Shown here in pieces: positions 1-64,000 of a DNA stretch of 64,000 nucleotides; the first letter of the stretch is position 1, and each line of letters starts with the position of its first letter. The DNA is from Deltaproteobacteria bacterium (GTDB taxonomy: Bacteria; Bdellovibrionota; JACOXK01). The notes under the pieces are model-generated. The model was not told the origin of the DNA. It worked only from the letters and a program-made list of their open reading frames with translations, and made no database searches. The stretch lies in NCBI GenBank assembly GCA_016186995.1, contig JACPKQ010000005.1:2593-66592 (forward strand), in the 5' to 3' direction. The position numbers and the translations under genes were made by a program.

Positions 1-189
1 TCAAGATCAATGGTGTTGGTGGGTGTGCTTGGTGTCTTTTTAATGGGGTGTGGCCAGACAAGTACCCCAGGATTGGAACAAACAAATCAAGCAATTACTG
101 AAACCGGGAATACGAGTGACCAAGAGCAACAAAGAACGACTACTTTGATGCACCAACAAGAAGAAAGCCTTTTACTATTGTATCAGTAA
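1..189 (+). CDS. small putative lipoprotein (frame open from window start; ATG at 10)
   Basis: Hand translation MVLVGVLGVFLMGCGQTSTPG...LLLLYQ*, hydrophobic stretch ending in lipobox-like FLMG-C; TAA at 187-189. Confidence 0.5.
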   Translation, partial: SRSMVLVGVLGVFLMGCGQTSTPGLEQTNQAITETGNTSDQEQQRTTTLMHQQEESLLLLYQ

Positions 190-278
190 CTGAAGCTGGC
201 TTAGCTCAAATGGATCAGAATTAGACAAATTTTCTTTTCTAGTGGCAGTAAAAATTATTATTAAATTATTTTTTGATT

Positions 279-812
279 TTAGCTTTTTTTATTAATTTTA
301 TACTCTTTTGTACCATTGTGTAATTGGAATCCTATACCACCCCATGGTATTGATTTCCCATCAGCTCTGATTAAATATGTAAATTCCAGAAACCATGAAA
401 GTCCATTATTTGACCAAAACTGGAGCCCAACTCCTGGATTGAAATACCAAGTATTTACTTTATCATAAAAAGTTGTTCCAACATCTCCTGTGAACCCTTT
501 TCTTCCTTCTTTGCCAGATAAATAACCAACAGAAAATGTACCATAGGGTGAAGTTGATTTTTTATAAAAGGCATGTCCCTTCAAAGAAGTATAAAGAGCA
601 TGTTTATAGAATGCAGTACCTGCCCCTGCTCCCAAGCTCATCCAATCAGTAAAATGATGATCTGCTCTAATTCCAAGTCCCACACCGGATCCTAGTAATG
701 TTTGAACCTACCCCGCATGGGTTATAGACTTTCGGTTGATGGGTTCAGTATATCCATAAATCGTAAAAAATAACAGATTGCTTATCAATACAATAGCAAT
801 GATTCTGTACAT
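279..812 (-). pseudogene. outer-membrane beta-barrel-like protein interrupted by an in-frame TAG at 708-710
   Basis: ATG at 812 gives signal-like MYRIIAIVLISNLLFFTIYG...HAG*VQTLLGSG, in frame with the 279..683 ORF, which has alternating aromatic/Gly beta-strand patterns. Confidence 0.6.
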
Positions 813-1293
813 AAAAAAATTATGACATTGGTGACCTAAAAAATCTACAATATTTTATTTCATGGTCTCAATTTATATAACATCCCTATTTTGGACTTAC
901 TTTTTTATAGGTGTTTTTCAAGTGGTAAGGTTTTTCAATCCCTCAATAACTACCCTCTGGCTGGTGGAAGTATGTACTGAAGTCCTTAGTGCAGTTCGGC
1001 CTAGACTTTGGAATGGGAACGACAGGCTTTGTACCATCTTATTAGTAATTGCCCCCAAGCCTTTTTCAAAAGAAGTTAGCCACTCAATAACGCACCGCCA
1101 GAGAATGGTATCGATGCAGAAGAAAAATGCATCTCTACCTTCATGGAGGGGATAATAGAAACCGTCGTGTGGAGTTCAATCTATTTTAAAGCCCGATGCT
1201 CACTTAAAAGCGCAAAATGGAGAGTATCTGTGTGATTGAGACTAAGACACTTTTGAGTATTTATGGCCACAACGTTTTTGATAGATGGTAAAG

Positions 1294-1920
1294 CTAACTC
1301 GAATTTAATGGGTATCTCATAAGAAGATATACTGTGTAAATCGTTATAACCAGAACAATGGAAAAGAAAAATGTAATAAAAAATATTAATTGGAGCTGAT
1401 AATTCTCCAAATTTCCTTTAAATCCCAAACAAATAGCAGTGACTATTAGAAATAAGGAATTGATAATAATCGACCTCCAAACCCATTTTTGGTTTTCTTT
1501 TTGATTCCTTTCACATATTTTATAGTTTTCTCGATCTATATCTTCTTTTTCAAATGTTTGTTGAAGTGTCTTATTTTCTTTAAAAACCTGATTTTGAATT
1601 ATTTTTTCTCTTATTTTGTTTAAAATTTTAGTTGTGATCGGTACGTTTAATAGAGCATCAATTTCTGGTAAAACGTATTTCTTTAGTATGTCATTCTTAT
1701 TACAAATTTCCCGATAAAAAATTAATTCATGCCATTTTACAATACGCTTTGCTTCTTGGAGCCTTTGGCTGGCAAAGACATAGATGGCAGCAACCACAGC
1801 CATTATGGCGGCTGTTCCCTGGAGAGCCGCGCTGATAAAGTACAAATACGCTTGCTCATCCATATATGTCTTTTTAACCCCTCTATTCCTTTCTATATCA
1901 CCTTGAATTGTTTGATTCAA
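1294..1920 (-). CDS. hypothetical membrane protein (N- and C-terminal TM helices)
   Basis: 208-aa ORF, hydrophobic segments at about aa 25-50 and 150-203; no family recognised. Confidence 0.6.
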   Translation of the reverse strand: MNQTIQGDIERNRGVKKTYMDEQAYLYFISAALQGTAAIMAVVAAIYVFASQRLQEAKRIVKWHELIFYREICNKNDILKKYVLPEIDALLNVPITTKILNKIREKIIQNQVFKENKTLQQTFEKEDIDRENYKICERNQKENQKWVWRSIIINSLFLIVTAICLGFKGNLENYQLQLIFFITFFFSIVLVITIYTVYLLMRYPLNSS

Positions 1921-2154
1921 ATTGGGAAGACTATAAGAAGTATTTAGGACAAAAGCTATAATTGCAAAATTTTCAGTGTTTTGGACTTAGATGCTAATTT
2001 GGTGTCTGTAAAAAAGGCACCTTTAAGATGATGCGCACATTATCCTTTTGACTTCAAACTGAGTAGTTATTGAAAGTCCAAGCTTGTTTCCTGATGATCC
2101 GTTTATAAACGTATCATCTTGACGCTAACATAGTGTATTGTTAAATACACACTA

Positions 2155-2862
2155 ATGCTCATTGGACGTTTTGAAGGTAGTTATCTAAGAATTGTGACCG
2201 CATGGATCTTGATATTTTTTTTACACTTTGGATCATCTACAGTCCTGGCAGGTACCTGGTCTCGTATATCAGAAACAGTTCTCAAATTTGAGGGGGAAGT
2301 AATCAAGGGTGACATTGAACGCTTTGTGGAAATTTATAAGCCAACTGATAGAGCGCTTATTGTTAACTCAAAGGGTGGCGATGCACAAATAGGTGTAAAA
2401 CTTGGTATTATTCTCCATGAAAAAAATATTGACGTCATCGTAGATGGTATTTGTGCATCCTCTTGTGCAAATTATATTTTCATTGCGGCACAAAATAAGA
2501 ATATACGTTCAGGTATTGTTGGATATCATGGTAACATTACAGCTTTTTTAAAATTTGATTGGGAAAAGACGGCTAAAGAATTGAAAGAGGAACAAGGCAT
2601 GAATGATGAGCAAGTTGAACTCTTTAGACAGCAGTTAGAACAATCTAGTAGACTTGAACAAGATTTTTTGGTCGATGTAGGCGTTTCACAAGACCTTTTT
2701 GACCGGAGTCAGCAATCAGACAAGGGCAAGGGAGATGGAGAAAACTATGCACTTTTTTTACCTTCTCCTGAAAGTTTCGAGAAATACGGGATTGCAAACG
2801 TGACTGGCAATCAAGATTTAGTATTTGCTCAACAGTTAAAAGTTAAAATGCTTTATGAGTGA
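2155..2862 (+). CDS. exported ClpP/crotonase-fold protein
   Basis: Motifs LIVNSKGGD and CASSCANYIF typical of periplasmic ClpP-like proteins; signal-like N-terminus; TTGACG-N17-TAAATA upstream. Confidence 0.7.
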   Translation: MLIGRFEGSYLRIVTAWILIFFLHFGSSTVLAGTWSRISETVLKFEGEVIKGDIERFVEIYKPTDRALIVNSKGGDAQIGVKLGIILHEKNIDVIVDGICASSCANYIFIAAQNKNIRSGIVGYHGNITAFLKFDWEKTAKELKEEQGMNDEQVELFRQQLEQSSRLEQDFLVDVGVSQDLFDRSQQSDKGKGDGENYALFLPSPESFEKYGIANVTGNQDLVFAQQLKVKMLYE

Positions 2863-2894
2863 AGCTCCCCGACGCTTGCGTCGGGGAGCTTCAC
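2859..2894. terminator. perfect 16-bp GC-rich hairpin (terminator or REP-like)
   Basis: GTGAAGCTCCCCGACG-cttg-CGTCGGGGAGCTTCAC overlapping the upstream stop codon. Confidence 0.7.
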
Positions 2895-2909
2895 TTAAAA
2901 AATAGCTAA

Positions 2910-4361
2910 TTGACAATTAAAATTTATTTTTACATACTTTGCCCCTCAATGAGGGGCATAAGGCAGTTAATGTTAGTTTTCTTCTTGAGTTTTCTTTCAA
3001 CTCATTTATTTTCCGCGCAATCCTTTTCCACGCAATCCTATGTTTCATTAAATACAGATTCAAATGCTTTACTCACATCCGTTAAAATCTTTGAAAGTTT
3101 AGCTTCTGCTAGAAAAATCGAAGTTCAAGTTTCAGATAAAAAAAGCTTAGCGGAGTTAAAGCTCTTAAGCTTTGAACCTTATGTGTTACCCTGGGAAGGC
3201 AATGTCGCTCTCATTTATAAAGGGCAAGCTCCTTCCAAAAATGCGCTTCAAATAAGCTCTGAAAGTGAGTTTTTAAGCTCATTGAAACAGGCATTCTCTT
3301 TTGATTCAGTTAAAGAACAAGGATTTGTTTATGAATTGGCTCAGGAAAATGGAACAAAAGACATCTTTGTTCTGTTAGTAGCCAAATCAAAAAATGAATT
3401 GACGATTTCTCTCTATAAGAATTCTCTAACATCCATCCTCGAAACGGCTCATTTTTCTAAAAAAGATTTTTCTGAGTTGAATTTTCAAGTGAAACTTGCT
3501 GACCTTCTTGTAAAGAATACATTTAGTAGAAATGATATTAACTGGGATAGAGTGAAGGGTGAGTTGAAAAATGTAAATAAAGCCTCTTTATATACATTCT
3601 CACAAATTGACTCTGAGAAAAAAATAAAACAGAGTGCGGTTTATGATTTTAAAGTCTTGACGGATGGCCCACTGTCAGTTTCAGGTTCTCCGACCTTAGA
3701 TAGTTTTTTAACCCAAGCAAGTTTTGTTAAAAAAGGCGTAAAATTTGTGCTTTCATTAAGACGGATGGTTGTTTCAGGGCAGTCAGAACTTCTTGCTTAT
3801 TTAAAAGAAAATTTTATTCGGGATTCCAATATCATTAATGATGATAAAGATTTACTCGCCAAAGTTTCTGATACATTTAACAGTGAAGCTAAAAGTGTAA
3901 AATTTAAATTTTTAAAAGCTGATTTGGAAAAAGCCATTCTATTAGTAGACGATGTTTCAATCGGAAATGCGGTGGATTCCATCATCGCCTATTTCGAACC
4001 TTTTTCATGGGAAATGATGCCGCTGAATTTGAGAGATCGAAGTGATTTAGTCGATGGATTAAAAGATGTGATTGTAAGTGCTATGCGTCTTGGCATTCAA
4101 GACGTTGAACTTTTGTCCCTTGCAGATCAGTTCTTAAATCCGTCCAAATCTGCATCTCCCTTTAACCCTGAAGGATTTCAAGCACTGAATGCACCAAAAG
4201 ATACAATCATTAGCAGAAAAAGAGTAAACTTGAGTGAAATGATGCCAGCGTATTTATCTGCCTTACTCAGCGTGATCGATAAAACGATTTTTGTGGATCT
4301 GTATGTTGGGGCCATCAACGGCAAAGTCAAGCAGTGGATACAAATTGGGAGTGAGTCATGA
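2910..4361 (+). CDS. hypothetical secreted protein
   Basis: 483-aa ORF with signal-peptide-like LMLVFFLSFLSTHLFSA; stop overlaps next start (ATGA). Confidence 0.7.
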   Translation: MTIKIYFYILCPSMRGIRQLMLVFFLSFLSTHLFSAQSFSTQSYVSLNTDSNALLTSVKIFESLASARKIEVQVSDKKSLAELKLLSFEPYVLPWEGNVALIYKGQAPSKNALQISSESEFLSSLKQAFSFDSVKEQGFVYELAQENGTKDIFVLLVAKSKNELTISLYKNSLTSILETAHFSKKDFSELNFQVKLADLLVKNTFSRNDINWDRVKGELKNVNKASLYTFSQIDSEKKIKQSAVYDFKVLTDGPLSVSGSPTLDSFLTQASFVKKGVKFVLSLRRMVVSGQSELLAYLKENFIRDSNIINDDKDLLAKVSDTFNSEAKSVKFKFLKADLEKAILLVDDVSIGNAVDSIIAYFEPFSWEMMPLNLRDRSDLVDGLKDVIVSAMRLGIQDVELLSLADQFLNPSKSASPFNPEGFQALNAPKDTIISRKRVNLSEMMPAYLSALLSVIDKTIFVDLYVGAINGKVKQWIQIGSES

Positions 4362-5311
4362 CAGCTTTCAAAAAAAAAATGGGCTTTTTGATGTTGCTCA
4401 CATCATTTTGTTTCATCACAGCTTGTAGTAAATATTCCACGACCAATCATTTGTATCCAGAAATTCAAACTCCTGAATTAAAAATTTATGCGGCGATGCT
4501 TGTCATCCACGAATTGCTTCAAGCCAATGGGGGAGCGCAATCTTTGTCTCTTACCGTGACTCAATCACAGGAATTGAGTCTTCATCATTATAACAGTGGT
4601 GCAAAACCTGCATTTAGTCAAACGTATCCGAGGGTTCACAGTTGGTTTCATGCCAATGTTGTGACGGTTGACGGAGCAGGTTTGTCTTCTCCTCTCTCCG
4701 TTGCAGGACATGCTTGGAGGGAGCAGAGGGGGTATATAGATAAGCCCGGCAAATTGGGTGCCCCTGTACATAATCAATCGCAAGCTGGGCTTTTAAGTAG
4801 CAATCGATTGTCGGATATTTCAGGCAGTTCTTATTCCAAGTTGGCGGCGGAGCCCGTTGAATATCTCGATTCTGTCAATTTAAAGAGACATTCGTTTTGG
4901 ACTCACCATTCGTTTTGGACTCAATATTATGGCCAAGTTCCTCAAAGTTTAGCGACGGTTACAAAAGGTGTTTTTTATTCACATACCATTGGATTTACAG
5001 AACCGACAGCGCCTGTGACCCTGGCTTATTATCCGAATGGCCCATTCCAGGGAACAATTCCTTCTTATACGGTGGATTCGCTAAAAACGCCGGTTACTCG
5101 CATTTTAGACAGTAATGGCCAGCTCTACACAGACACCGCTGCACGCATGATCGTAGACGGGGCAGTGGATAGTGTGAATAATGAGGTGGTCGCGGTCATT
5201 GAGTTCGGCAGCTATCAGTACGGTCGTTTTTTCATTCGAAATTTGAACCAAGCGACTTCAATGCTTGAACTCAATTTACTCAGCACTCCTCAGAAGAAAA
5301 CAACTCCGTAA
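4358..5311 (+). CDS. hypothetical lipoprotein
   Basis: 317-aa ORF, lipobox-like FITA-C; translationally coupled to the previous gene. Confidence 0.7.
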   Translation: MTAFKKKMGFLMLLTSFCFITACSKYSTTNHLYPEIQTPELKIYAAMLVIHELLQANGGAQSLSLTVTQSQELSLHHYNSGAKPAFSQTYPRVHSWFHANVVTVDGAGLSSPLSVAGHAWREQRGYIDKPGKLGAPVHNQSQAGLLSSNRLSDISGSSYSKLAAEPVEYLDSVNLKRHSFWTHHSFWTQYYGQVPQSLATVTKGVFYSHTIGFTEPTAPVTLAYYPNGPFQGTIPSYTVDSLKTPVTRILDSNGQLYTDTAARMIVDGAVDSVNNEVVAVIEFGSYQYGRFFIRNLNQATSMLELNLLSTPQKKTTP

Positions 5312-5644
5312 GTCTCTTTCATTAAAATCAGAGTCTGGGAACGATCTGCCTAGACTATGAAACGAAGGTTACAGCCTGAGTACCATCCTGTTTTTAAGGG
5401 GACAAAATTTTTCTACCCTTCAATAACTGCCTTTTCAGAGTCGAAGTAGATGCGGAAAATATTTCCTAAAAATCCAAGTCGTTAACTGATTGAGCATTTT
5501 GGGACAGCGACAGACTGCAATTCATCTTATTTTTTTGTCGGAAGAGATTTTTCAGTAGTGCTCCAGAGATAACAAATAACATTTCCTATCGACGCCACTT
5601 TCGATTAGGAATTTGACCATTCCTTAATTTTGTTTTTCCTCTTC

Positions 5645-5694
5645 AACCTCTTTTTTGTTGTCCATCCTTGGGTGAGACAACAAAAAAGGAGGTT
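5645..5694 (+). promoter_or_regulatory. 18-bp hairpin sequestering a strong Shine-Dalgarno
   Basis: AACCTC-TTTTTTGTTGTC (5645-5662) pairs with GACAACAAAAAA-g-GAGGTT (5676-5694); AGGAGG lies in the right arm just upstream of ATG 5700. Confidence 0.6.
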
Positions 5695-5699
5695 CTCAG

Positions 5700-5816
5700 A
5701 TGACAAACAAAACAAATCAAAAGTATCAAATCCCTACTTATCTCAAGTGGATAGCGGTATCGGCAGCATGCTTGATCTTAAAGCTCATCATTGATGTCTG
5801 CTTTCTGCCGCTGTAA
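5700..5816 (+). CDS. 38-aa single-TM peptide (not in ORF track)
   Basis: MTNKTNQKYQIPTYLKWIAVSAACLILKLIIDVCFLPL*, strong SD upstream, terminator immediately downstream. Confidence 0.6.
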   Translation: MTNKTNQKYQIPTYLKWIAVSAACLILKLIIDVCFLPL

Positions 5817-5819
5817 TTC

Positions 5820-5864
5820 AAAGGCAGGCTTCGGGGGACTCAAAGCTCCTGGAGCCTGCTTTTT
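5820..5864 (+). terminator. intrinsic terminator after the 38-aa peptide
   Basis: AAAGGCAGGCTTC ... GGAGCCTGCTTTT stem (with G-U pairs) ending in a T run. Confidence 0.55.
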
Positions 5865-5898
5865 ACTGCTCAAATTCTCAATACTAGGTATTATCAAT

Positions 5899-5963
5899 CC
5901 ATCCACGTAAGGGAATATATCCCTTGCCAGCACGTGTTCGCATACTATAGCCTGGGCTCCAAA
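5899..5963. repeat. 65-bp perfect direct repeat, copy 1
   Basis: CCATCCACGTAAGGGAATATATCCCTTGCC...GCCTGGGCTCCAAA identical to 8301-8365; a further 22-bp block at 5839-5860 matches 8275-8296 with one mismatch. Confidence 0.95.
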
Positions 5964-5976
5964 CTTTTTTTGCCTT

Positions 5977-6000
5977 GTCATTCCCGCTTTCGCGGGAATC
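5977..6000 (+). repeat. GTCAT-tagged palindrome (intergenic)
   Basis: GTCATTCCCGC-TTTC-GCGGGAATC. Confidence 0.9.
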
Positions 6001-6055
6001 TATACTGGAGACATAGGTTACACGTCTTACCACTCCCGCAAAAACGAAAAAGCCA

Positions 6056-6505
6056 TCAAGCGGCTAATTTTTTAGCATCAAATTTTAATGCATACTCTTT
6101 CTTAGATGATTTTTCTTCTAGGCTCTCATAAAGATGTGCTATTTCTTTTGGTTTAGCATTTAATTGAAAAAGTACATATAAACGAATATCTTTTTCTGTT
6201 GCCCAGGCCACATCAGTAGATTTATTTTTTGTTTTTTCCCATTTAATAACGCCTGCATGGGTTACATAAAATCGATTAGCGAACTCTGTTAAAGTCATCT
6301 CAAAATAATGACGGATAAATTTAATCTCATTTCCAGTTAATTTTGCGGGTTTCCAACAAAGTGCTTCCAAAACAATATCAGCTAGAAGATCATAGTTAAT
6401 ATTTGGTGTCCATTTTCCTCGCACTTTTATCATAGGTACATTTAAAAGTTGAATGGGGAATCCAAACCCATAATCAATGAATACTTTTTGAATTTTCTTG
6501 TCCAT
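6056..6505 (-). CDS. HTH antitoxin-like protein (MqsA-type Xre HTH)
   Basis: LTGNEIKFIRHYFEMTLTEFANRFYVTHAGVIKWE HTH; directly downstream of the DUF4258-like gene. Confidence 0.75.
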   Translation of the reverse strand: MDKKIQKVFIDYGFGFPIQLLNVPMIKVRGKWTPNINYDLLADIVLEALCWKPAKLTGNEIKFIRHYFEMTLTEFANRFYVTHAGVIKWEKTKNKSTDVAWATEKDIRLYVLFQLNAKPKEIAHLYESLEEKSSKKEYALKFDAKKLAA

Positions 6506-6820
6506 TTATCCTCCTAAATTTAAATCAATGGCTGTGATGATAAGTATGTTGTACTCGATGACAATAATAATTCTCAGCTCTCTTCCATCAAGCGTTTTCC
6601 CTCGAACTGCATAATCCCAACTGTTATAGGCTTTATCAAAGGTGTCTTTGCTTTTTTCATGATAGCCTCGTTTTAGTACCTGAACGATTTCCATACGACT
6701 AATCTGCCGTTCAAGTTGTCTCTCAAAAGCGTGTCTCGTATCCAAGTATCGGCCCTGCTGAAGATAACGATGAACTTCGTTCATCAAGTTAGAAATCTTT
6801 GGGGGCCGTTTCACTTTCAT
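6506..6820 (-). CDS. DUF4258-like protein, putative type II toxin
   Basis: TRHAFERQLERQIS, YAVRGKTLDGRELRIII and IITAID patterns; toxin-then-HTH gene order. Confidence 0.7.
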   Translation of the reverse strand: MKVKRPPKISNLMNEVHRYLQQGRYLDTRHAFERQLERQISRMEIVQVLKRGYHEKSKDTFDKAYNSWDYAVRGKTLDGRELRIIIVIEYNILIITAIDLNLGG

Positions 6821-6849
6821 AATGTAACTCAGTTACAATTATGTGTCAA
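6818..6849 (-). promoter_or_regulatory. sigma70 promoter with overlapping palindromic operator
   Basis: Minus strand TTGACA-N17-TACATT; palindrome CATAAT-GTAACT-C-AGTTAC-A-ATTATG spans spacer and -10. Confidence 0.75.
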
Positions 6850-7012
6850 GGCGTTTCCTTATTTCAGGTTATACATTTTTCACGCCAACCCAAAACATCA
6901 AAAATAGTTAGGAAAAACAAACCTAAGATCAATAGGTTGCCATAATTATTCTTACTAACGTTCTCTTAAACTTCAGATGGTGATATAATACAGACAAAGG
7001 GGATGTCCTCCC

Positions 7013-7213
7013 ATGAAATTCTTAAAAATTAGTATTATTAGTATATTCATTCTATCCCTATTTTCTTGTAGTAGCAGAGATATTCCATCACCACGTGCTA
7101 CACTTCCACAACCTTTAACGGAAACGGAGATCCAAAAACTAATAGACCTTGAACAGCGTGCACGTGATTTGGAACAAAGATTCATTCAATTAGAAAATGA
7201 GGTGTCTCAATGA
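7013..7213 (+). CDS. small lipoprotein with coiled coil
   Basis: Lipobox LFS-C; heptad LIDLEQRARDLEQRFIQLE. Confidence 0.65.
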   Translation: MKFLKISIISIFILSLFSCSSRDIPSPRATLPQPLTETEIQKLIDLEQRARDLEQRFIQLENEVSQ

Positions 7214-8012
7214 TAGAAAAAAAACCAATATCTTTCATTCTAGCTGGTTAACAGTAATTATTGTTGCAATAATTATAATGTTTATTCCAAAATTTATTCT
7301 ATCTCACTCAGGTCGAACAGATAGCAGCGGATGTCATACTAATAGAACAATAGGAGAATATCACTGTCATAATGCACCAAGTGTTACTCCGCCTCCAGCA
7401 GCAGAACGAGTTCCGCCAGCCCCAGAGACTGTTCCGGCTATAGAATCTTCTCCAGAATCTCCACCACCAGTAAAATTTTCTCCTGAACAAAGATTATTAC
7501 GATTGGAACAGCTCCTTGACAGATTAGAACAGAAATTACCTGAACTTGAAAAGTGTCTCTCTAAAACTTCAAAAATAATAATTGATAAATCGACAATAAA
7601 TGCATTTCATAATGATTATAGACGTGATCCAGGCCTAACTATTGACAATAATAGAGGCACTTTTTGGCATTCAGACAATATGACCGGTGGTGAAAGAAAA
7701 TGGCTTGCCTATGAATTTCCTGAAACTATTACGATTTCTGCTATTGAATTAATTAATGATTATGTAAATTTCTATGCCATGGGTGAGTTAAAGATTATAA
7801 TATCTCAAGATTCAACAAATGGAGAAGATGGGACTTGGACAATCATAAAACAAATCCCTGGCGACACAGACTTTCCCAATGGCGAAAGTAAGATCATTTT
7901 TGATTCACTAGTTTCTGCGAAGTGGGTAAAACTTGAAATGACATTTCAAGGTCGTGGTGCTCATGGCAGTACGCCAGCATTTTATCTATCTGAAATTAAT
8001 TTCTTTAAATAA
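7197..8012 (+). CDS. YHYH-motif protein with Pro-rich linker and C-terminal discoidin (F5/8 type C)-like domain; start uncertain
   Basis: HSGRTDSSGCHTNRTIGEYHCHN motif; W..xF....I..I.L discoidin-like pattern. Confidence 0.7.
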   Translation: MRCLNDRKKTNIFHSSWLTVIIVAIIIMFIPKFILSHSGRTDSSGCHTNRTIGEYHCHNAPSVTPPPAAERVPPAPETVPAIESSPESPPPVKFSPEQRLLRLEQLLDRLEQKLPELEKCLSKTSKIIIDKSTINAFHNDYRRDPGLTIDNNRGTFWHSDNMTGGERKWLAYEFPETITISAIELINDYVNFYAMGELKIIISQDSTNGEDGTWTIIKQIPGDTDFPNGESKIIFDSLVSAKWVKLEMTFQGRGAHGSTPAFYLSEINFFK

Positions 8013-8300
8013 TCGGAGGGATTCGGCGTTACTTGCAATAACAGAAGTTGGCGTACGTTCAACACCTCATTGGATAGAAAAGTGCATTTGAAGTTGGCTT
8101 TGGGATATTTAAGATTGACGTATCACTACGTTACTCATGTTTTGAAAATACCAACAGTGTAGTTGGTACAAATACTGGGGAGCAGTCATTCATCGATACC
8201 TAATGAACTGATGGTAAAAAAATGTTGGAGTTTTACAAGAAGTCTATTACCCATCCTTGGTATTAATCAATATCCTCAAGGCTCCTGGAGCCTGCTCGGG

Positions 8301-8365
8301 CCATCCACGTAAGGGAATATATCCCTTGCCAGCACGTGTTCGCATACTATAGCCTGGGCTCCAAA
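8301..8365. repeat. 65-bp perfect direct repeat, copy 2 (just 3' of truA)
   Basis: Identical to 5899-5963. Confidence 0.95.
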
Positions 8366-8371
8366 TATTTT

Positions 8372-9127
8372 TTAAAAGTAAAAAATTTTCTTCAAACTCA
8401 AGCCACAGGCTGGGGCTGTAGGGCCTCGAATCATATGAGCAGGATTTATCTGACCACTACCGACAAGATACATAGCACCCACAATGTTTCGAATCATATG
8501 TTTTAAAAATCCTGTTCCTTGAATTTTAAAAACAAGAAAATCTTCTTCTTGTCTCCACGCAGCTTCTAGAATAGTTCGAAAAGTTGTTTTGGTACGACTG
8601 CCACTTGTTTGAAATAATCTAAAGTCATGTTCTCCTATTAAATATCCGCAAGCTTCATTCATGAGTAAAATATTTAATTTTTTAGGTCTCCACCAAGACA
8701 TTGTTTTATCTTTCTTAGTTGGATTTTTTCCATTAAAAATAGAGTACTCATAAAGTTTTGACACAGAGTCTTCCCGGGCGTGGAAACTATCTTGAACCTC
8801 TTCTGCCATAACAATACGAATATCTTCTGGTAAATATGAATTTATTTTTTGAACACAACTATTCAAGGGACGGAACGCAGGGCTTCCTGGATTCCAGCTT
8901 GTGCCTACGGCTGTAGGCTGGAATGACGGAGGTGGTGTAAAATGAGCAACTTGGCCTTCTGCATGAACACCCGCATCTGTTCGAGAAGCCCCATAAATAA
9001 TCACCTTTTGATGAAATATTTTATAAAGTGCTTCTTCTATTTTTCTCTGTATTGTGGGGCGTGTTTTCTGCCTTTGCCAGCCTAAATATTTGGCTCCATT
9101 ATATTTTATAGTGAGTTTTATTTTCAT
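8372..9127 (-). CDS. truA: tRNA pseudouridine(38-40) synthase, with in-frame palindrome insert
   Basis: Y.G..Y.GWQ.Q, GASRTDAGVHAEGQV, GFLKHMIRNIVG, TAPACGLSL. Confidence 0.95.
   Translation of the reverse strand: MKIKLTIKYNGAKYLGWQRQKTRPTIQRKIEEALYKIFHQKVIIYGASRTDAGVHAEGQVAHFTPPPSFQPTAVGTSWNPGSPAFRPLNSCVQKINSYLPEDIRIVMAEEVQDSFHAREDSVSKLYEYSIFNGKNPTKKDKTMSWWRPKKLNILLMNEACGYLIGEHDFRLFQTSGSRTKTTFRTILEAAWRQEEDFLVFKIQGTGFLKHMIRNIVGAMYLVGSGQINPAHMIRGPTAPACGLSLKKIFYF
8889..8928 (-). repeat. GTCAT palindrome in frame in truA (PSFQPTAVGTSWNP)
   Basis: CGTCATTCCAGC...GCTGGAATCC on the minus strand. Confidence 0.9.
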
Positions 9128-9199
9128 ACAATCCTTGTTATTTTTCTCTTACTTATTTTAATTTTTTGCGATATACAAGAGAGACCTTTAGAAATATGT

Positions 9200-9275
<76 letters not shown>

Positions 9276-9305
9276 CTTATTTCTCCCCCAAATAGGCTTA
9301 TTTCC

Positions 9306-10586
9306 ATGTTTTATGATGTTATCATTATCGGTGGTGGTGCAGCAGGCCTTATGTGCGCCATTCAGGCTGGGTACAGAAAAAGAAAAGTACTTTTGATCGA
9401 CCATGCAAAAAAATTGGGAGGGAAAATCCTCATTTCAGGCGGAGGTCGGTGCAACTTTACAAATAAAGGCGCAACACCCAAAAATTATGTTTCGCACAAT
9501 CCCCATTTTTTTAAATCAGCCCTTTCCAGATATACGCCTTATGATTTCATAGAACTTGTCAAAAAATATAATATTTCATTTTATGAAAAAAAATGGGGCC
9601 AACTTTTTTGTACACACTCAGCACGCCCACTTCTTAATATGCTTCTTTCGGAAGCTCACAAAGCCAATGTAGAAAATTTACTCGATTGTAAAATAAAAAA
9701 AATTTCAGTTATCCGTCATTGCGAGGAGTCGAAGACGACGCGGCAATCCCATCGTGATAGCGATGAGATCACCACGGGTTCTTTCAGAACCCTCGTGATG
9801 ACAGCAAAGGATGACAATGAAAAATTTGAAATAGAAACAACCCAAAAAAAATTGAGTTGCTCTTCGCTTGTTATTGCTACAGGTGGTCTTTCTATACCTA
9901 AATTAGGAGCAAGTGGTTTTGGTTATAATCTTGCAAAACAATTTGGTTTAAGCATTGTTCAAACTTATCCAGCTTTAGATGGATTCATTTTAAACCCTCA
10001 AGAAATCAATTTTTTTGGAAAGTTGGCCGGCATTTCTTTGGATTGCATGCTTACTTGTAATGGAGAAAAATTTAGAGAAAATATACTTTTTACACACAAA
10101 GGTTTAAGCGGCCCTGCTGCGCTTCAAGCCTCTCTTTATTGGAACGAAGGAGATTCCATTTTTATTAATCTTCTTCCAGAACTTAATGGTTATGAGTGGC
10201 TTTTACAAAGAAAAAATCAGGGTGAACGTTTTAAAATCAAAAATATTTTAAAAGAAAAACTTCCCCACCACTTTGTTGATCATTTTTGCTTGAAATATTT
10301 TCAAAGTGAAAAATCACTAAATGAAATCAAAAATCAAGATCTTAAAAATCTTTCAAAAATTATTCATGCCTGGGAAATAAAACCCTTGAGTACCGTTGGA
10401 TACCATAAAGCTGAAGTAACCAGAGGGGGCGTTGATACCCATGAGCTTTCTTCAAAAACTCTTGAAAGCACAAAAGTAAAAGGGCTTTATTTTATTGGTG
10501 AAGTTGTCGATGTTACAGGGCAATTAGGTGGTTATAACTTCCAATGGGCCTGGGCTTCAGGCTGGGCTGCTGGACAAGTCGTTTAA
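9306..10586 (+). CDS. HI0933/BaiN-family NAD(P)/FAD-dependent oxidoreductase, with 30-aa insert
   Basis: GGGAAG, GKILISGGGRCNFTN, ATGGLSIPKLG, GEVVDVTGQLGGYNFQWAWASG. Confidence 0.95.
   Translation: MFYDVIIIGGGAAGLMCAIQAGYRKRKVLLIDHAKKLGGKILISGGGRCNFTNKGATPKNYVSHNPHFFKSALSRYTPYDFIELVKKYNISFYEKKWGQLFCTHSARPLLNMLLSEAHKANVENLLDCKIKKISVIRHCEESKTTRQSHRDSDEITTGSFRTLVMTAKDDNEKFEIETTQKKLSCSSLVIATGGLSIPKLGASGFGYNLAKQFGLSIVQTYPALDGFILNPQEINFFGKLAGISLDCMLTCNGEKFRENILFTHKGLSGPAALQASLYWNEGDSIFINLLPELNGYEWLLQRKNQGERFKIKNILKEKLPHHFVDHFCLKYFQSEKSLNEIKNQDLKNLSKIIHAWEIKPLSTVGYHKAEVTRGGVDTHELSSKTLESTKVKGLYFIGEVVDVTGQLGGYNFQWAWASGWAAGQVV
9714..9803 (+). repeat. two-hairpin GTCAT...ATGAC element in frame (RHCEE...LVMT, 30 aa)
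   Basis: Bounded by CGTCAT and ATGACA, 90 nt. Confidence 0.9.
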
Positions 10587-10625
10587 GAAGAAAAAAAATC
10601 AGGCAAAAGTTCGAAGATCCAGTAT

Positions 10626-11909
10626 TTAGATTCCCGCTAATGGCTCAAGCCTGAGTGCGGGAATGACAAAGGGGGATGGGGCTTTATTAATAAGATTTTC
10701 TGAGGTTGTTACTTCTCTCCAAATATCTGGATTTTCCATACATAAATAAAGAGGTTGATCATTTCTTTTTTCTAAAATCCACGCCCATATTTTTTGATAC
10801 ATATGAATTCTTATTTTTTTAGGATACCTAAACCTACCATCAAGACTTCGAACCATTTCTTGCCCTGCAAGCGGTGACTCACGCCATCTTAACTTCATGA
10901 TTGTTTTAAGCTCTCTTGTAAGCCTTAAATTACCAAGGCTGATCCACTCAATTTTTTTAAAATCTATTTTTTGTGCCATATGTTCAATCATATTTCTATA
11001 ACCTTCTTCCCAATTTTTGTAATAAACAATCGGGTCAAAATGAAACCCAATTTTATAACCCCTTTCTAAACACTTTTGAGCGGCCTCTAACCTTTCTGTT
11101 AAAGAAGAGGTTCCATGTTCATGGTTTTTTACAATCTCCTCTGGTGAAAGCGACCACGACACCACAGTTGACCCGCCTGGATTCATTTGAAGTAGGTTTT
11201 CAATATTATTTGTTTTTGTTTTAAGTTCTAAAATAACCCCACCCCCGTCATTCCCGCGAAGGCGGGAATCTATATCTCTAAAAAAAGGAACGAGGAGTCG
11301 AGAAATTCCTGTTATATGATCTAAGGCAAGGCTATCAGCATACTCTCCCGTACCAATACGCACAGAAGGTAGCCTCGCTTTCTGAATTCCAGCTTGTGCC
11401 AAAGGCTTCGGGCTGGAATGACAGCGATTTTCTAAAACCTTTTTCACTTTTTGAAGTAATTCTTCTATATTTGCATACACAACCATAGCCTGTTTATTAA
11501 GGTAATATTGTAAAAAGCAATATTCACAATCCATGTGACAATTTTGTGCAAAAGGAAAAATAAAATAATTACAACACATCATTCCAGGTTTACCTGCTGG
11601 GCAATGTTCAAAAACCTCCCCTTTATATTCTTGTATAAGAAGATGTTTTTTTCCTGTTTCTATCGAGCTTTTTAAACCTATTTCCTGAGGACGATCAATC
11701 AGTTCAATTCTGTCATCCCGGAAAACAATGTCACCCTGAACGCTTTCCCTGTCACCCTGAGTGCAACGAAGGGTATCATCACGAAGTATATTCTTCGGCT
11801 TCGGACATTGTTCAGATAACAAGGAAAAATAAGAAAGAATATTACGAGTCACTTCAGTATCTAAAACTTTTTTCTCAATAAAAATTTTTTCTGGAATAAA
11901 AGGTTTCAT
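10626..11909 (-). CDS. spore photoproduct lyase-like radical SAM protein with three internal inserts and a palindrome-derived C-terminus
   Basis: CHMDCEYC, RIGTGEYADSL, LELKTK, VVSWSL, GFHFDP. Confidence 0.88.
   Translation of the reverse strand: MKPFIPEKIFIEKKVLDTEVTRNILSYFSLLSEQCPKPKNILRDDTLRCTQGDRESVQGDIVFRDDRIELIDRPQEIGLKSSIETGKKHLLIQEYKGEVFEHCPAGKPGMMCCNYFIFPFAQNCHMDCEYCFLQYYLNKQAMVVYANIEELLQKVKKVLENRCHSSPKPLAQAGIQKARLPSVRIGTGEYADSLALDHITGISRLLVPFFRDIDSRLRGNDGGGVILELKTKTNNIENLLQMNPGGSTVVSWSLSPEEIVKNHEHGTSSLTERLEAAQKCLERGYKIGFHFDPIVYYKNWEEGYRNMIEHMAQKIDFKKIEWISLGNLRLTRELKTIMKLRWRESPLAGQEMVRSLDGRFRYPKKIRIHMYQKIWAWILEKRNDQPLYLCMENPDIWREVTTSENLINKAPSPFVIPALRLEPLAGI
10628..10668 (-). repeat. 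GTCAT palindrome forming the SPL-like C-terminus (VIPALRLEPLAGI*)
   Basis: TGTCATTCCCGC...GCGGGAATCT; the TAA stop follows directly. Confidence 0.85.
11246..11272 (+). repeat. GTCAT palindrome in frame in SPL-like gene (DSRLRGNDG)
   Basis: CGTCATTCCCGCGAAGGCGGGAATCTA. Confidence 0.92.
11383..11423 (-). repeat. GTCAT palindrome in frame in SPL-like gene (CHSSPKPLAQAGIQ)
   Basis: TGTCATTCCAGC...GCTGGAATTC. Confidence 0.9.
11711..11820. repeat. composite GTCAT/GTCAC element in frame in SPL-like gene (about 37 aa)
   Basis: Reverse complement closely matches intergenic 33094-33184 (CGAAGAATATACT...TACCCTTC...CAGGGTGACAGG...GCGTTCAGGGTGACA). Confidence 0.85.
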
Positions 11910-12622
11910 GCAAAATCTAAAAGTTTTTGAAAAGAATCCTGATCTTTTATTTTTTGAAGTGTTTCCAACTTTTTTTCAAAATCCTTTTTACCTTTTATTT
12001 TTATTTCAAACTCAAGATAAGCTTCTTCAAAACTCTGTGGATCTTTAAGTCGAATCCCTCCATCTAAAAAAATCTGTTTTTTTAAGGTTCTCCACCTTGC
12101 TTGTGTTTCTTTTAAATAAGGGTTTTCATATTCAAAAAGCCTTCTCTGAAAAGTATTTTTGGTAATAGACTCCGGATTGGCTGTGTGTCCCAATTCAGAA
12201 CTTAAACTTGTTTCATGGAACAAAGATCGAATTATATCTTTGATTTCTTTTTTCTCCCGCAAAGAAATATCTTCTAAAGACTCAAAATTTTTTTTAAATT
12301 CATTTCCATTTAAATTTAACTTTTCAGGCAAGCTCGCTAAAACATTTTGATTCTCTTCATTTAACCTTGAAAGCCTCACAGCTATCTTTAACGGTAAATC
12401 AAAACTCACCACCCATTTTTGAAGATCTTCCGTCACATGAAGAAGCTCAAGGTGATAATCTAAAACTGTTTCATGCGCCTCACACTTGAGCTTTGGAAGA
12501 TAATTTTCTATTGTTTCAAGACGCGAAAGCCCATGCTTTTCAAGCAACCACTTTAAAAGATGTGCTTTTTCAATCACATTGAAAGTGTTGGCAAAAAGCG
12601 CTGGATCAATATGATGAGACAT
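11906..12622 (-). CDS. ParB-like protein, apparently lacking the N-terminal ParBc domain
   Basis: Begins just before an N-x-x-EKA helical motif; coupled (ATGA) to the SPL-like gene; no GxxR motif. Confidence 0.55.
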   Translation of the reverse strand: MSHHIDPALFANTFNVIEKAHLLKWLLEKHGLSRLETIENYLPKLKCEAHETVLDYHLELLHVTEDLQKWVVSFDLPLKIAVRLSRLNEENQNVLASLPEKLNLNGNEFKKNFESLEDISLREKKEIKDIIRSLFHETSLSSELGHTANPESITKNTFQRRLFEYENPYLKETQARWRTLKKQIFLDGGIRLKDPQSFEEAYLEFEIKIKGKKDFEKKLETLQKIKDQDSFQKLLDFA

Positions 12623-12657
12623 AGTCTCTAAACTTAAACTAGAAGCTTATTTCTTAG

Positions 12658-14184
12658 TCAAGAAAGGTAAAATGAGGCCAGGCCAGTCGAAGGTATTTTT
12701 GACAACGTCAGGTTAAAAATACCGAGTCCCGTACGAGTGAAACGAGATACGGGATCCAGAATTTCTGGATTCCCGCCTTCGCGGGAATGACAAGGAGGTG
12801 CTCCTTCGCCTACTAGGTATGTCTTTTGACTGGCAGCTTCGATCATACCCTCTTTACTTAAGTAGGCGAGAGAATCTGCTGAAATATATTTTCTAATTTC
12901 TTCGATAGATTGTGATGAGGCAATCAGTTCTTCTCTTGTTGGGGTATCAATACCATAAAAACAACTGTGTGTTGTTGGCGGAGAAGAAATACGCATATGA
13001 ACTTCTTTTGCCCCGTTATCCCGAAGCATTTTTATAATTTTTCTAGAAGTGGTACCTCTCACCAAAGAATCATCAATAACAATCAATCTTTTTCCTTCAA
13101 TCACTTTTCTAACAGCATTCAGTTTTACCTTGACACCAAAATGCCTGATCGATTGCTGTGGTTCAATAAAAGTTCTTCCAACATAATGGTTTCGAATAAT
13201 TCCCATGTCATAGGGAATTCCACTCGTCTGTGCATAACCAATGGCAGCAGGCACCCCTGAATCAGGAACTGGTATAACCATATCCGCTTCGACAGGGCGT
13301 TCCCGTGCCAATCTTTGTCCCATGTTGCGCCTTATTTCATAAACATTTTGTCCATAAACTTCACTATCAGGTCGTGCAAAATAAACATATTCAAAAATAC
13401 AACTTTTTTGTGGGGTTTCAGTAATAGCTTGAATACTATGAAGACCATCATCGCGTATATCTAAAAGCTCTCCTTTTTCAATTTCACGAATGGATTCTGC
13501 TCCGATCAAATCAAACGCACATGTTTCTGAAGCAATCACATAAGAATAGGTGACTTCGTTTTTGAGATCCCCGCTATTGCGCTTTGCGCTTCGGGCGGGG
13601 ATGACATTTGGTAATCTTCCTAAAACAAGAGGCCGAAATCCGTAAGAATCTCTTGCAACAAGAAGCCCATGTTTTGTCAGTATGATAAGAGAAAAAGCAC
13701 CCTCCACTTTTTGCAAAGCTTCAATCACTTTTTCTTTAAAATTTATTTTTTTTGATTTTGCTATGAGGTGAAGAAAAATTTCAGTATCAGAATGAGATTG
13801 AAAAATAGCTCCATCACTTTCTAACTCGTCTCTTAATTTTTTTGCATTGGTTAAATTACCATTATGTGCAAGCGCCAGAAAACTTCCTTGAAAACTTGCC
13901 ATAAGAGGTTGTACATCCGCCACATCATGTGCCTGCGTGGTTGAGTAACGAACATGCCCAATAGAAGCAAGCCCCTTTAGCTTTCTTAAGGATTCTTCAT
14001 CAAAATTATCTGCAACAAGCCCCTTACCTTTTTTAAGCACCAGTTCATTATTATGGAGAGAAACAATGCCACACCCTTCTTGACCTCTGTGCTGAAGCGC
14101 ATAAAGCCCAAGATAAGTCATATTGGAAGCTTCGGTATGATTCCAAATACCAAAAACGCCACATTCTTCTTTAAATTTATCCAT
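12658..14184 (-). CDS. purF: amidophosphoribosyltransferase (likely start MDKFKEECG); internal insert and aberrant C-terminus
   Basis: [39 protein letters not shown]. Confidence 0.95.
12727..12792 (-). repeat. two-hairpin GTCAT element in the purF 3' end ([22 protein letters not shown])
   Basis: TGTCATTCCCGCGAAGGCGGGAATCC followed by TCCCGTA...TACGGGA. Confidence 0.9.
13564..13606 (-). repeat. GTCAT palindrome in frame in purF ([14 protein letters not shown])
   Basis: TGTCATCCCCGC...GCGGGGATCTC. Confidence 0.9.
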
Positions 14185-15844
14185 GGATGAGTCCAACCAT
14201 AACGATAAGGGGTGTTGGCAAAATACTTTTTCCATTGGTTTCATTATAAAAACTTACATTCCCACTCACAACCGGCACATTCATCTTGCGGCAGGCCTCA
14301 CTCATTCCTAAAACAGTTTGCTCAAACTGCCACATAATTTCTGGATTTTCTGGACTTCCAAAATTAAGACAATCGGTGAGCGCTAGAGGAATAGCCCCCA
14401 CACTGGCCAATTTTTCAACGGCTTTCAACACAATATATTTGCCTCCTTCAAATGGATTTAAATAAGTCAGGTATTCTGCTGAACCCATGGCCAGAGCTAA
14501 AATACTCCCGTTTTCCCTTACCCGGATTAAAGGTACGTCATGATAACAAACAAGTGTGTTTGTACCCACCATAGAATCATACTGCTCCATAATGGAGGCT
14601 TTTGTCATCGCGAGGTTTTCGGTAGAAAACCGTGGCGATCTCATCACCTTCGGTGATGGGATTGCTTCGCTACCGCTCGCAATGACAGATGATGAAGGCG
14701 TATAGCTTTTTCGAGGGCGTTCATAAAGAGGAGCACCTGAAACAAGAGGCTCTACAGGAATTTCTCCAATCTCCTCACCTTTCCATTCAATTTTTACATA
14801 AGGAGAATCAATAACCTCTCCTATAACAACAGCATCTAAATCCCATTTTGAAAAAAGTTTTTTTGTTTCTTCTTCAAATCCTTTTTTTACACAAAGAAGC
14901 ATACGTTCTTGTGATTCACTCATCATCACTTCTACTGGCGTCATATTTTTTGCTCTTAAAGGAACCTTTGAAAGATTGATTTTAACGCCACTTTGAGCCC
15001 GATCTGCCATCTCAAATGTTGAGCACGTAAGCCCTGCAGCACCCATGTCTTGAATACCAACAATGTAATCTGTTTGCATAGCTTCAAGACAAGCCTCTAA
15101 TAGAAGTTTCTCCATAAAAGGATCACCCACTTGAACCGTAGGTTTTTTCTCATAAGCTTCGTCATCAAATTCAGCTGAGGCCATAATAGCCCCGCCAATA
15201 CCATCGCGCCCTGTTTTAGCACCTACATACATAATAGAGTTTCCAATACCCGAAGCATTGCCTAAAAAGATTTTATCTTTTTTGACAATTCCAATATTAA
15301 AGGCATTCACAAGTGGGTTATGTTCATAAGAAGGATCAAAAAATACATCGGTTCCAACTGTTGGAACACCCATGCAATTTCCATAATCGCCAATCCCCTT
15401 CACAACCCTTGAAATAAGATATTTTGTTTTTGCACTCTCTGGGTTTCCAAATCGAAGCATGTTAAGGGAAGCAACGGGTCTTGCACCCATTGTAAAAACA
15501 TCTCTTAAGATACCCCCCACCCCTGTGGCAGCGCCTTGATAAGGCTCTAAATAAGAGGGGTGATTATGACTTTCCATTTTAAAACAAGCAGCCCACCCAC
15601 CCCCAATATCGACGATGCCTGCGTTTTCTCCGGGCCCTTGAATCACGTTTGGCCCCGTGGTTGGAAAATTTTTTAGAATATTTTTAGAGCTTTTATAAGA
15701 ACAATGTTCGCTCCACATAGCAGAAAAAAGAGATGTTTCTAAATCTGTGGGGTCTCTTTTAAGGTAATCTTTAATAAGGTCATACTCATATTCAGTGAGG
15801 CCCAATTTTTTAGCTAAAGCTAGATTCCCGCCCAGATTTTTCAT
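14177..15844 (-). CDS. purL: phosphoribosylformylglycinamidine synthase subunit PurL, C-terminally short, with 28-aa insert
   Basis: [49 protein letters not shown]. Confidence 0.95.
14603..14687. repeat. two-hairpin TGTCAT...ATGACA element in frame in purL (VIASGSEAI...LAMT)
   Basis: Bounded by inverted GTCAT tags; one half near-identical to 50686-50725. Confidence 0.9.
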
Positions 15845-16518
15845 AGTACTGACTCCAATAAAACCCTTCCATCCTCTGAACCTAAAATACTTTCACAAGC
15901 CCTTTCTGGATGGGGCATAAGCCCTAAAATATTTTTATTTTTATTATAAACACCTGCAATGTTTGAAACAGATCCATTAGGATTACTTGTTTCTAAAACT
16001 TCTCCTTTTTCATCACAATAACGAAAAGCTATTTGATCATTGTCTTCTAATTCTTTTAATTTTTCTTGAGTCACAAAATAATTCCCCTCTCCATGGGCAA
16101 TGGGCATTTTTAAAACTTTATTTTTTTCTGTATTGTGTGACCACACACCTTGAGTTGTTTGTGATTTCACCCACACTTGTTTGCACATAAATTTCAATGT
16201 TTTATTTTTCATGAGCGTTCCTTCCAAAAGCCCGGCCTCAGTTAAAACTTGAAACCCGTTGCAAATACCCATAACGGGATGGCCTTTGTTTGCAAAAGAA
16301 ATAACTTCTTCCATCACAGGAGAAAACCTGGCCATGGCACCACAACGCAAATAATCGCCATAAGAAAAACCACCTGGTAAAACAACCACATCAACATTTT
16401 TAAGATTTCGTTCTTTGTGCCATAAAAACTCGACTTCACACTTTAAAATATTTTTAAGCGCAAAGTAAGCATCGTAGTCACAATTCGAAGCTGGAAAAAC
16501 AACAACGCCCCATTTCAT
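15841..16518 (-). CDS. purQ: FGAM synthase glutaminase subunit
   Basis: [24 protein letters not shown]. Confidence 0.97.
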
Positions 16519-16754
16519 ACGATCTCGATCCTGTAATCTTCAATCACAGTGTTTGCTAAAAGTTTCTGACACATTTCTTGAACCAAAGAAGTAGATGTTT
16601 CTCTATCTTGAGATTCAAGTTCAAGCTCGATCATCTTCCCTACTCGCGCATCTTTCACATTGTGATAACCTAAAGTCTTAAGTCCACCGACCACTGCGTT
16701 TCCTTGAGGATCTAAAACTTCTTCCTTAAGTGTAATAAAAACACGTGCTTTCAT
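16515..16754 (-). CDS. purS: FGAM synthase subunit PurS (start corrected to MKARVF)
   Basis: VLDPQG and LLANTVIEDY; upstream ORF extension lies in repeat DNA. Confidence 0.93.
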   Translation of the reverse strand: MKARVFITLKEEVLDPQGNAVVGGLKTLGYHNVKDARVGKMIELELESQDRETSTSLVQEMCQKLLANTVIEDYRIEIV

Positions 16755-16766
16755 AATTAACCCCTT

Positions 16767-16875
16767 TGTCATTGTGAACATTTTCCTTGTCATTCTGAGT
16801 GGTCCCTCTGTCATCCTGAGGCGCAGCCGAAGGATATAGTTTATGATTATACCCTTCACTTCGTTCAGGGTGACA
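16767..16875 (+). repeat. intergenic cluster of three GTCAT-tag starts plus one full two-hairpin element
   Basis: GTCAT at 16768, 16789, 16810; ends TTCAGGGTGACA. Confidence 0.85.
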
Positions 16876-16889
16876 GAAAAGACAAAAAT

Positions 16890-17586
16890 CTATAATACCG
16901 CCTCCATGCGATGAAATACTTCTTCATAAGATTCTGTGATTTTTCCTAAATCTCTCCTGAAACGGTCTTTATCTAATTTTTCACCTGTTTCACTATCCCA
17001 AAAACGACAACTGTCTGGAGAAATTTCATCAGCTAAAATAATTCTTCCATCTTCTGTTCTTCCAAACTCTATTTTAAAATCTACTAAAATAATCTGACAC
17101 TTTAAGAAAAACTCTTTTAAAATTTTATTAATCTTAAAAGCCATTTCTCTGAGCACTTCCATTTCTTCTGGGGCTGCTAGTTGCAATGCATAAACATGTT
17201 CTTCTGGCATGAGAGGATCACCCAAAGCATCATTTTTATACAATAATAGGGGTTGCTAATATGCCACCTTCTGTAAGGCCGTATCTTTTTGCAAAGCTTC
17301 CTGCAATGCGATTTCTTACAATCACTTCCAAAGGAATGATTCGAACTTTTTTGGCCACCATTTCACGATCTGAAATTTTTTTTATAAAGTGACTAGGCAC
17401 ACCCTTTGTTTCTAAAAGTTGAAATAGTAGACTTGAAATTTTATTATTGAGAATACCCTTGTTTTCTAACACCGCTTTTTTCTGATTATTAAAGGCTGTC
17501 GCATCATCTTTAAAATAAATGATATATTCTTCTGGATTTTGAGTTTTGTAGACGATTTTAGCCTTACCTTCGTATATTTTCTGCAT
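16890..17586 (-). pseudogene. purC: SAICAR synthetase split by a frameshift near 17240
   Basis: N-half YEGKAK, FKDDATAFN, IPLEVIVRN ends PIIV*; C-half YKNDALGDP, LVDFKIEFG, DEISPDSCRFW; the expected E-F-Y codons are missing. Confidence 0.85.
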
Positions 17587-17610
17587 TTAAAACCTCCATT
17601 AAAATATCGT

Positions 17611-18906
17611 TCATGAGTTAAAAACCCTCTTAAAAGTTTGATCTACTTCCTGAACATAAAGTTTTGGGTTAAAAGAATCTTCAATCTCCTTAGTTTTTAA
17701 AATTTTATGAATATCTTTGTCTTTCAGCACAAGTTCCTTGAAGTTTTTTCCATTTTCATAGGCTGAAAGTGCGTTTCTTTGGATAAGTGTATAAGCCTTT
17801 TCTCGAACTGCACCTTTTTCAATAAGTTTTAATAAAAGTTTTTGAGAATAAATAAGCCCTTTTGTTTGATTTAAGTTTTCAAGCATTTTTTCTTCTTTCA
17901 CAACAAGGTTTTTAACCACGGATGAAATACGGACAAGCATAAAGTCAACAAGTGTAGTTGCATCTTCCGCAATCACTCTTTCCACAGAAGAATGACTTAT
18001 ATCTCTTTCATGCCATAAAGCCATGTTTTCTAAAGAAGCAGAAGCATAACTTCTGACAAGCCTTGCAAGCCCTGTTAAGTTTTCAGAAAGAATGGGATTT
18101 TTTTTATGAGGCATACTTGAAGAACCCTTTTGCCCACGACTGAAATTTTCTTCTACCTCCCCTACTTCTGTTCTTTGAAGATGTCGTACTTCAACAGCAA
18201 TTTTTTCAATAGTTCCAGCTAGAATGGCAAGGGTTGAAAAATATTCTGCATGACGATCTCTTTGAATGACTTGTGTTGTAATAGGATCTTCAACCAATCC
18301 TAGTTTTTTGCACACATGCTTTTCAATACGAGAAGATAAATGTGCGTAGGTTCCAACAGCTCCAGAAATTTTTCCAACTGAAATATTGTGAATAGCTCTT
18401 TCAAGCCGTTTTTTATTTCTTTTCATTTCTTCATACCAAAGAGCACATTTTAAACCAAAAGTAGTCGGTTCAGCATGAATTCCATGAGAACGCCCAATCA
18501 TAAGTGTGTTTTTGTATTGAAAGGCTTTGTCTTTAAGCACTTTAAGAAAATTTTCTACTTCTTTTAAAATATTTTTACCTGCATCACGTAATCTTAAAGA
18601 TAAAGAAGTGTCTAAAACATCTGAAGAAGTCACACCGTAATGAAAAAATCTTCCTTCTTCTCCAAGTCTTTTTGAAACAACCGTTACAAAAGAAGCAACG
18701 TCATGTTTTGATTTTTTTTCTTCTTCTAGAATTTCGCCAACTGTAAAGTCTGCTTTTTTTTGGATAGAAGAAAGCTCTTTGTGGGTGATGATGCCTTCCT
18801 GAAACAACGCTTCGCAGATGGCAAGTTCAACTTCAAGCCAAGATCGATATTTATTTTCTTCACTCCAGAAAAGAGACATCCCTTCTCTCTGGTAACGAGA
18901 AATCAT
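17611..18906 (-). CDS. purB: adenylosuccinate lyase
   Basis: TSSDVLDT, GRSHGIHAEPTTFG, GSSSMPHKKNP. Confidence 0.97.
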   Translation of the reverse strand: MISRYQREGMSLFWSEENKYRSWLEVELAICEALFQEGIITHKELSSIQKKADFTVGEILEEEKKSKHDVASFVTVVSKRLGEEGRFFHYGVTSSDVLDTSLSLRLRDAGKNILKEVENFLKVLKDKAFQYKNTLMIGRSHGIHAEPTTFGLKCALWYEEMKRNKKRLERAIHNISVGKISGAVGTYAHLSSRIEKHVCKKLGLVEDPITTQVIQRDRHAEYFSTLAILAGTIEKIAVEVRHLQRTEVGEVEENFSRGQKGSSSMPHKKNPILSENLTGLARLVRSYASASLENMALWHERDISHSSVERVIAEDATTLVDFMLVRISSVVKNLVVKEEKMLENLNQTKGLIYSQKLLLKLIEKGAVREKAYTLIQRNALSAYENGKNFKELVLKDKDIHKILKTKEIEDSFNPKLYVQEVDQTFKRVFNS

Positions 18907-18986
18907 AATATTCCTTTTAATTTAAGGGGTTAACGATGGTTTTCTTATACTTTAAAAAACGCCTTCTGGCAATAAGCTGATTTTAT

Positions 18987-20675
18987 CTATAAATGTTCTT
19001 TCCGGCTTTGATAGGCAAGATGAATGTGTGAAAGCTTTTTAAGAAGGTTAAGATAAGTGAGCTCTATTTTCTTCTTACTTTCAAGTTCAATATCAAAAAG
19101 ACATTGAATATCTAACAACTTTAACTCTCCTTTCACAAGACCTCTGTAAAGACGATCCCCAATTCGATATCCTAAAATACGAGCCACTTCCCCAATCAGA
19201 AAATCTGTTTTCAAAATCTTAGTAGCTATTGTTGTATGCTGTCCCGTTTTTAAAAATTCTTCTCCACTGTGTACAAACTCGACTGCTGCTTTATACAGTT
19301 CTAACTTTTGTTCTTCTTTAAGATTCTGTGTTTTACCTTCACAATTCTGTATAAATTCTTTTAAATCAATGATTTTATCTGACTTTCTTTTTGGATTTAC
19401 AATTTTTGATCCTAAAAAACCAAGTGCATGAAGAAAAATATGCGCATAAAAATTATGCTCTCCAGAAAAAACAAACTCTTTACTATGTGATTTTTGAAAA
19501 TAAATATATTGTGTTACTTGCTCAACAGCATCATTAATACTTAAGTCAGATAAATAAATAATATTCTCGCGTGGAATAAATAAACTTCTTCCTCTTTGAA
19601 GTGTTTTTTCAATCCATTTTTTTTCTTTTTTGGAAAGCCCTGAAAGAGAATTTAAAAAATCAAGATCTTCAAGTGTATAAACAGAAAAATCATCTTTATC
19701 TTTTAAATCAAAATCTAAAAACTGACTCACAATTTTAATATATTTAAAAATTTGGTCATTGTAATCAATGATATCTTTCTCAGTATCAAAATGTGCCCAA
19801 AAAGAACTCATTTGCGGCCTTAAAGCATCAGCCTTTTCTTGCCAATGAAGATAGGATTGAAGTTTCACCCAAGGGGTGGCATTAATAATGCAGTAAGCAT
19901 CATCTTTAAGTCTAACAACATCAACATCATGTTCTAAACCTCTTTTAGCTAGCTTCCAATAAATAGTTTCACTATTTTGATAAATAATAAGTCTTTTTCT
20001 GTTAAGTTTAAGCGTTTTAAGTTTCTCTTCAACTCTTTTGGGTAAGTGTTTTGAGGCAAGATGTAAATCTCCAAAAATAACATAAATAAGATGTTCTGGG
20101 TATTTCTGTGTTAAATTTATAATAATTTTAGATGCAAACTCATCTCTTCTCTCAAGCACTGTACGATCATCTGCCTCTAAGGTTCCATGAATAGGTGTGC
20201 TGTTTAAAGCTATAATTTTTAGTGAATGTAATTTTGCAAAATCAAAAAGAGGTTTAAAATTATTCCAGTCAAAGCCCCAATTTTTTTTATAATCTGTTTT
20301 TTGAAGAAGCTCTTTTTCAGTTATTTTATTATTTAAATAATCATTAATATATTGTTGATGAGAACTTAAGAAAAACTCAACGCCCAAAATGATATTTTTT
20401 TTCTTCTGAATAATCTCACGAAGAATTCTTAAAACGATTCTTTGAGATTGATCAAATGTATGATAATCACCACTATAAATAATATGTGATTTTAAAATAT
20501 TTTTGAGTAATTCTTTTTTGCCCGAAATAGCTTGGATCTGTTTAAACTCATTCTTATATTCATGATAATAAGATTTTAAAGATAAGGGAATAGTTTTAAG
20601 ATGCGTTAAAGCTTCTTCCTTAAGCCCTTCTAATATTTTCTTCTGAATTTTAAGGAGTTTAATCCTTTGATTCAT
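18987..20675 (-). CDS. ChaN-family protein with C-terminal extension
   Basis: GDYHT, LGVEFF, WGFDW, IIALN, GDLHLA pattern. Confidence 0.7.
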   Translation of the reverse strand: MNQRIKLLKIQKKILEGLKEEALTHLKTIPLSLKSYYHEYKNEFKQIQAISGKKELLKNILKSHIIYSGDYHTFDQSQRIVLRILREIIQKKKNIILGVEFFLSSHQQYINDYLNNKITEKELLQKTDYKKNWGFDWNNFKPLFDFAKLHSLKIIALNSTPIHGTLEADDRTVLERRDEFASKIIINLTQKYPEHLIYVIFGDLHLASKHLPKRVEEKLKTLKLNRKRLIIYQNSETIYWKLAKRGLEHDVDVVRLKDDAYCIINATPWVKLQSYLHWQEKADALRPQMSSFWAHFDTEKDIIDYNDQIFKYIKIVSQFLDFDLKDKDDFSVYTLEDLDFLNSLSGLSKKEKKWIEKTLQRGRSLFIPRENIIYLSDLSINDAVEQVTQYIYFQKSHSKEFVFSGEHNFYAHIFLHALGFLGSKIVNPKRKSDKIIDLKEFIQNCEGKTQNLKEEQKLELYKAAVEFVHSGEEFLKTGQHTTIATKILKTDFLIGEVARILGYRIGDRLYRGLVKGELKLLDIQCLFDIELESKKKIELTYLNLLKKLSHIHLAYQSRKEHL

Positions 20676-20755
20676 AAAACACCTTTTTCTGGCTTATCGA
20701 CAGTTCAAGGATACAGCTTGAAGTTTTTCAAACTATTAGATACTTTGTTCTCGTC

Positions 20756-20974
20756 ATGGAAAAAGAAGGTCTCTCAGACAAAGCAAAAACACTGCTTGCT
20801 CATATCGTTTCAAGTGGCGAGAAATGGCTCATTGAAGAAGTGGAAAGAATGTTTAAAGAAGCCTCTGATGAAGAAGATATGCTTGAAGAACTTGATCTTT
20901 ACTTAACTCGTCTTGATATGAAAATTAAGACTTTTAAGGAAGAGCTCGAAAAAACACACGAAGAACTTTCTTAA
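20756..20974 (+). CDS. small acidic helical hypothetical protein
   Basis: 72-aa ORF with protein-like composition in an otherwise empty interval. Confidence 0.6.
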   Translation: MEKEGLSDKAKTLLAHIVSSGEKWLIEEVERMFKEASDEEDMLEELDLYLTRLDMKIKTFKEELEKTHEELS

Positions 20975-21279
20975 AACTTTCTATTTTTTTTGGCCGGATT
21001 TTTTACCTTTATACGCTAAAAATATTTGCACATTTCCCTCTTTCTGTTTTACTACTCCCCTTACAAATGTGCAAAATGAAAGCCAAAATCAGGATTTTAA
21101 AATTGACAAGTATTTTCAATAAGTTGGAAGTTTTTGTTGAAAAAACATGAGTTATTTTAGGTGTTTAGAAAACACCCAATCCAAGACCCAAAAATAAAAT
21201 ACTAAATAATATTAATAGGTTAAGAATATGTCGAAAAAATAGTGATGTTTTGAAGGTTTTACAGTCCTGGGATCTCGTA

Positions 21280-21666
21280 TTAATAAGGCCAGTGTTCTGG
21301 GCCTTGTTTATCTTCAAAGGGTGAAGAGGAGGTTTCGCGCGTGTTTTCACGATAATCATCACACTTTTTTCTATTCACTTCATATTCTTCAAGAGCCTGT
21401 TGCTTACAAAATTGCTCATCTAGCCGAGTTTTACACTCTTCAATCTTACGATCTCGAATTGTTTGAAATGATTTAATACAAGATGGGTAGTCCTGAAAAC
21501 CTCTGGCTGAGGTGTCTCGCTCATCTGAGGCAAGGGGTTCTAAAACAGCGCTTGTAACCTCTTCACCCGCGTCAATGAAAATATTTTTAGGTTCTTCTGC
21601 CAAAGATAGGGTCATACTTAAAAAGCCTAAAATAAGGCCTGATATTAAGATTTTAAGAGAACTCAC
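21280..21666 (-). CDS. small secreted hypothetical protein with three Cys
   Basis: Signal-like N-terminus; GGGGGA SD-like upstream. Confidence 0.6.
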   Translation of the reverse strand: MSSLKILISGLILGFLSMTLSLAEEPKNIFIDAGEEVTSAVLEPLASDERDTSARGFQDYPSCIKSFQTIRDRKIEECKTRLDEQFCKQQALEEYEVNRKKCDDYRENTRETSSSPFEDKQGPEHWPY

Positions 21667-21741
21667 ATATCCCCCCTTGGATCCTTCAGTGTTCAGAATG
21701 ATAAATATGAATTTAAGGATGAATACCTGACTCTTATTATA

Positions 21742-22872
21742 TCAATTTGAGGTCGTGAGCTCAAGTACTTCTTCTGTATGCTCCCCAAGCCCTGGTACAT
21801 CAAAGGCGTTTTCCGAAAGATGGTGAGAGAAAACAGTCTTTAAATAGTAGAATTTGGCCTTTTTATCATAAATAAAGGCTTCAGTTTGATAGTTTTTAAA
21901 GGCCTCTCCCTTATGATAAATGGGAGTTAAGCACACATCAGATTTTTTAAAATAACTTTCCCACTCTTCCCATGTTCTTTCTTTAAAAAGTGTACTCAAA
22001 ATTTTTTCATACTTTTCCCAATCTTCTTGTAAAGTGTGATCCAGTCCAAGATATTCTGGAAAAGAATCTTTGAGTTGAGAGAGCCCTACCTCTTCTAAAA
22101 AATGATTCATAAACTTTTTTTCAACAGGGCAAAAACCAATAAATCTTCCATCTTTTGTTTGATAAATCTTATAATTAGGTACGCCACCCCTTACATTTTG
22201 ATCTTCTTTTAAAAAAGAGGTTTGTGATGCCTGAAGATTGGCAAAAGGAAGCATCATTAAAGAAAGAGCCCCATGAAAAATTGAAATATCTAAAAAACTT
22301 CCCTCCCCACTTTGATTTTTTTTAAGAAGTGCACTTAAAATTGAAAGCGCTGCCATGAGACTTCCCCCACAGATATCTCCTAATTGAACAAGAGGAATTT
22401 GAGGAACCGCATCTTCCACTGGATGAATGAAACCAGAAAGACAAAGATAATTTAAATCATGAGAGGCTAAATTTTTATTTTGACTTTTCTGTCCATAACC
22501 TGAAAGGGAACAATAAATAAGATCTTTTTTTATTTTCTTTAAACTTTCATAATCAAGCCCATATTTTTTAAGCACACCTGGTCTAAAGCTTTCAATAAAA
22601 ACATCACTTATTTCAATAAGCTTTAATAGTTTTTTTCGCTCAATTTCATTTTTAATATTAAGAGTTACACTTTTTTTACCACGGTTAACCATAGCAAAAG
22701 GAGCACTCACTCCGCTTTCTAGAAAAGGAGGCATGTTGCGCATGTAATCCCCCCTCACAGGATCTTCTATCTTAATAATCTCTGCACCCAAATCTTTTAA
22801 AAGCAATGAGCAATAGGCCCCTGGTAAAAGGCGTGAGGTATCAAGAACTCTAATATTTTCAAGGGTTTTCAT
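21742..22872 (-). CDS. CaiB/BaiF family III CoA-transferase
   Basis: RVLDTSRLLPG, NRGKKSV, ESFRPGV, HDLNY. Confidence 0.93.
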   Translation of the reverse strand: MKTLENIRVLDTSRLLPGAYCSLLLKDLGAEIIKIEDPVRGDYMRNMPPFLESGVSAPFAMVNRGKKSVTLNIKNEIERKKLLKLIEISDVFIESFRPGVLKKYGLDYESLKKIKKDLIYCSLSGYGQKSQNKNLASHDLNYLCLSGFIHPVEDAVPQIPLVQLGDICGGSLMAALSILSALLKKNQSGEGSFLDISIFHGALSLMMLPFANLQASQTSFLKEDQNVRGGVPNYKIYQTKDGRFIGFCPVEKKFMNHFLEEVGLSQLKDSFPEYLGLDHTLQEDWEKYEKILSTLFKERTWEEWESYFKKSDVCLTPIYHKGEAFKNYQTEAFIYDKKAKFYYLKTVFSHHLSENAFDVPGLGEHTEEVLELTTSN

Positions 22873-22957
22873 AGAAGCCTCAAAATATCAAAAGAACCTG
22901 TTCTGTAAAGTAAAAGATTTTAAAGAAGTGTCCGATAAGAAGTGTGAGGGATAAGTT

Positions 22958-25321
22958 ATGCCACAAAGTAAGAAGCTTCCAGTTCTTCCAGTGATGAGTA
23001 CAGTTGTTTTTCCCTATGCTATTATTCAACTTCTCATTCGACTTGATAAAAACAAGAAAATTTTCAAAGACTGTCAGGAAGGTGATCTTCTCTGCGTTGT
23101 AGCACCTCAAGATACCAATAAAGAAGATTTACAAGTCGAAGATCTGCACTCGTTTGGAGTCAAGGCTAAAATTTTAGATATTGTAGAGGCCGGGCATGAT
23201 TCTTTACAAGTTGTCATTCAAGGAATGGAACGTGTTCGTATTAAAAAATTTGTGCAGGAAACTCCCTACTTTATTGCTGAAGTTGAAGCGCTTGAATTAC
23301 CTCAATTTGAATTTGATACTGAAACTCAATCATTACAAAATGAACTTCTTACTACTTTTAATCGTTTTCTTTTTGCCAATCCAAAATACAGTGCTGAAAT
23401 GGGTCGCATTGTTGAAACAAAAATAGATGAAGGCCCAGGTGTCATCTGTGATCTTATCAGTTCTTATATTAATTTTAATCTTCAGGATAAACAAATAGTT
23501 CTTGAAAGTTTAGATATCAAAAAAAGAATCAAAAAAGTTATTGATCTTCTTAACAAAGAGCTCGAGTTCTCTAAACTTGAAGAAAATATCCAAGATAAAG
23601 CCCGCGAAGACATTGCTAAATCTCAAAAAGAATACTTTTTAAGAAAACAAATGGACCAAATTAAAAAAGAGCTTGGGGAAGTGGAATCAGGAAGCCCAGA
23701 TATTATGGAGCTTAAAGAAAAAGCGAGAAAAAAGAACTTCCCTCAAGAAATAAAACAAGTAGTTGATAAAGAAATAGAACGACTCCAAGACATTCACCCT
23801 TCAGCAGCTGATTATAATATTATTCGTAACTATCTTGATTGGTTCATCACCCTTCCTTGGAGTGAAAGAACATCTGATAACCTTAACATTAAAGAAGTTA
23901 AAAAAATTCTTGATGAAGATCACTATGGTCTTGAAGAAGTTAAGGAAAGAATTTTAGAATATCTTGCAGTGCTTAAACTTAAAAAAGATCTTAAAGGCCC
24001 TATCCTCTGTTTAGCAGGCCCTCCAGGGGTAGGAAAAACATCTTTAGGAAAATCGATTGCACGCGCCATGGGAAGAAGTTTTGTGAGAATTTCTTTAGGG
24101 GGTGTTCGAGATGAAGCAGAAATCAGAGGACATAGAAGAACCTATGTAGGAGCGCTGCCTGGAAGAATTATACATGGAATGAAAAAAGCAGCAACTATCA
24201 ATCCTCTTTTTATGATCGATGAAATCGATAAAATCAGCTCTGAACGAGGGGACCCGGCTTCAGCACTTTTAGAGGTTCTTGATCCAGAACAAAATAACAC
24301 ATTCCGAGATAATTTTCTTGAAGTGCCTTATAATCTTCAACAAGTGATGTTCGTCTGTACTGCAAATTATCTTGAAAACGTACCAGCACCCCTTCGAGAT
24401 AGAATGGAAATTATTCACCTTCCTGGCTACACCCAAGAAGAAAAGTTGTTTATTGCTAAAGACCACCTCATTCCAAATCAAATTGAAGCCCATGGACTTA
24501 AAAATATTCACATTCAATTTCAAAAATCAGGAATACAAGAAGTGATCATGCACTACACAAGAGAAGCAGGAGTTCGAAATCTCAACCGAGAAATTGCCAA
24601 TATTTGTAGAAAAGTTGCTAAAAAAATTGCGCAAGCAACGAAAGAAACTCATAAATATAATGTCACAAAAACTAAGGTTTCAAAATACCTTGGCCCTAAA
24701 AAATACATACCTGAAGAACCTCTTATTAGAAAAGATGAGTGCGGAGTTGCTATTGGTCTTGCCTGGACTCCAGTGGGGGGAGAGCTTCTGACTATTGAAG
24801 CAACTCATGTTTATTACCCAAGAAAAGAAGCCTTTAAAATTACAGGTCTTCTAGGAGATGTCATGCAAGAGTCTGTTCAAGCAGCCATTACATTTGTAAG
24901 ATCAAAAGCAGCTGAACTGGGTATTGATCGAAGTGTCTTTGTAGATAGTCTTATTCATATTCACTTTCCAGCAGGCGCTATTCCTAAAGATGGTCCTTCA
25001 GCAGGGATTACCGTTGCAACAGCTGTTGCCTCACTTTTAAGTAATCGCCCTGTCAAGGAAAGCATTGCCATGACAGGTGAAATCTCTTTAAGAGGACATA
25101 TCTTGCCTGTAGGTGGTATTAAAGAAAAAGTTCTTGCTGCTTACAGAGCAGGTATTAAAACTGTGTACCTTCCTAAGAAAAACGAAGTGGATCTTAAAGG
25201 ACTTCCTAAAGAAGTAAGAAAAAATATGGAGTTCCACTGTGTTGATAATGCCATGGATGTTTTAAAAGAAATACTTACAGAACCCCTACCTCACAGACAA
25301 AAACAAACTGCTTTAGCTTAA
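22958..25321 (+). CDS. lon: ATP-dependent protease La
   Basis: [33 protein letters not shown]. Confidence 0.98.
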
Positions 25322-25334
25322 TACCAAGAAAATC

Positions 25335-25607
25335 TTAATCGTTAAATTCGTAAATGATTTCATCATCTCGAACAAGCCCCAAAACTTCTCGTGCTTTTTT
25401 CTCAACATAAAAAGAACCATTTTCAACAAAATCAATTTCTTTTTGTAATTCTAAATTTTTATGCTTTGTACTTTCAATATCTAAAAGAACCTCTTGATAC
25501 TCTTTTACCAATTTTAAAGAAGTGAGAAGCCCTTTACTTCCAAATAAGGAAAAGTAAAGAACAAGAATTAAAAAACATCCAACTATAAAAAGAAGTTTTC
25601 TGTTCAT
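25335..25607 (-). CDS. ftsB: septum formation initiator (FtsB/DivIC family)
   Basis: TM, FGSKG, coiled coil, EKKAREVLGLVRDDE. Confidence 0.85.
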   Translation of the reverse strand: MNRKLLFIVGCFLILVLYFSLFGSKGLLTSLKLVKEYQEVLLDIESTKHKNLELQKEIDFVENGSFYVEKKAREVLGLVRDDEIIYEFND

Positions 25608-25610
25608 TCA

Positions 25611-26015
25611 TTATTTAGGTTTTGTAGCAATAGCAAGTTGTGTCAGCCCCGAAGCCCTTGCTGCATCCATCACCTCAACAACCCTGCCGTGTGAAACAGT
25701 TGTATCTGCTTTAATGATCACAAGCGTATCTTTGTGCGTTACAGCCGTTTGATTTAATTTTTGCTTTAATTCTAAAAAACTCACCTTCACTTGATTAAAA
25801 ATAATGTCATTATTTGTTTTTAAAACAATGGTCACATCTTCTTTTTTGCGAACAATATCTTGAGCAGTTGCTTCAGGCAAATCAACCTTAATACCAGGAG
25901 CTGATACAAAGGTTGTTGAAACCATAAAAAAGATAAGAAGAAGAAAAACAACATCAATCAAAGGGGTGATTTCAATAAGAACAGGTTCTTTAACTCTGCC
26001 TTTTTTAAAATTCAT
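25611..26015 (-). CDS. exbD: biopolymer transporter ExbD/TolR
   Basis: ITPLIDVVFLLLIFFMV, IKADTTVSHG. Confidence 0.93.
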   Translation of the reverse strand: MNFKKGRVKEPVLIEITPLIDVVFLLLIFFMVSTTFVSAPGIKVDLPEATAQDIVRKKEDVTIVLKTNNDIIFNQVKVSFLELKQKLNQTAVTHKDTLVIIKADTTVSHGRVVEVMDAARASGLTQLAIATKPK

Positions 26016-26617
26016 TACTTCTCCCCTAAAAGATCAGTGATTTCACGACTCCGCTCCTCCATCACATGTACCAACCCTTCTATTCTTCCTAAGAAATATC
26101 GATAAGCAACAAGAGTTGGAATAGCCACAGAAAGCCCTGCTGCAGTTGTAATCAGAGCTTCAGAAATACCTCCTGCTAATGAGTTTGCATTACCTACGCC
26201 TTGAAAAGCAATGTCATTAAAAACTTTAATCATTCCAAAAACAGTTCCTAATAAACCTAAAAGTGGGGATACGCTTGCAACGGTTCCTAAAAGTCCACAT
26301 CCTTTTTCAAGTTGAGCGATCTCTCTTTTGCCTACCTCTTCAATTTTTTCTTTAATAAGATCTCTTCCCTGCCCAAAGCTTTGAATGGCCTTTAAAAGAA
26401 TGCTCGACATAGGCGAATTATTATTTTTACAAAGCACCTCAGCTTCAGAAATCTTTCGTTTTTGGACTAAATCTTGAACTTCATCAAGAAAATCTTGCGG
26501 CATAATCTTAGAAGAGCGAATTTTAATAAACCGTTCTATGATAATGGCTAAAGCTATAACAGAACACAAAAGAATGGGGCCCATAAGAACTCCACCTTTC
26601 ATAATAAAAGTAATCAT
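26015..26617 (-). CDS. exbB: MotA/TolQ/ExbB proton channel
   Basis: PLLGLLGTVFGMI, GISEALITTAAGL. Confidence 0.93.
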   Translation of the reverse strand: MITFIMKGGVLMGPILLCSVIALAIIIERFIKIRSSKIMPQDFLDEVQDLVQKRKISEAEVLCKNNNSPMSSILLKAIQSFGQGRDLIKEKIEEVGKREIAQLEKGCGLLGTVASVSPLLGLLGTVFGMIKVFNDIAFQGVGNANSLAGGISEALITTAAGLSVAIPTLVAYRYFLGRIEGLVHVMEERSREITDLLGEK

Positions 26618-26634
26618 TGAAACCTCCCATCATT

Positions 26635-26661
26635 GTCATTCCTCAAGAAAGCAGGAATCTA
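26635..26661 (+). repeat. GTCAT palindrome (intergenic)
   Basis: GTCATTCCT-CAAGAAAGC-AGGAATCTA. Confidence 0.8.
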
Positions 26662-26756
26662 GACCACAACGTCTACCTAGAATAACTCTAACATAGGGTA
26701 AGAAAGTGTGGCAAGGTACAGAAATTCAGAACACAAGGTTGTTAGAAGTCTCTTTA

Positions 26757-28505
26757 TTAGCGAGATACCTGGGGAGGCAAAAAACGTCCTAACGATCTTG
26801 GCTTTAATCCCCTTCTTGTTTCTTCTTTTTCAACCATTTTATTTAATTCTTGAATTTTATCTTGTAACCAAGGGGCAACATCAAAAGGTTTTCCGGGGTG
26901 TCTCAGTTCAAAATCAACTGGCCGCTGATAGGCTTCTTGAGTCATCATTTTTTTTGCGGCTCTTTCAAGTTGTCTTCTCAGTCTTTCTGCAGAAGCCCTC
27001 TGAGAAGCATGGGTAGAACGCACATCAAAACCTAAATAGGTTTTAGCTTCGACTAAAACATCGCGACCTTCTTCATAAAAATTTCTCACAAGAAAATCTG
27101 CATACCCTCCCAAAACCTCGGGCTCTGCCATTACTTTTTTTCCTGGAAATTTTGTGACAAGATCTCTTGCCACAAAAGTGTTATAAATATATCCTCGTGC
27201 TATAGAGGCTCGGGGTGGATCAGTGGGGCTAATAGGTGCTTTGAAGCGATCTGAAAAAGCATCGGCCATTTTTCTAAATAAATCATCATCTGCATTTTTG
27301 ACTTCAGAAAATGCTTGAAAAACATCTTGACGACTCCACAATCCTCCTCCAATTCTCCAGTTTTCTTCCGACTCACTTAAAAACTTAGCTAATTGTATTC
27401 TGTGTGGATCTTCCATTAAAGATCGGAGCCCCCCCACTTCAGAATGTGACACAACTCCTTTTCGAGTTTGTCTATATTGACTGACTACTTCTTCTTGAAT
27501 TTCTTTAAGCCTTTTTTGAAAGGAGAGCCACACTTCAGATTGGACAGCCTGTCTTCTGCCCCCTAAAAAAGGAAGAAGTTCGTCATAAAAATCTAAAACT
27601 TCTTTAAAGTTTTCTCTATAAAGTTGGGGCCCTGTATTATTCTGTATTTTTCCCCATAAAACTCTTTTTTGAGGTTGGTTACTTGCTACAAAATCTAAAA
27701 CCTTCTGGGCATAATACTCTTGCAGCATGTGATGCTCTGGAGTGTCTACAATACCTTTACTTAAATTTCCTAATTCACGTTGAAGTTCTTGAGGGTTGCG
27801 AGCTTCACCAAAAGCGATTTTTGCTTTTCTAAAAAGATCTCTATTACTTGTTAAACCCAACTCATAGGTAGCACTTTGAAAAGAAGGAAGATCATCCATC
27901 CACTGAAAAAGTGTGAGCCGATCAGAAGGTGACATATCACGAGGATGATGATGCGCAAGATACCCCAAAATTCTATTTCTCTGAGTACCAAAACGCTCAA
28001 GTCGTGAAGGAGTGCCACGAGCTGAAAATTCATGAAGTCGATCCCCAAGATCTAGCAAAAAATTGCCACAAAGATCCTCCCCTAAATGATCACACCAATC
28101 GGCACCAATCAGGGCAGCACAATCTGTTATGGGTAGAGTTGAATCTTCAAACGAAGGACGACTTAAAAGTAAAACAAAAAAGCTTATCTTTAACATTCTT
28201 TTTATTGATAACAGACTTTTGGATGGAAGATCGTCTAAAAAACGAGAAAAGTTTTGCAAATCTTGTGGAGATTCTGCTTCGGTGAGTAGCCTTCGAAAAG
28301 CCCTTGGGTTTTTACCCCTTATTTTTCCTAAAAATTTTTGGGTGAACTCTGGGCCGTAAGTTTGTGAAGTTTTACGAAGTTGTGCCACACCCTGTGATGA
28401 TAGTCCTAAAGGTTTTGAGTAAAAACAAGGCATATTTACAGCAAAAACTCTCGCACTCGCACATAAAATAATCAAAAGAGAAAGAGTGATAATAAAGCTT
28501 TTCAT
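26757..28505 (-). CDS. secreted hypothetical protein with C-terminal PD-(D/E)xK nuclease-like motif
   Basis: Signal peptide; YADFLV...VLVEAK...QLER near the C-terminus. Confidence 0.7.
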   Translation of the reverse strand: MKSFIITLSLLIILCASARVFAVNMPCFYSKPLGLSSQGVAQLRKTSQTYGPEFTQKFLGKIRGKNPRAFRRLLTEAESPQDLQNFSRFLDDLPSKSLLSIKRMLKISFFVLLLSRPSFEDSTLPITDCAALIGADWCDHLGEDLCGNFLLDLGDRLHEFSARGTPSRLERFGTQRNRILGYLAHHHPRDMSPSDRLTLFQWMDDLPSFQSATYELGLTSNRDLFRKAKIAFGEARNPQELQRELGNLSKGIVDTPEHHMLQEYYAQKVLDFVASNQPQKRVLWGKIQNNTGPQLYRENFKEVLDFYDELLPFLGGRRQAVQSEVWLSFQKRLKEIQEEVVSQYRQTRKGVVSHSEVGGLRSLMEDPHRIQLAKFLSESEENWRIGGGLWSRQDVFQAFSEVKNADDDLFRKMADAFSDRFKAPISPTDPPRASIARGYIYNTFVARDLVTKFPGKKVMAEPEVLGGYADFLVRNFYEEGRDVLVEAKTYLGFDVRSTHASQRASAERLRRQLERAAKKMMTQEAYQRPVDFELRHPGKPFDVAPWLQDKIQELNKMVEKEETRRGLKPRSLGRFLPPQVSR

Positions 28506-28566
28506 GTACGTTTTATCGGTCTTTTCTTGATTTAACTAAATTCAAGGCCTGGCCGATAAGAAAGAT

Positions 28567-31245
28567 GTGAAGAAACCTATACTTATACTACTTTCTCTAT
28601 CACTTGCTGTTCTTTTTTCTATACAAGAAGGAAGGCCAGCCCCAAAAATAACTAACACTCAAACTATTCCTTTTGAAACAAATCCATTTGATCTTATGGA
28701 AGAAGATCTGATTCTTTTAGGACTTCCACTTGAAAGCGTGTCTCAAGAAGAAAAAGCTCACATCATTCAAAACATTGAAGAAACAGTTGCTCATTATTCT
28801 GGAGAAAATAGAACACAACTTAAAATGGCTGCTGCTGATGCACTAGCAAGTGTGATCACCAATGATGATTCAATAGCAGGTGTTGGGCTTGTTTCAAGAG
28901 CAACTGGTGCCGCCTACAACTTAAATACACACACCCCCACACTTCAAAAAGCTCTGTGGAAAGTTCACTTTTTAGAAAACAATAGAATTGATGAACAAGT
29001 TATGCATCATGGACAAGAAATAGAGGATATGGCTGGCCTACGTTTTCCTGCCGGAAAAAAACCTCGCCCCTGGCATCAAGCTCTTCTTTCTCATCAAAAC
29101 TCAGCACGAGCTCTTTTAATTGGGCTTCAAAACCCAGATGTTCATCGTGCTTTTGATAGTGTAGCTTTGCTGTCTCCTCGTACCCAAGAACCTACAGAAG
29201 AAGAAACAGAAATATTAAATAGCCTTGTCATGAATCAAAATCTTCCTCCCACAGTACGAACAGATGCAATTGAAACAGCTCTCCGTTACCGTCATCAATT
29301 CAAAAAAAATTTAAAAACAGAAAATGATCATATAAGACTCTCATTTGTTGATGACACATTAGCACAAGGGTTTGATCAAAACATTCGCTACCACGATGAA
29401 TCTCAAGTTTTTGGGCATGGGGTTTCCGCACTTTCAGAAATTGAAGATTATAATACATTAGGAGAGGCTCTTAACTTTAGAATGCAGAAAAGAAATTGGG
29501 AAGAAGATGTGAGAGTTCCGGAAGAAGAGTTTGAAGTTTATAAATCATCTCTTAAATATTTTCTAGATGGAACACACAATGAATCTACAAAAGAAGATGT
29601 TTTAAATCATCTTCCCCATCTCATAAATACCATTCTTCACAAAGACCCTGTTGCGCTTACTGCACGAGCTCGTCTTTCTCAATTATTAGACAACATAAAA
29701 AAAACAATGCAAAGTTTATCTCCAGAAGAACGACTTTATGTAGCCGATCAAACCAAACTTCCAGAAGCCGCAAGTGAGTGGTTAAAAGAAAAATACAAAA
29801 TATTTCTCGACGACCTAGACCTTCAAAAAATAGGCGTCTGTAATGAAAAAGCAGATGGAAAAATTGTTTTAAAAAAACAAAAATCTCTTAAGGAAGATGT
29901 TGAAAAAATTGACCAGCTTTCAGAAAAAATTCAAGAAAAAAAAGCCCTCACAGATCCACATATATGTCTTGTTTCTACATATAAACTCAATGATACAGAT
30001 CAACTTGTATTAGATCGTCTTTTAAAGCTTAGAGCTCAACGCATGAAAAGCCTTGCCATTGCCTATCATGCTTTAAAATCTCAAGGATCAGAAGTTGAAG
30101 TACCTCCTCTTTGTAAATCAGAATTTCATCCCTTTTTTGATGACGAAAAAAATGAAAATACACAAAGTGCATGGCTTACAACAAGGGGAAAAGAAAAAGG
30201 AATCTCACAAGAAGATATGGATACTGTTAATGAAGCCAGGAACAATGCAAAAAAAACAAACAAAATGTCGGAGGAAGAATGGCACAAAACTCTCAATAAA
30301 GCTATTCAAGATTCCTATGCACTCGCAGATATTCAAGATGATATTCGATATTTTTCTGAAGGCGGTTTGCATTGGCGTTATGGTACAGAACAAGGTCTTT
30401 TAATATCAGAAGAAAGAAGAAGCCAACCACATTGGGTGGGTTATGCACGCCCAGGTGTGGGAGAATTTCCAACTTCAGCTCTTTTTAAAGATCAAGCACG
30501 AGATTCTTATTATGCTCCCCATCTCAACCAAGGAAGAAATCTCTATGAAGAACTTCATGAAAAAATAAAACAAAACCGTGCTCAGTATGACGCTCTCCTT
30601 GTTCAAACCGGGGGACTTGCAGCAGGGCTTGTTCAAGAGGGAGTTCCTTTTCATGATTTTGTTTACAAAGAAGTTCATTTGGAAGATGCCCTTTTAGAAA
30701 CAACTAACCATTCAGATGATTATTTAAAACAATTTGAAAATCTTGAAGACTTCCCACAAAGTTTGTGGAAACCCTTTTGGAAAAATATTTTTGGAGATTT
30801 AAAAATACCCATTTCTTCTGCTACCACTTATTCCTCTCCTGGCAATAAAGAAAACAGGGGTTGGAATCATCATCAGGAACGAACCATTGTTGATTACCCA
30901 AAATTGATAGGTCATTTACAACACGAAATTGAAAATATGAATCTAAGAGTACAAGACCCTCATGAATGGACTCAAGATGGACTCAAAGATCGTGAGCTTG
31001 CTACAAAATATGATCGCTATAAAAAAGCTTTAGAATTAATTCAAAAAAGATATGAAGAAAAAATGGATACTTTTAAAAAAGAAAAAGGGTTAGAGCTTCT
31101 TAAACAAGCACGAAACTACAATGATAAAAAATTAAACTCCTATTTGGAAGAATTATGCCTCGATGGCCACTATGGAACCGATAGCGAAAAAATTGAAAAA
31201 CTTCGTTACCTTGCGCTTGATGAAAAATTGAGAAAAGAGAATTGA
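28567..31245 (+). CDS. large secreted hypothetical protein, N-terminal part of a frameshifted gene
   Basis: 892-aa ORF with signal peptide; ends where the +1 frame opens. Confidence 0.75.
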   Translation: MKKPILILLSLSLAVLFSIQEGRPAPKITNTQTIPFETNPFDLMEEDLILLGLPLESVSQEEKAHIIQNIEETVAHYSGENRTQLKMAAADALASVITNDDSIAGVGLVSRATGAAYNLNTHTPTLQKALWKVHFLENNRIDEQVMHHGQEIEDMAGLRFPAGKKPRPWHQALLSHQNSARALLIGLQNPDVHRAFDSVALLSPRTQEPTEEETEILNSLVMNQNLPPTVRTDAIETALRYRHQFKKNLKTENDHIRLSFVDDTLAQGFDQNIRYHDESQVFGHGVSALSEIEDYNTLGEALNFRMQKRNWEEDVRVPEEEFEVYKSSLKYFLDGTHNESTKEDVLNHLPHLINTILHKDPVALTARARLSQLLDNIKKTMQSLSPEERLYVADQTKLPEAASEWLKEKYKIFLDDLDLQKIGVCNEKADGKIVLKKQKSLKEDVEKIDQLSEKIQEKKALTDPHICLVSTYKLNDTDQLVLDRLLKLRAQRMKSLAIAYHALKSQGSEVEVPPLCKSEFHPFFDDEKNENTQSAWLTTRGKEKGISQEDMDTVNEARNNAKKTNKMSEEEWHKTLNKAIQDSYALADIQDDIRYFSEGGLHWRYGTEQGLLISEERRSQPHWVGYARPGVGEFPTSALFKDQARDSYYAPHLNQGRNLYEELHEKIKQNRAQYDALLVQTGGLAAGLVQEGVPFHDFVYKEVHLEDALLETTNHSDDYLKQFENLEDFPQSLWKPFWKNIFGDLKIPISSATTYSSPGNKENRGWNHHQERTIVDYPKLIGHLQHEIENMNLRVQDPHEWTQDGLKDRELATKYDRYKKALELIQKRYEEKMDTFKKEKGLELLKQARNYNDKKLNSYLEELCLDGHYGTDSEKIEKLRYLALDEKLRKEN

Positions 31246-32218
31246 TGCTTACTATTATGGGAAGAAAAAAACGTTAGCAGATAAATTAACAACAGCCTAT
31301 CAAGCTTCAGGTGGAAAGTTTGGAACAAGTCAAACCCTTGTTGAATATGAACACGCAGCACAAGACGCTTTGAATGATTTTTGGTTCTCTGTTGCTTCCG
31401 CACCCGTTGGAATACTCTTTCATGCTAAAGGCATTGCAATTTTAGGAAGAGCCGCAAGAGCTTTGAAAGGTGCAAGACGTTTTAACGACGCACGCCATGT
31501 TCTTCACGCCAAAGGACTTCTCTCTCAATCTAAAAAATTGTGGAAATTAAATCCAAAAAAAGCACAAAGCTTATTGGAAGAAGCAAAAATCATTTTAGGA
31601 AAAATAGGAGCTCAAGATCCAGATGTACAACTCGCTCAATCCCTCTTAGGAGAAGTAGAAGAAGTAGGTATTCGCATGACTCGTGGCAGGCAACTTGAAA
31701 AAGCCTACAAACCTTTAAGAAAGTTTGCCCATGACCACTTAGTGGATGAAGGAGTTCAACTCTCTCGCCTTTCTGGAGGAGAACTGAAAGCTGCGCGCCT
31801 TCAAGCTATCGGAAGAATGACCCGTCTTATGAAAGCAGCAGGAGTTGCTGTAGATAACCCACAAAGCCTTGAAAATTTTGGACAAGTTTTAAAACAAAAT
31901 CCTCAATTTAGAACTCATGCTACAAAAATATTTAAGGCCTATGGTAACGACGACACACTTTTAAAAGAGACCATTTCTGAAGTTGGCGGCTTTTCAGAAT
32001 GGGCACCTATGGCCGCAAATTTAGCCGAACACTTTGAGGACCCTAATGATATCAAAAAATTTTTTGATCAAGTGATAGGAGCCCTTAAACCCCAAGTCTC
32101 AAAAATAGGAACCCCAATAGGATTTTCACCTGAACAATATGACGATTTTTTAAGACAGTTAAAAGATCCTCACAGTCCACTCTTTCAAAACTTTAAATCT
32201 ACAATAAGTTGCAGTTAA
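31232..32218 (+). CDS. C-terminal continuation (+1 frame) of 28567..31245
   Basis: Frame open from 31232 (EKRIDAYYYGKKKTLADKL...), 46 codons before the first start codon at 31370. Confidence 0.7.
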   Translation, partial: EKRIDAYYYGKKKTLADKLTTAYQASGGKFGTSQTLVEYEHAAQDALNDFWFSVASAPVGILFHAKGIAILGRAARALKGARRFNDARHVLHAKGLLSQSKKLWKLNPKKAQSLLEEAKIILGKIGAQDPDVQLAQSLLGEVEEVGIRMTRGRQLEKAYKPLRKFAHDHLVDEGVQLSRLSGGELKAARLQAIGRMTRLMKAAGVAVDNPQSLENFGQVLKQNPQFRTHATKIFKAYGNDDTLLKETISEVGGFSEWAPMAANLAEHFEDPNDIKKFFDQVIGALKPQVSKIGTPIGFSPEQYDDFLRQLKDPHSPLFQNFKSTISCS

Positions 32219-32244
32219 AGATTCCTGCCTTCGCAGGGATGACA
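32219..32244 (-). repeat. GTCAT palindrome (intergenic)
   Basis: TGTCATCCCTGCGAAGGCAGGAATCT on the minus strand. Confidence 0.85.
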
Positions 32245-32257
32245 GAGAGTTCGTTGA

Positions 32258-32310
32258 GACAACTACAGCGAGCCATGAAGCGGAAGACGCTGCCATTTCA
32301 AGAACCTAAG
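32258..32310 (-). mobile_element. partial (left-end) copy of the 158-bp MITE-like element
   Basis: Reverse complement CTTAGGTTCTTGAAATGGCAGCGTCTTCCGCTTCATGGCTCGCTGTAGTTGTC matches the start of copies B and C. Confidence 0.8.
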
Positions 32311-32372
32311 CCGTATAAACATGTGGATAACATCACATGTGCTCATCGCAACTTCCTTAGTTAGATTCCCGT

Positions 32373-32627
32373 TTGACTTTAAAGACATGCTTTTCTATTA
32401 TGGCTTTTATGGCTGAAAACAAAGAGAATTGGAAATCTAGTTCGTTTCTTATACAAGCATTTTTAGCCTTCATTATTCTTACAGGATTTCCTTACTACAC
32501 TTTTAAAAATAATTCTTTGGATATTCTTCTTTCTCATTGGTGGATGTTTATTTTTTTAGGGCTGTGGGCGATTGGCTGGTTTTTCTTTTTAAGATGGGTT
32601 ACCATAACCGTTAAGAACTCTAAATAA
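32373..32627 (+). CDS. small two-TM hypothetical protein (start uncertain)
   Basis: Two hydrophobic helices. Confidence 0.5.
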   Translation: MTLKTCFSIMAFMAENKENWKSSSFLIQAFLAFIILTGFPYYTFKNNSLDILLSHWWMFIFLGLWAIGWFFFLRWVTITVKNSK

Positions 32628-32644
32628 AGAGTCTAGAACCCCGA

Positions 32645-33034
32645 ATGAAAATCAAATTTCTTATTATTTTGATTCTCTTAAGCCTTTTTACAGCCGTCAC
32701 CTATTATTTTTACTCACTTAAAAAAGATAAACTTCATATTGTTCTCACCCCTCATGCTATTCAGATTTCTCTTGAGCTTGTTTCAACCAAACTTCCGATT
32801 GAAGATGATGTTGAAATTCATACAAGCCTTTTTGATTTGGAAGATAATGAAATTCTTTTTTTAAGAAGTAGAATTTTAGAAAAAACAAGAACGAAGTTTA
32901 ACTGGCACGAAACAGACCTCAACTTAGAACCAGGGCACTATAAAACTTTGACACAAATTATTTCTTTTCCAAAGCTTTATCCAGAAAAAATTCTTTTTGA
33001 AAAAACTTCGAAATTAAAAATTAAAGAAAAATAA
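32645..33034 (+). CDS. hypothetical N-anchored membrane protein
   Basis: 129-aa ORF, N-terminal TM. Confidence 0.6.
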   Translation: MKIKFLIILILLSLFTAVTYYFYSLKKDKLHIVLTPHAIQISLELVSTKLPIEDDVEIHTSLFDLEDNEILFLRSRILEKTRTKFNWHETDLNLEPGHYKTLTQIISFPKLYPEKILFEKTSKLKIKEK

Positions 33035-33048
33035 TTTTTCAATAATAC

Positions 33049-33184
33049 TAGATCCCGGATATTGCTAACGCAATTCCGGGATGACATTTTTTCTGTCATT
33101 CTGAGCAACGCGAAGAATATACTCTCGTATGCAAATTATACCCTTCACTGCGTTCAGGGTGACAGGAGTGCGTTCAGGGTGACA
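33049..33184. repeat. intergenic cluster of GTCAT/GTCAC palindromes between convergent genes
   Basis: GATCCCGGA...TCCGGGATGAC then GTCATTCTGAGC...TTCAGGGTGACA (tag end duplicated). Confidence 0.88.
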
Positions 33185-33192
33185 TTTCGAGG

Positions 33193-36100
33193 TCATTTAT
33201 AAGGTTTAGCCCGTTCAAGCACCTCTTCAATCAACTCAAATGTCTCTTGAAATTGAGAGTGTCTTTGAAAAAGCCTTGGCAAAACTTCTTCAAGTACAAT
33301 TTCTTTAGCTGTGCGTATTGTTACTTGAATGCTTTCCTCCCCCATTAAACTGAGTAACTTTTGAAGTTTAGATTCATTTACTTTCTTGACCCACAGATGA
33401 GGGGCAAACTCAATGTGTGGACCAAAAACAAGGGGCAGGGTTTTTACTTTAAAATGAGGTCCATGGAAAAATTTTATTTTGCAAAGATGTGAAAGGGAAA
33501 GCCCTTCTTTTTTTAAAAAAAGAGGAAACTCACTCATCTGTGTTTGAGTTATTTCTAAAATGTGAGTTGCATCACCTACACCTTTTAGTTTTTCATTGAG
33601 TCTTGTATGGAAAAGTTTATTTAAAAGACCTTGAAGTAGAGATAATCCTTCTGTGGGGTTTTGTTTTAAAAAACTAACAAATTCTTGAGGAGACAGTGCA
33701 CTCTTACCCCTCTCTCCTACTTTTCTCGTATAAGAAAAACTTTCTGTTTGAGGTAATTTCTCTGCTAATTTTTCTAATTTTTGAATCAGGTCTTCAGGCA
33801 TACCAGCATGGGGTATTTCTAAAAGTGCTTTTCTTAAATAAGAAAGTCCCTCTCCTGTTTGTAAAACTCTTTGAAGCTCTGGACTGTGTTCAATGGTTCG
33901 CATAAGCCTGCTTAACTGACCTAAAGACTCTCTTAAAAGATATTTTGAAAGCTTGATCGGCCTTGATAAAGCTAAACCATCTAAAACAAGTGAAAATTTC
34001 AACCAATTGATAGAGCCATAAGAGGCAAGGTGTTCTAGAAAACCTTCAGGATCATTGAATCCGTAAAGCTCCCTACGCAACCCATTAAAATCTTCGTAAC
34101 TTCCAAAACGCGCTTCTGATTCTGGAAGATTAGACATGAGATTATGATACTTATTTTGAAGCTCTTGATAATCTCTTACATAAACATAATAGTATTCAGA
34201 ACCATCAAGATAAGCGATGCTTGAAAGAAAAAATAAAGTTCCTACACTACCCGTTAAAAAGAAACTTCCTAAAAGAAAAACAGGCACACTTGCATAGCGA
34301 AAGATTATTTCTTTTGTCTGAGCACTTGCAAGATAGTTCTTATGTTCTTCCTTCATCATTTGAAATATTGGTTCAAGTAAAATTTTATCCTCACCTTCTA
34401 AAACTTTTTCTTCAACAACAGGGTTTATAAGAAGAAATAGTTTTTCTTCATAAGAGTTTCTTCTTGAAACCTCTCTCAAACCTTCATGAACACCTTTTAA
34501 ACTTATTTTAAGAGATTGATCGAGGATCTCCATTAAAGGATGTTTTGGAAGATCTCGAACTGAAACTTTCGCAAAATCTTCTTGGACAATACCCTGCTCT
34601 ACTAAAACTTCATAAAAATACTTTGGATTTTTAAAAAACTCTTCCATCGATTGCTCACTTACATGAGACATAAGATAAGGGGCTCCACTCATAATGCCTA
34701 CCCACTTCGCATTTAAAACAAAAAGTTCTATTAAATCATTTTTAATCTCTTCTGTAAGTGCTTCTATTTCTTGGGGATCTAAAGTTTGGTCTTTCAAAGC
34801 TTTAAGCTTTTCTTTTTGAGCTTCAATTTTACTTTCTTCTTCTTTGAGTTTTTGATCTAAAGATGAAAGCTCATAACTCAACTCTAAAGCTTGCATCATC
34901 CACTCTTTTCTTTTATTCCAAAAATCATAGAGGGGGTTTTCTTGAACAATTAAATTTTTAAAGGTTTTGAGCTTTTCATTATATGTATAATTAGGAATTT
35001 CAGCCTCTTCACTTAAAATATAACTACACTTAAAAAACAATTCATTTTCTATTTCTCCTAGTTTTAAAACCATTAAAGAAGAAGGATCAGAAAATCTTTT
35101 AAAAAACTCTTCTACAAGATGATCAATATGAATACTTCGTGGATAGTTATCTCTTCCTAAAATACCTGTAATCTCTATATAGAAAGGATCAACCAACTGC
35201 TCAAGATATATCTCTATTTTCTCTTTATAACGTTTTAACGCTTTTTCTTTTTTCTGAAGGATCTGTTGATAAAGATGTTCCATAAAATCTTTATGAAAGA
35301 GAAGTTGTGAGTTTTCTACCCTTTCATCTTTCCCTAAAAAAAGGGGGAGTTTAGGTAAAAGAAGTTTTTTCTCTCTAAACTCAAAATCAAGTGAGTCTGG
35401 AACTTTAAGATAAGGTTTTATGTTTTCTGGATGCTCATAAAAATCAGAAAGTGAAGTTGCTGCCACAACATTGTTATGGAGCAAAAACTCATAGGTCACA
35501 ACACGAGCTCTTTCTAAAATATTTTCTTTAAGGAAGTTTTCATAAGGATTTATCTTTTTTTGTAAAGTCTGATAATTCTCCAAAGCCTCAAAATAACCTT
35601 CTGGGTAAATGGGTTGCTCTGTATTGTATTGTATTTGTTTTGTGAGCTCTGCAAACTTTTCTTTGGCTTCGTCTCGTTTAGTTTTAAGATTGTTATAAGT
35701 TTCAAGATCAAAAGATTCAACACTCCCCCGCGCCTCTTTTTCAACAATAAACATAATAGGTGCTGAAACTTTTACTCTCACCTCATCTCCAAAACTTTGA
35801 GTTTCAAATTGAGGGTGTGCTTCAAGAGCTATATCAAGTCCCGTTGTAAAAACATCTTTTGAAATGTGAAGTTCATCTAAAAATTCACCCTGGAATTTTA
35901 AAGCATTATGTGACTTCCATGGATGATAAGAAATATATTTTTCATAAATATTTTTGATGAGATCTAAATAATCTTTAAGGATAAAAAACTTTTCAACAAC
36001 ACTAAACCCTGTTTGAGAAACATACCCTGCTTGAGCTTTAATTTCTGAATCATAATGGTAAGCTCTGAACGAAGGCTTTAAAGTATTAAAAAACTCGTCA

Positions 36101-37191
36101 AAATTTTCTGTATTTTCATGACTTTCAGAATAGAGTGTAAATAATCTTGAAAACTCTTCTTTAAAAGGTAGCTTCCCCTTTGACAGGTAATAGAATTTAA
36201 GTTTCTGGGCCTCTTCTTTATCAATTCCGAGCACATCAATAAGACGAAAATACTCAGTTCTTGGAATGGAATTTCGCCAATCAGGAAAATCTAAAATAAA
36301 TTGAACTATTCTCTTGTAATCTTCTAGTGCAAAAAAAAGTTTGGCTATTTTTTCTGAGGAAAAAAAATAATCTTTTTTCCATTCATCCTTATTTTTGACC
36401 CACTTCCACCCCGCAGTCCAAGTAAAGCCCCCTACAAAACGTTCATCTTTCAACCACACAACCCACTCAAACCAATCCTGTTCTGTGACGGAGTCAAAAA
36501 TACCTTTTGCTTTTTGTTTTGCCTCTTGTAATTCAAACCAATTTTGAATTTTGTCGATTTGATTAAGCTTTGCAATGCTTGTTTGATAATCTTCTTCATC
36601 CCCTATTTTTCCATTAAAATTAGAATCAAAAGAAAAGGCTTCAAAATAGTGTTCTATGGCTATTTGAGATCTTTCTGCTTCTATTTCAGAAATAATGGCT
36701 TGATGAAAGAGTCTCAGTGTTTCTAAATAAATAAACAAAATGCGTGCTTGAGTTTGATTTAAAGAAGATGATTTAAGAATTTGATTCAGAATTTCATCTT
36801 TATTAAAATCCCTTTTTAAATATTGATTATGCCTCACTTGCCAACTAGCCATCTCAACCCAAAAGTTCTTAAAAGGTAAAAATTCTAAAACTTTTTTTGT
36901 GTGAAGCAAAATAGAAAGAGCTTGGTAAGAAGCATGTCGTTCAACCCATACATTGTTTTCTAAAAAATAAAAAAAAACTTGAACAGCCTCTAACCAACGT
37001 TCAGAGGAAAGAATAAGGAGTTTAGGTTTAATAACTCGAACTTGCGGATCCAATTGAGGAAATTGAATAACAACATACTCTTGAAAAACCTCTTGTTCCC
37101 ATTGGAACCCCTCTGCAAAAACAGAAGTATAAAACAATAAAAACCCTACAAGGAATGGAACCGCTTTTAATTTCTTTTGGAAAAGAGCCAC
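33193..37191 (-). CDS. 1332-aa secreted hypothetical protein with late hydrophobic hairpin
   Basis: Signal peptide; TM-like YASVPVFLLGSFFLTGSVGTLFFLSSIAYL at about aa 965-995; no family recognised. Confidence 0.8.
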   Translation of the reverse strand: MALFQKKLKAVPFLVGFLLFYTSVFAEGFQWEQEVFQEYVVIQFPQLDPQVRVIKPKLLILSSERWLEAVQVFFYFLENNVWVERHASYQALSILLHTKKVLEFLPFKNFWVEMASWQVRHNQYLKRDFNKDEILNQILKSSSLNQTQARILFIYLETLRLFHQAIISEIEAERSQIAIEHYFEAFSFDSNFNGKIGDEEDYQTSIAKLNQIDKIQNWFELQEAKQKAKGIFDSVTEQDWFEWVVWLKDERFVGGFTWTAGWKWVKNKDEWKKDYFFSSEKIAKLFFALEDYKRIVQFILDFPDWRNSIPRTEYFRLIDVLGIDKEEAQKLKFYYLSKGKLPFKEEFSRLFTLYSESHENTENFDEFFNTLKPSFRAYHYDSEIKAQAGYVSQTGFSVVEKFFILKDYLDLIKNIYEKYISYHPWKSHNALKFQGEFLDELHISKDVFTTGLDIALEAHPQFETQSFGDEVRVKVSAPIMFIVEKEARGSVESFDLETYNNLKTKRDEAKEKFAELTKQIQYNTEQPIYPEGYFEALENYQTLQKKINPYENFLKENILERARVVTYEFLLHNNVVAATSLSDFYEHPENIKPYLKVPDSLDFEFREKKLLLPKLPLFLGKDERVENSQLLFHKDFMEHLYQQILQKKEKALKRYKEKIEIYLEQLVDPFYIEITGILGRDNYPRSIHIDHLVEEFFKRFSDPSSLMVLKLGEIENELFFKCSYILSEEAEIPNYTYNEKLKTFKNLIVQENPLYDFWNKRKEWMMQALELSYELSSLDQKLKEEESKIEAQKEKLKALKDQTLDPQEIEALTEEIKNDLIELFVLNAKWVGIMSGAPYLMSHVSEQSMEEFFKNPKYFYEVLVEQGIVQEDFAKVSVRDLPKHPLMEILDQSLKISLKGVHEGLREVSRRNSYEEKLFLLINPVVEEKVLEGEDKILLEPIFQMMKEEHKNYLASAQTKEIIFRYASVPVFLLGSFFLTGSVGTLFFLSSIAYLDGSEYYYVYVRDYQELQNKYHNLMSNLPESEARFGSYEDFNGLRRELYGFNDPEGFLEHLASYGSINWLKFSLVLDGLALSRPIKLSKYLLRESLGQLSRLMRTIEHSPELQRVLQTGEGLSYLRKALLEIPHAGMPEDLIQKLEKLAEKLPQTESFSYTRKVGERGKSALSPQEFVSFLKQNPTEGLSLLQGLLNKLFHTRLNEKLKGVGDATHILEITQTQMSEFPLFLKKEGLSLSHLCKIKFFHGPHFKVKTLPLVFGPHIEFAPHLWVKKVNESKLQKLLSLMGEESIQVTIRTAKEIVLEEVLPRLFQRHSQFQETFELIEEVLERAKPYK

Positions 37192-37233
37192 CAGGTTTTG
37201 TCTATACCAAACTTAAAGATAGAAATCCAATGT

Positions 37234-37707
37234 TTAGAGGTGGCAACCTCCGCCGTGCTTTTCATGGTATTTTTGGTGGTATTCTTCCGCTTTGTAAAAG
37301 GTTCCGGCTTTAAGAATCTGAGTCACAATAGGCTTTTTGAAGCGTTTTTCTTTTTCCAAATGTTCCTTATAAGAAAGAGCCTTTTCTTTTTGGTCTTCAT
37401 TTATATAAAAAATAAGAGATCTATATTGAGAACCTACATCCACCCCTTGTCTATGAGGGGTTGTGGGGTCATGAATTTTAAAAAAAGTTTCTAAAAGTTT
37501 TTCAAAGCTTATTTTTTGAGAATCATAAACAACTTCAACAACTTCAGCATGCCCAGTTTGATCTGTACATACATCTTCATAAGTAGGATTGTGAGTATGA
37601 CCCCCTTGGTAACCCACTGTTGTTTGAATGACACCTGAAAGTTCATCAAAAAGGGATTGAACTCCCCAAAAACATCCTGCACCAAAATAGACTTTTTCTT
37701 GTGACAT
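37234..37707 (-). CDS. msrA: peptide methionine sulfoxide reductase A (start corrected to MSQEK)
   Basis: FGAGCFWG, GHAEVV, QYRS, AEEYHQKY. Confidence 0.96.
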   Translation of the reverse strand: MSQEKVYFGAGCFWGVQSLFDELSGVIQTTVGYQGGHTHNPTYEDVCTDQTGHAEVVEVVYDSQKISFEKLLETFFKIHDPTTPHRQGVDVGSQYRSLIFYINEDQKEKALSYKEHLEKEKRFKKPIVTQILKAGTFYKAEEYHQKYHEKHGGGCHL

Positions 37708-37715
37708 ATTTTCTC

Positions 37716-38360
37716 TCAAGCACCACTTACAAGCTGATGGGCGAATCTTAGGGGTTCTGGAATCCTGTATCTTTGAGAACACTTTAAAATAATATGGGTG
37801 GCACTCACCAAAGATACCTTGTGTCCTACAGAAACAAAAACAGGTTTTACTTTATCGCGTGTGCAAACGACACGTCCCACTACTTTTTTCTTATAATAGA
37901 GAGGAACAAAATTTCCTCTTTCTAGTTTTAAAAAATCATATTCACCCACAAGTCTTTTTTTAGCACACCCTATCGTTGGAAGATCTAGAACAACCCCCAA
38001 GTGACTGGCTAAACCAAATTCTCTAAAATGAGCTATACCCTGCCCATCAACTAAAAGAAGATCCGGCTTCTTTTTTAAAAGTTTATAACATTCTTTAAGA
38101 GGAGGAATTTCTCTAAAAGACAAAAAACCAGGCACATAAGGAAAATCAGTTTCTGTTACCACTGTTTCACTTTCAAGCAATCTTAAATGAGGGTAGGTTA
38201 AAAGAACAATACCAGCCTTGACCCACGTTTTATCTTTTTGCTTTCGATAACTTACATCACAACCACCTATGATTTTAATTTTTGAAAACTGATCTTTAAG
38301 AATAATTTTTTTTCTTAAAATTTCTTGTTGTTTTTTTAATTTTTCAAATTGGATTGCCAC
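37716..38360 (-). CDS. nfi: endonuclease V
   Basis: IGGCDVSY, FPYVPGFLSFRE, VDGQGIAH, IPEPLRFAH. Confidence 0.95.
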   Translation of the reverse strand: MAIQFEKLKKQQEILRKKIILKDQFSKIKIIGGCDVSYRKQKDKTWVKAGIVLLTYPHLRLLESETVVTETDFPYVPGFLSFREIPPLKECYKLLKKKPDLLLVDGQGIAHFREFGLASHLGVVLDLPTIGCAKKRLVGEYDFLKLERGNFVPLYYKKKVVGRVVCTRDKVKPVFVSVGHKVSLVSATHIILKCSQRYRIPEPLRFAHQLVSGA

Positions 38361-38388
38361 GACTCACTCCGTTCGCCTCGCAATGACA
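38351..38388 (-). repeat. GTCAT palindrome overlapping the nfi start codon
   Basis: TGTCATTGCGAGGCGAACGGAGTGAGTC-GTG-GCAATCC. Confidence 0.85.
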
Positions 38389-38393
38389 GCAGT

Positions 38394-39842
38394 TTATAAT
38401 TTTGAAAAAACATTTTTAATAACCTCAAAATCTTTTTCTTGAATCGTTTTAAAATCAAGAACAAAATGATTTTGAATGATTCTTCCTAAAATAGAGGGGG
38501 TTTTATTTCTAAAAAACTTAGCTAAATCTAAAGCCTTAAGTTTCGGATGAAAAAACATGAGACCAAAACTCTCAATATTTTCATCTGGTAAGCTTCCACC
38601 CCCACCTTGAGCTTTTGTTTCAATGATTTTGAAATCACAAGACTGGATCCCGGATAATGCGGAGCCTGCCCCCGACTCTGATCGGGGGCATTTCCGGGAT
38701 GACAAATGGGATCTAGGAATGACAGGGGGTGAGCTTATCATTTTTAAAAATCTCTCTATCTTTTCTTTTGTTTGAAACCCTGTTTCACAAAGCATTTTTA
38801 ACGTAGGAATTTTTTCTTGAAAATCATCCTCGCAATACAGTTTTAAAAACTCTCCTAAAATAAAAAGCCCTATCTTGTCCATTCGAAGGGCTCGAACAAG
38901 TGGGTTTTTCTTCATTTGAGAAATGACTTTTATGGATCCTAAAAGAATACCCGCCTGAGGCCCACCTAAAAGCTTATCCCCACTTAAACTTATGATATCT
39001 ACCCCTGTTTGAAGGCATTGTTCAACTGTAGGTTCCTCTCTATAAGAAACAACCTGTCCAGAGCCTAAATTAAACATAACAGGTATGTTTTTTGATTTTC
39101 CTAAGGCCACTAATGATTCTAAAGAAACAGAATGTGTAAACCCACTCTGTTTAAAATTGCTTTGATGAACTTTGAGTAAAAGTGCCGTATTACTATGAAT
39201 AGCCTTTTCATAATCTGAAATTTTTGTTTTGTTTGTGGTACCTACCTCTTTAAGCAAAACACCACTTGCTTTCATAACATCAGGTATTCGAAAGCTTCCA
39301 CCTATTTCAACAAGCTCTCCTCGAGAAACAATAACTTCTTTTTCTTGAGCCAAAGTGTTTAAAGCCACAAGAACAGAGGCTGCATTATTATTGACAACCA
39401 AAGCATCTTCACAGTGAAAGAGTGCACATAAAATTTCTTCAACATAGCGATGTCTCTCTCCACGCTTTCCAGTTTCGATATCAAGTTCTAAATCACAGTA
39501 AGATTCAAAAAAAGGTTTTGCTTTTTCCCATAAAGGCCCCGGCAAAAGTGCACGCCCTAAGTTGGTATGCAACAAAACACCCGTTCCATTCACAACAGGT
39601 GAATAATTAAAATCTTTCCATTTTTGAGAAAACCACTGCATCTTTTTACAAAGCACATCTTTGATGCATTGAGGTGTGTCCCCAATGCATAGAATTTGTT
39701 CCCGTACTAATTCAAGTATCTTTCTTGCGCTGTGTTTTTGAAGTTTGAGAGGTAAATGTGAAAAAGTATTTTTAAATTCTTCACTGTTTATAAACTCATT
39801 GATACTTGGAAGTTCTTTTAAGTTTTTTTGTTTTTCTTTCAT
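38394..39842 (-). CDS. selA: L-seryl-tRNA(Sec) selenium transferase, with about 27-aa insert
   Basis: [48 protein letters not shown]. Confidence 0.93.
38644..38724 (-). repeat. tandem GTCAT palindromes in frame in selA ([11 protein letters not shown]...SGIQ)
   Basis: Two GTCAT tags; TCCCGGA...TCCGGGA stem enclosing TGCCCCCGA...TCGGGGGCA. Confidence 0.88.
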
Positions 39843-41485
39843 GATAGAAAGGGAATGTTAATGTTTTTTTCTTTCGCTACTTTTTTAGCTTCTTCATATC
39901 CTGCATCGGCATGACGTATGACCCCCATACCTGGATCACTTGTCAGAACTCTTTCTAAACGTTTTTCTGCCTCTTTTGTTCCATCCGCCACAATCACCAT
40001 ACCTGCATGAAGAGAATACCCCATCCCAACCCCCCCACCATGGTGGAAGGAAACCCAGCTTGCTCCATTCACGGCATTGATGAGCGCATTTAAAATGGGC
40101 CAATCAGCAATAACATCAGAACCATCCTTCATACTTTCTGTTTCACGATAGGGGGAAGCAACACTTCCGCAATCAAGATGGTCTCGGCCAATCACGAGTG
40201 GGGCTTTTACTTTTTGAGTGCGAACTAATTCATTAAATGTGAGTCCGGCTTTGGCTCGATCACCATATCCTAACCAACAAATACGACTTGGAAGTCCTTG
40301 AAACTGAACCTTTTCTCTTGCAAGATGAAGCCATCTTAAAAGTGATTTATTTTCTGGAAATAATTTTTTAAGCGCTTCATCTGTTGCATAAATATCTTCG
40401 GGGTCTCCAGAAAGTGCCACCCATCTAAAAGGACCCTGTCCTTCACAAAATAAAGGACGAATATAAGCAGGAACAAAACCTGGAAAATCAAATGCATTTT
40501 TTAAACCCTTCTTATACGCTTGCGCGCGAATGTTATTACCGTAATCAAAAACAAAGCTTCCTAGCTTTTGAAAATCAAGCATGGCTTGCACATGGTGCAC
40601 CATTGATTCATAACTCATTGCAATATATTTTTCTGGATCAGATGTGCGAAGTTTTAAAGCCTCTTTATAAGAAATACCGCGTGGTACATAGCCATTGAGT
40701 TCATCATGTGCTCCCGTTTGATCTGTCACTAGATCTGGTATTACTTTTCTTTTTGCAAGTTCTGGAAAAACATCCGCTGCATTTCCTAAAAGACCCATGG
40801 ATACAGCTTTTTTTTCTTTTTTATATAATTCTATTTTTCGAAGTGCTTCATCTAAGCTTTCTGTCATAAAATCAAGATAACGCGTTTGAAGCCTTCGCTT
40901 GATTTTATCCACATCAACATCAACCCCTAAGAAACAAGCGCCATTCATTGTTGCCGCAAGGGGCTGAGCTCCACCCATTCCTCCTAAACCAGCTGACAAA
41001 ATAAATTTACCTTTTAAATCTCCACCAAAATGTTTTTTCCCTGCACTTGCAAATGTTTCATAAGTTCCTTGCAGAATACCTTGAGTCCCTATGTAGATCC
41101 AACTTCCTGCCGTCATTTGGCCGTACATAATAAGACCTTTTTTTTCTAACTCTCGAAAACATTCCCATGTCGCCCAATGAGGTACTAAATTCGAATTGGC
41201 GATAAGAACACGAGGTGCATCTTTATGTGATTTTAAAACACCTACAGGTTTTCCTGACTGAACAAGAAGGGTTTCATCATCCTGAAGCGTTTTAAGAGTT
41301 TCAATAATTTTATCAAAACATTCCCAATTACGAGCTGCTTTTCCAGTACCCCCATAAACGATGAGTTCTTGAGGTTTTTCAGCAACGCCTTCGCTTACAT
41401 TGTGCATAAGCATTCTCATGGCCGCTTCTTGCACCCAACCTTTACATGTTAATTGGCTTCCTTTCGGCGGAATGATTTTTCTCAC
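39839..41485 (-). CDS. hutU: urocanate hydratase (likely GTG start at 41485)
   Basis: [55 protein letters not shown]. Confidence 0.96.
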
Positions 41486-41567
41486 AAAACTATTAGTAGA
41501 GGAAAGAACTTCTTTTTTCAAGAAACTTAGCGCTCTGTCCCTGTTGCTACATACAACCTTGGTTCTT

Positions 41568-41725
41568 AAAATGGTTGCTATCTTTCGCTTCATGGCTCAC
41601 TACACTCGTCCTACCGGATTCTTCATTAATCCCGTAAGTGCTAAAGCACTGTCCGGGATAAGAGAGTTCTGAATATTTGCAAAGATGGGCTGCGCTTTAT
41701 TTCCGCTTCAGATAGCAACCATTTT
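41568..41725 (+). mobile_element. 158-bp MITE-like element, copy A
   Basis: Perfect 16-bp TIR AAAATGGTTGCTATCT/AGATAGCAACCATTTT; central ATCCCG-AGTGC-TAAA-GCACT-CGGGAT hairpin. Confidence 0.8.
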
Positions 41726-41755
41726 TTCACATAGCTTCGAAATAAACCTATAGGG

Positions 41756-41911
41756 CAAAAGATAGGGATAGTGCTTATAGAGGGTCGTGTCGGAAGGTAA
41801 TCTGGCTTGGTCCGCATAGTATATGCGGCAGATTACCTGAGACGCGAGGCGCACTTTTTCGCAGGAAAAAAGTGACGCCGTACCCGAGGGAAGTACTATC
41901 CCTATCTTTTG
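41756..41911. repeat. 156-bp nested-hairpin element
   Basis: 21-bp arms CAAAAGATAGGGATAGTGCTT/AAGTACTATCCCTATCTTTTG (1 mismatch) with internal GGTAATCTG/CAGATTACC and CACTTTTT/AAAAAGTG stems. Confidence 0.8.
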
Positions 41912-42057
41912 TGACCACTTCAAGAACTTAAGTACTTCATCGTAATAAGAAAAAGACGCGTTGAGTCATGAAAAGACTTTAACCTATTGAAATAATTCAC
42001 TATAAAAAGATTGTGCTTGAGGTTTTTGTGACATAGAATGTAAAGTTCATAGGCAAT

Positions 42058-42705
42058 ATGAAAGCAAAACTTGCTAAATTTGAGTCTTTTAGTTCACGAA
42101 ATGCAACCCACCTTTTAAGAAGGTTGTGGCATTTAGGGTGTTCTCTCTTACTTGCCTATGCTTATTGGGAGTTTTTCACAAAGGAGCAAGCCCTTCTTGT
42201 CATGACAACACTGGGTACTATTTTTCTTTTAGGTGATAGCTTTCGTTTAAAGTACAAATCACTTAATAAAGCCATTTTTAAAATCATGGGTGGATTTATG
42301 CGTAAATCAGAAATGCAATCCCAATCTGCCATGATGCCTTTTATTCTTTCTCTTTTTATTGTCATAGTTCTCTTTCCAAAACCTGTTGTTATACTTTCTA
42401 TTCTTTATCTAGGGGTTGGAGACCCTGTTGCTTCTATTGTGGGCATTCACTATGGAAACACAAAAATTTTTGGAACGCGTAAAAGTTTAGAGGGTTTAGT
42501 TGCCAATTTCTTTACAACTACCATTATTACTTACTTTGTTTTGTCTGCTTTTGGCCTTGGTGGAAGTTATATTGTTCTTATTTCTCTTATTGGCGGAATA
42601 GGTTCTGCTGTTTCTGAAAGTCTGCCACTGACAACTGACGATAATCTTCATGTACCTATTATTTCAGGCTCTGTCCTCTGGCTTGTGCTCACTCTCCTTC
42701 AGTAA
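42058..42705 (+). CDS. CTP-dependent diacylglycerol/polyprenol kinase or cytidylyltransferase family membrane protein
   Basis: RRLWH, GVGDPVASIVG, KSLEG, DDNLHVP. Confidence 0.85.
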   Translation: MKAKLAKFESFSSRNATHLLRRLWHLGCSLLLAYAYWEFFTKEQALLVMTTLGTIFLLGDSFRLKYKSLNKAIFKIMGGFMRKSEMQSQSAMMPFILSLFIVIVLFPKPVVILSILYLGVGDPVASIVGIHYGNTKIFGTRKSLEGLVANFFTTTIITYFVLSAFGLGGSYIVLISLIGGIGSAVSESLPLTTDDNLHVPIISGSVLWLVLTLLQ

Positions 42706-42757
42706 TTCCTAGCAATGCTCAAAAAGCCCAATTCACATCTTTGCAGCTTAGGTTCTT

Positions 42758-42915
42758 AAAATGGTTACTATCTTCCGCTTCATGGCTCGCTACACTTGTC
42801 ATACCGGATTCTTCATTATCCCGTAAGTGCTAAAGCACTGTCCGGGATGAGAGAATTTGGAATTATTATAAACCGTATGCTGCGCTTGACTTCCGCTCCA
42901 GATAACAACCATTTT
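42758..42915 (+). mobile_element. 158-bp MITE-like element, copy B
   Basis: Collinear with copy A; TIR 14/16. Confidence 0.8.
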
Positions 42916-42975
42916 TTCACATAGTTATGAATTATGTCGTGTTTATGAAAGAATCTTAACTCGTGTTCATGTGAA

Positions 42976-43048
42976 GATGGGCTGGAGGTTTTGAAGGGGA
43001 GGATCCACACTGGCCGGTGCGAGGCCCCTGAGGAACCTCCAGCCCATC
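42976..43048. repeat. hairpin element with 15-bp perfect arms
   Basis: GATGGGCTGGAGGTT/AACCTCCAGCCCATC, followed by AAGAACTTAAG. Confidence 0.8.
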
Positions 43049-43113
43049 AAGAACTTAAGTATCGAAAAAATACCACCCCCAATTCAGAACCAAGGTTGTA
43101 AAAAGAGAAATAC

Positions 43114-43151
43114 TGGATCCCGGATAGCACTTTCGTGCTTCCGGGATGACA
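43114..43151 (-). repeat. GTCAT palindrome (intergenic)
   Basis: GGATCCCGGA-TAGCAC-TTTC-GTGCT-TCCGGGATGACA on the plus strand. Confidence 0.85.
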
Positions 43152-43194
43152 GAGTGGTTTTGGAACATTGCGATCTGTGTGTTAAAGTAAAAAC

Positions 43195-44715
43195 ATGCAT
43201 ATACTTCTGCAGACTTCGCTTATTGCAGGTGTTATCTCGCTTATTTTTGGTTTCATCACTTTTTTTAAAACACAAAAATCTAAAACTGCATTCTCTTTTG
43301 TTCTTTTGTGTCTTGTTGTGGGCGTGTGGGAGATTAGTTTTTTTCTTGAAAAAAACACCTCTGGTTTCTTTTGGAACAAAATCTATCTTTTTGCAACTAT
43401 TCTTCTCGGACCCGCTTTTCTCTATTTTAATTTACTTTATTTAAGATTTTTTGATGAGGAAGTGAAAAGAAATTCTACTATTTATTTTGCTATAGGTGTT
43501 TTTCTCATCATGGGTTGCTTTGTGCCTGCAGAGCAACTTAAATTTTTTACAAATGTGGCACTTTTTTATTTTGGGATTGCTCTTTTTTCAGTGCTTTATC
43601 TTCTTTTTCAAAATCTTAAAAAATCAAAAACAAAATCTGAATACACACGTATTAAATATCTTTTTATTGGAAGTGCTATTGTTGTGGGTACCATTATAGG
43701 AGACTTTCTTTCCAAATTTGGAATCCCCTTTCCAACCTTAGGAAACATTGTACTTCTCCTTTATCTTTACTTTCTCTTTCAGTCTTTAACTCAAGAAAGG
43801 CCCTTAAACATTGAAGAGTATCTTTCAAAAGGTGTTCTTTTCATTATTTTATCTCTTATTTTAACTATTATTTATCTTGTTCTTGTTTCTTACGTCAAAG
43901 AATCAAAGGGTGTTTTTATCTTTAATACTTTTTGCGCTTCTTTTATCATCCTGATTCTTTATGAACCTTCTAAAAAAATAGCAGAAAAACTTACAAAAAA
44001 AATTATCTACAAAGAACTTTATCAGATGGAAAATAATATTTATAAACTGAAGGAAAATCTTTTAGGAGTGATTGAATTTAAAAACCTTGAGGATTTTTTA
44101 ATCCATTTCTTAAGAATTTCTCTTAAAGCAACTCACTTTCATATTTATCTCCTTGATAAAGAAAAACACCTCTATGAAAAAAAAGCTAGTTCTCACGAAG
44201 AAAACTATCTTCCTCATCTTTTAGAAAGCCACCCCCTTCTTGATTTTATTTTAAAACAGAAAGGAGCACCACTAACTCTTACAGAGTTTCAAGAAAAAAA
44301 GAATAAAAATAATTTAAAAATACAAACGCTTGAAAAAATAAACACAACGATTGAAGTTTTTAATAAACTCAACACTGAAGTGCTCATTCCATTTTACTAT
44401 CAAGGACATATCTTAGGGTTTGCTTTTGCAGGGAATCAAAACTCCACAGAATCTTATTCTCCTTCCATGCTTTCACTTTTAAGTTCCATTACAAATGATT
44501 TAGGATTAGTAGCTTTACACCTTTCTAGAAATACAACAGGCTTTGTCCCTATCGAGATGAAACAACAAAAATTACCTCACGACACCCTTAAAGTGATTTT
44601 AGAAACTATACAAAAAATGGAAATTGAAACTGTTCTTTCTAATGATCAAAAAACCCTCCTAGCTACCCTTAAAACCCAATTTCAAAAGTTAAAGCTGAAT
44701 GGTTGGGCTGATTAA
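43195..44715 (+). CDS. multi-TM sensor with GAF-like domain and no recognisable output domain
   Basis: About 9 TM helices, then GAF-like LIPFYYQGHILGFAFAG; ends about 60 aa later without kinase or cyclase motifs. Confidence 0.7.
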   Translation: MHILLQTSLIAGVISLIFGFITFFKTQKSKTAFSFVLLCLVVGVWEISFFLEKNTSGFFWNKIYLFATILLGPAFLYFNLLYLRFFDEEVKRNSTIYFAIGVFLIMGCFVPAEQLKFFTNVALFYFGIALFSVLYLLFQNLKKSKTKSEYTRIKYLFIGSAIVVGTIIGDFLSKFGIPFPTLGNIVLLLYLYFLFQSLTQERPLNIEEYLSKGVLFIILSLILTIIYLVLVSYVKESKGVFIFNTFCASFIILILYEPSKKIAEKLTKKIIYKELYQMENNIYKLKENLLGVIEFKNLEDFLIHFLRISLKATHFHIYLLDKEKHLYEKKASSHEENYLPHLLESHPLLDFILKQKGAPLTLTEFQEKKNKNNLKIQTLEKINTTIEVFNKLNTEVLIPFYYQGHILGFAFAGNQNSTESYSPSMLSLLSSITNDLGLVALHLSRNTTGFVPIEMKQQKLPHDTLKVILETIQKMEIETVLSNDQKTLLATLKTQFQKLKLNGWAD

Positions 44716-44831
44716 AAAATAAGCTAACTTATTAAAATAACTAAAGTTTTACTGGTGACAGAAGACTTAAGTTAATATAAAAACTCACCGATAAACTTTA
44801 AGAATCTTTAATTTAAAAAAGGTGGCATTTC

Positions 44832-46118
44832 ATGGGGCCAGTTGGACACGATCTTACAAAATCTGAATGGGAAGGCTCAGATCTTTTTAGAAATACCTCA
44901 AAACTTTTTGTACATGCTACCCAACAAATGCATCTTGATCCTAACATTATTGAAAGATTGAAATGGCCTAAACGAGCTTTCGTTGTTTCAGTTCCTATAC
45001 GCCTAGATGATAACTCCATTCGAACTTTTATTGGTTACAGAGTTCAACATAATATGACATTAGGTCCTGCAAAGGGTGGAGTTCGTTATCATCCTGATGT
45101 TAATCTTTCTGAAACAACTGCTCTTGCCATGCTTATGACTTTTAAATGCGCTGTTGTTGGTTTACCTTTAGGTGGAGCCAAAGGCGGCATTCGTTGCGAT
45201 CCTACAAAAATGAGTCGCAATGAATTACAACGTCTGACTCGACGCTATACCTCAGAAATTGCACATCTCATTGGCCCTACTAAAGACATTCCTGCTCCCG
45301 ATATTGGCACAGATCAACAAACAATGGCTTGGATGATGGATACCTTCAGCCAAGAAATTGGATTTACTGTTCCTGATGTTGTCACTGGTAAACCTATTGA
45401 GATAGGCGGTTCTCTGGGAAGAACCGATGCAACAGGAAGAGGTGTTGTTTACTGTATTATGGAAGCCGCTAAGTATTTAGATATGCCTCTTGATGAAACC
45501 ACCACAGTTGTCGTTCAAGGTTTTGGTAAAGTTGGCGCTTCTGCAGCACGTAAAATGGCAAAGATTGGGTGTAAAGTTATTGCTATTAGTGATGTTGCTG
45601 GTGGTATTTGTAACAGCAAAGGTCTTGATTTAGATGCACTCTGTGATTACATCGAGAAAAATAAAACAAGCGAAGGTTTTACAGAAGGTGATCGTGTCAC
45701 TAATGAAGAACTTTTAGAGCTTCAGTGCGACATTCTTATTCCAGCTGCGGTGAGCAACCAAATTACAAAGCACAATGCTGATAAGATCAAATGTAAAATA
45801 ATTGCTGAAGGTGCTAACGGTCCTACCAATATTGACGCTGATCTCATCATTAATGACAAAAATATTTTTGTCATTCCAGATATTGTAGCCAATGCTGGAG
45901 GGGTTACCGTCTCATACTTTGAATGGGTTCAAGGAATTCAAAAACTTTTTTGGAGTGAAAAAGAAGTCAATAACCGTCTTTGGAATATTATGAGTGATAC
46001 TTTTAGAAGAGTTGTTCACACTGCTGAAGAACATAAAATAGATATGAGAACAGCTGCTTATATTTCTGGGATCAGCAAGCTTTCAAGAGCCATGCTATTG
46101 AGAGGTTTTTGGCCATGA
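44832..46118 (+). CDS. gdhA: Glu/Leu/Phe/Val dehydrogenase
   Basis: GPAKGGVRYH, GGAKGG, PAPDIGT, QGFGKVG, EGANGP. Confidence 0.93.
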   Translation: MGPVGHDLTKSEWEGSDLFRNTSKLFVHATQQMHLDPNIIERLKWPKRAFVVSVPIRLDDNSIRTFIGYRVQHNMTLGPAKGGVRYHPDVNLSETTALAMLMTFKCAVVGLPLGGAKGGIRCDPTKMSRNELQRLTRRYTSEIAHLIGPTKDIPAPDIGTDQQTMAWMMDTFSQEIGFTVPDVVTGKPIEIGGSLGRTDATGRGVVYCIMEAAKYLDMPLDETTTVVVQGFGKVGASAARKMAKIGCKVIAISDVAGGICNSKGLDLDALCDYIEKNKTSEGFTEGDRVTNEELLELQCDILIPAAVSNQITKHNADKIKCKIIAEGANGPTNIDADLIINDKNIFVIPDIVANAGGVTVSYFEWVQGIQKLFWSEKEVNNRLWNIMSDTFRRVVHTAEEHKIDMRTAAYISGISKLSRAMLLRGFWP

Positions 46119-46795
46119 GAAATATCAAAAAAGCAGGACAAGTCGTTTTTTTAACAATGGCTCTTATATTGATAGGTGTTTCTTTTGTATTATGTGTAAG
46201 ACCTGCCTTTTCAAGTTCTCAACCTAAAAAGGCTTTTGACTTTAATGACGACAATGCCCTTGAAGAATGGAACGAACACATTCTGAAAAACAAAGTAAAA
46301 TACTACATTAAAAAAGATCAAGGTGAAACTTTTGTTCAAGCTGAAAGCAAAGATGCCGCTTCGGGGCTTTATTATAAGCTTCGTTTTAAAGCTAAAACCT
46401 ATCCTTATGTCAGTTGGAAGTGGAAAATAAATCAATTTCCAAAAAAACGAAAAAATGTCGAGGATTATGCAGCGCGAGTTTATGTTATCTTTCCCCACAT
46501 CGTCTTTTTTAAATCAAAATGTATTGAATATCTTTGGGATGATGAACTTCCAAAAGATACAAGAAAACCAAGTTCTATGCATAAAAATATTCGTCAATGG
46601 GTTGTGAGAGATGGAAAAACACCTGCAGGTAAGTGGATCTTAGAAGAAAGAAATATTTATAAAGATTACAAACAACTTTTTGGAACTTATCCGGACAAAC
46701 AAGTGGGCGCCATTGCTTTTATGAGTGACACTGATGATGATAAGGGAATAGCTGTAGCAAGTTACGATGAAATACGTGTTGGTTATAAAAAATAG
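46115..46795 (+). CDS. DUF3047-family protein
   Basis: SWKWK, DYAARVYV, EYLWD, DYKQLFG, IAFMSDTD; ATG overlaps the gdhA stop. Confidence 0.8.
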   Translation: MRNIKKAGQVVFLTMALILIGVSFVLCVRPAFSSSQPKKAFDFNDDNALEEWNEHILKNKVKYYIKKDQGETFVQAESKDAASGLYYKLRFKAKTYPYVSWKWKINQFPKKRKNVEDYAARVYVIFPHIVFFKSKCIEYLWDDELPKDTRKPSSMHKNIRQWVVRDGKTPAGKWILEERNIYKDYKQLFGTYPDKQVGAIAFMSDTDDDKGIAVASYDEIRVGYKK

Positions 46796-46804
46796 GAGAA
46801 TAGC

Positions 46805-47233
46805 ATGAATAACTTTCAAAGAAGAAGGCAATATCTTTTAAAAAGCCCCATTCAAAGGCGCTTTTTATTTCACTCAACTATTATGATTCTTCTCCCTACT
46901 GCTTTTGTTGGAAGTTTACTTTTTTTCCTTATTTTTTATCTTCTCTCAGATCAAATCATGATTCCTGAACATGTTGTTGCAACCCTAGGACCTGTGATCA
47001 CAAAACTAAAGTATATCTTAATACTAGGGGGAATCCCTCTTGTAGCAGTGCTTCTAGGTTGGGCTATTATTATTTCCCACCGTTTGGCAGGACCTATTTA
47101 CAGACTTGAACAAGATCTTGAGAAGATTGCAGAAGGCAATCATAGCGTTAGGGTCAAGTTTCGAAAAAATGACCGACTTGACCCCTTAGCCGAAAAAATA
47201 AATAGAGTGCTTGAAAAACTTCCTAAGACCTGA
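46805..47233 (+). CDS. two-TM plus HAMP protein
   Basis: SHRLAGPIYRL...FRKND.L..LA HAMP pattern. Confidence 0.8.
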   Translation: MNNFQRRRQYLLKSPIQRRFLFHSTIMILLPTAFVGSLLFFLIFYLLSDQIMIPEHVVATLGPVITKLKYILILGGIPLVAVLLGWAIIISHRLAGPIYRLEQDLEKIAEGNHSVRVKFRKNDRLDPLAEKINRVLEKLPKT

Positions 47234-47242
47234 AAACCGGAC

Positions 47243-47782
47243 TTAGTCAAAGTAATAGCGAGCACCTAAAGCCCAATCAAAATCAAAACCAGCATTGTTG
47301 TTCAATCGATAACCTGGCACAAGCTCGAGATAAGTTCCCACTCGATAATCTTTTAAAAAGTAATTGATACCGAGAGGTACACGAAGATAAACTATTGACT
47401 TATTAAAGGTAAATCTTCCCCCTACACCTGTATAAAAAAACAAGGCTCCTTCGGGAACCTTTACTGTAAGCATATCTCTAAAGTGATAGAGTCCATCAAA
47501 GGCCGCACCCAAGGAAGAGTCCCCCCAATCATAACCAATAGTTGCTACCAACCCAACATACTTACTTAAAAAATACTTTGCAGTTCCCCCAGTAAGCCCC
47601 CCTAATTGGACCCCGGCACCAAAATCGCCTTGATCTGGGCTGACCATAGCTCCCTTAGATGTAGAAGTCGTTTTAGATACTTTAGTTGTTGTCTTTTTCT
47701 TTACCATCTTCTTCTTAGCATCAACTTCAGTTAAAAAAAGAAATGGAATCAGCAATACCAACAAAAATAACTTACTTTTCAT
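47243..47782 (-). CDS. small outer-membrane beta-barrel protein
   Basis: Signal peptide, FGAGVQLGG, LRVPLGINY, C-terminal GARYYF. Confidence 0.75.
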   Translation of the reverse strand: MKSKLFLLVLLIPFLFLTEVDAKKKMVKKKTTTKVSKTTSTSKGAMVSPDQGDFGAGVQLGGLTGGTAKYFLSKYVGLVATIGYDWGDSSLGAAFDGLYHFRDMLTVKVPEGALFFYTGVGGRFTFNKSIVYLRVPLGINYFLKDYRVGTYLELVPGYRLNNNAGFDFDWALGARYYFD

Positions 47783-47830
47783 TTTTACCCTCCAAGGTTC
47801 AAAAAATTTACTTGAATTGTAACGAAGCTC

Positions 47831-48862
47831 TTAATAAGAAGCAATGATTTTTGGGCACAAGTGTTCTTGATACTTTCTCAAAGCATAGAGATCTGTCATG
47901 CCTGCAATATAATCACAAACCAATTGATGCTTATCATCTTTTTCATTACTAAAATTTTTTGCCTCTTTGAGAAGAATATCCTCATTCTTGAGATAAAATT
48001 CATGAAGCTCTCTCAGCATCTTACAGGCTTTAACAAATTCACCCCGATTGATAGGATTTTCATACACATTATCGAACATAAAAGCCCTCAACTGATCAAT
48101 AGCATCTAAAATATCTCCGCTTACAGAAAGTGTTTTTTCTTCATGTTGTGATGTTTGCACAACTACATCTGTAATCATCTTTGTAATTCTTTGTGAAGCC
48201 GTATCACCTATAAACTTCATGATTTCACGAGGTAATTGATCTTTTCTTAAAACTCCCACTCGAAGTGCATCGTCAATATCATGATTAAGATAGGCAATAA
48301 TGTCTGCAATCCTAACCACCTGGCCTTCAAGAGTAGAGGCCTTATATTGTGGGTCATGTGATAAAAGTGGACCTTTCCCTTTGGAATGCTTCATAATACC
48401 TTCTTTAACTTCCCACGTTAAATTGAGCATTTCAGTTGTCTCGGCAATTCTGACTCCATGCCTTTCATGACGAAAACCTTGTGGATGCAGCTCACCTAAA
48501 GTATCCTCTCCAGCATGTCCGAAGGGGGTGTGCCCAATATCATGTCCAATGGCAATGGCTTCTGTAAGCATTTCATTAAGGTGCAGAGCTCTTGCAATGG
48601 TTCTTGCTATTTGCATAACTTCTAACGTGTGTGTCATCCGGGTTCGATAATGATCCCCTTCTGGAGCAAGAAATACTTGAGTTTTTCCTTTAAGCCTTCT
48701 AAAAGCTTTAGAGTAAAGAATTTTATCACGATCTTTTTGAAAGCTTGTTCTTAAAGAGCAAGATTCTTCTTCCTCTTTACGACCTTTTGTATCTGTACTG
48801 AAACAAGCCCTTTTAGAAAAAATCTTTCTCTCATTTTCTTCTAAAATTTTTCGAATTGTCAT
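47831..48862 (-). CDS. dgt: dGTP triphosphohydrolase (HD family)
   Basis: FRRLKGKTQVF, RTRMTHTLEV, HDIGHTPFGHAGE, DYIAGMTD. Confidence 0.95.
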   Translation of the reverse strand: MTIRKILEENERKIFSKRACFSTDTKGRKEEEESCSLRTSFQKDRDKILYSKAFRRLKGKTQVFLAPEGDHYRTRMTHTLEVMQIARTIARALHLNEMLTEAIAIGHDIGHTPFGHAGEDTLGELHPQGFRHERHGVRIAETTEMLNLTWEVKEGIMKHSKGKGPLLSHDPQYKASTLEGQVVRIADIIAYLNHDIDDALRVGVLRKDQLPREIMKFIGDTASQRITKMITDVVVQTSQHEEKTLSVSGDILDAIDQLRAFMFDNVYENPINRGEFVKACKMLRELHEFYLKNEDILLKEAKNFSNEKDDKHQLVCDYIAGMTDLYALRKYQEHLCPKIIASY

Positions 48863-49014
48863 TTTAGATCCTTAATATTCGTTTTAATAATAGCTTCACT
48901 TATTTTTGTACTATCAATTTTGTAAATGCCTTTTTTTATCTGCTTTTTAATTTTTTGGATTTTTTTCTTTCTTAATTTATCTTTTTGAGAGGGGGTTCCC
49001 GAGTGACTTCCCAT
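48859..49014 (-). CDS. 51-aa FlgM-like anti-sigma C-terminal domain protein (not in ORF track)
   Basis: MGSHSGTPSQKDKLRKKKIQKIKKQIKKGIYKIDSTKISEAIIKTNIKDLK*; ATG 1 nt after the upstream stop, TGA overlaps the dgt ATG. Confidence 0.7.
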   Translation of the reverse strand: MGSHSGTPSQKDKLRKKKIQKIKKQIKKGIYKIDSTKISEAIIKTNIKDLK

Positions 49015-49015
49015 A

Positions 49016-49327
49016 TTAGCAAACCGAACTTGTTGTTCGTTCCCCCGATTTCAAAAGACGATCCTTCTTCCAAATGAGATAGATATTTCGTAAATAAATA
49101 AAAAGCCCTAAACCTTGCCCCACAATAAAAACAGGATCTTTTCTGTGAAGAGCATAAATAAATAAAAGAAGCCCTCCCGAAAAACTAAAATGCCAAAAAA
49201 CAGTAGGAATAACACTTTCACCCTTTTTTTCAGAAACAACCCATTGAACGAGAAAACGCATAAAAAAAAGGGATTGTGCTACAAAACCCAATATCAGCCA
49301 AAAATCTAAATGAAAGTGAGCAAACAT
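49016..49327 (-). CDS. lipid-A-disaccharide synthase N-terminal (LAB_N) domain protein
   Basis: GFVAQSLFFMRFLVQW, SVIP..FW, DPVFIVGQ. Confidence 0.9.
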   Translation of the reverse strand: MFAHFHLDFWLILGFVAQSLFFMRFLVQWVVSEKKGESVIPTVFWHFSFSGGLLLFIYALHRKDPVFIVGQGLGLFIYLRNIYLIWKKDRLLKSGERTTSSVC

Positions 49328-49363
49328 TGTTCAAACAGTATTCTCTCCTCTCTATTATTGTCA

Positions 49364-52000
49364 ATGTTCAGAGACGTGTTACTCTTTAAAGATATGCATC
49401 TAACTCTTTCTCAGGGTCTTAAAGTTACGGTTGAAGAATCCCATCGTTCTCCTGTTGTTTCAGCTCAAATTTGGCTTGATGTGGGTAGTTTTCACGAAGG
49501 AAAGGGCGAAGAAGGTGTAGCTCATTTTTTTGAACACATGCTTTTTAAAGGAACTCAACGGAGAAAACTAGGCGAAATAGCACAAGAAGTTGAATCTCAT
49601 GGTGGAGAAATGAATGCCTATACGAGTTTTGATCAGACGGTATATTATATCACCATTCCCTCTCGTCACTGGGCATTAGCCCTAGATATATTATCCGATG
49701 CAGTCCTTCATCCACTTTTTGATCCACAAGAAATAGAAAATGAAAAACTTGTCGTCTTTGAAGAAATGGCAAGATCCCACGACTCTCCTCATGATATGGC
49801 AAGTGAACTGTTACTCAAAAACATTTTTCAAAACCACCCTTATGGTAAACCTATCTTGGGGAAAAAAGAAACAATCCAAAATTTAAATCAGAAAAAACTC
49901 ATTCAGTTTCATAGAAAATGGTACACACCCAATCGAATGACACTTGTTGTAGCAGGCGATGTGAACTCAAAAAATATATTGGCACAAGCCAAAAAACTTT
50001 TTTCACATAAAAAAAAATCTCCAATCAAAAAAGACTGGATTCCCCGATCAAGTCGGGGGATGACATTTTATTTCCGGGATGACTATTTTAAAAAAAAACT
50101 TACCTTTTGTCTTAAACCAGCACATATCCAACTCTCTCACTCTCACTTAGCTTTTCTAACTCCACCTGTTGTACACTCAGATATCCCAAAACTTGATCTT
50201 TTATCTTCTATTTTGGGACATGGAGAAAGCAGTCGCCTCTACGTCGCCACAAAAACGAAGAAAAAATTAACAAGTTCCATTCACTGTGGAATCTATACAT
50301 TAAAAAAAGCAAGCGTATTTTATATTTCTTCTGTTCACATCCCAGAAAATCTTATTCCCCTCACAAGAGAAATTGTTACACAAATCAATAATATCAAATT
50401 AGCTCATATCACCCCACAAGAGATAGACATTGCTAAGAAAAACATCTTAAGTGAAAAAATCTATGAAAAAGAAACAACAGATGGTCTTGCACGTAAGGTA
50501 GGCTTTTATGCTACTTATTTTAATAATCCAGGAGAAGAACAGAAATATTATGAAAGTATCAAAGATACAACCACTTCAGAACTTAAAGACATAGCTCATA
50601 AATATTTAAATCTTTCTCAGTCGACTTTTGTTAATTTATATCCTGAAAAATACTCCCCAAAAATAAAAGAATTTAAAAACATGATGAGATCGCCACGGTT
50701 TCTTTTGAGAACCCTCGCGATGACAAGAGAAAAAACAACTCATAAAATAAAACAAAAAAGTATTAAAAAATATGTTTTGAATGGCTTGACCGTCCTTTTT
50801 GTTGAAGATCACTCGCTACCTATCATTTCTATGAGAGCAACTTTTTTTGGAGGTTCTCTCTATGAAACAAAGCAAAAAATAGGTCTTACACAGGTACTCA
50901 CCCGTGCCATGACAAAAGAAACTTTGGAAACTTCGCAAATAGAGCTCGCTCAAAAAGTAGAAGAAATAGCAGGAAGTTTAGAGGGTTTTAGTGGTAGAAA
51001 CAGTTCTGGACTCAGCTTAGAATTTTTAAGTGAATATGAAAACCTAGCACTAGACCTTTTCTTTGAAATCTTACTGCACCCAAAATTCTCTCCTAAAATA
51101 CTCTCTTATCTCAAAAAACAAACTCTTGAAGAAATAAAGTATGAAGAAGATAATCTTGCAAGCAAAGCTTATAATAATTTCCTTAGAAAACTATATCCCC
51201 ATCATCCTTATGGATATCCACTTAATGGTACTCCACAAACAATAACCTCACTAAAAACTAAAAATCTCTTCAAAGCTCATAAAAGCATTTTCATTCAAAA
51301 TCCTGGAATATTAACTATCGTGGGAAGCTTTTCGGAAGACTTTAGAGAAAAAATTATTGAAGCTGCTAAAAAATGGGAGAAAAGAACTAAGCCCCATAAA
51401 AAATTTCCTAAAATTCTACCTTTAAAATCAAATCAGGAGCTTTATGAGCACAAAACTAAAAAACAAGTCAATATTATACTTGGTTTTTTAGGAGCAAAAA
51501 TTTCGGATCAAGACCGTTACGCTCTACACATACTTTCTACAATCCTTTCTGGACAAAGTGGAAGACTTTTTATGAATTTAAGAGATAAAGAAAGTTTAGC
51601 TTATTCACTTCATGCAAGTAATATAGAGGGACTTCTACCAGGACATTTTTATTTTTACCTAGGTACCTCCCCAGAGAAATTAGGAAAAGCTTTAAATCTA
51701 CTTAAAAAAGAAATTGAAACCCTTAGAAAGGAAAAAATTTCAAGAACAGAAATAACAAGAGCCAAAAAATATATTATAGGAAAGCATGAAATGAGTTTGC
51801 AAAAACTGAGCACCCAAAATGCCTATTATTCTTTTGATGAACTTTACGGATTAGGATACGCAGAAACTTTAAATTACCATAAAAAAATTTCTCAGATAAC
51901 TCAAAAAGATTTAGAAAAAGTGATTCACAAATATCTAAACTTAAATTCTTCTATTTTATCTGTTGTAGGCCCTGTAAAGAATAAAACAACTGATAAATAA
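49364..52000 (+). CDS. M16 family zinc peptidase (two fused halves), two in-frame inserts; start 49364 or 49394
   Basis: GVAHFFEHMLFKG (HxxEH), NAYTSFDQT. Confidence 0.93.
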   Translation: MFRDVLLFKDMHLTLSQGLKVTVEESHRSPVVSAQIWLDVGSFHEGKGEEGVAHFFEHMLFKGTQRRKLGEIAQEVESHGGEMNAYTSFDQTVYYITIPSRHWALALDILSDAVLHPLFDPQEIENEKLVVFEEMARSHDSPHDMASELLLKNIFQNHPYGKPILGKKETIQNLNQKKLIQFHRKWYTPNRMTLVVAGDVNSKNILAQAKKLFSHKKKSPIKKDWIPRSSRGMTFYFRDDYFKKKLTFCLKPAHIQLSHSHLAFLTPPVVHSDIPKLDLLSSILGHGESSRLYVATKTKKKLTSSIHCGIYTLKKASVFYISSVHIPENLIPLTREIVTQINNIKLAHITPQEIDIAKKNILSEKIYEKETTDGLARKVGFYATYFNNPGEEQKYYESIKDTTTSELKDIAHKYLNLSQSTFVNLYPEKYSPKIKEFKNMMRSPRFLLRTLAMTREKTTHKIKQKSIKKYVLNGLTVLFVEDHSLPIISMRATFFGGSLYETKQKIGLTQVLTRAMTKETLETSQIELAQKVEEIAGSLEGFSGRNSSGLSLEFLSEYENLALDLFFEILLHPKFSPKILSYLKKQTLEEIKYEEDNLASKAYNNFLRKLYPHHPYGYPLNGTPQTITSLKTKNLFKAHKSIFIQNPGILTIVGSFSEDFREKIIEAAKKWEKRTKPHKKFPKILPLKSNQELYEHKTKKQVNIILGFLGAKISDQDRYALHILSTILSGQSGRLFMNLRDKESLAYSLHASNIEGLLPGHFYFYLGTSPEKLGKALNLLKKEIETLRKEKISRTEITRAKKYIIGKHEMSLQKLSTQNAYYSFDELYGLGYAETLNYHKKISQITQKDLEKVIHKYLNLNSSILSVVGPVKNKTTDK
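50036..50083 (-). repeat. GTCAT palindromes in frame in M16 peptidase (WIPRSSRGMTFYFRDD)
   Basis: GGATTCCCCGA-TCAAG-TCGGGGGATGAC...TCCGGGATGAC on the plus strand. Confidence 0.88.
50686..50725 (-). repeat. GTCAT palindrome in frame in the M16 inter-domain linker (RSPRFLLRTLAMT)
   Basis: GAGATCGCCACGGTTTCTTTTGAGAACCCTCGCGATGACA on the plus strand. Confidence 0.88.
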
Positions 52001-53035
52001 CACTATAACGTTAGGTATTGCCATAAGATAGGGAATATAACCCATTTTTAAACTTCCTAAGATACTCATTAAATACTTAAAATACCCAAAATAAACAAAA
52101 ACAAATCCTAAAGTAAGCAACAACGCAAGTCCCTTATTAAATTGATAACTCAAAAAAGTCAGAGCTAGCGCTAGAAATCCAAAAAGGGCTGAAGCTAAAG
52201 ATAAATTGAGTTTTTCGTCAAAAACATATCGATGCATAGAGTCCTTATTTCTATTTGAAAAAAGTACATCCAACATTTGTTTTTTTTCATAAAAACCCTC
52301 TCTAATAGGAAATTTTGTATTTAATCTTAACGCTGCATTGTGAAATTCTACTTTTTGAACACCCTCTTTCATAGGAAAATTATAAACCCCGTTTTTTAAA
52401 TAGAACATTATTGAAAAAGGAGTTGCTTGTACATTGAGAAAACCACTTTGTGCAAAAATAATACCTTCTGGGTGAAAACTGTTATCAGATTGATTTTTAT
52501 TAAAAAGAATAATATTTTTAAGTTCATTACTTTGTTTGTCTATTTTCTCAATATAAATAATATAATGGAAAAAATCCTCATTAAAAATACCTTCTTGAAG
52601 AAAAGTCATACTTTTTTTTTGAATAACATCAAAAAGTTTTAACTTTAATTTTTGATAGCAGATAGGTGCTGCAAATCCAGATAATAGTAAACTCGAAAAA
52701 AAGAAAAATAGTGAAATAAAAAGAATCGGTTTAATAAATATATATTTAGTGACCCCACATGAATTTAAAGCAATGATTTCATGCTGAGTTGTGAGTTTCG
52801 CAAAAACCAGAAGCAATGAATAAAGTAACGACATGGGAATAATAAGATGGCTGTATTCCACTAAAATATAAAAACACATAATGAGACTATCTATAAAACC
52901 CAAAGATCCAGATGTTTTATTTTGAATTTCAAAAAGTTGAGCGGTAGAAAGAATAAAAGAAAGTATAAAAAGGGCAATAAAAAATGAAGAAATGAATTCC
53001 TTAATAAGATATTTCTGTAAAATAGAAAGCTTCAT
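51956..53035 (-). CDS. LptF/LptG-family LPS export permease
   Basis: LQKYLIKE, P..LL, EIIALNSCGV, periplasmic jellyroll region, three C-terminal TMs. Confidence 0.8.
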   Translation of the reverse strand: MKLSILQKYLIKEFISSFFIALFILSFILSTAQLFEIQNKTSGSLGFIDSLIMCFYILVEYSHLIIPMSLLYSLLLVFAKLTTQHEIIALNSCGVTKYIFIKPILFISLFFFFSSLLLSGFAAPICYQKLKLKLFDVIQKKSMTFLQEGIFNEDFFHYIIYIEKIDKQSNELKNIILFNKNQSDNSFHPEGIIFAQSGFLNVQATPFSIMFYLKNGVYNFPMKEGVQKVEFHNAALRLNTKFPIREGFYEKKQMLDVLFSNRNKDSMHRYVFDEKLNLSLASALFGFLALALTFLSYQFNKGLALLLTLGFVFVYFGYFKYLMSILGSLKMGYIPYLMAIPNVIVLFISCFILYRAYNR

Positions 53036-53085
53036 CACCATGAGTCTAGCATAAAGCATTGAAAATTGTGTTCAAAAAGCATTTG

Positions 53086-53112
53086 GTCATTCCCGGCAAG
53101 AGCGGGAATCTA
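53086..53112 (+). repeat. GTCAT palindrome (intergenic)
   Basis: GTCATTCCCG-GCAAGAG-CGGGAATCTA. Confidence 0.85.
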
Positions 53113-53141
53113 GTATTCTTCTTTTTCAAATTAAGTTCTTA

Positions 53142-53300
53142 AAAATGGCTACTATCTTCCGCTTCATGGCTCGCTGTAGTTGTCCCACATGAATTCTTCG
53201 TTATCCCGTAAGTGCTAAAGCACTGTCCGGGATGAGAGTATTCTGAATTATTATAAACCGTATGCTGCGCTTGACTTCCGCTCCAGACAGTAACCATTTT
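53142..53300 (+). mobile_element. MITE-like element, copy C (159 bp)
   Basis: Collinear with copies A and B; TIR 14/16. Confidence 0.8.
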
Positions 53301-53322
53301 TTGACATAGACTCGAATTTTTT

Positions 53323-53384
53323 GTCATCTTGAGCATAGCGAAAGATATAATTCGCGCTATACCCTTCGTTACACTCAGGGTAAC
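53323..53384 (+). repeat. two-hairpin GTCAT element (intergenic)
   Basis: GTCATCTTGAGC...TACCCTTCGTTACACTCAGGGTAAC, same subfamily as 16810 and 33094. Confidence 0.8.
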
Positions 53385-53595
53385 AAAAATATGTAAACCA
53401 TGTCCCCTGGCAAATATGTTCACTATGTCCCTGTTGCCACACTGGTTTCGTAACACAACGCATGGTATAATAGGGAAAGGCGAGTGAGAAGGTATCGTTT
53501 TTTCCAGTATTACTCCATAACATCTTGTAATTGCTACGTTTTTTAAATTTAACTTTGTGCCTAGGTCTGCCGAAAAGAAGACGAGAGGGGCATTC

Positions 53596-54255
53596 ATGTC
53601 GGGTTTTTTTAGATCTTTCTTTTTTTCTACATTCATACTGGCACTAGGGCTTCAAGGCTCTATTTTTAGCCTTAATACCAAAGAAAAGCTTTCAGAAATC
53701 GGCACACGTCATAATACACTCATTGTTAAAGTAAAACTCATCAAAGCAGAATCTAAGTGGGAAGGCTCCCAGGTTATCACCTATTGGAAAGCACAATCTC
53801 TTGAAGATTCTATCAATAAAGCCCCCTCTTCACTTATAGGAAGCAATAAAGAATTTGAGTTTACCTCACAAGGTGGCATTCCAAACGAAGCCCCTACCGA
53901 TCCAAAACTTTCAGGTTGTGGAAAAGAACCTCATAATCTTTGCGGACAAGTCGCTTATGGATCAGGAACAGAAGAACTTTTCAAAATGCTTACTATTAAT
54001 CAAGAAGCCTATATTGTTCTTGAACATAAATCAGGAAAAAGAACTCCTTTTCATCTTGTTGGCAGTGTGCGAATCGCTCCTATTTCAAGAGACAGCACTA
54101 CAGGGGAAGAAGTTATCAAATCAGACTTAGAACTCAATGGCCAGATACAGCAGTTTTCATCTTCTGCTCCTCTATCAATACAGACTCATGATGATTCAGC
54201 ACGATATAAATTAGGAGACTTTAAGGAAGCTTCAAAAAAAGCGTTTGGTAAATGA
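53596..54255 (+). CDS. secreted hypothetical protein coupled to the matrixin gene
   Basis: GAGGGG SD before ATG 53596; signal peptide; stop overlaps next start. Confidence 0.7.
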   Translation: MSGFFRSFFFSTFILALGLQGSIFSLNTKEKLSEIGTRHNTLIVKVKLIKAESKWEGSQVITYWKAQSLEDSINKAPSSLIGSNKEFEFTSQGGIPNEAPTDPKLSGCGKEPHNLCGQVAYGSGTEELFKMLTINQEAYIVLEHKSGKRTPFHLVGSVRIAPISRDSTTGEEVIKSDLELNGQIQQFSSSAPLSIQTHDDSARYKLGDFKEASKKAFGK

Positions 54256-56513
54256 TTAAAAAAACTTTGATTCAATTATTATTCTTTTTACTTCCAGCCT
54301 TCTCCTTTGCCTTTCTTCAAGAAAGTTATTGGGCAAATAATAATCGGGCCATGCTTTCCTGGGGAGGTGGTTCACAACAAATAACACTTGCCCTGAATAT
54401 TGCTGGGAACCCCCAAACGGTAGACTCACGGGAGTTTTCAGCCTTCATTCAAGCTATGAATGCGTGGAATACCCATTTTGGAACCTTTACTAATTTTGCT
54501 TTTAAAGCAGTCACCACATCACAAAAAACGCTCGATGGACTTGATGGGGTCAATAATGTTTTTTTTGAAAATATGGGTGCTGTTTCAACAGTTGCTGAAA
54601 CACGTTCTACCTTTTTTGTTTCAAATGGAAGAGTTATTGATACAGACATACGTTTCAATACTTTTTATATCTATGTATATGGTGATGCCGCAACCGGTTT
54701 TTCTCAGATTAATTTAGCTGACGTTGCTACGCACGAATTTGGTCATGCAGCGGGGCTGGGTCACAGCTCTTTTAAAAACGCAACCATGTATTTCATGGCT
54801 CAAGATAAACAACGCTTTCCTACTCATGACGATCTTGCAGGAATACACACCATTTATCCTGTAGGAAACACCACCACCCTTTCTGGGAAAATACAGAAAG
54901 GAAGTGAAAATATTCATGGTGCAGAAATCATAGCTATCCGCACAGATGAAGGCCCTTGGCAAGGAAAACCTTGGGTTAACGACCTTTCTGACAGAAGTGG
55001 AAACTTTAGTATTCGTGGGTTAGACGTACAAGGACAATACATGCTTTTAGCGGTTCCTCTTCATAACCACTCACCCCATGGAAACTATTTTAGTGGATCT
55101 CATAATGAAAGTGATTTTGTTGAAAATATTTTAGGAACAACTGTTCAAGGCCACCTCATCCCTACCCTTTTTTCAAGCTCTCAGTCAGGACTCAACATTC
55201 AAGTTTCTCAAACCGTTTTTCAAGATGATTATGAAAATAATGACACTGTAAACACTGCTTTTGACCTCTCTACCCTTTCTTCGAACGCTCTGATTGCAAC
55301 AGCAGATAAAGTTTCAGACGCTCAAGATTTTTATAAAATAAGCTTGAATCAAGGAGATAGAATTGATGTAAGCACAACAGCCTTTCAAATACGATCAGGA
55401 CTTGATCTTGAAATAGAAGTTGGAAAAAAAGTGGGTAGTACCTTTAGCAAGATAGAAAGTAACGATGATCATCCCTATGACACAAGAGACAACAAAGACC
55501 CTTTTATCTTTCAATTCGAAGCCGCACAAACACAAGATTATTACATTCGAGTGAAAGCCAAAAATAATCTTGTAGCTTCTGATTTTCCAGGAAGCAGCTC
55601 TGATGGAAAACTTGCATCAAGAATGTATGTTTTTATTTGGAATCAAAGACAAGCACAAAACGCAAGTGCTGTGGAAGCTCCACTAGGACTTACTTTAGAT
55701 GAGTTTGATGAAAATACAGGAGCTACTACCATTTCAGTAGGAAGTAGTGGTTTTTCAGTACTTGAAGCAACACTCAATAAGCTCCTTATTGAAAGTGTAA
55801 GCTTGAGTGGAAGTAATATGCTGATCCAACTTCAACCAGGAATGAATGGTAAAACAAACTTCTTTATTAAAAATGGAACCCTCAATAATACAACCTATAG
55901 ACAGGTGAAGCTGACTATTAATCCAGTGAACTACACACCTTTTATTTTTACATCTCAATCACAAACAAGCTTTGATGTTACAAGTGGAGGAAAACTTAAT
56001 CTTTCTCTTGCAGGCATTGTAGGTGGTGATGATATTGATAATTTGGGCGTTAATATTAATGGGGTTATTATAGGAAGAGTCGCAGGCGTTCTTCCTTCAC
56101 ATACGCTTACAGCAACTGCAAGCAATGCTAACGTTAATGTCAATCTTTCGATCGATGATGGAAGTTATATGCTTCAAGTCAGTGGCCCTGTAGGAGAATC
56201 AGCTACCATTGATTTTGAAATTAAAGACAGCCAGGGTAATACCATTGTAACCTCAAATGCAAACTCAAGCGCTGCCTCATCCCCTGGGGTGACTGTCTCT
56301 TCCCCTTCCCAAGGAAGTGGTATCATCGTTAATATCGTAGATGCTGCAAGGTCTGTTGCAGGTGCGACCGGAGGTGGTTGTGGAACTGTTTTTAATGAGC
56401 CTTATCAAGGTAACTTCAACCAGTATTTTAACCTCTTTATATTATTACTTCCCCTGCTCTTTCTCTCAATCTTAAGAAAACTTAAATTGAAGCCGATAAG
56501 AACAAAGAAATAA
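54252..56513 (+). CDS. matrixin-like (M10) metallopeptidase with accessory domains and C-terminal sorting signal
   Basis: HEFGHAAGLGHS, Met-turn ATMY, DDYENND pre-peptidase-like domain, GGGCG-TM-basic tail. Confidence 0.85.
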   Translation: MIKKTLIQLLFFLLPAFSFAFLQESYWANNNRAMLSWGGGSQQITLALNIAGNPQTVDSREFSAFIQAMNAWNTHFGTFTNFAFKAVTTSQKTLDGLDGVNNVFFENMGAVSTVAETRSTFFVSNGRVIDTDIRFNTFYIYVYGDAATGFSQINLADVATHEFGHAAGLGHSSFKNATMYFMAQDKQRFPTHDDLAGIHTIYPVGNTTTLSGKIQKGSENIHGAEIIAIRTDEGPWQGKPWVNDLSDRSGNFSIRGLDVQGQYMLLAVPLHNHSPHGNYFSGSHNESDFVENILGTTVQGHLIPTLFSSSQSGLNIQVSQTVFQDDYENNDTVNTAFDLSTLSSNALIATADKVSDAQDFYKISLNQGDRIDVSTTAFQIRSGLDLEIEVGKKVGSTFSKIESNDDHPYDTRDNKDPFIFQFEAAQTQDYYIRVKAKNNLVASDFPGSSSDGKLASRMYVFIWNQRQAQNASAVEAPLGLTLDEFDENTGATTISVGSSGFSVLEATLNKLLIESVSLSGSNMLIQLQPGMNGKTNFFIKNGTLNNTTYRQVKLTINPVNYTPFIFTSQSQTSFDVTSGGKLNLSLAGIVGGDDIDNLGVNINGVIIGRVAGVLPSHTLTATASNANVNVNLSIDDGSYMLQVSGPVGESATIDFEIKDSQGNTIVTSNANSSAASSPGVTVSSPSQGSGIIVNIVDAARSVAGATGGGCGTVFNEPYQGNFNQYFNLFILLLPLLFLSILRKLKLKPIRTKK

Positions 56514-56526
56514 GTGGAGAACTTTT

Positions 56527-57558
56527 ATGTCTACAGAAAAAAAACTTTTATGTGCTTTAGATACCCTGTCTCTCATTAATTCAACTTTAGATCTTGATGA
56601 TCTTTTACAAATTGTATTGCGCTCTATTAAACAAGTCATGGAAGTAGATGCCTCTTCTATGATACTCATGGATTTTGAAACAGGAGAACTTTATTTTTCA
56701 AAAACTGAAGGTGGATCCCAAAAAGTACAAGAAATAAGACTTAAAATGGGTGAAGGTGTGGCAGGACGTGTTGCTCTCACAGGTGAACCTATGATTGTGA
56801 ACGATGTTTCTAAAAACCCCTACTTTGCTAAACACATCGATGAAGCTACCAAATTTAAAACAAAATCTATTTTAGCTGTACCTCTTAAAATAAAAGGAAA
56901 AGTCACAGGAGTTCTTGAAGCCCTCAATAAAGTAGATGGAACTCCATTTACAGGTGAAGATCTTCTTATTTTTACAAGCTATGCAAATCAAATTGCGGTT
57001 GCACTTGAAAATGCCCGTCTTTACAAAATGGCGGTTTATGATGGACTTACAGGTATTTTTGAAAAACAATATTTTCAAATTTGGGCAGAAAGCGAATTTG
57101 CAAGAGTCAAAAGATATAAAACAGACCTCTCACTTGTGATGTTTGATCTCGATTATTTTAAAGATATTAATGATACCTATGGCCACCGTAGTGGTGATTA
57201 TGTCTTAAGTGAAGTTGCTAAAACAGTCAAAGAGGCTATCCGCCGAGCTGATGTCTTTGCACGTTATGGTGGAGAGGAATTTATTATTGCTCTCCCTGAA
57301 ACAAACATCAATCAAGCTAAAATAATGGCTGAAAAAATTAGAAAAATTATTGAAACAAAAAAATTTAAGTTTGAAGGAAAAACAATCACACTTACTATAA
57401 GCCTGGGTGTTGTAAGCTATGACCACACTCACGAAAATTCTTTTGAAAGACTTCTTCAAGATGTAGACCAAGCGCTTTATACTTCAAAAGAAAGTGGTCG
57501 AAATAAAACAACGGTTTATAGAAAGAAAACCCATCTTAAGCTTAGAAAATCAGCTTAA
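56527..57558 (+). CDS. GAF-GGDEF diguanylate cyclase
   Basis: DGLTG, DLDYFKDINDTYGH, RRAD I-site, GGEEF. Confidence 0.95.
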   Translation: MSTEKKLLCALDTLSLINSTLDLDDLLQIVLRSIKQVMEVDASSMILMDFETGELYFSKTEGGSQKVQEIRLKMGEGVAGRVALTGEPMIVNDVSKNPYFAKHIDEATKFKTKSILAVPLKIKGKVTGVLEALNKVDGTPFTGEDLLIFTSYANQIAVALENARLYKMAVYDGLTGIFEKQYFQIWAESEFARVKRYKTDLSLVMFDLDYFKDINDTYGHRSGDYVLSEVAKTVKEAIRRADVFARYGGEEFIIALPETNINQAKIMAEKIRKIIETKKFKFEGKTITLTISLGVVSYDHTHENSFERLLQDVDQALYTSKESGRNKTTVYRKKTHLKLRKSA

Positions 57559-59673
57559 TCAATCTACCTTGTGAATGGGAAGCCAATCGGGGCCGGGCAA
57601 GGAAAGCAATAAATTCTCACAGCGATGCACAAAAATAACTGTGGGGTGATCTTCAGGCTTAAGTTCCTCAGCATTTTTAAAATGTATAAGAGCTTGTTCA
57701 AACTGTTTATTTTCATAAAATTGAAGCGCTTTTTCATATTCGTAAATAAAATCTTTTTCCAATTCAAATTCAAGAAGACCGGAAGGAATCACTTCATAAA
57801 TACTCACACCCTGAGTACGTCCCCTTACCTGAACGGTATCTACTTTTCGAGTAAGTCTTTGGTGTTGAAATTGTTTTTTTGTATCCTGACTTATAAGAAA
57901 AGGAATCTTATAAAACTTAGTTGCTTGTTCAATTCGCGAGGCCAAATTAACAGAATCTCCAATAACTGTGTAATCAAAAACTTTAGAACTTCCCATATTA
58001 CCTACAAGCATCTCTCCTGTATGGACACCAATACCGATTTGAATCTCTTTCCAACGCTTTGCTTTCCAATGCTCATTTAAATCTTTAAGCCTTTCAAGCA
58101 TAGCTAAACCTGTTTTAGCAGCCTGATCAGCATGTGCAGCATTGACAATAGGGGCCCCATAAATGACCATGATGGCATCTCCCATATATTTATCAATCAA
58201 ACCACCCTGTTCAAAAATGACATCACTCATGGCAGACATGTATTCATTGAGCATTTTAGTAAGTAGCCCTGCAGGGAGCTTTTCTGAAATTTTTGTAAAA
58301 TCCCTGATATCTGCAAAAAGAACGGTGAGAACTTTTCTTTCTCCTTTAAGTTTTAATTGTGAAGGATCTCGGATCAGCTCTTCAACAAGTTGAGGTGCAA
58401 GATAGTGTTCAAAAGCCTCACGAATGTGGCGGGCTCTTTTTTCTTCAACAAAATACTTAAATAAAATAGTATTCACAAAAACAACTAAAATATGAAGATA
58501 AATAAAAACAGTGTTCGCCACAAAACCTTTTTGAAAAAGAATGAATTGATCACAATAGTAAATTAAAAAAAGCACTGTGAGAGTAAAAAGAGCACCCCAT
58601 AAAGCTCTTAATTTACTTAGGAAAAATCCTAAAATAAATGCCATGAAAAGAATAAATAAAACTTCAAGAGCAAGAGAGGCTTCGGAACGTTTTAAAAAAT
58701 TTTGATTAAGAATATTATCAATAATATGAGCATGCACCTCAACACCCGCCATTTCAGTTGAAAAAGGAGTGTTTCTTAAATCTTGAACTGCTTTGGCAGA
58801 AACACCTATTAAAACAATTTTATTTTTTGTCTCTTTTTGAGAAATTTTATCTCTTAAAAGATCTTGGAAGCTTAAGGTAGTATAGGTTTTCCGGCCTCCA
58901 CGATAATTAATCAAAAAACGTGCTTGTTCATCAACGGGTAGCATAACATCATCCAAAAAAATACTTTGAATACCCTCTTTGCTAAGCTTCACACCAATAT
59001 TTTTTTGAAGATAAACAGATGCTGTTTTTAAAGCAAGGGAGGGATAAAGTGCTCCACCATATTCTGTCACAAGAAAACCCTTCCGTATCCCTCCATCATA
59101 ATCAGATGTAAAATCAAAAAAACCATAATGTGATGTTGCACTTGCAATAGGGCTTATATTCATCTCAACAGATTGTGCTTTTGATACGTGAGGAAACTGT
59201 CCTTCTTGAGAGGAAATAAGAAGATTAATTTTTGAGGGCAATTCTTTCTGATTTTCTAGTTTTTTATCAAAATAAAAAAAGTATCCTAAAACAACACGAG
59301 AAGTTTGTTTTATTTGAGATGCGAAAGAGAGATCTTCTGCTTCTTCACTTTTTTCAGAGAAAAGCATATCCAGTGAAATAGTATGAGCCCCTAAAGCACG
59401 AAGTTTCTGAATGGCTTTGGCTAAAACACTTCTTTTCCAAGGCCAGCGCCCTATCTCACGAATACTTTCATCATCGATAGAAACAATGACAATTCTATCA
59501 TCTGGTTTTTCCTCACCTCTTACCTGAAACTTAGTGTCTAAAAGTTTAAGCTCTAAATAAGTGAGAAAGGGAAGTTTTTGAGGGGCAACATAATTAATAA
59601 ACATAAGAAAAAGAACAAACACTGTAAAAAAACAAGTAATTTTAGGAACAGACAAAGAAAAAAGTTTTTTCAT
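57559..59673 (-). CDS. CHASE2-domain class III adenylate cyclase
   Basis: WPWKR, LFADIRDFT, DKYMGDAIM, GDSVNLASRIE. Confidence 0.95.
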   Translation of the reverse strand: MKKLFSLSVPKITCFFTVFVLFLMFINYVAPQKLPFLTYLELKLLDTKFQVRGEEKPDDRIVIVSIDDESIREIGRWPWKRSVLAKAIQKLRALGAHTISLDMLFSEKSEEAEDLSFASQIKQTSRVVLGYFFYFDKKLENQKELPSKINLLISSQEGQFPHVSKAQSVEMNISPIASATSHYGFFDFTSDYDGGIRKGFLVTEYGGALYPSLALKTASVYLQKNIGVKLSKEGIQSIFLDDVMLPVDEQARFLINYRGGRKTYTTLSFQDLLRDKISQKETKNKIVLIGVSAKAVQDLRNTPFSTEMAGVEVHAHIIDNILNQNFLKRSEASLALEVLFILFMAFILGFFLSKLRALWGALFTLTVLFLIYYCDQFILFQKGFVANTVFIYLHILVVFVNTILFKYFVEEKRARHIREAFEHYLAPQLVEELIRDPSQLKLKGERKVLTVLFADIRDFTKISEKLPAGLLTKMLNEYMSAMSDVIFEQGGLIDKYMGDAIMVIYGAPIVNAAHADQAAKTGLAMLERLKDLNEHWKAKRWKEIQIGIGVHTGEMLVGNMGSSKVFDYTVIGDSVNLASRIEQATKFYKIPFLISQDTKKQFQHQRLTRKVDTVQVRGRTQGVSIYEVIPSGLLEFELEKDFIYEYEKALQFYENKQFEQALIHFKNAEELKPEDHPTVIFVHRCENLLLSLPGPDWLPIHKVD

Positions 59674-60425
59674 ATTAATTTAATAACCTGTCCTTTTGTG
59701 ACTATCTCAATGTGATACCCTTTTAGTTCTTTTTCTATTTCTTTATAAAAATGCGGTTTTAGATGATAGGCATATACTTTTACATTCTTGGGTATTTTTT
59801 TAATTTCCTTTAAAAAAGTCTCAGTACAATGATGCCTTGCCAAAGATACAAGATCTTTTTTCCTGTTAGAATAAGATAAATCGAGAAACACTGCTTTTAA
59901 GTTTTTATAAGTTTGAGCTACTTTCCACATGGCTTCTGTTTCATAAGTATCGCCACTAAAAACACAGGCGTTACTACCATCATCTACTATGAAACCAAGA
60001 GCTTCTGTAGCATGATTAACAGAAACCGCCTGTACTTTTAATTTTTCAATGTGAAACGGTTTACTTTCAATAGGATGTAAATAAAGGAGTGGATTTTTTT
60101 GCGGTATTTTTGTGTAATCAGGCCAAATAATATTATTAAAAACTCCTTTGTGAATAGCCTCTAAAACTTTTTTGTGACTATAAACATGAATTTCTTTATC
60201 TTCACTCTCTCCCACAAGACGATTATCCACTAAAAAATGAAGCTCGTGAAAATGATCTAAATGAGCATGAGTTAAAAGAATGTGTTTTATTTTAAGTTGT
60301 TCTTCTTGAGAAAGAACTGAAGTCATAGTACCTGCATCCAGACAAACGCTTTGGTTGATACGAAAACAGACCGGGGAATAACCCGGCAACGATCCGCCAT
60401 CGCATCCAAGTACCTGAATTTCCAC
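59670..60425 (-). CDS. class II (MBL-fold) cyclic-nucleotide phosphodiesterase
   Basis: VLGCDGG, LDAG, THAHLDH, FSGDT, YHLKP. Confidence 0.85.
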   Translation of the reverse strand: MEIQVLGCDGGSLPGYSPVCFRINQSVCLDAGTMTSVLSQEEQLKIKHILLTHAHLDHFHELHFLVDNRLVGESEDKEIHVYSHKKVLEAIHKGVFNNIIWPDYTKIPQKNPLLYLHPIESKPFHIEKLKVQAVSVNHATEALGFIVDDGSNACVFSGDTYETEAMWKVAQTYKNLKAVFLDLSYSNRKKDLVSLARHHCTETFLKEIKKIPKNVKVYAYHLKPHFYKEIEKELKGYHIEIVTKGQVIKLI

Positions 60426-60455
60426 ATAAAAAGTGTATCACCTTATGAACTTAAA

Positions 60456-61436
60456 CTACAGCCATTTTTTACGTTTGAAGTAGTAAAGAAGAATAGAAGC
60501 GACAAAAGCCATAAAAAACATAACTGATGGAAAACCCCAATCTGAATGAAGAAGAGGCATTTTTTTAAAGTTCATACCATAAATACCCACAATCACTGTT
60601 AAAGGTAAAAGTACAGCCGCAAATAAAGTAAGTGTGTTCATAATTTCAGTTAATTTCTTTGTCGCAATGGAAAGGGAAACATCTAAAATACCCGTTGTCA
60701 TATCACGATAAAACTCTGTTTGATCCAAAACTCGATCCATATGATCGTACACATTTTTAAAATAAAGAGAACAGCCTGCACAGATGCGATCATATTTTTC
60801 CTGATACATTTTATGAATAACTTCTTTTTGATAAAAGAAGATGCGGCGAAGACGCATCAACCTTTTTTTAAGTGAAAAAATATCATCCATAATATTTTCT
60901 TCACCATGAGTAAAAATTTTATTTTCAATACGATCCAATCTTTTATCAATTTTATCTAACACGGGTATATACTGATCTACTACTTCATCTAAAATATGAT
61001 GAAAAAGATATTCTGTATCAACTGCCATAGGAGCCACAACTTCTAAAATTTTTTCTTGAAGTTCCCGAATACTCAAGAGAGGATTCTCATGATAAGTCAC
61101 AAGCATGTTTTCACAAATAAAAGATGAAAGACTTACTGTTCGAATAGAATCTTCTTCAAGAACACCCCTGTCTTCCATCTTCAAACCATGCACGCGCACA
61201 TAAAGATAATCTTTATAATCTGTAATCTTTGGAAAAAACCTTTCACTAAAACAATCTTCAAGTGCGGTAGGGTGAAATTTAAACTTGTTGATGAGTAAAT
61301 TTTTTTCTTCTTGGGAGGGCTTTAAAAAATCAATCCAAACAAGGTAGTTTTTATCATTTAAATAAGCTCCACATTGCTCTAAGTTACTTTTTAAAACCTT
61401 AGCCTCTTTTTTAGAATAAACATATACAACAACCAT
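60456..61436 (-). CDS. corA: magnesium transporter CorA
   Basis: GIYGMNF and two C-terminal TMs. Confidence 0.93.
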   Translation of the reverse strand: MVVVYVYSKKEAKVLKSNLEQCGAYLNDKNYLVWIDFLKPSQEEKNLLINKFKFHPTALEDCFSERFFPKITDYKDYLYVRVHGLKMEDRGVLEEDSIRTVSLSSFICENMLVTYHENPLLSIRELQEKILEVVAPMAVDTEYLFHHILDEVVDQYIPVLDKIDKRLDRIENKIFTHGEENIMDDIFSLKKRLMRLRRIFFYQKEVIHKMYQEKYDRICAGCSLYFKNVYDHMDRVLDQTEFYRDMTTGILDVSLSIATKKLTEIMNTLTLFAAVLLPLTVIVGIYGMNFKKMPLLHSDWGFPSVMFFMAFVASILLYYFKRKKWL

Positions 61437-61522
61437 AATAGACTTATCGGAAAAATAAAAATTTTACTTGATTAAACAAAACCCATTGACTTTAAAGCAC
61501 ACTTTCGACACATTTAAAAAAA

Positions 61523-61984
61523 ATGAATAAAATCATTATTTTACTGGCAACAGGACTCAGATCTGGGGATTTACCCAAAGCCCCTGGAACATGGGGCACG
61601 CTTGTCTCTCTTCTGCTTGTGCTTTTTGTAGTACCAGAACTTCTAAGCATTTCTCCTTTTCTTTACGTTCTTACACTTTTAACCTTTATTGTTTTAAGCA
61701 TGTGGATAGCAGACAAAGCTGAAAAGCTTTTAGAACAAAAAGATGCCCCTCGTATTGTTATTGATGAAATGGCTGGTTTTTTGGTAGCTACCTTTTATCT
61801 TCCCACAACCTGGTGGGTTATTCTTTTAGCTTTTATTCTTTTTCGCGCCGGAGACATTTTAAAACCCTTTCCAGTAAGATGGTGTCAGGAAAATCTAAAG
61901 GGTGGAGTTGGAATCGTTTTTGATGATGTGGTTGCAGGAATTTATACCTGCCTTTTACTTCACATTGTCCTGTTAATATTATGA
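61523..61984 (+). CDS. pgpA: phosphatidylglycerophosphatase A
   Basis: APGTWGT, IVIDEMAG, FRAGDILKP, DDVVAG. Confidence 0.95.
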   Translation: MNKIIILLATGLRSGDLPKAPGTWGTLVSLLLVLFVVPELLSISPFLYVLTLLTFIVLSMWIADKAEKLLEQKDAPRIVIDEMAGFLVATFYLPTTWWVILLAFILFRAGDILKPFPVRWCQENLKGGVGIVFDDVVAGIYTCLLLHIVLLIL

Positions 61985-62442
61985 AAGCAGAAAAGATTGT
62001 TTCTCTTTTAAGAGAAAAAAAATTAAAAATAACAGTTGCAGAATCTATGACAGGTGGACTCATTGCAAAAACTTTAACAGATGTTCCAGGTGCAAGTGAC
62101 GTTTTTGAATATGGCTTCATCCCTTACTCTGACAGTGCAAAACAAAAAATTTTAAATGTTCCAGAAAATATTTTGCAAAAATATAGTGCAATTTCAAAAG
62201 AAACGGTTGCATCCATGTTGGAAGGTGCTAAACATAAGAGTAATGCTCACGTTGCTGTAGCAGTCACAGGCAATGCAGGTGGGCTTGAAAAAAAGAAAGG
62301 TTCTGTTTTTATAGGTATTCAAGTTCAAAATAAAGTAGAAATTTTTGAAAAAGATTTTTTTGGAACAAGGGATGAAATTCGAAAACAAACTTTAGATTTT
62401 GCACTTCAAATACTTTTAGAAAAACTCAAAAATGGGAGGTAG
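61981..62442 (+). CDS. cinA: CinA C-terminal domain (NMN deamidase-like)
   Basis: [21 protein letters not shown]. Confidence 0.88.
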
Positions 62443-62444
62443 AA

Positions 62445-64000
<1,556 letters not shown>

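Follow-up and report, generated by a model that had tools for sequence, protein, structure and literature searches.

Four hairpin repeats of the CGTC-REP/NTS-SRM type within an open SPL-family radical-SAM gene of a Bdellovibrionota-like groundwater bacterium

How a protein-coding gene can be entered four times by members of a repeat family and still be read from start to stop is the question raised by a radical-SAM gene of the spore photoproduct lyase (SPL) family, located in a 64-kb window (the whole stretch of DNA analysed) that derives from a groundwater metagenome and whose closest homologues and syntenic contigs come from Bdellovibrionota or 'Deltaproteobacteria' MAGs. A sequence-only reading had proposed either strong purifying selection with repeated tolerated insertion or an insertion hotspot, to be weighed against an incipient pseudogene and against mis-assembly. 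Most likely, the inserts are hairpin repeats of the known CGTC-REP/NTS-SRM family, expanded in this lineage and tolerated in an SPL gene that still works.

The protein belongs to the SPL family (Pfam PF20903) by its profile score (E 3.8e-30; 105.4 bits, gathering score 27), by its CxxxCxxC motif and by the SPL fold; indeed, the AF2 model (pLDDT 82, pTM 0.84) has SPL structure 4FHC as its top Foldseek match (TM 0.83, E 8.6e-24). Fold, Pfam family and cluster motif are what it has in common with SplB (PDB 4FHC); it differs in missing the cut-offs of the SplB equivalogs (117.6 bits against 400 for TIGR04070, 60.7 against 437.55 for TIGR03886), in having hosts that do not form spores, and in carrying Glu189 at what is presumably the H-donor cysteine position of Geobacillus spore photoproduct lyase, as placed by pairwise alignment. 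An exact-protein look-up returned no identical protein, a scan of genome contigs with the window protein found relatives at 37-55% identity only, and the closest homologues (n=45) measure 351-387 aa as against 427 aa in the window. The pair formed by the gene and the 238-aa ORF upstream of it is conserved in relatives.

The excess length is accounted for by the inserts. When aligned with 11 and with 45 homologues, the window protein shows three private internal segments of 35, 16 and 9 aa, amounting to 60 residues, or to 73 (17% of the protein) when the 13-residue C-terminus is included; the earlier claim of about 60 internal residues plus the C-terminus was accurate, as were the insert coordinates to within a few bases (Table 1). 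Each insert represents a different subtype of a single hairpin family, and perfect 8-bp stems are kept in three of them. In insert 1 a full class II unit is followed by a decayed inverted unit, and this part is therefore taken as a head-to-head dimer; the whole composite is colinear with intergenic positions 33080-33195 and with the composite between purC and purS, and the near-twin previously noticed in intergenic DNA at 33.1 kb was recovered (11748-11779 against 33135-33166, 84% complementary). Insert 2 has a 79% twin within truA (8882-8942). Of the 28 positions of the Neisseria NTS consensus CGTCATTCCCGCGMAVGCGGGAATCYRG, insert 3 shares 27, and a second unit, in purF, likewise departs from that consensus by one mismatch. 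Insert 4 supplies the last 13 residues of the protein (VIPALRLEPLAGI), the stop codon TAA overlapping its tail; the private C-terminus as aligned is FVIPALRLEPLAGI (DNA 10629-10670). In the AF2 model, inserts 2 and 3 are predicted to occupy helix-to-strand loops (between helix 148-164 and strand 183-187, with pLDDT 58-68, and between helix 202-217 and strand 225-231, respectively), while inserts 1 and 4 fall into segments of low confidence (pLDDT <50 for residues 39-60 and 411-427).

Table 1. Positions of the SPL-family gene, its four inserts and related repeat units in the 64-kb window
Feature	Positions	Strand	Remarks
SPL-family radical-SAM gene	10626..11909	-	427 codons, no internal stop; from ORF list and Pfam PF20903
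Cluster motif CHMDCEYC (C124-x3-C128-x2-C131)	11517..11540	-	Columns invariant in 46-sequence alignment
Upstream partner ORF	11906..12622	-	238 aa, no Pfam family assigned; stop codon overlapping the start of the SPL gene
Insert 1, composite	11711..11807	+	Net +35 aa = residues 30-64, DNA 11718-11822
Insert 1, partial unit	11711-11723		TGTCATCCCGGAA
Insert 1, partial unit	11729-11749		TGTCACCCTGAACGC..
Insert 1, full class II unit	11750-11776		TGTCACCCTGAGTGCAACGAAGGGTAT
Insert 1, decayed inverted unit	11788-11807		..ATTCTTCGGCTTCG-GACA
Insert 2, class I, long loop	11383..11423	-	TGTC-ATTCCAGC-(17 nt)-GCTGGAAT-TCA; encodes CHSSPKPLAQAGI; net +16 aa = residues 163-178, DNA 11376-11423
Insert 3, canonical unit	11246..11273	+	CGTCATTCCCGCGAAGGCGGGAATCTAT; matches published SRM pattern; encodes DSRLRGND on the gene strand; net +9 aa = residues 216-224, DNA 11238-11264
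Insert 4, class I, long loop	10627..10668	-	TGTC-ATTCCCGC-(19 nt)-GCGGGAAT-CTA
Second canonical NTS-like unit	12765..12792	-	TGTCATTCCCGCGAAGGCGGGAATCCAG; purF C-terminal extension, encodes CHSREGGN
Unit of insert 2 subtype	8888..8928	-	In frame inside truA
Unit cluster between purC and purS	16759..16899		141 nt
Intergenic cluster, four units	33052..33184		Between convergent genes; holds the insert 1 twin

All inserts are GC-rich hairpins that carry an unpaired YGTC tag, open their stem with A-T and T-A, and have a CYR tail. Among the 25 units curated in the window, the tag is CGTC or TGTC in 23 (GGTC and TGTT in the remaining two), the first stem position is A-T in all and the second T-A in 21; ten stems are perfect over 8 bp, three contain a single mismatch, and twelve are of class II, composed of a 5-bp outer stem and an inner helix. 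Over stem positions 1-5, 123 of 125 cells are Watson-Crick pairs, and positions 2-5 each show two to three pair types; such covarying pairs indicate that the hairpin is under selection. Canonical copies (5976, 11246, 12769, 32221 and 53085) have loops of 4-5 nt, and loops of 15-42 nt occur in inserts 2 and 4, at 13567, at 38647 and elsewhere; class I tails read CTA, CCA, CTC, CTT or TCA, and head-to-head dimers are found, besides insert 1, at 9714-9803, 14603-14687, 16809-16875 and 33094-33165. At gathering thresholds, Rfam returned one tRNA and nothing else for the window, and a full-text literature search with the repeat sequence as a text string returned no paper.

By their anatomy the inserts are a clear example of an already known selfish-DNA family (CGTC-REP / RPE-6 / NTS-SRM). 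The CGTC-tagged REPs, among which Rickettsia RPE-6 and RPE-4 and Neisseria dRS3 are included (Di Nocera, De Gregorio and Rocco 2013, BMC Genomics; PMC3733652), share with the window repeats, as far as their published description is concerned, the tag CGTC (often TGTC), a stem that begins mostly with A-T, T-A and in part of the copies measures 8 bp, the 4-nt loop of canonical copies, a 3-nt tail like CCA, head-to-head dimers, intragenic copies and the absence of a transposase nearby; the window differs in that many copies have 15-42-nt loops or two-tier stems, in that at least eight covarying stem variants coexist in 64 kb, and in its host group, which does not appear to be among the five phyla of the 2013 listing. 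In-frame intragenic copies are themselves already documented for the CGTC-REP/RPE-6 family (PMC3733652), and the R. conorii CGTC-1/RPE-6 peptides given in Additional file 3 of that paper (DSRFRGND, CHSRESGNP and VIPAKAGI) correspond to those encoded in the window (DSRLRGND, CHSREGGN and VIPA..AGI). As with RPE-6 (= CGTC-1) and RPE-4, entry is in frame and fold-compatible, into conserved housekeeping proteins and sometimes twice per gene; the window host, however, is not a Rickettsia and is not known as intracellular, the units span 24-60 nt as against ~150 bp for classic RPE-1, and four sites in one 1.3-kb gene exceed the published examples considered here.

The NTS/SRM motifs, for their part, have been linked to small GIY-YIG ssDNA nucleases (Ssn), single-domain proteins (cd10448) whose genes typically have the motif on their flanks and whose demonstrated activity is the cutting of such hairpins, as single-stranded DNA and on one strand only, rather than their transposition (Chenal et al. 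2025, Nat Commun; PMC11893778). The window repeats, too, are hairpins with a defined orientation and a conserved tag at the 5' end, numerous and grouped in clusters, and three window sites match the published SRM pattern against 0.05 expected from 100 dinucleotide shuffles; most units, however, are longer in the loop or combine a 5-bp stem with an inner helix and so lie outside the pattern as given in that paper, more than half of the sites are inside genes, and the host is a Bdellovibrionota-like groundwater bacterium. With GTAG REPs and REPINs, which RAYT transposases mobilise, the window repeats have in common that they are short palindromes of the extragenic type with an unpaired 4-nt tag and frequent inverted doublets, and that their handling is ascribed to an enzyme acting on ssDNA; the tag is nevertheless YGTC and not GTAG, no RAYT is present among the window ORFs, and the enzyme to which the literature points is here a GIY-YIG nuclease, not an HUH Y1 transposase.

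A strict tag-plus-hairpin scan detects 17 units in the window and, in ~62 kb of syntenic DNA of relatives, four AT-rich chance matches, none of them with GC-rich stems; the inserts are found in none of 45 SPL homologues, and the expansion of the repeat is, on these comparisons, evidently lineage-specific. Repeat sites are about four times denser in non-coding DNA (P = 0.003), and every intragenic site in the window leaves its host ORF open, the other in-frame carriers being truA, a HI0933-like gene, purF, purL, selA and an M16 peptidase; the units leave 4.0 of six frames open, as compared with 3.3 for random segments. Under uniform placement four sites in the SPL gene would be unexpected (permutation P ~0.002), but 10 of the 21 sites lie within 8.8-16.9 kb, and given this local density the SPL gene is not exceptional (P = 0.08); of the hotspot proposed earlier, the regional excess is therefore retained and a gene-specific one rejected.

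Whether the gene is merely open for lack of time, selection on it having been relaxed recently, has to be judged from its conserved residues. The dN/dS ratio, suggested earlier as a check, is uninformative here (dN 0.28-0.32; dS saturated, 1.6 to >4 or undefined); in its place, the share of conserved residues kept and the relative rate of divergence were assessed, at a distance (closest relatives 62-66% identical) at which a recent relaxation of selection is invisible. An incipient pseudogene would fit the four insertions in 1.3 kb with their 73 added residues, the position of the gene in a stretch holding almost half of all repeat sites in 8.1 kb, the presence in the same stretch of a purL without its last ~176 residues, and insert 3, which in the model abuts the helix end. 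The comparison with insert-free orthologues that had been suggested speaks otherwise: 75 of the 77 positions conserved in at least 90% of 45 homologues are kept (73-76 in insert-free relatives), and identity to 39 outgroup sequences is 41.1% as against 40.4-41.1% for six insert-free relatives, so that there is no rate acceleration. C124, C128 and C131 and the later motifs remain in frame, as had been noted, and all 50 columns invariant in the 46 aligned sequences are present, the latter by definition since the window protein is one of the 46. Moreover, the chance that three neutral internal insertions each preserve the frame and contain no stop is only ~0.01, insert 1 has decayed as a repeat and yet leaves the ORF open in a stop-prone genome of 35% GC, and the essential-looking neighbours purF, truA and selA carry in-frame repeats too. 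An incipient pseudogene is on this evidence unlikely; the gene shows no sign of decay and still looks functional, and purifying selection with repeated tolerated insertion is supported by both residue retention and the unaccelerated rate. That repeats were wrongly threaded into the gene during assembly is very improbable. It is true that metagenome unitigs break at repeats, that insert 1 is tiled by overlapping contigs none of which spans all of it, and that one real assembly error lies nearby, 8 nt being missing at 17240; nonetheless, Logan contigs from four groundwater samples agree with the window over 10376-12300 with zero differences, inserts 2, 3 and 4 are each spanned by single contigs from two to four samples, and one reading frame of 427 codons runs across all junctions. 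No insert-free SPL allele was found among the contigs from these four samples. The error at 17240 also disposes of the frameshift in purC as a sign of neighbourhood decay: the contigs of samples X2 and X3 carry 8 extra bases there, and the frameshift is therefore an assembly error in the window.

The preferred reading, that of tolerated selfish hairpins, would run as follows. A non-autonomous GC-rich hairpin would have expanded in an AT-rich, Bdellovibrionota-like groundwater lineage, landing anywhere as single units or head-to-head dimers; most copies that land in genes would be purged by selection, survival there depending on a length that keeps the frame, on the lack of an in-frame stop and on a permissive loop or protein end. 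A surviving intragenic copy would be translated as additional loop residues, and the SPL-family gene would have gathered four such survivors while remaining a working gene. The repeats within it are presumably translated. Translational bypassing (byp elements) and GC clusters are known from some AT-rich mitochondria, and GC-rich hairpins in AT-rich coding DNA resemble both; that the inserts never reach the protein, being excised in the manner of introns or bypassed in translation, is all the same extremely improbable, since skipped inserts need be neither in frame nor stop-free, yet no intragenic site in the window interrupts its host ORF, and RPE-carrying Rickettsia proteins are reported as expressed with the insert (PMC3733652). 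It is likewise quite improbable that the host has put the repeats to use, with the peptide loops, or the hairpins at the DNA or mRNA level, serving, for instance, as marks for Ssn cleavage or recombination by which exchange of the gene block is controlled, or as enzyme modifiers. The Neisseria NTS is described as clustering non-randomly around particular genes and as modulating transformation (PMC11893778), the window sites are regionally clustered as well, the intact stems of three of the four inserts would suit such a role, and the presence of repeats in the SPL-family gene and in truA recalls the REPs noted by Di Nocera et al. in DNA-repair and pseudouridine-synthase genes (PMC3733652). The repeats, however, also occur, in either orientation, within housekeeping genes of unrelated function and between genes; relatives do without them; the inserts are placed by the model in low-confidence or loop regions away from the conserved motifs; and the test for clustering was made post hoc, on one 64-kb window. 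It is also improbable that targeting underlies the concentration in the 8-kb block (truA, the HI0933-like gene, the SPL pair and the pur operon), and in a gene of DNA-repair type and one for a pseudouridine synthase, whether because Ssn-type nucleases would use intragenic hairpins to control the recombination or uptake of certain gene blocks, as is described for the NTS around some Neisseria genes, or because repair and RNA-modification genes would be preferred targets across phyla, as Di Nocera et al. suspected.

The SPL example shows that RPE-type repeats invade proteins outside Rickettsia as well, a hairpin 27/28 identical to the Neisseria NTS being found in frame in housekeeping genes of a Bdellovibrionota-like groundwater bacterium; the current picture is extended by this and not changed. 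One enzyme of known fold carrying four inserts is a convenient natural test of the tolerance of a radical-SAM barrel to loop insertion, and the number of covarying hairpin variants makes the lineage a good one for studying how copies are made and how the hairpins evolve together with Ssn-type nucleases. The 141-nt cluster between purC and purS is missing from one contig of sample X2, which may therefore represent an empty-site allele; mobility of the repeat is a possibility suggested by it.

Spread would presumably involve a single-stranded DNA form on which a small GIY-YIG Ssn acts, its gene lying elsewhere in the genome. In the 64-kb window, Pfam searches covering every ORF of 110 aa or more identified no Ssn, GIY-YIG protein, RAYT or other transposase, the remaining large ORFs being ordinary chromosomal genes, and a GIY-YIG regular expression and tblastn with an Ssn-like protein gave no match; the Ssn link rests for this reason on published work and on other genomes. 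The ORFs flanked by repeats (32645-33034, 42058-42705, 6056-6505 and 53139-53636) contain no nuclease or transposase domain; two of the four look like membrane proteins. In another genome, a 94-aa GIY-YIG ORF has NTS copies on both flanks, and in unrelated genomes class II units are found at distances of 25-131 nt from six single-domain GIY-YIG ORFs; two of the window subtypes recur as exact copies in genomes from many phyla.

The open reading frame at 10626..11909 on the minus strand runs through 427 open codons, and its product belongs to Pfam PF20903, the radical-SAM spore-photoproduct-lyase (SPL) family (105 bits; cut-off 27). Among 5.8 billion proteins 729 homologues were found, the closest of which (351-366 aa, 62-66% identity over aligned columns) come from Bdellovibrionota/'Deltaproteobacteria' metagenome bins. 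Against the SplB equivalog profile the protein reaches 117.6 bits, with a cut-off of 400, and on these profile scores it is classed as an SPL-family member, not as a SplB equivalog. In a pairwise phmmer alignment, Glu189 (~11343-11345) is matched to the catalytic H-donor cysteine of Geobacillus SPL; it lies within GTGEYADS, a motif invariant in parts in this subfamily. This suggests a chemistry or substrate unlike that of true SplB. A 238-aa ORF with no Pfam family (11906-12622) overlaps the SPL start codon; because the pair, with a partner of 222-225 aa, is kept in three relatives, the two products probably work together.

Alignment of the window protein with 11 and with 45 homologues delimits three internal inserts and one at the C-terminus, all private to this protein (see table). 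A sequence-only reading of this DNA had described a repeatedly inserted, still open SPL-like gene; the open frame, the alignments and the intact cluster motif C124-x3-C128-x2-C131 confirm it, and the four proposed intervals are reproduced to within a few bases. Inserts 2, 3 and 4 all belong to class I, each to a different subtype; insert 1 is a composite in which a full class II unit is joined by two partial units and by an inverted partner that has decayed. This composite is colinear both with a purC/purS intergenic composite and with intergenic 33080-33195, so that the near-twin noticed at 33.1 kb is genuine.

Coordinates of SPL inserts (private to the window protein in the alignments), of in-frame hairpin units in other genes, and of a separate MITE-like repeat
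Feature	Residues or sequence	DNA coordinates
SPL internal insert 1	30-64 (35 aa)	11718-11822
SPL internal insert 2	163-178 (16 aa)	11376-11423
SPL internal insert 3	216-224 (9 aa)	11238-11264
SPL C-terminal insert 4	FVIPALRLEPLAGI	10629-10670
truA, in-frame unit		8891-8928
HI0933-like flavoprotein, in-frame units		9714-9816
purF, in-frame units (two sites)		12727-12792, 13567-13606
purL, in-frame units		14603-14687
purS start, in-frame unit		
selA, in-frame unit		38647-38704
M16 peptidase, in-frame units (two sites)		50039-50065, 50689-50725
MITE-like repeat, full copies		41554-41743, 42744-42933, 53128-53318
MITE-like repeat, partial inverted copy		32236-32287

All four inserts are GC-rich hairpins, set in a genome of 35% GC. 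Read in one orientation, the units consist of an unpaired CGTC/TGTC tag, a stem beginning A-T then T-A, a loop and a short CYR tail; in class I the stem measures 8 bp (ATTCCCGC, ATTCCAGC, ATCCCGGA, ATCCCCGC and others) and closes a loop of either 4 or 15-42 nt; in class II it measures 5 bp, GAG...CGAAG comes next, and an inner helix is frequent (TGTCACCCTGAG.., TGTCATTGCGAG.., TGTCATCGCGAGG..). Across the 25 curated window units, 123 of the 125 cells at stem positions 1-5 hold Watson-Crick pairs, and positions 2-5 use two or three pair types; stem pairing is therefore maintained by compensatory change.

These properties place the units among known repeats. CGTC-tagged REPs were defined in 2013 by Di Nocera, De Gregorio and Rocco (PMC3733652), whose description gives a CGTC, often TGTC, tag, a stem of 8-9 bp starting from A-T pairs, a loop of 4-5 nt, a 3-nt tail near CCA, a predominance of head-to-head dimers, some intragenic copies and the lack of an associated transposase; the same paper equates CGTC-1 with Rickettsia RPE-6 and Neisseria dRS3, and CGTC-4 with RPE-4, and CHSRESGNP is among the peptides that it tabulates for intragenic R. 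conorii copies. The window units agree with CGTC-REP/RPE-6 in tag, stem start, tail, dimers and encoded peptides, which include DSRLRGND (SPL insert 3), CHSREGGN (purF) and VIPA...AGI (SPL C-terminus); the long-loop and class II units, by contrast, have loops or stems outside the published ranges. The Neisseria copies were redefined by Chenal et al. (2025) as the 28-nt NTS, CGTCATTCCCGCGMAVGCGGGAATCYRG, which the 94-aa single-domain GIY-YIG protein SsnA is reported to bind and cut solely as single-stranded DNA, 'Ssn-related motifs' (SRM) flanking ssn genes across phyla (PMC11893778). The likeness to NTS/SRM extends to the sequence itself; indeed, insert 3 (11246-11273) and a purF unit (12765-12792) each have one mismatch to the NTS consensus, and the published degenerate SRM pattern has 3 matches in the window versus 0.05 in dinucleotide shuffles. 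The SPL inserts are thus a well-supported new example of an already known phenomenon, the novelty lying in the host lineage and in the unusually high repeat load on one enzyme.

That the inserts arose by mis-assembly, a condition under which the sequence-only reading would have failed, is unlikely: contigs do break at the repeats, with a depth there of 60-890-fold, a rise due to a groundwater community full of these hairpins, but Logan contigs (assembled reads) of four groundwater samples, all DNA metagenomes, match 10376-12300 with zero differences, inserts 2, 3 and 4 each being spanned by single contigs and insert 1 tiled by overlapping ones. As to decay of the gene, the evidence, as far as it reaches, argues against it. 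The protein retains 75 of the 77 positions at least 90% conserved in 45 homologues (73-76 in six insert-free relatives), and, averaged over 39 outgroup sequences, its identity (41.1%) equals that of these relatives (40.4-41.1%), so that substitution is not accelerated; absent selection, P is ~0.01 that three internal insertions all stay in frame and stop-free. The AlphaFold2 model (pLDDT 82, pTM 0.84), whose best structural match is SPL 4FHC (TM 0.83), predicts disorder (pLDDT <50) at residues 39-60 of insert 1 and 411-427 of the C-terminal insert. Inserts 2 and 3 lie in loops, insert 2 between helix H148-164 and strand E183-187 and insert 3 between H202-217 and E225-231; in radical-SAM barrels this is generally the face opposite the cluster/substrate site. 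The proposal of purifying selection with tolerated insertion is thus upheld by residue conservation and rate, while the dN/dS comparison is uninformative, dN to relatives being 0.28-0.32 with dS saturated; a recent relaxation of selection is possible, the closest compared homologues being 62-66% identical.

The alternative proposal of a hotspot stands for the region and not for the gene. By placement statistics that are post hoc and confined to one single window, the four sites within one 1.3-kb gene have a permutation P of ~0.002 under uniform placement, but the stretch from 8.8 to 16.9 kb holds 10 of the 21 insertion sites (P = 4e-4), a local density at which four SPL sites are nothing unusual (P = 0.08); the excess is one of the region. 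In the same stretch lie the in-frame units of truA, the HI0933-like flavoprotein, purF, purL and the purS start, whereas those of selA and the M16 peptidase are further along. Units within genes may point either way with respect to the host gene. Coding DNA is depleted: 13 of the 21 sites lie in ORFs, which make up 87% of the sequence, and site density is ~4x greater in non-coding DNA (P = 0.003), as would be the case if most insertions into genes were purged by selection.

Under the same strict scan, ~62 kb of syntenic DNA of the closest relatives contain no comparable GC-rich units, compared to 17 in the window, which makes the hairpin expansion a lineage-specific one. In the species-representative genome set, class I cores reading exactly YGTCATTCCCGC-N4-GCGGGAATC occur at 120 loci or more, among others in Bacteroidota, Chloroflexota, Planctomycetota, Nitrospirota, CPR groups, Vampirovibrionales, Bdellovibrionales, Neisseria and many Proteobacteria, and the class II core TGTCACCCTGA-N7-GAAGGGTAT, whose distribution is similar, at 113 or more. 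Metagenome word depth at 11238-11304, 11707-11773 and 14535-14788 rises from ~5-10 to 60-1780 in all four samples, so that very many other genomes of the groundwater community carry the same repeats. Among the fetched loci, a Methylotenera bin has a 94-aa GIY-YIG ORF flanked on either side by NTS copies, and in unrelated genomes six single-domain GIY-YIG ORFs are separated from class II units by 25-131 nt; elsewhere, therefore, Ssn-like genes adjoin units of both the kinds that the SPL gene contains. In two unrelated genomes a small GIY-YIG ORF beside class II hairpins (L196, 4090-4500; L212, 6070-6411) continues into a hairpin-encoded peptide (..SAQDD.., ..LSLTKGSA), and nuclease genes can thus themselves carry or abut repeats. 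The literature and these other genomes suggest that Ssn-type GIY-YIG nucleases would act on the repeats in single-stranded form; ssn, RAYT, IS110 and other transposase genes are absent from the 64-kb window.

One contig of sample X2 joins 16758 to 16900 with 'GA' between, lacking the 141-nt purC/purS hairpin cluster 16759-16899 that a second X2 contig retains, and, as read, puts purC and purS in one frame; it may represent an empty-site allele, a hint of repeat turnover that is tentative because it comes from a single contig with a 22-nt anchor. The apparent frameshift splitting purC at 17240/17241 (ORFs 16890-17243 and 17236-17586) is an assembly join error, since 8 additional bases (AGAAAATT) follow 17240 in the X2 and X3 contigs and those of X1 end and start exactly there; purC is probably intact. 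The truncation of purL (14177-15844) is real, because contigs of four samples cross the junction unchanged: the product has 555 aa versus 722 in a syntenic relative, the alignment stops at the relative's residue 546, a C-terminal part of ~176 residues (second AIRS_C domain) is missing, and purF (12658-14244) begins immediately after the truncation point. Linked G>A and C>T substitutions at 16213 and 16216, present in X2 and X3 contigs and not in X1, indicate more than one strain of the organism. The separate MITE-like repeat (~180 nt) is bounded by terminal inverted repeats (AAAATGGTTRCTATCT...) and carries the hairpin ATCCCGTAAGTGCTAAAGCACTGTCCGGGAT at its centre; every copy lies between genes or at the end of one, and a membrane-protein ORF (42058-42705) has a copy on either side.
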